The translations under genes were made by a program, and so were the position numbers. A stretch of DNA of 64,000 nucleotides, from positions 62,001-126,000 of the forward strand of contig NIVC01001733.1 of assembly GCA_002269645.1 (NCBI GenBank). The letters run 5' to 3'. The stretch is from Macrostomum lignano (taxonomy: Eukaryota). The notes beneath the pieces were generated by a model, which saw only the letters and a program-made list of their open reading frames with translations, was not told the origin of the DNA and did no database searches. Shown one piece after another: positions 1-64,000 of this stretch (within the stretch, counting starts at the first letter, position 1; the number at the start of each line of letters is the position of its first letter).

Positions 1-1355
1 TGCTGGTGGTGCGTGACAGCTTGGCCTTGATGAACTTGCTGCAGCAGACGTTGCACCCGCTCTGCATCACGCTGAAGCAGGGTCAGCAGAAGATAGAAAT
101 TAAGCGCTTTCTCTCCACGCTTGTTGAGCTGCGCGTGCCAAGCCTCCACGGCATTGTTCGTCCTTGTGAACCGCTCAAAGACGCAAATGGCATCCCGGTC
201 CCACACAGGGTGCTGTAGCCAGGTTGCACGCACGTATTCCGTTTGCTCTAGAAGGCGCTGATTCTCTCCTGCCATTGCAGTGCAGGCTGCAAGGCCATCT
301 AGCATGCAAGGAGCCGGCAGACAAGGAATCGAAAGCAGCATGCGTACTAATAACTTTACCGCAGGGGAAGTCGCATACTGCACCTGCAATCCAAGAGACT
401 GGACTCGCCTGAAAACAGCCTGGCAGTAATGAAAAAAGCAGCCACGAACTTGGGCTGCTGGATAAACTAGCCGAATGGCTTGCCAGGCGGCCGACTCAAA
501 GTCGCAGATAAATTGGACAGGTGCATTACCAGTCAACTCCCATACCTGCCGGAAGCAGGCTTGGTAGTCAGCCTGAGCCTTACCTGACATCAGAAAGAAT
601 GCCAGTGGTACCAGACGCTCTTGATTGTCGCAGCGAATGGCTCCATGAAGGCTGTACAGCTGCATGAAAGGCGCCTTGACAATGCCGAATGTGCCATCGC
701 AGTGCAGAATGCGTCGTGTGGACAGGATCTCCCGTTGTATCGCAGACATGAAGACAAAGTGCCGTCCATTTGTCTCTGGCACAGTAACGTCCTGCAAATG
801 GAACTCTGGGGGCACGTGCTCGGGATCAACCTGAAAATGGATGTTAGCTGGCTCCGCGGGGCGGCTTTTTTTACGAGAATAATTAGCATTGCGACTTAAG
901 GAATCTATATTAATCACTGCCTGCACTTCTTGGGGGAGATCTCTTACTTTCTCCTCAGCGATGATGCGAGCAGATTTGAATGGCGCTCGCTTTGCTTCCG
1001 CTTTTACCTGAGCTGCAATACGTCGTTTTTTAACTGGCTGATCGACTGGATCGCAGGTGTGCTCTTTCAAGGCTTCAATGGTTCCGTCTTGTCGCTTGAC
1101 GGCTGAGCCCAGGCATTTCGGTGCAGTTTTGTTGCAACGGTAGTAAGTGTTGCCGTTTCGCCGGCTCTTGACATGCATCAAGCGGCCAAGATCACGCCTG
1201 ACGTACTGCACCAGCAAGTCTTTGCCGTGGCTGAATCCAGCACCTGGAAAATGCTCAAAAGCCTGCGGAGGTGGGCTACGAGGCGGCGCCAACTCTGCTG
1301 GAGGCTCGTGAATTGATTCTTCGAGCACAGGTTCAGCGTCAGCGAAATCGGGATA
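1..1355 (-). CDS. MULE (Mutator-like) DDE transposase with N-terminal FLYWCH-like zinc finger; open frame runs off the window edge
   Basis: Manual minus-strand translation is open from a splice acceptor (atttcag|TATCCC at 1355) to position 1. It contains YYRC..C..HxC (FLYWCH-like), LHCDGTF, FICDFE, RGCFFHYCQ and RTNNAVEAWH, the standard MULE catalytic motifs. Absent from the ORF track, probably because there is no stop inside the window. Confidence 0.9.
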
Positions 1356-1362
1356 CTGAAAT

Positions 1363-1960
1363 CTCCTCTCCTCTCCTCTCCTCTCCTCTCCTCTCCTCTC
1401 CTCTCCTCTCCTCTCCTCTCCTCTCCTCTCCTCTCCTCACCTATCTCCTCTCCTCTCCTCTCCTCTCCTCACCTCTCCTCTCCTCTCCTCTCCTCTCCTC
1501 TCCTCACCTATCTCCTCTCCTCTCCTCTCCTCTCCTCTCCTCTCCTCTCCTCTCCTCTCCTCTCCTCTCCTCTCCTCTCCTCTCCTCTCCTCACCTATCT
1601 CCTCTCCTCTCCTCTCCTCTCCTCTCCTCTCCTCTCCTCTCCTCACCTATCTCCTCTCCTCTCCTCTCCTCTCCTCTCCTCTCCTCTCCACTCTTCTCTG
1701 TTCTCTCCTCTCATCTCTCCTTTCTTATCATCTCCTCTCCTCTCTTAGCTCGTATCAGCTCTCATCTCCCTTTTCCTCTCCATTCTCTTCTCCCTTCCCT
1801 CGTTCTCTCCTCTCTCTTATATCTCGACTCTCCTCATTCATCTCCCCTCTCCTATTTTATCTCTTTTCTCGTCTACTCTCTTCTCCTTTATTCCTTAGCC
1901 TCTCCTTTCTCCTACGATCGTACTCGTATAGTTCTCTTCTCTATTCCCTATCCTCTCCCT
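1363..1960. repeat. (TCTCC)n microsatellite, pure to about 1690, then a degenerate CT-rich tract
   Basis: Direct reading; explains the SSPLL and RRGEE pseudo-ORFs. Confidence 0.97.
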
Positions 1961-3395
1961 TCTCTTGCCTGCAATCATCAGGGACTCCTGGGCACGTTTC
2001 GCTTAGGGGGCCCACGGAAGCAGACCCAGAAGGGCAGTCATTGCGCCACGCTAGGTTCTTAATCTGGCCCTTGAGGTAAAAAGTTTGCTGACCCCTGCAC
2101 TAAAAGCACTAGGCTTAGGCACATTAGATAAAACTGTAGTGAATGGGATTGAGAACAACATTAACTATTATATCAGCCCTTAGCTTCCAAGACTCAGAAA
2201 AGCCAAAGCCGAAAACCGGCCGACACTTGCTTAAAATTCAAAAAGGGCACTTGATGGATCATGCTAAAAAGTGGGGGGGGGGCTCCAGCCCCCCGTGACC
2301 CCTGGTTCCGACCACCCCTGACCTCGAGAGATGATTTCCTGATCCAATTTAGCTGTACAGAGCATGGGTATACATGTATCTATCACACAATGCGCATACT
2401 GTGTACCAGGTCAATCATTGCCAATTGATTGCATGGTAAATTAAAATCAAGTGTAGCGATATGACTGTCCGTCTGTTGTATGGTAGGGATCAGAACTGCA
2501 TGTTACATGCACGAGTATACACTGGTAGCCAATGTGATGTACAGTACAAATGTACAATTGTAGCTAATATTCGTTCAAATTATAGTTTTAGAACGTATTT
2601 TTTAATAAACAGGGAGAACATCCGAAATCAAAGTAAACGATTACTGTACATGTGATGTGCATGCATTTTCGTGCCATACATTTTGATTGTATTAAGAGCG
2701 ATTAGAGTAACTTTTGAGTGAGTGATCAGTGTGCAAGTGAGTGAGTGAGCGAGTAAGATACATGTAGAGGGTGAGAGAGTGAGTGAGTTAGTGATTGAGT
2801 GATTTAAAGTGAGCATGAAAGCTGCTTATAACAGGCCTCGTACAACTCGATCGAGGCCCAGCTCGTACAAATCACGGACTACTTTAGTGTCGTTTTTATA
2901 GGAAGCCTGTACATGTACACGTAATAAAAACGGTATGGCTGCACGACTCACCATCCCGTAACCTCTAAATACAAGTGCATGTTAGCCTGCCTGCCTGCGA
3001 TCGAATTGGCAAATTTGCATTGGCAATCGGACATGCTCGAATCACACATGAAAACTCACATTATAACAAATTATAACAATGATAACCAACTCAAGGACCA
3101 CATTCGAAACTGCGAATTAAGAATGCAGTTAAGTCAAGAGCCTTTTTTCACAGCTTTCTACTAATAGTAGCTGTTTATTTAGGATTGATAGTTCCTTTAC
3201 AATTCAAATTGAATGAAAAAACGAGGAGGGCTCACTCAGGTCCGCCCGGCCCGCTCACCGGTTCCTCTCTCGCGGCCTTGTCGTCCCCATCTCACCCCTC
3301 CCCCAGCACCATCCAATAACATGGCGAGCCAAATTCCTCCCCCTAGCTCCCCCAAGTGTGGCGGTCTTGGTGTGTGGCGGTCTTGGTCCTACACC

Positions 3396-3559
3396 GTACA
3401 CTTTACTGCGCCTTGGGGGGTTGGCTCTCAAGGCCATTAATTGCATGAGCAGAGCCAAGCCAAGATTCCAATTCAGCCCCAAATTAATATGACTGCACTT
3501 GGAATCAAGCCTGGGTCGCTGGCACACCAGAGCAGCTGCGCTATCGCTGGGCTACGGCC
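3396..3559 (-). mobile_element. tRNA-derived SINE, copy 1
   Basis: Reverse complement aligns over about 160 bp with 36438-36600; the head carries A-box-like TAGCCCAGCG and B-box-like GGCTTGATTCC. Confidence 0.75.
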
Positions 3560-3590
3560 CCCCTAATCTTTTCCCATTGATTTTATTATA

Positions 3591-4566
3591 CGAGGGGTGT
3601 CCAAAAAGTAGTGATACTTTCAACCGTAGCTCTCGTTCTATAGTTTCCTGTGATTTAAAATTTTATGAACTGATAGTGGCAAATCTCTTCTACAGACTGC
3701 TTTTTGAATTTTTAAAATTGATACCAGAGAACAAAAGTTATACCCACAAAAGTAACGATACCTGTACCATAAAGTTACACAAACTTTATCAAAATTTATG
3801 ATAATCAACTTCTGCACTTATTCATTAAGAAGGCATTGATAAATGTCTTGTTTAAGCAATACCAAAGCCCAATTGCAGACTGACTGAAATTTGTCTGTGG
3901 ACAGAATCATGCGCAGAAAAATAAAGCATTAAATGCATTACTTTACTTGCAAACAGAGGAGCTTGCATTTTGCAATTCATTCATGATTTCATTGCCTATA
4001 CTCAACAACACACATGGATGTGCACTCAGTTGTTGCTCAGCAAAGTACTATCTTCACTCTTTGGGGTGCTGGCCATAGTGCCTCAGAAATTCATGCAAAA
4101 CTTTGCTCTGCGCACGGATCCTCTGCAGTCAGCAAAATGATAGTTTATGGATGGATGGAGCAGTTCAGCGAGGGAAGGACTGACTTGGCAGATCAGCATC
4201 GGATGGGGCGGCCATACGTTCATCGACCTGATGTACTGGCGGACTCCATTCTGAATCTTCTTGACAAGGACTCCCGAATGACCTTTAGAGAGATCGCTGA
4301 TAGGTTGGACAAGCCGAAATCAACAATTCATCGAAGCTTACTCGGCATGGATCTCATGAAGCTCAGCCTATAATTTGTGTAACTCTATGATACAGGTACT
4401 GTTACTTTCATGGGTATAACTTTTGTTCTCTGGTATCAATTTTAAAAATTAAAAAAGCAGTCTGTAGAAGAGATTTGCCACTATCAGTTCATAAAATTTT
4501 AAATCACAGGAAACTATAGAACAAGAGCTACAGTTAAAAGTATCACTACTTTTTGGACACCCCTTG
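3591..4566 (+). mobile_element. Internally deleted mariner (Tc1/mariner) element with roughly 200-bp TIRs and TA target site
   Basis: TA|CGAGGGGTGTCCAAAAAGT at the left and ACTTTTTGGACACCCCTTG|TA at the right; the inverted match extends about 200 bp. Internal ORF 4014-4373 encodes only the mariner N-terminal HTH region (SASEIHAKL..VYGWMEQFSEGR..D..RMGRP), with no DDD domain. Confidence 0.9.
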
Positions 4567-4699
4567 TAATACCAGTTACTAGGCCTCCCAGTTTATCTAT
4601 TGGCAATGCATATATTTATCTGGAGTAGTGCTGCTGTAGATAGCCATTCACTGGGATAAGGTCACTGGCCTAGATGAATGAAACTGGACATAATGTCAG

Positions 4700-5070
4700 A
4701 GTTGCCATTTGGAATTCCGCATTTATTCTTTACTCGGCAACTATCAACAGACAAAGCGTGCACTACCTTGATATTGTGCCAACCAAGGACCTAATGACTC
4801 GTGCTGGTGTTCTTCTGCTTAGCTGCACTATCCATAAACGCTGTTAGATATTACTTGGCCACTGTCTAAGAAGCCACAGCTGCGGCAAGCAAAATCCTCT
4901 GGCACTGGCTCTCCTGCATCAGCCTACTGAGCGCTACTGAGCGCTTCGGCCAAAGCCGAAGTGTGACACTAAATGATACATTTCTAACTGACTTGCAGGC
5001 CATCAGGCTCAGCTCCTAGTCTGCCATGACTTGCCCCTCTTGGTTGTTCTGCTAATGTGTCCACACAGTC
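4700..5070 (+). mobile_element. Degraded RTE-type LINE 3' fragment
   Basis: Translates to TKDLMTRAGV..LS.TIHKRC*ILLGHCLR..LALALLHQP..RFGQSRSVT..D, resembling the RTE C-terminal RRL..GH..R / R..GR..T..D pattern; in-frame TAG stops. Confidence 0.5.
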
Positions 5071-6256
5071 TAGCTAGATCTCTCTTTGTCTATGCTACTC
5101 TCTATGTATCTACTAGTAATGTATATACATAGGCCTATACTATATTTTTGGCCTGAGTGGTCTTATGGTATTGTCTATCCTTATACTCCTCTAAAGAATT
5201 TTATTCTCTCAGTCCTGGGTGTTCCTAAGATCAGAAGGTCACAGCTTATTTGCTAGGTATTCTACCCTAAGGCGGGTTTCTTAGACCTTAGGATTACTCT
5301 AGGCCTACCCTATGGTAGGATTTCTGCCTCCTAAAGGCAATTTCTTAGATTCTAAATCTAGATACCTTGTTTTCTAGGAATGGATTAAATTCTTCCAATC
5401 TTGGGGCTACTTCTAAATCACTAGGCTTACCTACTACTCGAAATAAGTAGCATGAGCAGATATAAGCCCTGAGGCTGATTGAGTTCCATTTATAACTTTT
5501 AAAGCTCAAAGGCAAGGAAAGAAAAAAATAATACAAGGAAACTTATCACAATTTATTTGGTTTAATCTTTAGCTGTCTCCTATTTATACTAAAATTTCCT
5601 TAGCTATTTAATTTAAAACAGATGACAAGATATAAAACATATAAAATATGCATAATATTTTTAATATTCATATATTATAACATATAATTTAACAATGTGA
5701 TATTTCTAGGAAAGTGATTTATCAATAAACAAAGCCTATTTTAATATAAATAAATGAAAATTTATTGCAGTTGGGCTTATATCATTGATAGTTTTAAATT
5801 TATATTTTAGGCCAATTTTGTATGAATATTAATATTATATATATTTATAAGGCCTATTATAAAAATATTCTAGCTAAGAAGCCTCTTTGGTACACAAAGG
5901 TCATAAATCTAATCTAAGTTAGGCCTAATATAATTTAAAGCTAATTTTGATTTGTTTAATTAAATAAGTTAAGCAGCTAAAATCTATTTTTTTATTTTTT
6001 CAACTTTGGTTTAACTTTAAGCCTATCAAAAGACCTATAAGTTTTAATTCTAGCTTTATATAACACTTCTTTCTTTTGTTTTATTTGATTTAAATATAAC
6101 TTTAAAAACATTAAATTATATTGTTTAATTCTTTTTTATTGCCTAGGCCTATTTTTTTAATTCCTACCTTTTTCTATAAAATAACAAGTTTTGGTTTATA
6201 ATACTTGAAATATTATAAGCTCATATTGCTAGATTATCACTAGGCACTAAGAAGTT

Positions 6257-6870
6257 CTAGAATGTGGGAAATGGGGAAGTTCCAGAATGTGGAAAGTGGA
6301 GAAGTTCCAGAATGTGAGGGGTAGGGAAGTTCCAGAATGTGAGGGGTGGGGAAGTTCCAGAATGTGAGGGGTGGGGAAGTTCCAGAATGCGATGGGTGGG
6401 GGAAGTTCCAGAATGTGGAAAGTGGGGAAGTTCCAGAATGCGATGGGTGGGGAAGTTCCAGAATGCGATGGGTGGGGGAAGTTCCAGAATGTGGAAAGTG
6501 GGGAAGTTGCAGAATGCGATGGGTGGGGAAGTTCCAGAATGTGGAAAGTGGGGAAGTTCCAGAATGCGATGGGTGGGGAAGTTCCAGAATGCGATGGGTG
6601 GGGAAGTTCCAGAATGCGATGGGTGGGGAAGTTCCAGAATGTGATGGGTGGGGAAGTTCCAGAATGCGATGGGTGGGGAAGTTCCAGAATGTGATGGGTG
6701 GGGAAGTTCCAGAATGCGATGGGTGGGGAAGTTCCAGAATGCGATGCGTGGGGAAGTTCCAGAATGCGATGGGTGGGGAAGTTCCAGAATGCGATGGGTG
6801 GGGAAGTTCCAGAATGCGATAGGTGGGGGAAGTTCCAGAATGTGGAAAGTGGAGAAGTTCCAGAATGTGG
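6257..6870. repeat. 25-bp G-rich minisatellite (GGGGAAGTTCCAGAATGCGATGGGT), about 24 copies
   Basis: Direct reading; source of the GGEVPECDG pseudo-ORFs. Confidence 0.95.
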
Positions 6871-6934
6871 GCAGTCGGGTAGTTTCAGAACGTGGTAAAA
6901 GTGTAGGTCATGTTTGGGCGCAACCTAGGGATTC

Positions 6935-7056
6935 ACTCGGCCGTTTCTATTGGCAACACACACATGTAAGTCGCTATTGGACGGAATAGTAGTCACGTGA
7001 TTGCTCTCAGCCAATAGCGACTTACATGTGTGTGTTGCTAATAGAAACGGCCGGGT
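6935..7056. repeat. Inverted repeat: 46-bp arms with 2 mismatches and a 30-nt spacer
   Basis: ACTCGGCCGTTTCTATTGGCAACACACACATGTAAGTCGCTATTGG (6935-6980) pairs with CCAATAGCGACTTACATGTGTGTGTTGCTAATAGAAACGGCCGGGT (7011-7056). Confidence 0.92.
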
Positions 7057-7151
7057 GATTTCCAAGGTTGCGCATGTATGGTGTAGGTGAATTTCAAGAA
7101 TCTGAGGGTCTAAATGCCGGGAATTAATTTTTATGCATATCTTTTCAGTAA

Positions 7152-8501
<1,350 letters not shown>

Positions 8502-8605
8502 CATACGTTTAAGATCATGTTTTCAATACTGTTTATATTGTTTTAGTGTTTAGCCTTTCCGCTTCCAAATAATCCGCTTGTATAATTAACTCCATGAATT
8601 CACGG

Positions 8606-9428
8606 GAAGGGTAGGGGATTTCCAGAAACGTGGGGAGTGTAGGGGATTTCCAGAAACGTGGGGAGTGTAGGGGATTTCCAGAAACGTGGGGAGTGTAGGG
8701 GATTTCCAGAAACGTGGGGAGTGTAGGGGATTTCCAGAAACGTGGGGAGTGTAGGGGATTTCCAGAAACGTGGGGAGTGTAGGGGATTTCCAGAAACGTG
8801 GGGAGTGTAGGGGATTTCCAGAAACGTGGGGAGTGTAGGGGATTTCCAGAAACGTGGGGAGTGTAGGGGATTTCCAGAAACGTGGGGAGTGTAGGGGATT
8901 TCCAGAAACGTGGGGAGTGTAGGGGATTTCCAGAAACGTGGGGAGTGTAGGGGATTTCCAGAAACGTGGGGAGTGTAGGGGATTTCCAGAAACGTGGGGA
9001 GTGTAGGGGATTTCCAGAAACGTGGGGAGTTTAGGGGATTTCCAGAAACGTGGGGAGTGTAGGGGATTTCCAGAAACGTGGGGAGTGTAGGGGATTTCCA
9101 GAAACGTGGGGAGTGTAGGGGATTTCCAGAAACGTGGGGAGTGTAGGGGATTTCCAGAAACGTGGGGAGTGTAGGGGATTTCCAGAAACGTGGGGAGTGT
9201 AGGGGATTTCCAGAAACGTGGGGAGTGTAGGGGATTTCCAGAAACGTGGGGAGTGTAGGGGATTTCCAGAAACGTGGGGAGTGTAGGGGATTTCCAGAAA
9301 CGTGGGGAGTGTAGGGGATTTCCAGAAACGTGGGGAGTGTAGGGGATTTCCAGAAACGTGGGGAGTGTAGGGGATTTCCAGAAACGTGGGGAGTGTAGGG
9401 GATTTCCAGAAACGTGGGGAGTGTAGGG
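8606..9428. repeat. 28-bp minisatellite (GGGGATTTCCAGAAACGTGGGGAGTGTA), about 29 near-identical copies
   Basis: Direct reading; period confirmed by the 28-aa periodicity of the pseudo-ORF. Confidence 0.97.
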
Positions 9429-9929
9429 AAATGAAACCGGGCTCTACAGCCATAAACAAGCAGCGGCTCTCGGTCACTGGAGCGGCTGGCCAGACGGATT
9501 TCCATCAAATGTTCACACTGTTTACTGCTTTGCATTTCCTCTTTACAATATACTAATTAGTAAACTAATGCTCAATGCTACGAGTTATCGATAAAAGTAA
9601 AGTAGTTTGATATTTGGCTATAAATTTTTTACATGTATTTTTCGTCTTCGGCCGCGCCTGTGTCGCAGAATGTCTGAGAAACAAAATAAAATTTGCATCG
9701 CAGTGAATGGAGATCTGTCAGATTGTGGCTCCTCATCAGAGTGATACACCGTTGTCCGCTGTACATGTAGCACACCAACTACTAACGCGGAGAAGCCAAT
9801 ATCGCAGTGTTTGACAATGACGCGGCGTACCACGAGCTCTAATCTTTAATGCTGCACGGCTTTAGATGTAAAGACGCAAAGAAGCAAATACGCTTCTTCA
9901 GGCCCTTCCCTCCAAAATAGCTTGAGAGA

Positions 9930-10086
9930 ACATATTGCGCCCCCTAAACTAGATTTTTCGCCCCCTACACGCATTTTTTGCACCCCCTAGCTTAAAAATT
10001 GGCGCCCCTTATACATGTACACGTTTTGGCGCCCCAAACTTGGACCGCCCCCCCCCCCCCCAAATGAAACTCTAAATCCGCCACTG
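9930..10086. mobile_element. Probable end of a small non-autonomous DNA element (GCGCCCC subrepeats, CCGCCACTG terminus)
   Basis: Repeated (G)CGCCCC motifs followed by a C-run and TAAATCCGCCACTG; the partner end was not located. Confidence 0.35.
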
Positions 10087-10859
10087 TGCATGTGCTAAAT
10101 AATTGTCTAAAATCCTTGCTGCAACCGAGTAGTGATGGAGGACTCGTCTACTGCTGTGGATCGAGTCATTTCATTTATATGATACATACGAGTATATACA
10201 CTTGGCTTATGTGGAAAAGGCAAAGCTGGCTGGTAAGCCAAGAAAGAAATAAATGGTACGTAACTTGGGAGCCAAGACTCCTCAAAAAACGCAAAATCTA
10301 CGCTCGTACGCTCGTATGATTATTTCATCTGGTAGAAACATCATTGTCATTCCTTTAAATTTTTAATTGTGATATCTTGTAAATACATGTAATACACGAG
10401 CGCACGACTCTAATCTCTCACTGCGTCAGCTTATTGGTTCTACCTTGACAACATTGTAATGAACTGAATTTATAAACTAACTCGGTTTCCATGTTGATGA
10501 GATGAAAAAATCTCATATTTGATCAAATTAGCTATCAAGATTTCAATGAGATAGCTCGATCGCTATTGAATTTTCCTTTAATAACTAAAAACAAACTACA
10601 ACGAAACAAAATGCTCAACAAAGTACACGGAGGACAAGAAATTACTCAAATGCATCTTACTGAAAAAAGTAAAACTACACCTAACAAAGATTCAAGAGCA
10701 GCATTGGCACAAAAGGGGATGCGCGGTAGCAACCCGCATTAAGAAAGCAAACAGCGATAGAAAATAGGAAAAAATATTAGGAAAACCAATTTTCTCCATT
10801 TTTGACACTTTCATTTCAAATTTCAAAAACCGGACTGGACTGGGCTGCTAGCTCATGAC

Positions 10860-11050
10860 AGTCCACCTATACTAACTTTGCACTGCTTGTCTCTGTAATT
10901 GATTTTTCGAGAACCGTTCGGCAGATTTGTTTTCAAATTAGCTTTGAATATTGGCGGTCATGCATAACTTTTTTTGATGAAAAATTTAAGGGGAAACGTG
11001 TCAAAAATTCGAAAAACGTCTTTTAATGCTTTCAATAATAGGCGCTCGGT
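10860..11050 (+). mobile_element. Interspersed repeat (DINE/HINE-like body), CpG-retaining copy
   Basis: Aligns with 17900-18115 (GATTTTTCGAGAACCG..TTTTCAAATTAGCTTT..ATAACTTTTTTTGATGA..TAGGCGCTC). The family assignment is an inference. Confidence 0.55.
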
Positions 11051-11227
11051 GGTCATGTTACGAAATTACTATAGTGAAAAAAGATTACTTTTTGAGACTA
11101 AGCGAAACGCAAGTTATCGATAAAAATAAATACAATGCTAATAAACATAATTATTGCAGCACCATAGGCAAAAAGTTTGATTGCTCATTGCAGCAATAGT
11201 ACGAGCCAGTACAGAAATCTGAGTCAA

Positions 11228-12200
11228 TTAAAGAAAAACTCCCTCTTGCACATTTTCTTCATCTGTACTGCAGTCGCTCTCGTCAGTCGATTGCTCAGTA
11301 GATAGTTCGCAGCTGAGCTCATTCGATGCTTGACCAAACTCGAGCAGATTAGTATCTCCAACAGTATCAGGAAAGGCCATAACATGCTGGAGCAAAAGAC
11401 GCCGTAGCCCACTAGCGCGACGAAACAAGAAGAAGTTCTCAGGAGAATTATCTCCAGAAGTAGCTGCAGCTTCAGAACGACTAATTGCATCTACGAAAAA
11501 CCTTGTCACCCGGCTTGCTTCAGCGTGCACAATCGATTCTTCCTCGGCGCAGCGAAGAATCGTGTGACGTAGCCGCACACCGGCAATCATCTGTGCCTTT
11601 TCTGCATCAGGTGTAAAGCTAGTGAATGGCAAAGTAAAGCCAGGCGAATCCGGAAACTCAAATGAGCTAAAATCCAGAACTTCAAGCCCATCGTTGATAG
11701 TTCTGTTGTAGTCGTCAATGAGCTTCCTACTTCGCTTCAATGAGGAATTACACGCTCGGCGAAATTGCTTTTGCAACTTCTGCCCAGACATCTGACTGAC
11801 CCGGTTAGCATAGTACTGACGCTCAGAAGCTTCATTGTACAATTGCTGCAGAGTTCCGATCAACTCTGAAGCATCCACCGGGAAAGTAATGTCTTCTCGC
11901 AGAAATTCTTCCCACTGAACAGAACGCTGCTCAAAGTTTTCGCGCGTCAAGCCTAATAAGTTGATAAGAGGAAAATCACTGGTAGACAAACATGAAATGA
12001 AAAACTAATTCAAAGATATTTGTATTGGAGATATGTCCAATTGACTTCAGCAATGAATAATTTTTTTTAAATTCATGTAAATAATGCAATTTACCTTCGA
12101 TCTTTGAGCATAAGCACTTGATATCCTGTTCAGCTTCTCTGGCCTTCTTTTCTTTCAAACGCAGCCTGTCCTTAAGCCACGTGGCTAAAACGTCGTTAGA
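11228..12200 (-). CDS. Probable C-terminal exons of a KDZ (Kyakuja-Dileera-Zisupton)-type transposase; exons about 12200-12095 and 11952-11228
   Basis: A phase-1 splice (GAAG|gtaaat..ttattag|GC) joins LATWLKDRL..KIEG to LTRENFEQRSVQWEEF..LRCAEEESIVHAEASR, resembling the helical C-terminus of KDZ transposases. No catalytic exons are visible upstream, where a minisatellite and an AT-rich block lie. Confidence 0.5.
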
Positions 12201-12204
12201 TTTC

Positions 12205-14200
12205 ACCCCCTCCCCCCACCCTTGGATTCCCCTACCCTCCCCCATTCTTGGATTCCCCTACCCTCCCCCATCCTTGGATTCCCCTACCCTCCCCCATTCT
12301 TGGATTCCCCTACCCTCCCTATTCTTGAATTCCCCTACCCTCCCCCATTCTTGGATTCCCCTACCCTCCCTATTCTTGAATTCCCCTACCCTCCCCTATT
12401 CTTGGATTCCCCTACCCTCCCTATTCTTGGATTCCCCTACCCTCCCCCATTATTGGATTCCCCTACCCTCCCCCCACCCTTGGATTCCCCTACCCTCCCC
12501 CATTCTTGGATTCCCTACCCTCCCCCATTCTTAAATTCCCCTACCCTCCCCCATTCTTGGATTCCCTACCCTCCCCCATTCTTGGATTCCCCTACCCTCC
12601 CCCCACCCTTGGATTCCCCTACCCTCCCCCATTCTTGGATTCCCTACCCTCCCCCATTCTTGGATTCCCCTACCCTCCCCACCCTTGGATTCCCCTACCC
12701 TCCCCCATTCTTGGATTCCCCTACCCTCCCCCATCCTTGGATTCCCCTACCCTCCCCCATTCTTGGATTCCCCTACCCTCCCTATTCTTGAATTCCCCTA
12801 CCCTCCCCCATTCTTGGATTCCCCTACCCTCCCTATTCTTGAATTCCCCTACCCTCCCCTATTCTTGGATTCCCCTACCCTCCCCATCCTTGGATTCCCC
12901 TACCCTCCCCCATTCTTGGATTCCCCTACCCTCCCCCCACCCTTGGATTCCCCTACCCTCCCCCATTCTTGGATTCCCTACCCTCCCCCATTCTTGGATT
13001 CCCCTACCCTCCCCCATTCTTGGATTCCCCTACCCTCCCCATCCTTGGATTCCCCTACCCTCCCCATTCTTGGATTCCTCTACCTTCCCCTATTCTTGAA
13101 TTCCCCTACCCTCCCCCATTCTTGGATTCCCCTACCCTCCCCCCACCCTTGGATTCCCCTACCCTCCCCATTCTTGGATTCCCTACCCTCCCCCATTCTT
13201 GGATTCCCCTACCCTCCCCCCACCCTTGGATTCCCCTACCCTCCCCATTCTTGGATTCCCTACCCTCCCCCATTCTTGGATTCCCCTACCCTCCCTATTC
13301 TTGAATTCCCCTACCCTCCCCTATTCTTGGATTCCCCTACCCTCCCCATCCTTGGATTCCCCTACCCTCCCCCATTCTTGGATTCCCCTACCCTCCCCCC
13401 ACCCTTGGATTCCCCTACCCTCCCCCATTCTTGGATTCCCTACCCTCCCCCATTCTTGGATTCCCCTACCCTCCCCCCACCCTTGGATTCCCCTACCCTC
13501 CCCCATTCTTGGATTCCCTACCCTCCCCCATTCTTGGATTCCCCTACCCTCCCCCCACCCTTGGATTCCCCTACCCTCCCCCATTCTTGGATTCCCCTAC
13601 CCTCCCCATTCTTGGATTCCCCTACCCTCCCCCATTCTTGGATTCCCCTACCCTCCCCATCCTTGGATTCCCCTACCCTCCCCATTCTTGGATTCCTCTA
13701 CCTTCCCCTATTCTTGAATTCCCCTACCCTCCCTATTCTTGGATTCCCCTACCCTCCCCCATTATTGGATTCCCCTACCCTCCCCCATTCTTGGATTCCC
13801 CTACCCTCCCCCACCCTTGGATTCCCTACCCTCCCCCATTCTTGGATTCCCCTACCCTCCCCCATTCTTGGATTCCCCTACCCTCCCCATTCTTGGATTC
13901 CCCTGCCCTCCCCCCACCCTTAGATTCCCCTACCCTCCCCCATTCTTGGATTCCCCTACCCTCCCCCATTCTTGGATTCCCCTACCCTCCCCTATTCTTA
14001 GATTCCCCTACCCTCCCCCATTCTTGGATTCCCCTACCCTCCCCCATCCTTGAATTCCCCTACCCTCCCCCATTCTTGGATTCCCCAACCCTCCCCTATT
14101 CTTGGATTCCCCTACCCTCCCCATCCTTAGATTCCCCTACCCTCCTCCATCCTTCAAATATTCCCCTACTCTCCCCTATTCTTGGATTCCCATACCCTCT
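12205..14200. repeat. 25-26-bp C-rich minisatellite (TTCTTGGATTCCCCTACCCTCCCCCA), about 75 copies
   Basis: Direct reading; explains all Pro-rich pseudo-ORFs between 12118 and 14261. Confidence 0.97.
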
Positions 14201-14806
14201 TCATTCTTGGATTAAGTCCCCTTTGATAAGAATTTTAGCTATATGCCTGATATTCATATAGGCCTATATTTACATTTTAACTAACTTGAAAGTATAGATA
14301 GTTTTCAATAGTATAAATGCAAAGAGCAAAGTTTTTGTTACCTAATTGACAGTTGGAACGATTATTAGATCATCGTAGTTAGTATATTAGATTAGAATAA
14401 ATTAATAATAATAATTTGGGGGCCATAAGCATAAGCATAAAAATAAAATATTAATAAATGATAGAATCAATATTAGTAGCTAATATCAATAATAATTAAA
14501 TATTATTATTCTTCCTTTGTAGCCCTTTTTATATAACAAAATAAGAAAATAATATTAGGATAATCTTGCTGCTTAGTAAAAAAGATGCAAAACTAAAAAG
14601 CCAAGATTTGATTTATTTAATTAAACTTCAGCTAGCAACTTCACTACCTTTAGTTACTGTCTACCATTTATAACTGCTGTTAGTGTTAGCTTAGCCAATT
14701 ACTACTTACTATGCACTATTAGTATCATACTGGTTTAATCTATCTAATAAAAATTAGTCAATGCTATATAATGCTATAGTCAATATAGCTATTGCGCATT
14801 AGAGAT

Positions 14807-15333
14807 GGTTTCCTAGAAAACGGAAATCCACCGTATTTTGTAACACGGTAACATGTTACGGCTCGATAAGCATCGGGAGTTTTTCATGTTATATTCCCGA
14901 TGTTTTTGGAAAACAGGCCTGAGACGAAGTGACCAGAAGCAAAGTAGCTTGAAAAATAATATGACGAAGTGACCAAATATTTAATTATGCTGGATACTTC
15001 GTCATCAACCAATCAATCTGTGTGTGATTCGAGTTAGGGGCCTAGTGTAAACTATTTTTTGTTTAATAACTAAAAGCTGTGGCAAGCAGAACCGATCGAT
15101 CGACAGGTTTTATCAATCGAGAAGACAAAATGACTGGGATCATTAGGATTCCAAGTAAATATGTTTGATTGCCACATTAATTCACTTGAAGTTGGAACTA
15201 ATAAAATTGGTGGATGACGAAATGACTCTCTTCAGGAAGTGCATGTTAATTAAGATGACGAAGTGACCATAGTCGAGGTGAGCACCCCAGACACCCAGAT
15301 GACGAAAAGGCAGATGACGAAATGACTAGGAAC
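14807..15333. mobile_element. Putative MITE with short TIRs (GGTTTCCTAG/CTAGGAACC) and repeated GACGAA(G/A)TGAC subterminal motifs
   Basis: Terminal inverted match plus at least five GACGAARTGAC copies; a CpG-containing island within CpG-poor flanks. No clear TSD. Confidence 0.45.
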
Positions 15334-17899
15334 CATATTGAATTCCGGTTTAGAATTAAAAAATAACCAAAAGGCTTTTCATATTACCGATTCCAGAATC
15401 AGAATCGGTTCGGATCTTACAAGAAAAACAGCAGTATAACTATTTAATTCTGTTGAATGTTTGACTGCCTGAACAACCTCACTTAGCACAATTTTTCACT
15501 TTCTTCTTGGCGATTGTCATTCAATAATAAAAACTTAATAGCAAGTATCTCCCTCTAGTTATAGAGACAAAAAGTTATACTTCAAATTGGTTCTGGTTCT
15601 GGAACCAGAACAAGCAATATGAAAAGGCCCCAAGAGCTGTCTTCATTACTTGAGTAAACTAATGTTGAAGACATTGTTGGTTTTGTTCCAATTATACAGT
15701 AAAGTCAGAAATTAATTGGTCTATCTTTGTAAAATTTAGGCTTGGTGTTGCTTAGCCTAGGTCTATGCTTTAATTTAAGGCCAAATTTTCTAAGGCCTAT
15801 AGGTGTATAGGCCTATTTAAAGTGAAATGTGAAATGAGCAGTGCCTATTTCACAATATATTTCATCCATTCATGTAGCTAGTAGTAGGCCTAGCCTACTT
15901 GCTGCTTAAGTAACTTAATTCTTAATTAATACAGTAGAGGTAGGCCTAGGCTACCAACATCTCTGCAATAGGCTACCCTTTACTTTATATTGCTAAGCCT
16001 CTAACCTATAAATATCTAGATATTTTATATTTATAATCCCTAAGTTATAGGAATTAAAATATTAGGGCCTATTAGTATTAATTCCCTAATTTTACATAGG
16101 CCTATTCAAAGAACTTTCATTTAGGCCTAATCCTCTTGTTTCTAAAAATAGGCCTAGGCCTATTCATTTCTTAAATATAAGATATGCAGCATATATGCAT
16201 TTGCCTTCTTTAAATGACTCAAACCTATTTATATTTGAATATATTCATTGACAACATATGGGATTAACAAATTGAAGCCAGTCAAAGTCAAATTACCAAT
16301 AAATATAGTTTTTTTAGCAGTTTTTTTGTTTTTTTGTCATTTTAGATACCTTTTATAACTGTCTAAAGTCTAGGCTAAGAAATATTTTAACAACCTTAAC
16401 TTAAAAAATTCTATTTAATTTAGAATATTAGGCCTAGGCTATATAGTATACCATAGGCATAGGCTAATTTAAATTTAATAATAATACTAATAGGCCTATT
16501 ACTAATAAATAGATCGGCCTAGTAGTAATAGATTAGAAGTCTTGAAATCTCAAAATTCTATAAAAATATTAATATTACATTATTTCTATTATGTTATTAT
16601 TTTATATTTTATAATTATATAAATGAATATAGATTTGTATATTTAAATTAGGCCTATAAAATACTTTAACTAAGTAGGCTTGTCCTTAATAAAAAAGTAT
16701 ATTTTTAACACTTTTATATTATAAGTATATCTGTATAAGTATATTTTTTTATTAAGGACAAGCCTACTTTTTTGAAAAATTAAAAAATTTAAAGTTGATA
16801 TCATATTATAATATAGCCTAATGTAAGCCTAGTCAAAAATTTTCTTTAAGGAGAGAGGATAGCCTATCTCTAAAAAGGGAAAAAGAAATGTATTAGAAAA
16901 ACAGATTACAATTTGAAGTTCAAAATTTTTTTTGGCTATTAAGGTAATAAATCCCCTTTATCCCTCTGCCCTATGTCATTGTACCTTATAAAACAAAAAC
17001 CAGTATTGGCTTAATATAGTCGCTGGAACTGTAGTCTTTTCTAAGTTCTTTAAAAATTCAATCTATCTATAAAAGAGGCCTTTTAAATAAAAAAAATTAA
17101 ATATTACACATGTATAATACCCAGCCAAGTTGGCCAATCTAGCTAGCTTGTAAAGGGCCTAACTGTTGTATCATGTAACTTGACAGACCAATTTATTGAT
17201 AGATAATATTGTTATGCTAATATTTCTACTATAACACAAATGCTAACTATATTATTTATTGTCTTTTATTTATACTGCCACTTTAAGTAGAGTAGTTGAT
17301 AAATTATCTATATAATGTATTATTAATCACATGAAATTTCTGGGTCTCTAATTTATCAATTGTGCAGTTTTTTTAATGCAGATAGTTTTTAATATCATTT
17401 TTCTTAAATAACAAAATATAAATAAAGCAACTGTGTGCACCTAGCACTTTACCTTTTCAACTACAACTGGAACTGCAAGTCTTGGCTACACAACACCAAC
17501 CGAAGTAAATTGCAAAAATGGTCACCTAAAAATAGATTTGAGTGCTAATTAGATAATAAGGCATTTAGCTTAATAATGCAATGAAAGTTATTCCTGCCAT
17601 TTATCATATAAAATTCTATTCATTTTTTGCTTAGGTTTTTTATTACTAAGTTTCATTTTTGATCAAAAATTTGACTCATATGTTGTATAGTTTGTGTAAA
17701 TCAAGGGGGTTGTGCATGTATGTTAAATATATTGTAGGCTATAGGCTATATACTTATATGTTTACCATTATAAAAGGCATAAATATAGGGCATTTTTATC
17801 AAGTTTGTTTTTATGTTTTAAAGTTTCTATTAGGCCCTATATTATAGCTTATGCTTTAATCTCTAGTCATTTTAGAAACTAATAAGGCCTATTTTAATC

Positions 17900-18115
17900 T
17901 ATATACTAATTTTGTGCTGTTTGTCTATTGGTCAGTCAGTTAGTCTATCTGTCATTGATTTTTCAAGAACCATCTAGCCAATATTTTCAAATTAGCTTTA
18001 TAAAATTCCTATTTTTCGGGGATCATGGATAACTTTTTTGATGATAAATTTGAATGGCAAAGTGGGCAAATATTTGAAAAAAAAGTTTTTTAATACTTCC
18101 AATAGGTGCTCTGTT
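17900..18115 (+). mobile_element. Interspersed repeat (DINE/HINE-like body), CpG-decayed copy
   Basis: Homologous to 10860-11050, with CG changed to CA/TG and some TG changed to TA. Confidence 0.55.
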
Positions 18116-19356
18116 TCTATATTTAATTGTTCAGTTCAACCATTTAGGCCTCTCCTTGGCCAATGTACAGTGTAGGATGTACATTCACATTAAAGCTAAA
18201 TGAGTTTATTGACCCTTCTTGCTGCAGGCTAGCAATTTGTAAGATTGGTTTAATTTTATTATTGTTTAACCAACTAGTCTGATAGACAATTAAAGGAAGA
18301 GTTGGTGTATGAGTGGGGTGGGGAGGGTTAAAAAGCTGGCCTAAAATTTATCAACCTCCTAAACTGTTCTGATCTTGTTTTATTTTATGAATTCAATACT
18401 AGGTGGCACAATTGCAGATGGGGGCAGTAGCTAATGGGCCCAATTAATTAAGATTCATTTGGCAAATTGGTATATAAAATAATTAAAATTTATACTAAAT
18501 GGAAATGGATTGAATATAAAAAAACAGTTTTTAATGCTTAAAAAAACTACCATTGGAGGCTTAGTGTCGTAGTATGCTTATATAAACTTAACAACATCAA
18601 AAAGTTGCCATCACAGAAGAAGTTGCCATCTACTTTTGAGAATGTAGGTAAGGTCTTTCCATCTTTGTGAGTGACAAAACTTGCTATGCCACAATAGGCT
18701 TGAGTTGAGGAATGAAGTGGGGGTGCAGTGTGTGCAAGGTTTTTGTTAGATGGATTAAAGGTGCCCAATCAGTTTTCTCATATCTTTTATTTCAGAATAG
18801 TCCAAGAAAATTGCTCACTGGCGCATAGAGTGATGGTTTTAATGTTGCTAAGTATATATTTTTGACCTTTTTATGGGTCAATAAAATTTCAAACAATGAA
18901 AAATTTGATTTGAAAGTGGGTCAAATATTCAAAAAACATTTTTCATGCTTTCAATGTTTGAATTTCGAATTTGAATGCTTCCATGGGGGCTTAATATGCA
19001 AGTAAAGACTAATTTGTCATCCAAAGCAAATATTTATCTATAAAAGTATACATATATTTAAATTTATGGATATAAAACAATTAATTGTCTTTTTCTATTT
19101 TCTCTAGACATATATTTTGTATATTGTGGCCCCCAATTAGACTATATGTTGTGCTTATGACTTATGTTTAGTATTTAGAATATCTAGAACCCTTTTGCAA
19201 CTAGTTGAACAATCAATAATTCAGACCTCTGTGCATATAATGTACATGAAAAGGTCCAGTTTTATTATTTCTAAATATAATGTAGCTCTTGCCTTGGTTG
19301 AACTATTTTCTAACTGTTAAAGATTTTACTTTTCACCTGTTGTTAATTTTAGCTTC

Positions 19357-21853
19357 TTCAAATGTTAAGTCATTCTTGATTAGTTGTGCTACTAAACAAT
19401 TGGGCAAGCTTCAAATGTTAAGTCATTCTTGATTAGTTGTGCTACTAAACAATTGGACAAGCTTCTAATGTTGAGTCATTCTTGATTAGTTGTGCTACTA
19501 AACAATTGGGCAAGCTTTAAATGTTAAGTCATTCTTGATTAGTTGTGCTACTAAACAATTGGGCAAGCTTCAAATGTTAAGTCATTCTTGATTAGTTGTG
19601 CTACTAAACAATTGGACAAGCTTCTAATGTTGAGTCATTCTTGATTAGTTGTGCTACTAAACAATTGGGCAAGCTTCTAATGTTGAGTCATTCTTGATTA
19701 GTTGTGCTACTAAACAATTGGGCAAGCTTCTAATGTTGAGTCATTCTTGATTAGTTGTGCTACTAAACAATTGGGCAAGCTTCAAATGTTAAGTCATTCT
19801 TGATTAGTTGTGCTACTAAACAATTGGGCAAGCTTCAAATGTTAAGTCATTCTTGATTAGTTGTGCTACTAAACAATTGGGCAAGCTTCAAATGTTAAGT
19901 CATTCTTGATTAGTTGTGCTACTAAACAATTGGACAAGCTTCTAATGTTGAGTCATTCTTGATTAGTTGTGCTACTAAACAATTGGGCAAGCTTCTAATG
20001 TTGAGTCATTCTTGATTAGTTGTGCTACTAAACAATTGGGCAAGCTTCTAATGTTGAGTCATTCTTGATTAGTTGTGCTACTAAACAATTGGGCAAGCTT
20101 CTAATGTTGAGTCATTCTTGATTAGTTGTGCTACTAAACAATTGGGCAAGCAGCAAGCTTCTAATGTTGAGTCATTCTTGATTAGTTGTGCTACTAAACA
20201 ATTGGACAAGCTTCTAATGTTGAGTCATTCTTGATTAGTTGTGCTACTAAACAATTGGACAAGCTTCTAATGTTGAGTCATTCTTGATTAGTTGTGCTAC
20301 TAAACAATTGGGCAAGCTTCTAATGTTGAGTCATTCTTGATTAGTTGTGCTACTAAACAATTGGGCAAGCTTCTAATGTTGAGTCATTCTTGATTAGTTG
20401 TGCTACTAAACAATTGGGCAAGCTTCTAATGTTGAGTCATTCTTGATTAGTTGTGCTACTAAACAATTGGACAAGCTTCTAATGTTGAGTCATTCTTGAT
20501 TAGTTGTGCTACTAAACAATTGGACAAGCTTCTAATGTTGAGTCATTCTTGATTAGTTGTGCTACTAAACAATTGGACAAGCTTCTAATGTTGAGTCATT
20601 CTTGATTAGTTGTGCTACTAAACAATTGGACAAGCTTCTAATGTTGAGTCATTCTTGATTAGTTGTGCTACTAAACAATTGGACAAGCTTCTAATGTTGA
20701 GTCATTCTTGATTAGTTGTGCTACTAAACAATTGGACAAGCTTCTAATGTGGAGTCATTCTTGATTAGTTGTGCTACTAAACAATTGGGCAAGCTTCTAA
20801 TGTTGAGTCATTCTTGATTAGTTGTGCTACTAAACAATTGGGCAAGCTTCTAATGTTGAGTCATTCTTGATTAGTTGTGCTACTAAACAATTGGACAAGC
20901 TTCTAATGTTGAGTCATTCTTGATTAGTTGTGCTACTAAACAATTGGACAAGCTTCTAATGTTGAGTCATTCTTGATTAGTTGTGCTACTAAACAATTGG
21001 GCAAGCTTCTAATGTTGAGTCATTCTTGATTAGTTGTGCTACTAAACAATTGGGCAAGCTTCTAATGTTGAGTCATTCTTGATTAGTTGTGCTACTAAAC
21101 AATTGGGCAAGCTTCTAATGTTGAGTCATTCTTGATTAGTTGTGCTACTAAACAATTGGACAAGCTTCTAATGTTGAGTCATTCTTGATTAGTTGTGCTA
21201 CTAAACAATTGGACAAGCTTCTAATGTTGAGTCATTCTTGATTAGTTGTGCTACTAAACAATTGGACAAGCTTCTAATGTTGAGTCATTCTTGATTAGTT
21301 GTGCTACTAAACAATTGGACAAGCTTCTAATGTTGAGTCATTCTTGATTAGTTGTGCTACTAAACAATTGGACAAGCTTCTAATGTTGAGTCATTCTTGA
21401 TTAGTTGTGCTACTAAACAATTGGACAAGCTTCTAATGTGGAGTCATTCTTGATTAGTTGTGCTACTAAACAATTGGGCAAGCTTCTAATGTTGAGTCAT
21501 TCTTGATTAGTTGTGCTACTAAACAATTGGGCAAGCTTCTAATGTTGAGTCATTCTTGATTAGTTGTGCTACTAAACAATTGGACAAGCTTCTAATGTTG
21601 AGTCATTCTTGATTAGTTGTGCTACTAAACAATTGGACAAGCTTCTAATGTTGAGTCATTCTTGATTAGTTGTGCTACTAAACAATTGGACAAGCTTCTA
21701 ATGTTGAGTCATTCTTGATTAGTTGTGCTACTAAACAATTGGGCAAGCTTCTAATGTTGAGTCATTCTTGATTAGTTGTGCTACTAAACAATTGGGCAAG
21801 CTTCTAATGTTGAGTCATTCTTGATTAGTTGTGCTACTAAACAATTGGACAAG
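19357..21853. repeat. 53-bp AT-rich satellite (AAGCTTCTAATGTTGAGTCATTCTTGATTAGTTGTGCTACTAAACAATTGGAC), about 47 copies
   Basis: Direct reading; period measured as 53 (20161 to 20214); one HindIII site per unit. Confidence 0.98.
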
Positions 21854-22264
21854 TCCAAATAACAATAATTTGTTTTTTGTCTTTTTATATCAAACAGACA
21901 TTATACTGTTCATATAATATATACAGTAAATTTCTACTCTTGGGCTGCAAGAACTTTCTTGTTTCTATGGGGAAAACAAAGCATAATAATATTAATAATA
22001 GTTAGTCAAAAGCCTTGTCCTTTAAAAATTCTTAAAATAAAATTTTGTTTTCCAAGGAGACTTAATTCTATGGTATGTTGAAAAATATCTTAGTAAACCA
22101 AGATATTGCCACACCTAACTGCTTTTAAATCTATTATTTTCAGGCAAATTGTTAATTTGTATTCTCAGTCTGCTTAGCCCAGCGGCTGGTTCAAAACAGA
22201 AAATTATCAACCTAGAAAACATACCTACTGCCTACTAATAGTAGCACGCGCGGTTACAGCAGTC

Positions 22265-25200
22265 ATGACGGCTATTCGGCGCAACATTAAGAATGTGGTG
22301 CACAATTACTCCGACGCCAAAGTGAAGGTTCGTGAGGCCACCTCCAATGATCCGTGGGGTCCGTCCAGCACGCTGATGGCGGAGATCGCCGAGATGACCT
22401 ACAATGTCATGGCCTACACGGAGATCATGTCGCTGATCTGGAAGCGCCTGAACGATAAGAACAAGAACTGGCGGCACGTGTACAAGGCCCTGGTGCTGCT
22501 GGACTACCTGGTGAAGACAGGCAGCGAGAAGGTGGCCCAGCAGTGCAAGGAGAATCTCTTTGTAATCCAATCGCTGAGGGATTTCCAGTTCACCGAGGAG
22601 GCCAAGGACTACGGACAGAATGTTCGCGAGAAGGCCAAGCAGCTGGTGGCGCTGCTCAAAGACGATGAGAAGCTGCGGACTGAGCGGGCCAGCGCTCTGC
22701 GCACCGCGAGCGCCTTCACGCCAGCGGCATGATCGGCGGCGGCCGGCCCACAGTGTCGTCTGGCGCGACTGCCTACCGGAGGGCCAGCGCCGAGTACGCA
22801 TCCGACCGGACCGGCAACGGTGGCCGAGGAGCTCCTGGTGAGCGCTTCCTGCATTTGAAGGGGTTAACCTGACTGTTTTAGGGCAATCTTTTTGGAAGAT
22901 TTCCAGCGAATATCTTCTGGTGATTCTTCAACCCTAATCCTGGGGATTCCCTACTCTAATCCTGGGGATTCCCTAGTCTAATTGTAGGGATTCCCTACTC
23001 TAATCCTTGGGATTCCCCACTCTAATCCTGGGGATTCCCTAGTCTAATCCTGAGGATTAACTGCTCTAATCCCGAGGATTACTGCTCTCCTTGAGATTCC
23101 TATCTTGAATCTTAAAAAATTCTCTTCTCTAACCCTTCTAGGCCTTTATCTAAAATCTTAGAGAATTCCTATCGAGAATCAACATTTATTCTTCCCTGTT
23201 TCAATCCGTGCTCAGGCGGCGGCGGCGGCGGCGGTGGCGGCGGAGGGGAGGAGGACGTTGAGCTGGAGCTAGCGCTGGCCATCTCCAAGGAGGAGCACGC
23301 CGAAGAGCTGAAACGGCGCGAGGCCGAAGGTCTCAAAGATGACCTGAAGTTGAAGATGGCTCTCGAGGCTAGCAAGAAAGAAGTAGAGGTCCGTATAAGC
23401 CTTCTTTATTAATAAAAAAACAGTTTTAACGTTATCAAAGCGTATCAATTATTAGCTTTTTCGTCTTTTTCATTTCCAGGATCGTAAAAAATCCGTTTCT
23501 GTAAGTCGCCAGAAGGTGAGACGGCTTGAATAGCGGTTGCCGTCAAGCCTGACAAAATTGCTAATCTTTAGCTTATCGGCTAATCTGCTAGCAGTGCAGT
23601 GTGTGGTTAATCTAGTGCTTAAAGTACAGACAGAAGTATCAAAAGTACACACAATAAGCATATCGATCCATTAAAAAATTTCTAGTCGGGCGGCCTGGTC
23701 GACCTCATCGACACATCGCTGTCAGCCGCCCCGTCCAACGGTCCGGACCCCTGGGGCGCGCCGGCGGCCCCCTTGGCAGCCTCGGCCTGGTCCGATCCCT
23801 GGTCTGCGCCTCACGCGTCCGCGAGCAGCGCTGCACCCGGTTTGTCCCGCTGGATTTTTTTGCCCCTTTCTGGTTTGCTGAATGATCCACCTTCCAAATC
23901 TCCCATCCCAGATCCCCATGTTGTAGAATCTCCCATCCCAGATCCCCATGTTGTAGAATCTCCCATCCCAGATCCCCATGTTGTAGAATCTCAAATCCCA
24001 GATCCCCATGTTGTAGAATCTCCTATCCCAGATCCCCATGTTTTAGAAAGTCCCATCCCCAGATCCCCATGCTAGAAAATTCATATCCCAGATCCTCATG
24101 TTGTGGAGACTCCCATCCCTGATCCCCATCTTGTGGAGACTCCCATCCCAGATCCCCATGTTGTGGAGACTCCCATCCAAGATCCCCATGTTGTGGAATC
24201 TCCCATCCCAGATCTCCGTGTTGTGGAGACTCCCATCCAAGATCCCCATGTTGTGGAATCTCCCATCCCAGATCTCCGTGTTGTGGAGACTCCCATCCAA
24301 GATCCCCATGTTGTGGAATCTCCCATCTCAGATCCCCGTGTTGTGGAGACTCCCATCCAAGATCCCCATGCTAGGAAATTCCTATCCCAGATCCCCATGC
24401 TGGGAAAATCCCATCCCATTCAGATCCCCATTTTGTGGAAACTCCCATCCCCAGATCCCTATGCTGGGAAAATCCCATGCTAGGAAATTCCTATCCTAGA
24501 TCCCCATGTGGACACTCCCATCCCAGATCCCAATGCCAGCAAATTAACATCCCAGATCCCCATGTTTGAAAAAGTCCCAGTAATGCACTCATCAAATCCC
24601 CAACCTCCCCACCACCGCAGTGTCGAACCCGACCGCCTCGGATCCGTGGGCTTTCAGCGCCACGCCGTCGCAACCGCAGGCAGGCGGCGGCACTTTTGAT
24701 TACGCTTTCGGATCGCCAGGTAAGAAAGAACCCAAATAGATAAATATTGTATAAGTTTCGATACATATCGGTAGGGTACATTAAGCTTGCCAATTGCCTG
24801 TGGCGGAAATCTCCAGACGAATTCTCCAAGTCTGCCACCAGCGACCCCTGGTCGGCCTCTTCAGCCGCTGCCGCGCCTGCCGGGTTTCCCGCTGCCGGCA
24901 GCGCCGCGGACTCCCAGCAACCGCCTCGCGCGAAGTCCGCGCACAGCTTCCTTGGCGACCATGGCAACCTGGTGAATCTGGACAGCTTGGTTGCGCAGCC
25001 TAAGGGTGAGTGCGATCCAATTCACCCACATTCTCGGTGGGGTCACTATCACACTTCAGGGTTCACTGTTCCCGTTCACCCATTCTGGATGACCCCATGA
25101 CCACATTCGCTAGGTTACATGAACTCATTCACCCTCATTCTCTGCGGGGTAGCCCAATGGCTCATGACCTCATTCAGCCACTTTCTCTGCGGGGTAGCCC

Positions 25201-26074
25201 AATGGCTCATGACCTCATTCAGCCACTTTCTCTTCGGGGTAGCCCAAGGGTTCATGACCTCATTCAGCCACTTTCTCTGCGGGATAGCCCAAGGGTTCAT
25301 GACCTCATTCAGCCACTTTCTCTTCGGGATAGCCCAAGGGTTCATGACCTCATTCAGCCACTTTCTCTTCGGGATAGCCCAAGGGTTCATGACCTCATTC
25401 AGCCACTTTCTCCATCTTGTCCCTGTGGCACTGTGGAGGTCCCGTGTGTTCTCCAAATATTAAAAAATTGCCGCAATCAATTTCCCAACTCGCAGCTCCT
25501 CCTAAGCAGCCGTTCTCGGTTTTCGGTATGAAACTCGAACAGGCATTTTTAATAATCAGCAAATTTCATCCGCTCACAAATAAGTAGCCTCGGCTAACTC
25601 GCAGCATCTCAGCTCACTTCATCAGTTAAAAATATGGTATTTGTAGCTACCGAATCAGATTGACAAACCTTTTTAACTGTTTGTAACAGCAGTCCTGCCC
25701 CTTCTGTTAACCTCTAATACGTGCACAGGCCCCAAATCATTAGCCACGGCAGGGGTTTCAGTTTCATTTAGCCGGATTAAATATCACTTCATTTGGAGTT
25801 GCAGAACTGGCGCTGCACTGTCTACTATCAGTAGGGTGTTTTCAGGAATTTGTTAATCCTCCAATTTTCCCATGTCTTGTAGAATATTTCATATATAACG
25901 GATTTGCTTGCTTTTAAAAATGCAAAATTCAAACTGCTTTACAATAACTTAGCACTGATAAAATACTGTGCAATTATTAGCGCACTGAATTAACTTCGCC
26001 TTTTATGGAAATGGCTGCCTACATTTATTACTGTTACTGTGCATCTGGAGAAGTGCGTGTAAACAGCTGTAGAC

Positions 26075-26147
<73 letters not shown>

Positions 26148-26172
26148 CGGGCAGGCAGGCAGGCAGGCAGGC

Positions 26173-26210
<38 letters not shown>

Positions 26211-27752
26211 TCAGCAGGCAGATGGGACAGTCAGTCAGCAGACTCAGGCAGATGGCACAGACAGCAGGCAGATGGCACAGACAGCTGGCAGATGGCACAG
26301 GCAGATGGCACAGACAGCAGGCAGATGGCACAGACAGCAGGCAGATGGCACAGACAGCTGGCAGATGGCACAGGCAGATGGCACAGACAGCAGGCAGATG
26401 GCACAGACAGCAGGCAGATGGCACAGACAGCTGGCAGATGGCACAGGCAGATGGCACAGACAGCAGGCAGATGGCACAGACAGCAGGTAGATGGCACAGA
26501 CAGCTGGCAGATGGCACAGTCAGCAGGCAGATGGCACAGACAGCAGGCAGATGGCACAGACAGCTGGTAGATGGCACAGGCAGATGGCACAGACAGCAGG
26601 CAGATGGCACAGACAGCAGGCAGATGGCACAGACAGCTGGCAGATGGCACAGGCAGATGGCACAGACAGCAGGCAGATGGCACAGACAGCAGGCAGATGG
26701 CACAGACAGCTGGCAGATGGCACAGGCAGATGGCACAGACAGCAGGCAGATGGCACAGACAGCAGGCAGATGGCACAGACAGCTGGCAGATGGCACAGGC
26801 AGATGGCACAGACAGCAGGCAGATGGCACAGACAGCAGGCAGATGGCACAGACAGCTGGCAGATGGCACAGGCAGATGGCACAGACAGCAGGCAGATGGC
26901 ACAGACAGCAGGTAGATGGCACAGACAGCTGGCAGATGGCACAGTCAGCAGGCAGATGGCACAGACAGCAGGCAGATGGCACAGACAGCTGGCAGATGGC
27001 ACAGTCAGCAGGCAGATGGCACAGACAGCAGGCAGATGGCACAGACAGCTGGCAGATGGCACAGTCAGCAGGCAGATGGCACAGACAGCAGGCAGATGGC
27101 ACAGACAGCTGGCAGATGGCACAGTCAGCAGGCAGATGGCACAGACAGCAGGTAGATGGCACAGACAGCTGGCAGATGGCACAGGCTGCAGGCAGATGGC
27201 ACAGACAGCAGGCAGATGGCACAGGCAGATGGCGCAGTCAGCAGGCAGATGGCACAGACAGCAGGCAGATGGCACAGGCAGATGGCGCAGTCAGCAGGCA
27301 GATGGCACAGTCAGCAGGCAGATGGCACAGGCAGATGGCACAGTCAGCAGGCAGATGGCACAGTCAGCAGGCAGATGGCACAGGCAGCAGGCAGACCCAA
27401 GCTCACACCAAGCCGCAGTGCAACCCCGATCCCGCGCTCCGCAGGCAGCACCAATCCGTTCGCGCCGGTGATCCACGGGCCCAGCCACCCCAGCAACCCG
27501 TTCCACTCCACTCAGCCCGTGCAGCCGACTCTCTCCGAGCTGCAGCGCCGGGCTGCTTACGGCGGCGACACCGGGTTCGGCGTCAGCGGTAACGGCAGCG
27601 CCGGTGGCGTCCTTCCGCCTCCGCTGATCGAGGCGCCCCAGCAGCCGCCGCCGCTGCAGCCGCCGGCTTATCCGGCCGCCTTCAATCCCTGGGGCCAGCA
27701 GCAGCAGCCGCCAGCAGCCGCCGGCTACCCCAGCCACAACCCCTTCATGTAG
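22265..27752 (+). CDS. epn: Epsin (ENTH domain, 2 UIMs, DPW motifs, 3 NPF motifs); exons 22265-22837, 23216-23382/23388, (23480-23515), 23686-23839, 24621-24719, 24817-25005, 27445-27752
   Basis: ENTH (NYSDAKVKVREATSNDPWGPS..WRHVYKALVLLDYL); UIMs (EEDVELELALAISKEE, DDLKLKMALEASK); DPW x4; SFLGDHGNLVNLDSLV; TNPF, SNPF and HNPFM*. Splice phases are compatible. One 1-nt frameshift at about 22704 must be assumed. Confidence 0.93.
22935..23100. repeat. Degenerate 22-bp minisatellite (TAATCCTGGGGATTCCCTACTC) in epsin intron 1
   Basis: About 6 imperfect copies by eye. Confidence 0.75.
23890..24560. repeat. 30-bp minisatellite (GATCCCCATGTTGTGGAGACTCCCATCCCA) in an epsin intron
   Basis: About 20 copies, degenerating towards both ends. 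Confidence 0.93.
25115..25412. repeat. 45-bp minisatellite, about 6.5 copies, in the last epsin intron
   Basis: Unit ATGACCTCATTCAGCCACTTTCTCTGCGGGGTAGCCCAATGGCTC; 15-aa periodicity in the pseudo-ORFs. Confidence 0.93.
26070..27392. repeat. Compound (GACA)n-(GGCA)n-(GATA)n microsatellite grading into a 12/20-bp minisatellite (GGCAGATGGCACAGACAGCA)
   Basis: Direct reading; explains the MAQTAGRWHRQ and CLCHLP pseudo-ORFs. Confidence 0.96.
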
Positions 27753-27929
27753 CCCCTGGTGGGGAGAGGGGTTGAGAAGATTCTGCCAAGCTGGTTCGTT
27801 ACGGTTTTTGTGTGTCTGCATATATATATTCTAGATAGAGCTCTGCTTGATGTCCCTGCGGTCTCTGTCGGAGATCTTCGCGTTCGGGCTGTCTGAGCGC
27901 TTTGGCGCCGCCACCTACCCATATTTCAG

Positions 27930-28660
27930 ATTTTAGATCCCCTACCCTACCAAAGTCCGGTTTTAGGTCCGCTACTCTCCTAAAGTCCGGTTTTAGATCC
28001 GTTATTACTTTCCGAAAACCTGATTTTAGGTCCGCTACCCTCCTAAAACCTAATTTTAGGTCCACTACCCGCCCAAATCCATATTTTAGGTCCGCTACAC
28101 ACCCAAAACTCTATTTTAGGTCCGCTACCCTCCCAAAGTCCGATTTTAGGTCCGCTACCCTCCCAAAGTCCGATTTTAGGTCCGCTACCCTCCCAAAACC
28201 CGATTTTAGATCGGCTACCCTCCATAAACCCGATTTTAGATCGGCTACCCTCCCTAAACCCGATTTTAGATCGGCTACCCTCCCTAAACCCGATTTTAGA
28301 TCGGCTACCCTCCCAAAACCTGATTTTCGATCGGCACCCTCCCTAAACCCGATTTTAGATCGGCTACCCTCCCAAAACCTGATTTTCGATCGGCTACCCT
28401 CCCTAAACCCGATTTTAGATCGGCTACCCTCCCTAAACCCGATTTTAGATCGGCTACCCTCCCAAAACCTGATTTTAGATCGGCTACCCTCCCAAAACCT
28501 GATTTTAGATCGGCTACCCTCCTAAACCCGATTTTAGATCGGCTACCCTCCCTAAACCCGATTTTAGATCGGCTACCCTCCCTAAACCCGATTTTAGATC
28601 GGCTACCCTCCTAAACCCGATTTTAGATCGGCTACCCTCCCTAAACCCGATTTTAGCTGC
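27930..28660. repeat. 30-bp minisatellite (CCGATTTTAGATCGGCTACCCTCCCTAAAC), about 24 copies
   Basis: Direct reading; lies just 3' of the epsin stop. Confidence 0.95.
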
Positions 28661-29315
28661 ACCACTCTCCCAAATAATTTAGGTCTGCCCCCCTCCCCAA
28701 CCGGGAACCCGAGACTGAGTCTCTAATTGACAGAGCTCAGCTGCCTCCAGCTGCCCCATCAAAGTTTTATTTTAATCCTTTTTCACCTGCAGCGAAGAAA
28801 TTCTTGCGTTATTTTTTGTAACTTCCTTTTGCGTGCGGCATCTAGCTGACCGCGATAATGATACACATTTGTAGCGTTAATATGCTCATTTATTCCGCCT
28901 AATATTTGTTGTTCAATTGCCAGACAAGCCCTTGGTAGTGTTTAGCATCCCTATTAGTCTATGCAGGTGCGTTCTCGCGAGTTTCAGGCTTGTAGAATTG
29001 TTATATTGATGAATCATACAGTAAAGCTTTACAAACTTAACACATGGGACCATATATCTCTGGCTCTCACCGACTCTGTTCTGCTTTATTGTGCGCTTTT
29101 TCACTTTTACACAGGCCGGCTTAAGCAGAACAAAAAATAGAGTTGAACTGCAAAAGTAATCTTTTTAATCTGACTTTCTTAATGTAAATTATTTACTACT
29201 TGTTAGTTTCCTAGCAGTACCTTCGGTATTTCGTAGCAAACCTGACGCTAACTATAAAAATCTGCGATTTATAAAATCAGAACTCTTCAGTTCATAGAAT
29301 CCGATACCTACCATT

Positions 29316-29636
29316 TAGAATCAGAAATCTGCCGTTCAAAATCAGAAATCTGCAGTTTAGAATCAGAAATCTGCAGTTTAGAATCAGAAATCTGCAGTTT
29401 AGAATCAGAAATCTGCAGTTTAGAATCAGAAATCTGCAGTTTAGAATCAGAAATCTGCAGTTTAGAATCAGAAATCTGCAGTTTAGAATCAGAAATCTGC
29501 AGTTTAGAATCAGAAATCTGCAGTTTAGAATCAGAAATCTGCCGTTCAGAATCAGAAATCTGCAGTTTAGAATCAGAAATCTGCCGTTCAGAATCAGAAA
29601 TCTGCCGTTCAGAATTAGAAATCTGCAGTTTAGAAT
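29316..29636. repeat. 21-bp minisatellite (TTTAGAATCAGAAATCTGCAG), about 15 copies
   Basis: Direct reading. Confidence 0.95.
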
Positions 29637-30769
29637 TCTCGTATAAAGATCTCTAAAAATTCGCAGAGAATTAATTATCTGCGCCTTTTGAGCAATTTCT
29701 TAATTTGCGACATGCAGCTGAACCTCAAGGATTTTTCTCCCATGTTGACATTATCGATTGATTGATTGTCCTTTACAAGAAACAGAAAGCTGGATTTTAT
29801 TAATGTCTACTAGTAGTAACACTGTTGACAGTAGCATCACTTCAGTAGTATTATTGGATAATTGCGCAGCAATCCAACAGATGCTGCCCCACTCGCTCAA
29901 TCAATGCTAAAACTTGTACTTCTGCTAACTTTATAATGCGTTACTCGATGGATACTGTGGATATTATTGTTTAACGTTTCGTAATTGAGAACCTCAGACT
30001 AAACTGAAACAAATATTTATTTATTTATTCGCGAAATAGATACATGCGGCTGAGCAGCTGTTTAAATTTGTAGTATCTATTGTTCCGCATAAACAATTAT
30101 CGGTTTCGTTTTTACCGCCATATGAAACTGTTGTCATTCTGGGTGTTTCAGTTGTTGACTTTCATTTTCGTTCACGCGGTTTGACCTTCATGCGTAACTT
30201 GACTGCTTTCTGTTTGTTGGTCTGTATCCTATCTCGCTCTGTTTCAATAAAAGTACATAAAAGTACACTCACTGTCCTCTCTCCTGTAAACATTAGAAGA
30301 ATAATCACAGATTACCACTTGTAATCATTTCAAAAACTTGTTCTCAAAGAAAAATCCCAGAACTCTCAAATTTGTAGAAGCAGTCGTCCGCATATTGCAA
30401 TTTCTGTTAATAGTCGTATCTTTCAAATCTAACACACATGTAACTTTATGAAAATGGATAAATAATATTCACCGCAATGTCACAGCAAAGGTAGTATGCA
30501 AGTAATGATTACTCGTAATAGAAGTTCTAAATTGAGACTCGAATTGAAAATACCTGCAGATAATGACTGAGCATGCGGCCGTGTAAGTACGTGTACATGT
30601 GATACTGATACATGTAGATGTATTTCATATATATTACTGTTCATTTACAGAGCATGCTTAGTCATTAGAGCTTTCTAAAATTTGTGAATAAAATAAAAAC
30701 TAGTCTCTAGACCTTTATAATACTTTTCCGTTAAATAGTGTTCTTCTCACTGACACGGCAGCCATTGGA

Positions 30770-31170
30770 CACCCCCACCAATCTGATCCAATCTAGCTTC
30801 AACCCCCGCAGCACCCACCCCACTCCCTCTCCCAGTGATTCAACCCCTGCAGCACCCACCCCACTCCCTCTCGCAGTGATTCAACCCCTACAGCACCCAC
30901 CCCACTCCCTCTCGCAGTGATTCAATCCCTACAGCACCCACCCCACTCCCTCTCGCAGTGATTCAACCCCTGCAGCACCCACCCCACTCCCTCTCGCAGT
31001 GATTCAACCCCTACAGCACCCACCCCACTCCCTCTCGCAGTGATTCAACCCCTACAGCACCCACCCCACTCCCTCTCGCAGTGATTCAACCCCTGCAGCA
31101 CCCACCCCACTCCCTCTCGCAGTGATTCAATCCATACAGCACCCACCCCACCCCCTCCTCGCCGCAATTC
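30770..31170. repeat. 41-bp minisatellite (CCACTCCCTCTCGCAGTGATTCAACCCCTGCAGCACCCACC), about 9 copies
   Basis: Direct reading; period 41 (30841 to 30882). Confidence 0.93.
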
Positions 31171-31252
31171 AACTCTCGCACAGCACCATAACATTCACTC
31201 ATGCACAGTACGTATGTATTGTAAACTATTTATTGTGCAAAAGCAAATCAAA

Positions 31253-34200
31253 TCATCCCATGACGGCCTCAGCCACCGGCCCGCTCGGCATCGGGACTAT
31301 GATGTTCGCCACTGCAGACACGGTGGAGCTTTCAGTGGCCTGCAGCTGGTCGCTGCCGCCATCGTCCAGGCCGCCGGAACCGCCGTCTGCCACAATTGGC
31401 AGCACATTATCCTCGAAGCATTTATCCACATTGCCAGGGGGAAAGTACAGCGCCACAACTACATTGGTGACTGTCATTGGATAGTCGCTGTCGGTGTCTT
31501 CAGCCTCAGGCTGGCTGTCGGAGTCCGCCTGCGAAAGCGACTGCCGAGCTGAGGTCACCACCGTGGCACCGGCGATGCCCAGCAGGCGGCTGGCTCGCCA
31601 AACCAGCTGGGTAAAATGGCCTGGGTTCGAATTTGGAAATACTTTATGTACCACAGAGTACGGAATGAAATTTTAAACAGGACAGAGCTGGGGTGTTTAC
31701 CAGAATGGGAAAACGGGTTTATCAGAGCGGGTACCTGCATGAATATAGACCGGTGTTTATCAGGATGAAACCAAGTGTTTATCAGGACGGTTAGGTTGGG
31801 TGTTTCTTACCACAGGTGACGGGATACAGGTGTTTAGAAAAAAGAGGACAGGCGTTTATCAAGAAGGGCAGTTGGATACCGATGTGTTTATCAGAACGAG
31901 CAGTTAAGTACCGAAGTGTTTATCAAGAAGGGTATTTAGGTACCGAGGTGTTTACCAGGATGGGTAGTTGAGTACCGAAGTGTTTATCAGGGTGGGTAGT
32001 TGGGTACCGAGGAGTTTATCAGGAAGGGCAGTTGAGTACCGAAGTGTTTATCAGGGTGGGTAGTTGAGTACCGAAGTGTTTATCAGGGTGGGTAGTTGGG
32101 TACCGAGGAGTTTATCAGGAAGGGCAGTTGAGTACCGAAGTGTTTATCAGGGTGGGTAGTTGGGTACCGAGGTGTTCATCAGGAAGGGCAGTTGGGTACC
32201 GAGGTGTTTATCAGAACTTTAGACTAAGGCTCCGGGTAGTTTACCATGACGACAGCCTCACCTGTACCGTCCTGCGGTTGCGGCAATTCGAAATTGTACC
32301 CGGGATCGGAGCACTCGGCGTACCACATCTGTGTGGCCTCCGAGCCTGCGGGAAGCGAGTTATATTAATACAGAGTGGAATAAATATACGTATGCATACT
32401 CGTACGCTTTTATAATGGTATTAAAGATGGTCACGCCTCTTTATAAAAGCGTAATTTTGTGATTAAAGAACACCAATTCCCTGCTGCCCCATAAAGTTCG
32501 CCACTGGAGGAAGCAGTGCAACTGCAGAGGTACGAATTGCAGGTTGAAAGGTACCAGCGCTGTCTAAAGCACTTGGCATTTATTTGATTACAATGCAAAC
32601 ACACAATCTCCCTCTGCCAATCTCTTCATTCTTATTGCAGTGCGCGATTCCCCAGTGCCGGTTAAAAGTGCACGAGCCTAACCCTCCTGGCTCATTCTTC
32701 CTCAGGAAGGGAAACTGTCTGCCCGAATGGCACTGAAGGCCGGTTTTCAGCCTTCCTTCACCGATTGTTTTGCACTGTTTGGACTGCAGAGTGATTTCTG
32801 GGTGGGCCCCGTAACTCTTCCCTCGAACAGATTGGCTGCTGCACTGCCGCGTGACGTCAGCTGCCCGGATTTGCGGCTGTTTGCTGCGTTCTCCGTGTTC
32901 TAATCGTGCACTGTTAGCTAATATTGTAGCTTGGAGAAGGCGGAGAGTCCCAGTTGGTGAGATTCTTAATCTCACACTGGGAAAAAATCCCAATCATTTA
33001 GATGCGAAAAGGGTTGAACTCCGATTCGATCTTAATCCTAACTGGGATAAAATCCCAATCGACCTTGATCCCAACTGGGATAAAATCCCAATCGACCTTG
33101 ATCCTAACTGGGATAAAATCCCAATCGACCTTGATCCTAACTGGGATAAAATCCCAATCGACCTTGATCCTAACTGGGATAAAATCCCAATCGACCTTGA
33201 TCCTAACTGGGATAAAATCCCAATCGACCTTGATCGTAACTGGGATAAAATCCCAATCGACCTTGATCCTAACTGGGATAAAATCCCAATCGACCTTGAT
33301 CCTAACTGGGATAAAATCCCAATCGACCTTGATCCTAACTGGGATAAAATCCCAATCGACCTTGATCCTAACTGGGATAAAATCCCAATCGATCTCGATC
33401 CTAACTGGGATAAAATCCCAATCGACCTTGATCCTAACTGGGATAAAATCCCAATCGATCTCGATCCTAACTGGGATAAAATCCCAATCGACCTTGATCC
33501 TAACTGGGATAAAATCCCAATCGACCTCGATCCTAACTGGGATAAAATCCCAATCGATCTCGATCCTAACTGGGATAAAATCCCAATCGACCTTGATCCT
33601 AACTGGGATAAAATCCCAATCGATCTCGATCCCAACTGGGAAAAAAATCCAAATCGATCTTGATCCCAACTGGGATGAAATCCCTATTGATCCTCAACTG
33701 GGATGAAATCCCAATCGCTCTCGATTCCAACTGGGATAAAATCCCAATCGACCTTGATCCCAACTGGGATAAAATTAGTTGACGATAGTTCGGAGTCTGA
33801 GGCCCAATCAGTGAAGAGGACTCTCAGCTACAATCCACATCATTTCTCTGTAGTTTTCCTGCTGCATCCAGGGTAGTCGGGACAGAAAGGCGAACAGCGG
33901 AAATGAACCGGTTGTAAAAAAATTAGTTTTACTTTTTAAGTGCAAGCGCGGGGCTGGAAGAAACTCGTCAAGATTGTTTTTGTCAATTCAATCTCCGTGC
34001 GTCCTTTCTGCCCTGGGGGTGCACGCGGGGCTTTGTGGCTCGCTTTCAGCTGACCGCAGTTCTGGGAAGCTTGCGGATTTCGGCAGAAGTTTGAAACTCT
34101 GACGGGGGGACAAAAGCAGGAAAGAGAAAATCGGAGATGTTTTTTCGGTGCATGCAGGGGTCGACTTTCACCGAGGTCAAGCAGAACTGCTTTAAGCTAA

Positions 34201-34907
34201 AGAGAAAACCATTTAGTTTCCCGTGGACGGCAAAATTGAAGCTGCGATGAAACCGCAGTCGTTCGAATACCAAAAATACGCGCTCGACTTCTTAATCAGT
34301 TTCTCCAAATCATATCCATTAGCTTTTACTTGGGATCTACTTAACTTGCACCGCTGACGGCGAATGCATTCGTAGGCTTGAATTTTGTTATCTTACTAGC
34401 AGAGGGTCTTTTTAGAATCTCAGGTGGGGGTACACCCCTTCCCAACTCACCCGAGAGCGGCTGCGGCCCTCCGGCCCAGCAGGTGGCCACCCGGTAGGCG
34501 ATGGCCTCTCCCGCGTGGATGCCCCGGTGGAACAGCCGCACCTGCCTGTCGCTGTGCCGGAAGTTTCCGCCGGCCGCTGCGGCTTCGGCCAGCGCCGCCG
34601 CCATCTGGCAGAGCCGGCGGCAGAGGCGCAGCGGCCTGGCGCGGTGCAGCAGTCGGAGCCGGTTGTGCTCGGCGAGACCTTCCACCTCCAGGCGGCTCCA
34701 GGCGTCCTCGGTGGCCTCGGGATCGCCGGGCTGCAGCGCGTCCTCGCTGGCCAGCAGCTCCCTGGGCAGCTCGTAGTTCGGCAGCGTCCAGCCGCTGTCG
34801 TGCATCGAGAAGCCGCGGATGATGCTCACTGTCCGACGCAGCTTCTTCCGGCCGCTCTGGGCAGCCGCGGCGGCCGCCCGTCGCGAATGAATTCGCTGCT
34901 CAGACAT
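31253..34907 (-). CDS. CAP/SCP-domain protein of GAPR-1/GLIPR2 type; exons about 34907-34542, an unresolved middle exon, 32345-32262 and 31620-31253
   Basis: EGLAEHNRLRLLHRARPLRL..LAEAAAAGGNFRHS|, then SEATQMWYAE..GYNF..DGTG|HFTQLVWRASRLLGIA..VVVALYFPPGNV..FEDNVLP. Canonical splice sites; no signal peptide or Cys-rich tail seen. Confidence 0.85.
31700..32215. repeat. Degenerate approx. 32-bp minisatellite (CCGAAGTGTTTATCAGGGTGGGTAGTTGAGTA) in a CAP gene intron
   Basis: Repeated GTGTTTATCAG core. Confidence 0.85.
33025..33775. repeat. 33-bp minisatellite (GATCCTAACTGGGATAAAATCCCAATCGACCTT), about 22 copies
   Basis: Direct reading; NWDKIPIDLDP periodicity; internal GGGAT-AAA-ATCCC hairpin. 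Confidence 0.97.
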
Positions 34908-36437
34908 CCGGGACGCTGCTGTGGTTTGGTAGAAAAATTCTCACATTGCTTTAGAGGTAATTGTGCTGGAGTTTGATTGAGCGTCAGTGCGTCCGACCTT
35001 GGATCCGATTCTACGGTGCAGCTGCAGTCACGCATGTAGCCCATGGCTTTCGGGATTTAAGCTTACAAGGGCTCACAACTTCCAAGTCATACAAATTACC
35101 GGACGATGGGAACACGAGTTGTGTGCCCAGGGTCCGCATCTTCACTGACCTCCTCGCCAGTAGCCACACAGCTTCCCACAGATGCACTTTATAGATTCAT
35201 ATAAAAGCGTGTAAGTTTTGATCGAATGCTGCTTGAGCTGGCAATCAGACTCACTCAGTGACTCAAGTACATGTGGAGCTTAACTCAAAAGAAACTTACA
35301 TTTAGATTTACTTTCCAAAAGAAGAGCGTGCAGACGTGCAGAGGAGGAGTCCGGATGCCCTCAGCTCGACTCTGACTGCATACCGGTAGAGCTGAGCCAA
35401 TACAGCTGAGCCAATTTTGCTGCGATTTATATGCAGACACTGCGGACACAGCGGGAGATCCGTGAGGAAATCTCCCTTGAGCGAATTGATTCCCCCCAAT
35501 CCAACAGAGGTTTTTGGGGATAACTATTGGCTCCCAATATCGGGGGATTTAAAAGGAAGGCTGAAACCAACGGAAATCTTTGCTTCGTTCGTCCCTCCCT
35601 TTGCGGCATCTGTCTCTCAGGTGGCGATCTGGGACGGCAACGGATGACGAAAAGGGGAGGCTGCAGCTGAAGCGAGCAAAGTTGAAAGAATAGAAAGAAG
35701 CTGGGCTTTGCCGCCACTCCGCAGCCGGAAACCTCAGCTGCTGGTACAGCATTAATCCATTTCATGGCGGTAAACAGAAGCTTCTGCACCCGGCGGATGG
35801 ATTTTAAACCAAGGGAAAAAGCAGCAGCAGCTCTGCAAGACAATTTATGGCAAGACATGAAATTACCGGATTAAACCGCAGTCAAACTATATACAAAAAT
35901 TAATTAAAAAGCAGCTTCAACTGCGCATGTAGGTCCAAAATCCAGTTTGATTACTTCAGTTACAGCAGGGTCAGTAAATTGACTTAATTACATGTAACAG
36001 CTTCCACAGAAAGCTTCCAAGTTTTATTATTCCAAGCACTGTGGGGGGTATAAGTCGTAAAGTTTTAATCAACTGCCCGCTCCGATGCTCAACTTGAAAC
36101 TCTGGATTTCCCAGTACCTGACGACAGAATGCAAGGGCCTCTATGCACCATATGCGAGCGCGTGTTCGTGCCTGCATACAGTATTGACGCGCTTGTATGT
36201 TCTCGGGAGTCAGCGGATTGGCAGAATTGCCTTCAGCTAGCTCTGTTTGTGGAACGATCTCGCCAAAAGCTTAGTGCGAGCGCGTATCAATCCTGTAGTT
36301 AAGCTTTAGTTAGAGTCAGAGCTCCGATATTCACTTTTAATAAGACTCAATAGTCAGCCATCGTTAAAAGAACTCCTGGCTCCAAAAAGACAGTTTAATA
36401 GCGATCTTGAGAAAGTACGTTACCCAAACACCTGGGA

Positions 36438-36600
36438 GGCCGTAGCCCAGCGGTCTAGCGCAGGCTCTGGTGTGCCAGCGACCCAGGCTCGATTCCAAGT
36501 GCAGTTACATTAATTTGGGGCTGAATTGGAATCTTGGCTTGGCTCTGCTTGTGCAGTTAACGGCCTTGAGAGCCAACCCCCCAAGGCACATGAAGTGTAC
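36438..36600 (+). mobile_element. tRNA-derived SINE, copy 2
   Basis: GGCCGTAGCCCAGCGG (A box) ... GGCTCGATTCC (B box), followed by a roughly 100-bp body shared with 3396-3559. Confidence 0.78.
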
Positions 36601-37296
36601 ATGCCTAACGATAAAATAAAGTTAGGGCCGCCGTGTGTGTGCGTGCGTACGTATCCGCACGCTTGTGTGCCTGCTCAGGGGAGTCGGCGGAATGGGCAGT
36701 AATGCCTCTCGCCGGTTGTGTGCCTATGTCGCTTAAAGTGCGCCAGGGTGCACACAACCCCCTGCCTATAATAAAAAAAATAATACCCAAACGCTTTTTG
36801 TACTTGGCTGCTTTTCAGGGATTTTTCCAAAGTCAATGTTTTTTTAATGCTGCCGAGTACTAATTAACGTAAACACGGTGCCTCATGTGCTCCAATATCT
36901 AGTATACAGGATGATCTACATGTAGTTACCAGCTGCAAGTGCAAGAGAAAAATCGAAGCCACAAACGGACGGGACTTGAACGGACTTCATTATATTATTT
37001 TACACTGGGGTACCTCCCTTGTACCTGTGTTTATACACCACCAGCGACTGCACTGTCTACAGTACGAATCATGCCAAAGTGCATTTCGATGTTTAATCAA
37101 GTGCTGGCCAGGGGTCTGGGGGGAGGAGATACGGTTAAATTAAAAGGCAGTCAGCATTAGGATTAGACTGATGGCAAGATTGATCCTCCAGTGCGTCAGG
37201 GCCTTCACGCGCAGCGGGGGTCCGTTTCAGCATTCAAGATTTGCACCCGCTAAATTGCTTTGACCAGACCGGAGGCGCCGCGGTAGGCCTCGATAG

Positions 37297-37824
<528 letters not shown>

Positions 37825-38334
37825 TCTCCTAAAAGTGCATTGTCAGCTACCAGAGTAGCCAACTATGACAGACAACAGGCCTATTTTGGAAGTAGACTAG
37901 CCGTAGACGTGCTCTACAACTAGTTCTACATGGAGCTTTCGAAAAATGTAAAAAACAACTGGCACCAACACAATTTTTATCATTTTTTCAATCAAGTTGC
38001 TTCAAATGTTGATGCACAAAATAGAACTGCAACAAAAGGCTTTTTTGGCTTTTGCTCTCGGACTGAGAGTAAAATTTCTATTTGCAACAGAGAGAAATGC
38101 TTTGAATTTGGATGAGTTTTTTGCCAGAAGACAGATGCATAATAATAAAACTTACAAATAAAAATACTAGCACCGATAGATAAAACTGAGATATATCCCT
38201 AAACTACTACTGATACAACAGCTGTAAATTGAGTAGCGAGTAACAAATATTAAGAGAACAAACTGAATTTCATAAAAAAATGGACTTTTATTGCAAGAGA
38301 CTTAGGAAAACTCGAAAATGTTGGCTTAGTTCAG

Positions 38335-38479
38335 ATAGGCACAGCAAACATAAGGACGCAGCCAATAAAAATGACAGCCGCATCGTACCCGAAGTTGATC
38401 CAGTAGAGCGGCAGCGGACTGCTCTGGAACAGATAGTGCGGCAGCTGCAAGGATTGGAGCGGGAAAGGCGCTTTCTCAG
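38335..38479 (+). CDS. Isolated probable coding exon (coiled-coil)
   Basis: ttcag|AT..CTCAG|gtaacg boundaries; open frame RIVPEVDPVERQRTALEQIVRQLQGLERERRFL. Partner exons were not found. Confidence 0.4.
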
Positions 38480-38514
38480 GTAACGCCTGGTTGACAAGCA
38501 ACTAGTTATGTTTG

Positions 38515-39440
38515 CCCAAGTATGGCGCTCTCGACACTGATTTTGTTTCGCGCCAAATGCTCCAGTATGGCGCCCTCTGACACTGATTCTGCTTGGCGCC
38601 AAGTGCTCCACTATGGCACCCTCTGACACCGATTCTGCTTGGCGCCAATTGCTCCAGTATGGCGTGGCGCCCTCTGACACCGATTCTGCTTGGCGCCAAT
38701 TGCTCCAGTATGGCGTGGCGCCCTCTGACACTGATTCTGTTTCGCGCCAAGTGCTCCAGTATGACGCTCTCTGACACTGATTCTGCTTGGCGCCAAGTGC
38801 TCCAGTATGACGCCCTCTGATACTGATTCTGTTTCGCGCCAAGTGCTCCAGTATGACGCCCTCTGACACTGATTCTGTCTGGCGCCAATTGCTCCAGTAT
38901 GACGACGCCCTCTGACACTGATTCTGTTTCGCGCCAAGTGCTCCAGTATGACGCCCTCTGACACTGATTCTGTCTGGCGCCAATTGCTCCAGTATGACGA
39001 CGCCCTCTGACACTGATTCTGTTTGGCGCCAAGTGCTCCAGTATGACGCCCTCTGACACTGATTCTGTCTGGCGCTAATTGCTCCAGTATGACGACGCCC
39101 TCTGACACTGATTCTGTTTCGCGCCAAGTGCTCCAGTATGACGGCCTCTGACACTGATTCTGCTTGGCGCCAACTGCTCCACTATGGCACCCTCTGACAC
39201 TGATTCTGCTTGGCGCCAAGTGCTCCAGTATGACACCCTGACACTGATTCTGCTTGGCGCCAATTTCTCCAGTATGGCACCCTCTGATACCGATTCTGCT
39301 TGGCGCCGAGTGCTCCAGTATGGCACCCTGTGACACTGATTCTGCTTGGCGCCAAGTGCTCCAGTATGACACCCTCTGACACTGATTCTGCTTGGCGCCA
39401 AGTGTTCCACTATGGCACCCTCTGACACTGATTCTATTTT
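38515..39440. repeat. 46-49-bp minisatellite (CGCCCTCTGACACTGATTCTGTTTGGCGCCAAGTGCTCCAGTATGA), about 19 copies
   Basis: Direct reading; period 46 (38822 to 38868). Confidence 0.95.
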
Positions 39441-40964
39441 GCGCTCTATGGAGATTACTTTTAAGCAGATGCAGATAGAGTATACCTGATTACCAACAAT
39501 CAGAGCAAAAGCAGCACTGGCCAGACAGAAAAGTTGCTGCCAATTGGCCACAAACTGGCTAATGGCCAGGCGCAGCAGTACTAGAGTAGTTAGGTTGCCA
39601 GCTGTGGTCAGGCCATAGATAGTGACAGCAGAGCTGGTGCTGAGCTTCAGTTGGCATGGCTGGCATTTGTGCACTAGCAAGCACCAAGTTGTGCCAAACA
39701 GCATAGGAGAATACCATAGACTGCCAAGCACATTACTGGCTATAGCAATAGAACTAATCCAAGTATGGCCATTTGGTTAGGCTGTTATTAAATAGGGCCT
39801 AGTAATTTCATGAAAATATGAGTAAAGAAAATAATTTATTCATTGCTTTTTGTAGCCCATTTGATTTTACATATATTGAATTTAATTGAAGATATATTTG
39901 CCAATATAATAGAGCTTTTATCTATGGTAACAAGGCTAAAATAGCAACATTTGATTAAATTCATGTTTATAAGCCCAAATGGACTGCAAGAAGCTGTATT
40001 ATTCTTATATCATATCATTTTTTTAAATAATGCATAAATATTTTCTATAGGTCTATTTATTTTTTAAGTATAGATTTTTTCATCTGCTAGCCTAGTTAAC
40101 TTGCTAATATTAGACAAATTTCTATAAAAATAATTATTTGAATATGGTTTATTAATTATTTGTTTAGGCCTATCTATAAAATAATATTTAACTAAGCAAT
40201 GATTACCTATAAGACAAGACATGAATATTAGATCAATATATTATAGTTACAATTATAACTAAATGATGAATCATACTATAATATGATATAATATATAGTA
40301 TGATAAATTATCTAAACTAAAGAAGTTATTCTTGACATTTTATATTGATTTCTTGATTATAAAACCCCTTTGTTTATTAATGCAATAGTTTATTTACTTA
40401 TAGCCAACTTATTGACAAAAAAGAATACAAATACTAGGCTTATATATAAGCTAGGGCAGGCCTATTAGCATATTTATAATGATTTAATATTTTGATAGAT
40501 GGCCTGGTCTTTAAATGTAACCATAACTGAACAATGCCAATGGAATAATTTATCAAGTGGATTTGAATTATTTGCACATTTTAAAATTTAGGTTTATCAA
40601 TGGATTAAACTGAAATAGGCCTAATGGCTAATATAATATTATCAAAGAGTACTATATAATATGCCTTCGCAATGTATAATAATATTAGGCCTAGCCTAAC
40701 AAAACAATGCATTCGCATTTTTAAATATCAAGACGCTATGTCATTTTGCACTTATTTGAGGTGGGGCCGGGGGCTAGCTTCGCCTCGTCGCATGAAATGA
40801 TATTTTTGAAATTGATATTCTACTCACTTTTTAACAAAAAATAAACGATAAAAGCTTTTTATCGTTTATTTTTAATCCCCCTTTTATCCCCCACCCGCCC
40901 CCATCCCATTGCTTGCATCCCCTTATCCCTGCCCGCCAACCCGACCCGCCTCCCCCGCCGCATC

Positions 40965-42890
40965 GGGTGCTGTCTTCTGACATGAACCTGGCTTCTTGGA
41001 ATCTTCTGCTAAACGACCCAGACGGGCCAGATCAACAAGCTGCTACATCCGTTTCTTCGCCCGCTTTTTGACCTCATCAGCGACGGTCGAGATCTCCGGC
41101 TGCCTCAAGAAGCACGCGATCTGCTGCAATGGTGGCTGCAGGCAGTGGATTCGCTGCCACCTACGCCGCTGCACCAGCGCTTTCACCAATTGGTAGCCAT
41201 CGAGTCCGACAGCAGCTCCGAGGGCGCCGCTGGCATCGTAAGCGGCACCCGCTTTAACGACTGGGTGTATTTCAGCTGGGAGCACGACTTCGAGTCAGAG
41301 TTCAAAGACCTCCACATCAACTACAAGGAGGCCCTGGCTCCGCTCCTCGCCATCCTGCGCTTCCACGAGCATCTCAGCAACAGCCGGGTGGTTGTCTAAT
41401 CCGACAGCACGGCTGCAGTCGTGCATGATCAACAAGCTGTCCTGCAGGCATCCATCGCTTATTCGAATCTACCAGACGGTGGTCCTCCTGTGCCTCGAGT
41501 CTGGGATCCAGCTGCAGGCGTTTCACTTTCCCGGTCACATGCAGCTCACTAGCGACTCGGCCTGTCGGATGCTGAGCTCAAAGCATGAGCTCTTGAACTT
41601 TTTCTGTCGCCACTATGGCTCTTTGTGTGTCTGTCCTACTGAATTTGTCTCGCACACCATCTCTGCACGTGTCCCGCACCAACTCTTCTTTCACAGGTCG
41701 CAGCCGCGCTCCAAACCGCCCCGCCGTGTCCGTGCCCATCCTGTGCCGCCTGTCGCTCGCACCCAGCACTCGGAAGTCGTATGCCAGCCACCTGCGGCTC
41801 TGGAGGGAGTTCTTTCGACAGCAGCGGGTTTTCCCTAAGGCCGCATCGAAGTCAGACATCTACAACTTCACCTCCTTCCTCTTGGAGTGAGGCTGCGCCT
41901 CCTACTCAAGCGTGCAAATCAGCCTCAGGGCAGTGTGCTTCATCCACAGGGCGACGGCAGCACCAGACCCCACCAAGGACAACGCCCGACTGGCTCTCGT
42001 CTGCTGCGGAGCCCGACGCCTACTAAGCAGGCAGCCACGCAGGGCAGAGCCACTGCAGCCGCATCATCTCCGCCTGCTCTGCAACAGCCCTCTGCTTCAG
42101 CAATTGCTGCCCCGGCGCCTCTTCGTGGCCTTCAAGGCTGCGCTGCTGGTTGCCTGGTGGGGCGTCCTTCGTCTGGGCGAGCTTCTTCCGTCTACCGCTG
42201 GCGCTGCTTTGCGCCGCGGCGCGCTGTGGACTTGCCCCGGCGGCCTCCGCCTGACCATCGGCAAGTCTAAGACCAATCAGTTCAAGGAGCGTCAGCTGCT
42301 AGTGTTCCTTCCGCAATGCACCGACTGCCCACCGATCTGCCCGGTCTCTGCCCTCGCCACTCATCTGCGTGAGAACCAAGTTGTCGAGCCGCACCAGCCT
42401 CTCTTTGCTGTCCTGGGCGCCCGCAGAATCCCGTTGGCTGCCTCGACCTTCATCCGCCTGATCAAGCGGGGCCTGTCGATATGCGGCATCCCTGGGGAAA
42501 ACTTCTCTGGCCACAGTCTGCGCAGGGTCGGAGCCAGCGCCGCCTTCGGGGGTGGCCTCTCCGTGGCCGACATCCGCTGCCTTGGTGACTGGCGCTCCGA
42601 CTCCGTCTTCCGCTATTTCTCGGACGATGCAGTTTTTGCCCGCAGGCGCTCTGCCGTCCAGCGGATTGCTGCTTCTTTTAATTATCACTAACTCCTTCCC
42701 CCGCTTCTTCTTTTTTTCGGGGTTGGGGTCGCCTTTCCGACCTCGTCGCTGCTTTGTGCTCGCTGCCAACCCGCCGCCTTTGCCTTCCTTTCGCTGCTTG
42801 TGGGGTTGCGGGTTAACGGGGATTCAATTAATTGAAGAGAATAAATTAAAGGTGGTTGTTCTTTTTCATTTCGTCTTTGTCCAGTAGTTT
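40965..42890 (+). mobile_element. 5'-truncated tyrosine-recombinase retrotransposon (DIRS/Ngaro-type): RT end, RNase H, integrase N-terminus and YR
   Basis: LPQEARDLLQWW; IESDSSSEGAAG..HINYKEALA..V*SDSTAAV (RNase H, interrupted); LSLAPSTRKSYASHLRLWREF; YR ORF 41912-42691 with LRLGELL, KSKTNQ, CPV, GHSLRRVGAS, LGDWRSDSVFRY. Confidence 0.9.
41912..42691 (+). CDS. Tyrosine recombinase catalytic domain of the YR retroelement
   Basis: R..K..HxxR..W..Y catalytic residues present in one open frame. Confidence 0.88.
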   Translation: MQISLRAVCFIHRATAAPDPTKDNARLALVCCGARRLLSRQPRRAEPLQPHHLRLLCNSPLLQQLLPRRLFVAFKAALLVAWWGVLRLGELLPSTAGAALRRGALWTCPGGLRLTIGKSKTNQFKERQLLVFLPQCTDCPPICPVSALATHLRENQVVEPHQPLFAVLGARRIPLAASTFIRLIKRGLSICGIPGENFSGHSLRRVGASAAFGGGLSVADIRCLGDWRSDSVFRYFSDDAVFARRRSAVQRIAASFNYH

Positions 42891-44621
42891 TTCGTGTGGA
42901 TAAGTTTAGGCTTGAGCATGTAAAGGGCCGGGGGTGTTTTTGAATTTATGGACAATTTTGTACAGCATTTTAGAATTCGGTAATATGTGGTAAGTACATG
43001 TAGGTGCGCGCGAGTTTAAGTTGCCTAACAGTAGAACTACCAATGGGGGATCTCTGCCCCCTGACAACTATTTTTGCTGCGCCGGAAAAAAGCAACACAG
43101 GCCCACGAAGAACATGGGAAATGTTTTTAAATAATTAAACAAGAATCAAGTCACCGGCCTTCCAGACCGTCGAGATGTTCAACGATTCTGTCAGAAGGTC
43201 GGATTCTTCCCAGTTTTTGCCAAAGCCTCCAAATTTCATCAGCTCTTCGACTTCTCTTGACTTCTCTTAGTCAGTGGCCTTCACCCAGGCGGAACGTCTG
43301 GACCTTCAACAGATGGCACAAGGTGACTGTGGACACCACACCCTGTTGCGAATCAAGCCTCGTCAGTGGGCGCGGCAAATCACAACCGCTGGACATCCTC
43401 AGCTATAGTCTCTCAAGCATTCTGTCATCACCCCGACGCCGTCCAGCACCTTAATTTAACAGATGGCACCAGGTGACTATGGCTACCTGAGCGAGATTTT
43501 TCAACTTGACGGAATGAGAAATGGAGAACACGGGCGTGGGTTCAAAAATTCGACGCGGCTGGGACGCGGCTATGGCTACATACTCGTAGAAGTGCCACGA
43601 ACTTAAGATTTAAGACTCTAAATTCAGACTCTATTAGCAATCAGCGCCCTCCGTTAGGGAGCCAAACAAAAAATTGAACACAAATTTTTAAATAAACTAC
43701 ATTTAGAATCTTACCTCAGCCTTAACATCTCTCAGCAATTTCCAACATACGCCTTATCATCTCAGCAATCCCATCTCATCTCATTAATGATTTTTAATTG
43801 GGATTATTGGGCTTAATTTCTATATTTCTATTGATTGTCTAATTTGAGTAAACGTGGTAAACGTGAAGTCTGCAGATTTCTTCAGCTTGTGTAGATTAGA
43901 GAGGCTTTGCAATTAGGGTAGGGTAGAGATGCTGGGACTTTATTTTATTAATCTATATGGACCATTTTAGTGCACAAATCCGAAACTAATGTGACCGAGG
44001 CTTACGCACTTGACTCACAGATTTATTTCAATAATACAGCAGCTGAAAGATAGCACAAACTAAATTATTTGTGCTTTAAATTATACTTTATGGATACACG
44101 TTGCCCATTTGACAAATCTACCCGACTCAATGCACCCAAAAGCAATATAATACTGAGGTTAGAAGCCAATGCGAGCGCAAGACCTTCCATCTGCTAAACG
44201 AGCAAACGAGGCGGCGTGATAAAAACTTACTCGTTAAATATCGCGAGAAGCAACTGAAATATATTCGTTCTATTATTAACTTATTAAGCGTAAAATGTAT
44301 ACATTCATATACTAAAATACAGAGGTAACTCAGAGTAGAAATACTGGAACTAATTATCCCAACAAGACCCAGTTGGGACAGTGATCAGGCAGCGCACATT
44401 CACATTGCGTGCATGTACACTGATGTACATGCAGTTCTTTAGCTTTGAGAAAAGTCTAGCTCAATCTTCTTGCCTTTAATCCTGCAAACAACAACTTGAG
44501 ACTCGGTACTCAATAGCTACATGTACAATCGAAAGGTACATGGAGTACCTGTAGCTACATGTACTTTTCTTTTTATCGGCTCTTTCAAAGCCATTTCCGA
44601 TCAGTTGGAGCAGCGAATTGC

Positions 44622-46650
44622 TCACTGGCCAACAAATGTGGCCCTACAGGGCGCTACCGACGGGCCCAGCGGATGAGTTACACCGTTGTAGAACTCGAAC
44701 GGACTGAATGCACCCCGGTCCAGCTCCGGGTTCTTTGCGTCCAGCTGGCGCTGCTGCAGACAATGCTCGAGAATGTCAGCCCGCCGGGTTCGGTTGAGCT
44801 GGGCGTCGGCCGGGCACAGCGGGTTGCGCAGGTTGACGAACTGCCAGTTGTCGCGGGCAACAGCGTTTGTGCTGTGGTACGGGTGTCGATAGTGGTCCAC
44901 GATCGGCCAGCAGAACGCTCGCCTGCGTTCGAGCAGCGTGCGACCTCCCCACCGTGCCTGCGCGATTCGGGAATTTCTTTAACTGACCGGCATGCATAAA
45001 CGAATGCAATTTTGATCATGCGATGGGGTTTGAGGGTGCAATGGAGATGGGGACCACTGCTCTTGGCGTTTGAGATTAGAACTGCAATGGGGAGCCATAC
45101 AGGAGAGGTCGAGGAAGTCAGCTGCTCCTAGCGAAAAAGGCTTGCGTTCCTAAAAAACCTCACCTTCTGCGCTAAATCAACGCTAAAATATTACGCTCAG
45201 CGGGACTCTTTGCCCTCCTGGCAAAAAATTGTTCCTATGTGTCCGCTGAGAGAGCAGCCATTTTCAATTCAACCTGATTTTTTATTCGAAAATGAGATGG
45301 TCTCAAGTTTAATCAAATACGACCCAGATGCAAAGTGATTAAATTTTATACGAGGCTGGCTGAGTAAAGGCAGATCAATTGGCTAGCTCATTCAGATGTA
45401 ACATTTACTCGAGACATGTACTTCTGCACCTAGCAGTTATCTGTCTGAAGTCCTACAGAAAGACATTATCTGAACGAATCATTACACTAATAGACTGTAG
45501 TGGGGTAGTATAGTACTGTAGCAAAATTAATAATTCGGCCACCTCATGAACGAATCTACCTCCATGTTTGAGTTGGACATAATGTCCTCGGAGCGAGGCG
45601 CATCTGATACGGAGGAGTTGCTTGACTGAATGCGACTGCAGGAAAGTCCGCTAGTCGCTTCCCACAGTCGGGCGGCGACCTCTTCTACTCTGACGCCGTG
45701 TCTCATCGCATCCCGTCGTTTGTCAGCTGCATCCAGCCGCTTCGATCGCGAGCGCTGACTGCAGTTGGTGGTACTTCCGACTATGCTCTGCTCTTTTAAG
45801 CTTCCTGTTCCTCGATTGTCATCGCGCGAATGTGGACTGGGGAAACAGGGGAAGCCGCTGAAACTGCTGGTACTCGTACTCGACCTGGAGGATGCCGTTG
45901 ATGTTCTTGAGGTTTGCGATTTCTCATGCTTCTTTTGCTAGGGTAGGGATGAAAAATAACAGTTCAAATCATTATACTCGAAGCAGAACAAAAATTGAAG
46001 CATTGGGTTCTTACTTTGGATGTCTTAACGCTGGAACAGGATGCAGAATAGTCCAGTTTGCTGTGCGCGTTGCTGCTTAAATTTGATTCCGCATCTTGCA
46101 CCGTCTCTGAGGCGGCTCGAACAACCGACGTAACAACCTCGTTAAGTAGCGTGTCACTTCTGATCTCAGTGATCAGGGGACTCAGCGATTTCTCGATAAT
46201 GGTTGAGGACTGTTGGCCCCTGACAGTGCTGCTCATGTCCCGGCGCATTAAGCAAGATGAAGATGCGGAGGATGATTCAAGCACCACGGCGGATAATGCG
46301 CGTCGGAGTTGTGATAAAACCATAGCTCTCATTATTGAGTGTACGGCGGCACTAACATCCGAAGACGGGTTCGATGCTGATGGTTTGTAAGCATTTGTAT
46401 GAAGCAGCTGGTTGGGATGCAGCACTGGGCAACTGTCTGTAGTGATTTCTTCGACATCGCGGTAAGTGTCCTCCTCCTGAAGCTCATTGAGTCGGGCTTG
46501 AATGAGAGGCAGAAGCTGCAGCAAGCCGCTGTCAGTTTCAAAAATATCGCTGTTGATGTCGAAGCCCAGGCGCTTGCACAGATCGTTTATTAGGGTGATT
46601 TGCTCGGCTCTGAAGCGGCGAGACATTTGTAAGCTTTTTTCACCGTTCAT
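44622..46650 (-). CDS. Unidentified multi-exon gene; candidate exons 46650-46015, 45937-about 45560, 44957-44622
   Basis: Donor AAA|gtaaga, a 77-nt intron, acceptor ccctag|CAA and an open Ser-rich second exon. The third segment (RAFCWPIVDHYRHPYHSTN..) has strong C/G third-position bias. Linkage of the third exon is uncertain. Confidence 0.5.
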
Positions 46651-47846
46651 ACGTGACGGAGTTTTTTAAACTTTCAAGCCTAAATCAGGAACAGTGAATT
46701 TTTCGATGCATGTTGTAAGCTCTAGGTTCAAATCTAATAGCTCTAGAAAAAGAACAGACTCAAAAAGTTTGACCATAGAATGGTTGCATCTTTGTGAGCT
46801 GCAGTCAATTTGTGGTTGAAGTCGACCAAAAACTTGATAACTACATGATGCGTTTTCATTATAAGCATTCGTGTTGCTTCTTTTCCATCCATGTGAAATT
46901 TAAGCAACCGTCGAGAATCTCCAAAACGGAGGCAGCGAGAGCTGACAAAAAAGGCAGCCATAAATGGAAAGACAATCGCCTATGAAAGCTATTGATGCAA
47001 GTGATTGCAAATAAACTTTGGCGCTTAGACAGGGAGCAGAATCAGTGAGAGAGGCGGGTGATGTTCAGCCTAGTGACAGGCCCTGCGTGATTCCCACTGA
47101 GCACTACACTGAATTCATGCCATCCGGGCAAGCGGAATTGGGACTGACGCGTCTATTTCAGTCGGCGCCCCAACCCAACAGATCAAGCTGCTGGCCTTGC
47201 GAAAGATGTCTGACGAACTCCTTTTGACATTCTTCTTTTATTCAACAGCCTTTGTCATCTGCATACAAGTAGCGTAGGCAGGCAGACCGGCCGGAGCCCG
47301 AGCTCAGGCAGCAATTTTTTTAGTAATGAAAGTTGACGCCGTCGGGAAGTCCGCATCCGCATTAACCAGCGCAGGCTTCGGGCTTGAGCTTGAGCTCCCT
47401 TGCAGTTAACTATTTTTTCTATTCAACCAGCGCAGTTCCCCACTTCTGCTTGCCAGTTCAATGAGCATCAAGAATGACAGCAGGAACTCACCTGCCTTAT
47501 CCAGCTGCACTTATCCAAAAATCTGACTGTTTTGTTGACATTATTCACAAACTCTTTGAGCTGTCTGTTTCGCCGGCGTTTCACAAGCTATAGCCACTGT
47601 AGATTTTTCAAAACAATGGCCCTTCAATCTGCCAAAACACTTCCTGCTTGCTACAAGCGCCCTGTTTTAAGCCAATCCGAGAAGCACTTCGATTTGGCGC
47701 GCGTGTATAAGAAGAGGCGAATCTTTCTCTTCCTTCTGCCGCCTAATCTTGTTTTAGTTAGGACGGTGGAACAAAGTTACAGCAGGCCTAGCATCAAAAA
47801 GACGTAGTCTGGTTTCCAGCAAAGCCCTACAGGCATTGAACTGAAT

Positions 47847-48639
47847 ATGCAATACATTTGGCGGCTGGTGTGTCTGGCTGTAATATTCGCTGTGGTCGTA
47901 TCTGCCCAGACAAACGGTAAGTTGCTGAGACTTGCACATCAAGAATAATCTTGAGCACTCGAAATAAGCCGACTCAGCATTGGTTGTTGCAGAACTAAAC
48001 GAAGCTGAACAGGACGATGAAGTCGCGCATCTTGCTCGCGAACTCTCGAACGAACAGCCTCAGCACGAGGGTTTAAAAAAGCGAGACGGACAGCGCTGGT
48101 CGAGTGGCTTCGGTAAGCGAGCTGGTCAGCGCTGGTCGAGCGGCTTCGGTAAGCGACCGGATCAACGTTGGTCGAGCGGCTTCGGTAAGCGAGCTGGTCA
48201 GCGCTGGTCCAGCGGCTTCGGTAAGCGAGCTGGTCAACGTTGGTCCAGCGGCTTCGGTAAGCGAGCTGGTCAGCGCTGGTCGAACGGCTTCGGTAAGCGA
48301 GCTGGTCAACGTTGGTCCAGCGGCTTCGGTAAGCGACCGGATCAACGTTGGTCCAGCGGCTTCGGTAAGCGAGCTGGTCAGCGCTGGTCGAGCGGTTTCG
48401 GTAAGCGAGCTGGTCAACGTTGGTCCAGCGGCTTCGGTAAGCGAGCTGGTCAGCGCTGGTCGAACGGCTTCGGTAAACGAGCTGGTCAGCGCTGGTCGAG
48501 CGGTTTCGGTAAGCGAGCTGGTCAACGTTGGTCCAGCGGCTTCGGTAAGCGAGCTGGTCAGCGCTGGTCGAACGGCTTCGGTAAACGAGCTGGTCAGCGC
48601 TGGTCCAGCGGTTTCGGCAAAAGGGCTGGAGACGAGTAG
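47847..48639 (+). CDS. Neuropeptide precursor (238 aa) with signal peptide and 15 amidated 9-mers xxQRWS(S/N)GF-amide; exons 47847-47916 and 47993-48639
   Basis: Exon 1 encodes the hydrophobic signal MQYIWRLVCLAVIFAVVVSA; phase-1 76-nt GT-AG intron; acidic spacer; KKR then 15 x (peptide + GKR): AGQRWSSGF x9, AGQRWSNGF x3, PDQRWSSGF x2, DGQRWSSGF x1. Synonymous variation between repeats supports coding function. Confidence 0.96.
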
Positions 48640-50986
48640 GCATGAAAATCAAGCTGCTAAGTTGGTTATTCTAACGGATGATCAAAGCTCTGCTTGTTTT
48701 AAACTTTGTGTCAGTAAGTGACTCCGCGACAGAATGCTGGCAAGCAAGTGAAAAGAATGCGTCAATGTAATTTCTGCGGTTTCCCAAGAACTAAAAATAA
48801 AACCTTAACGCCCACTCTCCAAGCAAGAGTGTTTTGCTTTTGCGTTCGTCCATGGCACCCTTTTGAATGTTTTACTTTCGACAAAAATGAAGAATGTCAT
48901 CGGCACAGCAAGTGCTCAATGCACCGAACAGTGTAGGAATAGTTAGAGCAATTGATTAAAATCACGATAGAATTCAAAGATTCACTTCACAAAAGCCTTA
49001 ATAAGATCCGGGACGAGGCCAAAAAAGCCTGTGCAGCCAGAAATGCAAAAAAATAATGGCTATCCATGCATAAGCCAGCTTGCCTTTTGGCAGAGATCTA
49101 TGCATCTTGTCATATTCAGTGCGCTCATATCTTTCATAGTTCAGGATAATCAGTCACTAAGAAATCCCGATGTAGCACTTGCAATTAATTCTAAGAAACT
49201 GGGGTTGCAAGTACGGGAGCATCTCGTGTAAGAGTAAAGAAAATTCGCTTGAGACGTATGGTAACTATCACTGAATGCGTGCCGTTGAGCATATATTTGC
49301 TCATGGCGAGCTCGTGCTTTGAAGGGGCCAATTGAATTTCACAATAAATTCAACTCGTAAGCTTAAAATTAACGTACTACTGACGCGTTCAGATGCTGGT
49401 AGTTGAGAAAGTCGTCAGAAACTGGTCATCAGCATGTTACTTGACTCAGTTGACTATTTCTGTAGGTAATAACCCTTTCTGCAGTGCTCTCACTGATCTG
49501 TGTAATGGCTATAGTAAGAAGGCCGGAGTTTGCTGAGACGAAAGGTGGAGCCCTGCTAGGTGGGCTGATCGATGCTTATTTATTTTCAGACTATGGAATA
49601 AAATCACGCCACCAGAGTGGGGGTGAAGAATCGCCGCACTTGAAGTGCATGAATTGTACGCAAGGCCGATGTACATATAAATTGGGCTCGCGTGAGCACT
49701 ACAATCTGCTGACCCGGGGCCGCAGGATGACGAAGTGCGCACGATAGTAAAAAAGAGAGAAGGTTGGACACGCGGCCTAACCTGCAGATTTCATGTAGAA
49801 ATTTACACAAGTGTGCATCAAAGATCTAAGAAAAATGCGTAATAACAAGAGGCATTGCATTGTAGAAGCGAAAAAATAGTTTGTTACTTGTTTCTGCTTT
49901 ACCACCTCAAACAGTCTACTTGATCAGTACTGTGTACGACATCTTTCATCTAAAAAGTAATATGACGCTCAAAATATGTTTTTTTCAGCTGCCAGGCTGA
50001 CTGAGACTAGAACTAATTATTCCATCTCTGCATGGAAATGAATCAGTCAAGCGGCTGGTTTGCAACAATAAAAGCTGATAGTCAATGCCATCAATGGGAA
50101 TTCTATTCAAGTAATCTTCCGCATCCGTGAAAATCCCGATTTCTATGCAGCATCAAGGCAGTTGTCATGCGGAGAATTTTCGTACCATAAAATTCACTAA
50201 TTGCTAGAGCTAACCATGATCAGTTATACTTGGCCTCGGCAGGGATGCAGCCATCCCTGATTGAATGTAGCAATTTGAATATTGCTTGCGAGAGTTTAGA
50301 AAAGCTTTCTCCGTAGATTAAACGAAGGCAAAAAGCAGCAAGTCAGTGATTTTTTTCTTTTTCTTTGAGTTGTACTCAACTGCAAGCTACTCAAGCCGGT
50401 GTTTCTGGCAAAAGCCAAGAATGTTGCGATTGCGAGTTTTTTGTATTTTTACTGTTTTCTTTCAATTCTAGTTGAACTACCTACACCAGGGCCCCTGACT
50501 ACAGAACATTGTGCAGAGATGCAGATTTCAGGAATGGGTTGAATAAAAATTTAAATAGCGTTGTTGGGGATCAAAACGAGTTAAAAAGCTGAAGAAAATG
50601 TTTTTTTCTGAAAACATGACAAGGCAAGCAAAGCAAAATTCTATTTTAGAATCGCAAGCGAGATCAGGCTTGAAGACACAGCTACACTGGTCTGTAAGCA
50701 GGGAGCAGGCGGCCTAGACTCTAACAAGCAAAGGGAAATGGAAATAAATCAACACGAGCTCGAATTCCAATGGCAGCAAAAATGATTGCAAGCGACATCA
50801 GCGTCAGAATTCTAGGGACGGGGGGACAAGTGAGTTACACCGAAGCAGACTAAAGCAGATTCCTCTCAGTTGGTCAGTCAAGCGTGGCTCGGCAGGCTCG
50901 CATTGTGCGGCTTCCTCCATCGTCCAGAGTGGCTTCCGCAGCCTTTCTTCATCATATGTCTGGCCTTTTTTAATGCGAAGCTGAGC

Positions 50987-52339
50987 TCAGCTTGACAGGG
51001 CAGTTGCACCGCTGCGGCAGCCAGTAACTCCGGATGGCATTAGAAGCGGAATCTCCACCTGCTGATGCTGCGGTGAAGCCGGCTGCCGCTGAGACTTGTG
51101 AAACTGGCTCGGCCGCCGGTCAGCGCCGCGCAAACTGTTGCGGCTGCGCTGGCTGGCGTTGATTTGGCGGCGCTGAAAGCAGCTGAACGTCTGCTTCAAC
51201 TCGCGTCTAAAGCGGCCGGCCGAGGCCACATACAAGTAGAAATTGCCAACATTGCTCAGGTACATGACCATCTCGGCCAGGGCCTCGATCAGGTAGAAGT
51301 TGGCAATGCTGCCCAGGTCGCTTGAGCGCGTCAGATCGAACAAGAAGATGGAGAGTTTCAATAGCGCGATGGGCAGTGTGCAGAGCAGGTAGCAGGCGCA
51401 GATCGTGACCAGCATCACTGTGACCTGTCTGGCCGATCGACTCCTTCTGGGTGACGCCGTAAGAGTGCGCAGCCGTTCAGCCTGCTGATCCTGATGCTGG
51501 TGCTGATTCTGACGGCCTCGACGACTGCCGCAGGATGAAGCTGAAGCAAAGCTGCCCTCCAGAGACGGATGTTGGCGGTGCTGCCGCTGATGCCGGGGCC
51601 GCCCCTGGTTACCTGGCGTGGATCGCCTCGTGCATTTCGGTCGCACTAGATGAACGATGATGGCCAGGTTGAGCAGGAAGATTACCGTGAACGGTATCAG
51701 CAGGTAGCAGACAGTGTCAAACCAATAGATGAAGTAGGCGATGCCCAAGGCCGGCCGCAGGTCGCAGTCGTGGTAGGTAAACTCGGTGGTCAGAGTGGCG
51801 TTGATGTCGGCGTTAAACTCGGTGAGGTTGCGAACCATGGGCAGCAGATCCATGGTGTACATCCAGTGCGAATTGAACAGCAGCAGGTCGGCTGCGTAGA
51901 TTAGGGCCGCGGTCCAGCGGATGCGGCGTCGGCTATGCGTGTTGGTGCTCGCCCGCAGCGGTGACATAACGGCGTAGAAGCGCTCGATTGTCATGGCAAC
52001 GATAAGCCACACGGAGGCATAGCTGAACGAGAACTGCACGAAGAACGTCATCTTACAGCTGAGGCTGCTCAGCGTCTCGATTCGGAAGCCGAATGCTTCT
52101 TTCAGCCATTTTGAAAACAGGCCGGTCGAGAGAACCATCTGGTCGGCCACAGCGATAAGTATTAGATAGAGGTACAGTGGCACCGACTTCGAATGCCGAT
52201 GTAAGACCACCATGCCCAGGATGTTGCCCGCGGTGCCCACAGTCAGCAGTATCGGCGGCAGCACACACTTCACCAGCTTGCTCAGCCGGTAGGCTTGGTA
52301 GTTGTCGTACATAAACTGCTCATAGGGAAAGACGTACAT
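50987..52339 (-). CDS. Rhodopsin-family (class A) peptide GPCR, FMRFamide/myosuppressin-receptor-like group; single coding exon
   Basis: Seven hydrophobic segments: GTAGN (TM1), LIAVAD (TM2), C in ECL1/TM3, MTIERF (DRY variant), PFTVIFLLN (TM5), YLLCTLP (TM6), NFYLY (NPxxY variant), then FRREL helix 8. First ATG at 52339; an in-frame acceptor at 52349 may indicate an upstream exon. Confidence 0.93.
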   Translation of the reverse strand: MYVFPYEQFMYDNYQAYRLSKLVKCVLPPILLTVGTAGNILGMVVLHRHSKSVPLYLYLILIAVADQMVLSTGLFSKWLKEAFGFRIETLSSLSCKMTFFVQFSFSYASVWLIVAMTIERFYAVMSPLRASTNTHSRRRIRWTAALIYAADLLLFNSHWMYTMDLLPMVRNLTEFNADINATLTTEFTYHDCDLRPALGIAYFIYWFDTVCYLLIPFTVIFLLNLAIIVHLVRPKCTRRSTPGNQGRPRHQRQHRQHPSLEGSFASASSCGSRRGRQNQHQHQDQQAERLRTLTASPRRSRSARQVTVMLVTICACYLLCTLPIALLKLSIFLFDLTRSSDLGSIANFYLIEALAEMVMYLSNVGNFYLYVASAGRFRRELKQTFSCFQRRQINASQRSRNSLRGADRRPSQFHKSQRQPASPQHQQVEIPLLMPSGVTGCRSGATALSS

Positions 52340-54371
52340 CCTGCTCAACTGAACTAGTTGATGTTTTGAGTAGATATTTGAATTGAGAGGTCGAAGTGAC
52401 TGCCAAAGACAGGCTCTGACGTTCTAATATCTGAGAGTGTTGTAAGTGAAGAGCAGAGACGAGTCAGAGGATGGTATAAATACTAACAGTTAGGGATCCT
52501 CATCCTCTCCTTCCAATTCCCATTTCCCCATTTCTCTCCTACCCTCTGATTTCTCAGATTGGAGGCGAGAGGCTGAAGTGAGTGAGGCTTCATGGCCGGG
52601 AACATTTGCCAGAGCAAATCAGATGAGCCGATCTCTCTTCTCTGGCCTGCCTCCCCGGCACTCTGCAACTTTCTCTGGCAGAGACGATAGTTTGGGACCG
52701 CGGAACTGCTACACAGCGGCCGGAATTGACGCAGCCCCGCCTCCCGCTGTGCATTGACTCCGACCGTTCTTGTTCCGGTGTAGCGAGATTCGCCACCTAT
52801 GTTAAAGATTAGGCTTTATGCCTGCTAATGGGATGCTAGTGGCAGCTGATTCCTATTAATCTTGGAATGATTGTTCTGGCTACTGTGATTAAGTGATGAC
52901 AAAACGCAATCATTTCCCAAACTGCAAAAAGACAAGCACGTTTCTTCGGCCTCCTACCCTTCATCCTCTGTGCCGAGCCTAAGAATCATTCTTTCAGATT
53001 TGCTCGCTTTCTTATCTCGCATCGCAGATCAGTCGCTGAGGCCCCCTCTCTCATCAGTGCTGCCTCAATTTTAGCTCATAAAATGTAGAATCTCACGATC
53101 TTCGTAACTTTTTCTCTCAAGCCTTCAATCTCGAAGGCGCACCTGCATTTTATTCAACAAAGGTGAGTCTTTGAGCTCTTATTGATGGCCTAATTAAGCC
53201 AAACTATGTAGCCAGCCTGCTGTAGTTCGTTGAGTCCTTGCAGAGCAGCCTCAGCATTCAGGGCGTCGCCATCTGCTCTACGGTGGAGGAACTGCAAAAT
53301 AGCTATAATTACTAACATTAGTAAAGTTTTATAATGAATTTTGCAACCGTGGTTTTAATTTTAACTTTAGAACTTTTTCAGCTGAACGAGGTTAAAAGCT
53401 GGCGTGGCTAAACATTGAATGAGCAATGTGGTAATTGCGCAAGCCACAGGTCAAGTCTCGCGCACGAGCCCCTTGCTGAGTATCGCTTTCTAGTTGTCCC
53501 TGATATTGATTTATTATCACCACTAAAGAGCCTAATGAGTTCCAGGTGGGTGAAGTCATGCCATCGAGACCGAAATTATGAAATGTCAGGCGCACAGAAA
53601 AGGCCGCAAGAAAGTCAATTCGATGCATTGCAGTTCGATTTCGCACCGATCTCACGTCCTTGAGGTGTTCTGAGACATCTTATCAAATTGAGAACCGAGC
53701 GGAGAGTCGAATTTAATGAATAATTAGTCAGTGTCAATCTTTTGAGCAGGAAACCCTCCTCACTGGGTGCGGGGCTTCTCACTGGGTCCGGCCAGTTTTT
53801 AAAAGCATTTTCAAAACCTGATCTTAGTTCTCGTTTGAGAAGCCATCGTTATCCATCTCTGCGTTTCTGTAAATTAAATGACTGCATACTTGCCAGGCAA
53901 AGTTTATCTTTGATATTTTTCATTTCGAGTTTTTGAAAATGATCCCGTCGTAAGAAACAACTGGCTAACAGGGGTTGCTCAAAAGCTGCTTCCAGCCGTG
54001 AATAGTGTAAATTACAGGTAGATTTGGCCAGACAGAAATACGCAGCATTTGCACCGCAGCGTCAAACCGGCTCTCATTACGACTAGGGTGCTTCGAAGTG
54101 GAACTTCATTGTTCTCTGTCTGCCCTTTCACTCTTTGTAGTCAAACTACTAGAAAGCGAGCTTAAAGCCACTAATCTGGTGCAAAGACAAGTGCCTGAAG
54201 CTATGGATGTAAAGCCCCGGAATAAGAGATGCAAATGAGCAGTTCTCCACTACCGTAATTTCATCAGTTCCCTGCCGGTGAAAGGAATTGCTTTTCACGT
54301 TAATTAGCTAGAATGGCTAAAAAAGAAATTATCTTTTGAATGTTTTTGTTAGTAGTGAAGCGATCTCATCT

Positions 54372-54485
54372 GAATGACAATTGACTGACTGCAATCTGAC
54401 TGCCGATGACAATTGACTGACTGCAATCTGACTGCCGGTGACAATTGACTGAATGCAATCTGACCGCCGGTGACAATTGACTAAC
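54372..54485. repeat. Short approx. 32-bp tandem repeat (TGACAATTGACTGACTGCAATCTGACTGCCGG), 3-4 copies
   Basis: Direct reading. Confidence 0.8.
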
Positions 54486-55739
54486 AGCGATTTACTAACA
54501 CAAGTTGACTGCCAACCCCGCCCTAATCCTGAAATCCTAAAGCTTTAGCTGTCTTTTAACTCCTCACCGCATGCTGTCACACACAGAGTCAGTTTCCCAA
54601 AACAGCGCGGTCGCTACAAAAAGAAAAGTGATGCGGAAAACATGAGGTAATGGACGGGATTGACAGAAAAACAAGCGGGCCGGAAACTTTTCCTTGCTTG
54701 TTAACCAAAACAAGTCAAGGATAGTAGGGTGTTGTTGAGACGCGGAGCATGTGATCCATTTCTGAGCAGGCTGTGCGGATTCGGAGAAATCCAGATCTTT
54801 TGGCAACGGGGCCGCTGATTGATGACGAAGGATTTTTCCTTTAATTATCCCAGCCGGACGGAGGCGCGATCTCGGCCCACCTTTTGTGGCATATAATTAG
54901 CGCATCATTCAGGCATCCGCCCGGTGCCTTGCTGCATGCCGGTTGCTGGAAATTGAACGGATTTCTTACACAGCGCCCGCTTCTTGTCTTGTCCAGTTCT
55001 GTCGCATAGGGGCGGCAGAAGGGCGTGAGTTCGCATCGGAGGGCGGGCGCCTTCTGAAGAGGTTCCTCTTCGAGATTTCGTTAATTAAGTTAGAGCTGAC
55101 TCGCCTGCAGCCAATCCATTAGGGATGGTCATGAGTGCTGGATCGAAACCGATCTTCGTAGGCGATTAATGAAGCGCCCAGTTGAAGACGCTTACTGGGC
55201 GACCATGGCCCTGTATGCTGGCAGTGCTGTGCATCCCTTTTCGCATGTAGACCTGTTCCTCGACATCTAAAAAAGAAGACGCCGAGCTCACAAAATTTAC
55301 CCGAGGCCGGTTGGAATTTTTCAGCTTTATAGGACTAAAATCGCCAATATCTCACCCTCTGAACTTCCGAATCAACTTCAAGCAGAGCAGGTAGTTCTCA
55401 CTGAGGTTGATTCGCGAGTTAATTAAAGTCTTTATTTGAAAAATATCATTGAAGACTTGCAAAACGCAAATGCATGCAGAGTTCTGTTCTCGAAACGGAT
55501 TTAGAAAAAAATGATTTTTCGTATGCAAAATATACAGAAAACGCTGTCAAGTTTTATAAAAAACATGGTGCGCCTCTGAGCACCCAAGGCCGCGAGCGAA
55601 AGCCACCCCGCCGACCGAATCCGAGCGCTGGCGCCAGTCAGCAGGCAGTCGACGAACCCATGCAAAGGTGTTATGCAAATGTGACTTTCAACGGTCAGCA
55701 GGCTACACCCAGCAGTGGGTATTGCGACTCGGCACGTAT

Positions 55740-55960
55740 GATATGGCTGCCAGCTGGAGTCACCAATGGCACAACAAGTCGCTTGGACGGACGGATCAAG
55801 GCCGGTGCGGCGATACAGTGCCGCGTTGGTAGCTCTGTCGCCGTCGATCTTGAAGGCCAGCGTGCGCCGCGTCAACTTGATGATCGAGCAGGTCTGTCAG
55901 TCTGTCCAAGTCTCGGTGTCGTAAACCAGGACGGTCCCAGCGCAGAACAACGCCGCCTTC
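55740..55960 (-). mobile_element. Degraded RTE-type LINE fragment
   Basis: VLVYDTETWT..TRRTLAFKIDGDRATNAALYRRTGL matches the RTE LLYG.ETW / R..L.I...D..TN..LY.R pattern. Confidence 0.65.
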
Positions 55961-57125
55961 TGGCGGTCAGGTAGGGGGCTCAAACGCCAGTACTGCCCTC
56001 ATGGAACGAAAGGCAGCCCAGGCAAGTCCAATGAGACCCACATTACAATAAAAAAAATCCGCCACATTACAATAAACCTAAAACAGCAACTGAACTTTCT
56101 CTGGAACTTTGCTTGTTTGCGAGTGCCAGGTAGCGTTGCTGTACATAATTTATTGTCATATCAAGGTAGGTTGAGGCAATTAGAGGTGAATTTCCTGTGT
56201 AAATATATAATTTAAATATTTTGTTTAAATTAAAACCTTTAAAAATACCTCAAATATTTTATTCTAGATGTACAAGGCTTGTTTTTGATAAAAAAAACAT
56301 GGTTGATTTAGATGACTATTGCGAGATTTGAGAGATGAGAGAAGATAAGAAATCAATCAATAAGGCTTGCCGCCCTCTTGACCCCGGAATGTGAAATTGA
56401 AAAGATAGGAACCATAAGCTTACCCAAATTTACGGTCTGGTAAAATTTACGCTGACTCGTGCGTCAATACGAGATGTCATTCCGGTAGAGTTGCTCGCTT
56501 TTCAAATTATTGGATTCTAGATGTCATTTAAGCACTCGTGACCTGCATGAATCATTCAGCGTTTCGCTTTTAAAAATCTCACAAGAAAGTTTTGCAAATT
56601 GAGAAAACTCTCGAGAAAGTTCAGCTTTAAACAGCTACTGTTTGATACATTTTACGAGCATATTGCTGGGGCGTGTACATTGTTGTCAACTTTCTACTGA
56701 TAAAAAATCTCCTCTTCCTCTTCCAAATAAACGTCACTTATCCGTGCATCTACTATTGCTTGTTGTGTGTTGGCTTATATGGTGTCAGTTCTTGTTTCTG
56801 TTTCAGTTCAATTTGACTAATGCCGTTTTGTAGCGAGTTGAGCCACGTAAAGTTTATTTGGAAGTAGCAGGGTGGAGGCGCGCGAGACAAAGGTCTAAAG
56901 TTATATAGGCCAGCGGTGTACACTGGGCAGCCAATCAACGCACAGCGACCGTGCACATAGCGCCGGCACTCCCGGCCGGGGTTGGGGTGGCTGCCGGAGC
57001 GCGCACGCGCGTGTGGCGTGACCGCCACAGTTTACATATTTCCAGGAGCAAATGCACTAATAGGCACTGTACATTCGATATATTCACAAACTTTCATATC
57101 CATACAAATATATGTTTGTTTAGGA

Positions 57126-57993
57126 TTTTGCGTTGCTCTTAAGCTTACGGGCAATTTACTTTAGCCTTGGGGCACAGACTTGATCCATTTATGCTCTATC
57201 GCAGTTTGAAAAGCTTTGAATCGGCCACCCAGTGGGTGGTGTTGTGGCAAGGGTATAATTTTAATGGGTCAATATGAGCAACATATGAGCAAATGAGGGA
57301 ACATAGGCAGGTGGTTGGTTGGCCATAACAAAGTGGGAAAATAAACAACAGCAGCTGCAACCCAGTTCTGGCAATGAGCCAAAATGAGCAAAACATGGAC
57401 ATGAGCAAAAAGTTTTGCAGCAGGTTTTTCATCTGAGCTAGGGTTAGAAGCGGGTTAGCGTTGATTTTGTCAACGAGGTGCTGCACAAGGACTACTTAAG
57501 TAGTCCTTGGTGCTGCAACATGGGCAACTGCAAGTTTTGGTACTCGGCCGACGCCTTGGCCTTGGGGGAATCGATGACGGCGTCCAGTAACTTCGTATCG
57601 CCTTCGGATTGACAAAACAGTCTTAATGTTGACCTGGAACCATCGCGCAACGTCGACCGGCCGCTCACCCCTGTCTAGGGCGTCGATGACGAGGCTGTGC
57701 TTTTCATCGCTCATCCTTGACCACGGTCTACGTTGTCATCCCCCAATTCCATCTGGTGCAGTTTCATAGCTAGCGTTGCTGGCCTCATCTTCCGAGCTCA
57801 TGTTGCTGCGAGCCTTAGCTTCTAGTTCGCTTTGATAGAGCATGAATGGATTGGGTCAGTGCCCCAAGGCTTAAGTAACTTGCCCGCCAGCCAACGGTTC
57901 GGGCCATAGACTTGATCGGCAGCTGCCCTCGCCAGTGTAATCCTGCCACTTAGGATCAAGTGATTTGCCCGTAAGCTTAAGTGCAACGCAAAA
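57126..57993 (-). mobile_element. Tc1/IS630-like element remnant with imperfect long inverted repeats and a broken paired-like HTH transposase
   Basis: TTTTGCGTTGCTCTTAAGCTTACGGGCAA (57126) is inverted at 57965-57993, with a second inverted block at 57165-57190 / 57845-57872. Coding remnant: DVARWFQVNIKTVLSIRRRYEVTG..GRVPKL..LVDKINANPLLTLAQM. Confidence 0.75.
57486..57509. mobile_element. 24-bp perfect palindrome flanked by an 8-bp direct repeat (TIR-only mini-element or excision footprint)
   Basis: GTGCTGCA|CAAGGACTACTTAAGTAGTCCTTG|GTGCTGCA. Confidence 0.8.
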
Positions 57994-58744
57994 TGCTATA
58001 CAGTATTCTACTAGCAACACGACTTCAAACTTTGCAATTCATATATAATATCGCTATCTAGTAGAGTCTTTTTACCATAGAGAAAGTTTTCAAGCGGGCC
58101 TTGGAAAAAATTCCTACCATAGATCTTTTATTCTTATAGATGTATAAATGATATTTGATTCCTACCAAGTTTAAGTTCTGCGTCCTGAGTTTTTGAGTAG
58201 TCCTTGGGAAATACTTGCATTTGTCCGAATGCCCAACAAGTGTCCTGTATATGGCTGAAAATCCGAAAACGACACTCTGGGCAATAGCGAATGAAGTGTC
58301 ATTTCACCGGTTTCCTAAGAAAAAAGAACTCCTTGCAAAATGTCTTCGAAATCTATCTAGAAAGGCAACGTTCCAACCAACCAATTACACTCGCATCTGT
58401 CTTTGCAGTTCGTCGAGTCGGACAGCTGAGTCAGAAACCTGCACAGAAAGAAACGGAAAACCTAGTGATGATCCCGATGCTCTCTCCTCTCCCAGAGAAA
58501 ATTGAAGCCAGAGGCGGTTGCCACTCAATTCAGCAGCACAACTACAGTATGCCGTACTACTTTACAAAGCCTCCACTAACTGAGAGATCTGACAAAGCCT
58601 CGGCATCGCGTCGACACGAGGCCGATTTTGTTGTCCCAGAGCAGTTGATAGCAGACTTCTTTCATGAGGATTCTTTCAACTCGTTGGAGCAACCAATACA
58701 AAAGTTTCAGGCCGAGGCGAAGCTACCTGATTCATTTCGTTCTC

Positions 58745-60115
58745 TAAAAGCTGTCACAAGGTCCAGTAAAGAGATTGAAGGCTCGGCTCTCTAAGAGCCG
58801 TCACAACGTCCAGTAATGAGATTGAAGACTCGGCTCTCTAAGAGCCGTCACAACGTCCAGTAAAGAGATTGAAGGCTCGGCTTTCTAAGAGCCGGCACAA
58901 GTTCCAGTAAAGAGATTTAAGGCTCGGCTCTCTAAGAGCCGTCACAATGTCCAGTAAATAGATTGAAGACTCGGCTCTCTAAGAGCCGTCACAACGTCCA
59001 GTAATGAGATTGAAGACTCGGCTCTCTAAGAGCCGTCACAATGTCCAGTAAATAGATTGAAGACTTGGCTCTCTAAGAGCCGTCACAATGTCCAGTAAAT
59101 AGATTGAAGACTCGGCTCTCTAAGAGCCGTCACAACGTCCAGTAATGAGATTGAAGACTCGGCTCTCTAAGAGCCGTCACAATGTCCAGTAAATAGATTG
59201 AAGACTCGGCTCTCTAAGAGCCGTCACAACGTTCAGTAATGAGATTGAAGACTCGGCTCTCTAAGAGCCGTCACAATGTCCAGTAAATAGATTGAAGACT
59301 CGGCTCTCTAAGAGCCGTCACAATGTCCAGTAAATAGATTGAAGACTCGGCTCTCTAAGAGCCGTCACAACGTCCAGTAATGAGATTGAAGACTCGGCTC
59401 TCTAAGAGCCGTCACAATGTCCAGTAAATAGATTGAAGACTCGGCTCTCTAAGAGCCGTCACAACGTTCAGTAATGAGATTGAAGACTCGGCTCTCTAAG
59501 AGCCGTCACAACGTCCAGTAAATAGATTGAAGACTTGGCTCTCTAAGAGCCGTCACAATGTCCAGTAAATAGATTGAAGACTCGGCTCTCTAAGAGCCGT
59601 CACAACGTCCAGTAATGAGATTGAAGACTCGGCTCTCTAAGAGCCGTCACAATGTCCAGTAAATAGATTGAAGACTCGGCTCTCTAAGAGCCGTCACAAC
59701 GTTCAGTAATGAGATTGAAGACTCGGCTCTCTAAGAGCCGTCACAATGTCCAGTAAATAGATTGAAGACTTGGCTCTCTAAGAGCCGTCACAATGTCCAG
59801 TAAATAGATTGAAGACTCGGCTCTCTAAGAGCCGTCACAACGTCCAGTAATGAGATTGAAGACTCGGCTCTCTAAGAGCCGTCACAATGTCCAGTAAATA
59901 GATTGAAGACTCGGCTCTCTAAGAGCCGTCACAATGTCCAGTAAATAGATTGAAGACTCGGCTCTCTAAGAGCCGTCACAATGTCCAGTAAATAGATTGA
60001 AGACTCGGCTCTCTAAGAGCCGTCACAATGTCCAGTAAATAGATTGAAGACTCGGCTCTCTAAGAGCCGTCACAATGTCCAGTAAATAGATTGAAGACTC
60101 TCTAAGAGACGTCAC
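58745..60115. repeat. 47-bp satellite (AAGAGCCGTCACAATGTCCAGTAAATAGATTGAAGACTCGGCTCTCT), about 29 copies
   Basis: Direct reading; period 47; CGGCTCT-CTA-AGAGCCG hairpin across unit junctions. Confidence 0.97.
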
Positions 60116-61036
60116 AGAGCTCGGATTTTTTTCCTTTTTTGTCGCAGCTCTCGTTAGCCGCTGCCAAATCGATGCGGTAGGCTCCTAGAAGAAAAGGCCA
60201 TGCTCGTAGAACTTATGCACAAATACTACATCCACCTCCGAAAATTGAATTCAGATATAATTTGGGTCTGAAAAATCCTAATATACTACTTTTTGGGTAC
60301 GAGTAGTTAATTGTTTCGGTTGTAATCTTAAAAGCTTTATGCAATGAAACATTCTAAATCAATCAGTTAGTTCAATTCGAGCTATTACATGTATGTGGAA
60401 AAAATAAACTGCAAGTATTATATGTATAGTTATCATGATTATTAATTATAAAATACTAAATTTAAATTTTAAAACAGTGGCAGCATAAAATTCAGTTAAG
60501 TCTGCAGCAGCGGTATATTTATATAAAAAACTTTAACTTCCCATTTATGTATTATCTCTCGTTTTCCCAATCGGTTGCCAGAATGTTTTGCAGTTCAACT
60601 CGCCGCAGCACTGCTTGATCCAAATGACGGTCACACTTTCGTGGCTATCCGTACCTGCAACAAAGGTGTTGCAATTTCTTTTTATTCAGAAATGATGCAA
60701 TGCAATCCCGCCTGTACGTGTATTTCTAGGCGTTTTAAAGAGCGGAGTCGGGATGGTATGTCTCGCGGTTTTCTAGTTGCGTCTAGCGAAGCTACAAGGC
60801 TCAGGTCGGACATATTCTCCCTTCTGAACTTTTCTGATGAGGAGTTTCGCTCTGCACTCGAACTAAATCGAGTCCCTCTTTGTATGCCACCGCTTCACCA
60901 TAGCTGCAACTGTCTACGGTGCACTGAGCACTGAAGTTTGCTGATTGTATTGGATACAAACTGATCATCTACGGAATTAACTGGAAGAAAATTTTGGGAC
61001 TGCTCAGCTCTAAGCTGAGTAGATGAGCCACTCAGA

Positions 61037-61303
61037 TGCTCACCTCAAATCCCCGCTGCCGTGCTGGATTCTGTACAGAATGCGGCGCAACTCCTGGCGC
61101 AGAGCTTCCGTGTTGGCGAACTGCCGCTTATCAGCCGCAGCCACAGCGACCGCAGCTTGCAGGCCGGGTCTACGGAACCAGTCGAGCGGCTTGTCCGGGT
61201 CGGTCGAAGACTGGACGGCGCGCTGCGACACTGCGGAATCGCGACGGTCAACAGCCACAACAGCAGCAGAATGGCTCTCGAAGACTCGATCATGGCCGGA
61301 ACA
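61037..61303 (+). CDS. Possible coding exon of an unidentified gene
   Basis: cactcag| acceptor, open frame (AVLDSVQNAAQLLAQSFRVGELPLI..), and |gtgaga donor; no recognisable motif and the strand is ambiguous. Confidence 0.25.
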
Positions 61304-62791
61304 GTGAGAGCTGTTTAATCTGCGTGGGTGGCGAAGCCTCAGGCCCCCACGCTTGCATTTGTAGCTCAGCTGGGTGCTGCTAAATTAGATGACTGCTATC
61401 GTGGCTACTGATTGACGCATGGCCAAATTGATGCTCCCGTTTTTGGCCCAGCAAACCCCAACTATCTCCCTCTCTATCCAGGAAGTCAAACTGCTGAGCA
61501 CATTAGCATCTGCAGTCCCATAGCAACGTCGCAGTGTAATGCCTAAAATTGCGACTAAAACAGAGCCAAGCTCCGCCCACCCCCGCATGCGGTGATGCCA
61601 GTTGCGGCTTTCAGTCATTTTTGCACGGATCGAAAACGAAGATCAGGCAAGAAAGAGAATTCTGCTTGCTTCCATATTTCGCGACTGTGTCCATAATTGG
61701 GGAGGAATGCCAATGAGTGAAAGCCGGCTGCCAGATGGAAAAAATGTCCTCAGACTGAGGGCTTGAGTAACACGCAAGTGGCAGTTGCTGCTTTAAGAGC
61801 TGATATCACTTTCCGAAGAAGGCTAAATTGACTCGACTGATGGAGCTGGCGATGCGAGAGAAAAGCAGAATCGCGAGTTTGTTCGTCAGCGGTGAGATGG
61901 CGATAATGCATTTCTCGGTCGCTTGGATCTTCCAGGTCCTGATTTGCCTTGCTGATACCGCTAGCGACCGGACTACTCCCCGGCCTTCCAGCCCATTGGC
62001 ACGGTCAAACACCTTAGGGATTAGAGGGTACGATAAGCAGTAACACAACCTGCGGACTGGCGAGCCAGACCAGCATACCCAAGTTCGGCAAAAGCCACTG
62101 GATGGGTGGCCAGCGTCGGAACCTGAGCACAGTCTGTCCAGCAGCCCTAGGGTCTGCCTTAAACACTCGCGGGGACGGGTACCCCTGGGTCGGTTTGCGA
62201 GAAAGCGTGGGAGAGTCTGCGGCTGCCAGAGGCAAACAGGGAATGCAGACCTTCCACCGGCCTTAACCTGCTGAAGATAGGGGCAGGCGTGAAGCATCGC
62301 AGACCTTAGCCCATAAGCCTAGCCTGTCTCGTACTTCACTGGCGTGCTGAATTCGACTTTCCTGTACGTTGTACGATAGATTTTATGCGCTATTCCGATA
62401 GATGAAGATAGTCCTGGTGCTAAGTTGCCTTAACTAGATACGGCACTCCTTACGAGCGTAGAATCTCATGGCGCAGGAGATAATGGGATCAATAGTTTGA
62501 ACTAACAGAAACACACGGCAGCAGCAGCCCGCATGGTCAACAGATCGAGGAGATCGCACGATCTCGGACTTAGGTGCAGCCTCTTCGTGGCATCCCGGAG
62601 GGCAGGTCATCCTGGCCCACACTAAAACACTTATCCGCCTGGATCCCGCCCCCTCCCGCATGCGCCCTTGGAAATCAATGTGGGTTGCTTTAAATTGGTG
62701 AACCAACGCATTTCGGTAGATCAAAGGTAATCTTCAGAGTCTGTGATCTATTTAACGCACATGTTGTGTCGCGCACTTTTGCAGTGCAAGT

Positions 62792-63155
62792 GCATCGCAG
62801 CAAATCCCCCAGTAAGCCTTGACATCGCAGCAAATCCCCCAGTAAGCCTTGACATCGCAGCAAATCCCCCAGTAAGCCTTGACATCGCAGCAAATCCCCC
62901 AGTAAGCCTTGACATCGCAGCAAATCCCCCAGTAAGCCTTGACATCGCAGCAAATCCCCCAGTAAGCCTTGACACTGCAGCAAATCCCCCAGTAAGCCTT
63001 GACACTGCAGCAAATCCCCCAGTAAGCCTTGACATCGCAGCAAATCCCCCAGTAAGCCTTGACATCGCAGCAAATCCCCCAGTAAGCATGGACATCGCAG
63101 CAAATCCCCCAGTAAGCCTTGACATCGCAGAAACTCCCCCAGTAAACCTTGACAT
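62792..63155. repeat. 30-bp minisatellite (GACATCGCAGCAAATCCCCCAGTAAGCCTT), 12 copies
   Basis: Direct reading. Confidence 0.96.
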
Positions 63156-64000
63156 CTGATCAATTCTCCCTAACAGTCACAAGAATTATACCAAGAATAT
63201 TATACCAGCTTTGATCTCAGATATATTTTCCACGAGCCTTGACATCCTAGCTTTCCTCAAAGAATCTTTTATGTTCGAGATGACGCTTCTTTAATTTTTT
63301 AAATTATGCTTCTTTTATATATACTTTCTGACATAATGCTTCTTTTAAGTGTAACATGACGCTTTTATTATGTTTGACATGACGCTTCGCTTATGTTTTA
63401 CATGGTGCCTCTATTATGTTCGACTTGATGCTTCAAGTGAGCAAGTGAGTGAATTTCTCTTAGAAAAAGGAAGTAAATTTTCGAAAAACATGCTTTTTGC
63501 AAAGGTTAAGCTGGCTTTTCAATGAAAAAATTGTAGAAAAAATGACTGACTGAACTCTGACTCTGCATCACAACAGGCTTTTATATATTTATCGTCATAC
63601 TGGCTGAAGTGTGAGTTCCAGTTGAATTCGTCACAGTGTGAAATCTGCATCTCAGCTTTGGCTTGATTTAGATTGCGAAACCATATTGCTAGCCTTAATG
63701 GAGACTGATACTGACCGACTGAGAAATAAATTAGGTCATAACCTAAGTCGAATTGAAGTTTTTACTAGGTGTAAAGGTTTTTTATTAGAATTAAATTTTA
63801 GGAATGCTACTTCGCTTAAGAAATGCAAAAAAACAAGAATATAATTGCAAACATTGGCATTCCTTACAATGGATATTGTTGACGAATACTATGACGAAAA
63901 ATATTTTATTTTATTCACAACATGTTTCGCTGTAACTTTCAGCATCGTCAGGTGACAATATTTTGTAATAATTCGAAGGTAATAAAATGAAAGTACAGGC

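Follow-up and report, generated by a model that had tools for sequence, protein, structure and literature searches.

A fifteen-copy precursor of predicted amidated nonapeptides in Macrostomum lignano and its similarity to planarian npp-8 and molluscan Wx3Yamide

Introduction

The planarian precursor Smed-npp-8 was reportedly first predicted by McVeigh et al. 2009. This precursor (Schmidtea mediterranea neuropeptide precursor-8, GenBank GU295189) consists of a signal peptide and three KR- or R-flanked, Gly-extended peptides ending in DQVWHSGY, GQAWYSGY and DQAWYSGY, and its expression is found in the lateral cephalic ganglia, ventral nerve cords, pharynx tip and intestine (Collins 2010 supplement, PMC2953531). 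In that supplement the peptides are predictions, given in the prohormone catalogue file only (PMC2953531). Wx3Yamide peptides are known from oysters (Stewart et al. 2014, PMC4200219) and from scallop (Zhang et al. 2018, PMC5996578), where SNKWSIAYa, LRQGWNIAYa and QQGWHIAYa have been listed; the group counts as molluscan in the literature, and neither a function nor a receptor is known for it (PMC8398477).

In our study, a locus of the macrostomid flatworm Macrostomum lignano was analysed within a 64,000-nucleotide stretch of contig NIVC01001733.1 (the window), in whose numbering all coordinates are given. A sequence-only reading had proposed a multi-copy amidated neuropeptide precursor at this locus, possibly a shortened and tandemly amplified peptide of allatotropin/orexin type. 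The first part of that proposal is supported by the spliced anatomy, the GKR-delimited units and a frame-specific pN/pS ratio. For the second part, other relatives were found to be closer.

Materials and methods

Candidates for exon 1 were all ATG-plus-GT combinations up to 3.3 kb upstream which splice in phase to position 47993 (n = 36). Selection on the repeat array was compared with that on the 7 other arrays of the same window whose period is divisible by 3. C-terminal 8-mers of peptides were compared by BLOSUM62 scoring, and the background was a set of 456 such 8-mers, all amidated, taken from the top 150 multi-copy precursors among 1.84 billion proteins.

Results

Gene structure

The gene lies on the forward strand and has two exons joined in phase, with a coding sequence of 717 nt and a spliced product of 238 aa. 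The coding part of exon 1 (47847-47916, 70 nt) begins with an ATG having A at -3 and encodes MQYIWRLVCLAVIFAVVVSA followed by QTN. The predicted signal peptide, M1-A20 (47847-47906), has 1 basic residue and a hydrophobic core of 12 residues, and the predicted cleavage site is preceded by V-S-A, with its small residues at -3 and -1. The exon closes with Q-T-N and one further base, the first of codon 24. Among the 36 in-phase candidates this choice alone shows signal-peptide hydrophobicity (Kyte-Doolittle 3.40 against 2.52 for the runner-up), and a GTAAGT donor is unique to it among the 12 top-ranked candidates listed. The phase-1 intron (47917-47992, 76 nt) is of GT-AG type and runs from GTAAGT to TTGTTGCAG, with the donor ACG/GTAAGT at 47916/47917 and the acceptor, TTGTTGCAG followed by AA, at 47992/47993. 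P0015, the automated gene model on public record, arrived at the same acceptor independently.

Exon 2 (47993-48639) opens with the acidic spacer QTNELNEAEQDDEVAHLARELSNEQPQHEGL (47993-48075 plus exon-1 bases 47907-47916), in which 9 of 31 residues are D or E and 1 is K or R. It is followed by KKR, the predicted first prohormone-convertase cleavage site (48076-48084), by 15 tandem 12-residue units of the form x-x-Q-R-W-S-(S/N)-G-F-G-K-R (48085-48624), and by a C-terminal remnant AGDE with the TAG stop codon (48625-48639). A signal-peptide exon absent from the open reading frame track, an acidic spacer and 15 GKR-delimited 9-mers had all been read from the sequence earlier, and each of them was recovered here. 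An AATAAA at 48796-48801 (forward strand), about 157 nt past the stop codon, is the likely polyadenylation signal. A TATAA motif at 47706-47710, about 140 nt 5' of the ATG and the sole one within 47500-47847, is a weak candidate for a core promoter element.

The only public protein from the locus is a 1305-aa chimeric automated model, which has no signal exon and changes frame within the array; UniParc UPI0007A1322A covers the locus at 97-100% identity. The public gene model is corrected by the present structure, as the chimera hides a clean 238-aa neuropeptide precursor.

Repeat array and selection

Minisatellite arrays make up about 22% of the window and many of them are open in several frames. 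In the array of the present gene, TRF found a 36-nt unit repeated 15.0 times (88% matches, zero indels; 48079-48617), which in codon register corresponds to 48085-48624. Four types of unit are present, namely AGQRWSSGF-GKR (9 copies), AGQRWSNGF-GKR (3), PDQRWSSGF-GKR (2) and DGQRWSSGF-GKR (1), so that the amide-donating Gly and the dibasic site close 15 of 15 units, and KKR precedes unit 1. A three-unit stretch of 108 nt is exactly duplicated inside the array (48373-48480 is identical to 48481-48588), from which a polymorphic copy number would be predicted. A degenerate back-translation of the core gave 15 matches in the window and 0 in 100 shuffles. Neither a second copy of the gene nor another GKR-rich precursor was found within the window.

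Between the copies, pS is 0.384 and pN is 0.036 in the peptide frame (ratio 0.09), whereas the other two sense frames of the array give pN/pS of 1.0 and of about 90-140. The 10 core codons carry 9 synonymous variable changes against 1 non-synonymous change (S/N). In the 7 control arrays, every stop-free frame has pN/pS of at least 0.6. Purifying selection on the peptide sequence is thus seen in the peptide frame alone, and the array is more than a chance or plain minisatellite.

Similarity to described peptides

Judged by sequence, the closest relatives of the gene are planarian npp-8 and then molluscan Wx3Yamide, and not allatotropin. The C-terminal 8-mers of npp-8 score 31-32 against the 15-copy peptides, above all 456 background 8-mers; the residues at -8, -7, -5, -3 and -2 are identical, with N at -3 in 3 of the 15 copies, and F conservatively replaces Y at -1. 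At the precursor level, BLASTP against npp-8 gives E = 6e-9 with a colinear HSP (residues 8-89 against 3-92) running from the signal peptide to the C-terminus, this similarity being driven by the repeats. Moreover, npp-8 is the sole Schmidtea or Schistosoma prohormone in the Collins 2010 supplement having GFGK, GYGK, AYGK, AFGK, SFGK or GFGR. The comparison with published neuropeptide lists, which had been suggested as a check by the sequence-only reading, has thus returned a catalogued planarian precursor as its match.

The top background 8-mer, QQGWHSGF (score 29), comes from the Wx3Yamide-type precursor P0151, which has the F-ending copies QQGWHSGF and QQGWYGHF. The Trp at -5 and the multi-copy KR/Gly architecture of Wx3Yamide precursors are present in the M. 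lignano gene, with a terminal F and not Y. In the HMMER ranking, allatostatin-A precursors stand above Wx3Yamide ones. As the evidence for homology is a stretch of 8-9 residues present in many copies, and as this repetition inflates the E-values of both BLAST and HMMER, convergence on a short motif with an aromatic amide is possible.

WSSGF repeats were found in no other protein among 1.84 billion cluster representatives, and the exact 238-aa product was not found in a collection of 15 billion proteins including transcriptome-derived ones. A word-indexed homology search with the whole and the shortened precursor gave no match at E <= 10; this negative is weak, because the index evidently misses the chimeric model of the same locus. 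A metagenome scan with back-translated patterns produced 167 pattern matches, of which 0 were confirmed. A full-text literature search for the peptide strings yielded no relevant paper among the articles covered, such peptides appearing in supplements or in other journals.

A neighbouring receptor gene

An intronless ORF for an orphan GPCR of peptide type lies on the reverse strand at 50987-52339, 2.3 kb from the precursor gene and converging on it. Its best homologue is a Macrostomum lignano protein (41% identity), followed by trematode GPCRs. The ORF carries ER[F/Y] in TM3, Thr replacing the Trp of TM6, N..NFYLY in TM7 and a Pfam Srw match, features that recall a receptor expansion in protostomes, the known ligands of which have an amidated aromatic residue at the C-terminus (PMC8557429). 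An assignment as an orexin/allatotropin-type receptor was rejected, since orexin receptors fall far below adrenergic, ghrelin, opioid and GPR139 receptors; among solved GPCRs, the orexin receptor reaches 7e-7 and the best match 6e-11. On look-up, no record was found for the exact products of the GPCR ORF, of its M. lignano homologue or of a TTG-initiated ORF.

Flatworms have many receptors of this aromatic-amide type, and the adjacency may be due to chance. That the precursor and the convergent GPCR form a physically linked ligand-receptor pair is an improbable idea on present evidence. If true, it would provide the first receptor for npp-8/Wx3Yamide peptides and would establish a single spiralian-wide Q-x-W-x3-[Y/F]-amide signalling system.

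Discussion

The locus is read here as a true, two-exon macrostomid preprohormone gene, which would give 15 amidated peptides, would be by descent the counterpart of planarian npp-8 (...[D/G]Q[V/A]W[H/Y]SGY-NH2) and would group, together with npp-8, with molluscan Wx3Yamide (QQGWHxxY/F-NH2) under the common pattern Q-x-W-x3-[Y/F]-NH2. A probability of roughly 70% is given to this reading as a whole.

The processing steps proposed for the product are those of standard neuropeptide biosynthesis. The 238-aa product would enter the secretory pathway and be cut by signal peptidase after Ala20; a PC2-type convertase would then cut after each KR, with KKR at the first site, K and R would be trimmed by a carboxypeptidase, and the exposed Gly would be converted into a C-terminal amide by peptidylglycine alpha-amidating monooxygenase. 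By these steps one transcript would give 15 nonapeptides, with a predicted yield of 9 AGQRWSSGF-NH2 (computed [M+H]+ 994.485), 3 AGQRWSNGF-NH2 (1021.496), 2 PDQRWSSGF-NH2 (1078.507) and 1 DGQRWSSGF-NH2 (1038.475). A pc2 homologue with an RNAi phenotype is known in M. lignano (PMC4490696). The invariant Q-R-W-S-x-G-F-NH2 is the probable functional core, and the target receptor would presumably be a rhodopsin-type peptide GPCR. Neuronal expression of the gene would be expected from such a product. The copy number would have risen from 3 to 15 through recent tandem duplication.

Four other explanations were weighed against this reading. The array could be a non-coding minisatellite of a repeat-rich genome, open in several frames by chance, as the abundance of such arrays in the window and the array's own openness in 4 of 6 reading frames might suggest. 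This explanation was rejected on the dN/dS controls and is the least credible of all, as the low pN/pS falls exactly in the GKR-peptide frame and is matched in no control array; the 15 copies are without indels, directly upstream there is a signal-peptide exon that is in phase and has a consensus donor, and the acidic spacer, KKR entry site, clean stop and AATAAA are all present. If the neuropeptide gene is real, it might still be an invention of macrostomids that has come to resemble npp-8 and Wx3Yamide by converging on a short motif with an aromatic amide. Short amidated peptides are prone to this, and only about 5 of 8 residues are common to them here; the lack of any other protein with WSSGF repeats and of convincing similarity in the non-repeat parts also fits such an origin. 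This is an unlikely explanation, although the strongest of the four, since the shared G/D at -8, Q at -7, W at -5, S at -3, G at -2 and aromatic residue at -1 are the positions invariant within each family, npp-8 outscores every background peptide, and npp-8 comes from the same phylum with an identical precursor layout. A lineage-specific family had also been the fallback of the sequence-only reading; it comes closer than allatotropin, and the precursors that do match the gene are planarian npp-8, already catalogued, and those of molluscan Wx3Yamide.

A divergent allatostatin-A/buccalin-type precursor, whose FGL-amide has drifted to SGF-amide, is a less probable origin. Past the self-match, most of the HMMER matches listed with readable repeated amidated peptides are allatostatin-A precursors, 9 of the 12 positions of a scorpion 'PDQRFSFGLGKR' agree with 'PDQRWSSGFGKR', and allatostatin-like receptors and bioactivity have been reported for flatworms (PMC6114109). 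The multi-copy KR-delimited architecture is typical of allatostatin-A, with which the aromatic residue at -5, frequent Ser at -4, Gly at -2 and similar R-containing N-terminal halves (P0019) are also shared. However, much of the similarity sits in processing sites and in the dipeptides of the spacers, npp-8 8-mers (31-32) outscore the best ones of allatostatin-A (25-26), and the signature Y/F-x-F-G-L/I-NH2 is absent: all copies end in W-S-(S/N)-G-F, so that 15 of 15 have Ser/Asn and not Phe at -3, and a terminal Phe in place of Leu/Ile. A polyclad flatworm, moreover, has its own annotated allatostatin-A/buccalin precursor (PMC10396302) and likewise a separate orexin/allatotropin precursor (PMC10396302, PMC13551398), which counts against the allatotropin/orexin link of the sequence-only reading as well. 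This link is slightly less probable still and finds no support in our comparison. R-W-S-S-G-F-NH2 does share R, S, G and F with the annelid R-I-S-H-G-F-NH2 (BLOSUM62 6-mer score 19), the amidated G-F C-terminus, the upstream Arg and the Ser at -4 being common to both, and this ending agrees with the Eisenia peptide. But npp-8 and Wx3Yamide peptides reach 25-29 where the Eisenia heptamer has 19, and they outscore allatotropins at all lengths tested; the 8-mers of scallop (GFRQGIVMRIGHGFa) and Manduca (GFKNVEMMTARGFa) allatotropins score 12 and 11, no higher than background, the scallop value being equalled or exceeded by 98 of the 456 background peptides. Further, allatotropin is a single peptide of 13-14 residues per precursor with a conserved N-terminal GF and is without the Trp and Gln invariant here, whereas the 15 copies are 9-mers beginning with AG, PD or DG (0 of 15 with GF), and the nearby GPCR shows no particular likeness to orexin receptors. 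The gene can be struck from the candidates for the 'missing' allatotropin ligand of flatworms, a role that looked attractive but finds no support.

The reading as an npp-8 counterpart makes the gene a new and unusually high-copy addition to a known peptide kind, its nearest kin being npp-8 and Wx3Yamide. The neuropeptide set of macrostomid flatworms gains a predicted peptide of high yield (15 copies), in a species used as a model of regeneration and ageing. Further, npp-8, listed among 'miscellaneous amidated' peptides, Wx3Yamide, listed as 'molluscan', and the 15-copy gene, which are treated separately in the literature searched, are now linked, and their shared pattern suggests an older spiralian family behind all three.

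In comparison to Wx3Yamide, the gene has the same multi-copy, KR-delimited precursor, with Trp at -5, an amidated aromatic residue at -1 and, as is often the case there, Q at -7. In the bivalve-like precursor P0049, 9-mers such as APGKWNIAYa likewise come from tandem units of 12 residues, and QQGWHSGFa of P0151 is identical at 5 of the last 7 residues. On the other hand, most Wx3Yamide copies end in Tyr and are variable at -4 to -2 (H-T-T, S-I-A), the gastropod copies are spaced by long acidic spacers, and Wx3Yamide peptides begin at Q (probably pyroglutamate), whereas a two-residue N-terminal extension is found here. In case of npp-8, the three peptides are of 12-15 residues and end in Tyr, with H/Y at -4 and V/A at -6, whereas the M. 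lignano gene has 15 nonapeptides ending in Phe, with S at -4 and an invariant R at -6. Both precursors come from the same phylum and share a signal peptide, a spacer and dibasic-flanked, Gly-extended peptides with the C-terminal [G/D]-Q-x-W-x-S-G-aromatic-NH2.

Gene structure and existing models

The precursor gene was found to consist of two exons (47847-48639, +). Exon 1 starts with the ATG at 47847, encodes MQYIWRLVCLAVIFAVVVSAQTN and ends in a consensus donor (ACG/GTAAGT); the 76 nt intron begins at 47917 and closes with a pyrimidine-rich acceptor (TTGTTGCAG/AA), exon 2 beginning at 47993. This phase 1 splice rejoins the long ORF at 47980-48639 and gives a 717-nt CDS for a 238-aa precursor. 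All ATG-plus-GT pairs in phase with 47993 were compared as alternative first exons over 3.3 kb upstream (n = 36). The N-terminus from ATG 47847 is far more hydrophobic than that of any other candidate (3.40 vs 2.52 for the next), and among the 12 top-ranked candidates listed it is the only one with a GTAAGT donor. The predicted signal-peptidase site (VSA/Q) is followed by a spacer of 31 residues (9 acidic, 1 basic), KKR, 15 contiguous 12-residue units and a C-terminal AGDE-stop. Before GKR, the units read AGQRWSSGF (nine copies), AGQRWSNGF (three), PDQRWSSGF (two) and DGQRWSSGF (one). These data show the two-exon organisation, the features of a signal peptide and the dibasic and glycine signals on every unit, and the signal-peptide exon, spacer and 15 GKR-delimited 9-mers described by the sequence-only reading agree exactly, coordinates included. 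A TATAA motif lies ~140 nt upstream of the ATG and an AATAAA motif 157 nt past the stop codon, both on the plus strand. A TTTCCAG at 47814-47820 (+) ends 27 nt before the ATG and could, speculatively, be a spliced-leader trans-splice acceptor.

With the precursor as query, HMMER was run exhaustively over 1.84 billion cluster representatives and gave a single near-identical match, the protein P0015 (E = 9e-69). This 1305 aa, UniParc-only entry (UPI0007A1322A) is the sole public protein for the 31200-48720 region, and its segments align to window positions 31.5-48.7 kb with 97-100% identity. The UniParc number of P0015 is some 116,000 entries away from that of the M. lignano protein A0A1I8GZ46 (UPI0007A2F8F1), which makes M. 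lignano the most likely source, in keeping with a G+C content of 45%. It is a chimeric automated gene model in which unrelated ORFs are strung together. P0015 joins the precursor gene at acceptor 47992/47993, as in our spliced reading, lacks the signal-peptide exon, covers 7-8 repeat units (about half of the peptide array) and shifts frame at 48340/48341 through a pseudo-intron into a meaningless VNVGPAASVSELV frame. The exact 238-aa precursor is absent from a 15-billion-protein collection. P0015 also takes in a transposon-like recombinase ORF of 259 aa at 41912-42691 (+), containing ...GHSLRRVGASAAFGGGLSVADIRCLGDWRSDSVFRYF, which resembles the catalytic part at the end of a Crypton/DIRS-type tyrosine recombinase and has no Pfam match at E <= 0.01. 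Elsewhere in the window, a 119-aa ORF at 4014-4373 (+) with Mos1-transposase-type HTH domains (HTH_48, HTH_32 and HTH_24) is probably a mariner-family transposase remnant, and a complete ENTH domain exon at 22265-22732 (+; Pfam PF01417, E = 3e-51) is part of an epsin-type endocytic adaptor gene.

Selection on the peptide array

Whether the array is coding or a minisatellite matters because tandem arrays abound in the window. At least 17 high-scoring minisatellites with periods of 5-96 nt occupy ~14 kb (22%), examples from the whole-window scan being 6272-6867, 8604-9428, 12208-14213, 19356-21853, 26245-27395, 32976-33775, 38519-39435 and 58741-60100, and many of them are open in several frames, giving long spurious ORFs. 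The peptide array itself is open in four of six frames and is reported by TRF as a period of 36 repeated 15.0 times, with 88% matches and an indel rate of 0%. Since its copies differ at 12% of nucleotides, they were compared at the codon level. The peptide frame gives pS = 0.384 and pN = 0.036 (ratio 0.09); pN/pS in the remaining two sense frames is ~1.0 and ~90-140. Among the ten core codons (QRWS-x-GFGKR), nine variable changes are synonymous and one alters an amino acid (S/N), the remaining amino-acid variation being confined to residues 1-2. None of the seven other window arrays with a period divisible by three has pN/pS <0.6 in any stop-free frame. Moreover, the degenerate back-translation of the core gave 15 matches, all in the peptide array, with none in the rest of the window and none in 100 shuffles. 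Selection on the peptide is established; the observation is considered confirmed, and the coding reading secure at the sequence level. An exact 108-nt duplication of three units in tandem (48373-48480 = 48481-48588, +) implies recent unequal crossing-over; the array is therefore still expanding by unequal exchange with the peptide kept constant, and its copy number is probably polymorphic.

Family relationship of the peptides

The HMMER matches beyond P0015 are multi-copy amidated precursors with the GKR skeleton in common, the majority of those listed with readable repeated peptides being arthropod allatostatin-A precursors, such as that of a scorpion (PDQRFSFGLGKR). A separate subset carries Trp five residues ahead of the amidated aromatic: P0024 of the gastropod Batillaria (QQGWHTTYa, QQGWETAYa), P0049 (tandem APGKWNIAY-GKR units) and P0151 (peptides including QQGWHSGFa). 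By the literature this subset is the Wx3Yamide family, named in oysters (PMC4200219), represented in scallop by the peptides SNKWSIAYa, LRQGWNIAYa and QQGWHIAYa (PMC5996578), and called molluscan, without known function, in 2021 (PMC8398477). Further, the planarian prohormone catalogue supplement was scanned for x-G/A/S-F/Y-G-K/R strings and gave one match only, Schmidtea mediterranea neuropeptide precursor-8, Smed-npp-8 (MKLVFMLLFSLNILILSNRWADGMMQDYLDRLKFLASKRLADKKDPRFSDQVWHSGYGKRNYYNRFDGQAWYSGYGKRNDAGDQAWYSGYGR), which was cloned by 3' RACE and whose peptides appear there as predictions (PMC2953531). Its three peptides end in DQVWHSGYa, GQAWYSGYa and DQAWYSGYa. BLASTP of npp-8 against the precursor gave E = 6e-9, and one of the HSPs was colinear from signal peptide to C-terminus.

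C-terminal 8-mers were compared by BLOSUM62 against 456 distinct amidated 8-mers from the 150 best HMMER hits. The npp-8 8-mers score 31-32, above all 456; the best of the 456 is the Wx3Yamide-type QQGWHSGF (29), and the best allatostatin-A 8-mers reach 25-26. The sequence likeness to npp-8 and Wx3Yamide is established. Membership of the allatotropin family, which the sequence-only reading raised as a possibility (a multiplied allatotropin/orexin-type peptide), was a reasonable idea but is unlikely, failing on architecture and similarity. Allatotropin precursors carry a single GF-initiated peptide of 13-14 residues, and this defining architecture is not matched here. Scallop and Manduca allatotropin score only 12 and 11, 98 of the 456 background 8-mers equalling or exceeding the scallop value, and the annelid heptamer quoted in that proposal reaches 19, compared with 25-29 for the npp-8 and Wx3Yamide peptides. 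Fasciola does possess allatotropin-like and allatostatin-like receptors with no ligand reported (PMC6114109). In the larva of a polyclad flatworm, an orexin/allatotropin precursor and an allatostatin-A/buccalin precursor are both expressed and are annotated separately (PMC10396302; review PMC13551398); bona fide flatworm genes of both kinds are therefore distinct in at least one lineage, which counts against the proposal. The precursor gene is best described as an unusually high-copy, now correctly modelled member of the flatworm npp-8 kind, related to molluscan Wx3Yamide. A Macrostomum npp-8 may already be listed in the flatworm catalogues of McVeigh 2009 or Koziol 2016.

Predicted processing and candidate receptor

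Following the standard pathway, signal peptidase would cut after Ala20, a PC2-type convertase would cleave at KR, carboxypeptidase would trim the basic residues and PAM would amidate the C-termini, yielding 15 amidated nonapeptides per precursor to act on a peptide GPCR. The M. lignano pc2 homologue has a strong RNAi phenotype (PMC4490696).

A rhodopsin-family GPCR is encoded by an intronless single-exon ORF at 50987-52348 (-; Pfam 7tm_1 6e-21, Srw 5e-6), 2.3 kb downstream of the precursor gene and convergent with it on the opposite strand. The GPCR itself spans 50987-52339. The closest homologue comes from Macrostomum lignano, also a GPCR (41% identity across 96% of length), and trematode GPCRs and one annelid GPCR rank next. 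In the window's receptor TM3 contains ERF, the TM6 Trp is replaced by Thr and TM7 carries N..NFYLY; ER[F/Y], the TM6 Thr and N..NFYLY are common to the flatworm and annelid homologues. These motifs are similar to PROF1-II, a pattern given in a table of flatworm orphan receptors, all classed as peptide-responsive (PMC3261222). Among solved structures it matches GPR139 and is not specifically orexin-like, and the Srw and GPR139 matches are compatible with a protostome receptor expansion whose known ligands have amidated aromatic C-termini (PMC8557429). The GPCR is a possible candidate receptor for the adjacent ...GF-amide peptides; its position is suggestive, but such receptors are numerous in flatworms.

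Comparison with known systems

Expression of Smed-npp-8 extends over the lateral cephalic ganglia, the ventral nerve cords, the tip of the pharynx, the intestine and some marginal sub-epidermal cells (PMC2953531), and by analogy our best guess is that the Macrostomum peptides signal in the brain, pharynx or gut. The npp-8 peptides are identical to [G/D]QRWS(S/N)GFa at positions -8, -7, -5, -3 and -2, with a conservative exchange at -1, and the matched positions are those invariant within each gene. The molluscan Wx3Yamide peptides begin directly with Q, probably cyclised, and the invariant core of the Macrostomum units likewise starts at Gln; one could thus imagine, as pure speculation, a pyroGlu form trimmed at the N-terminus. 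The npp-8/Wx3Yamide connection was not found in the literature searched. Linking npp-8 to Wx3Yamide, a modest comparative point based on short motifs, would make the 'molluscan' family a spiralian one.
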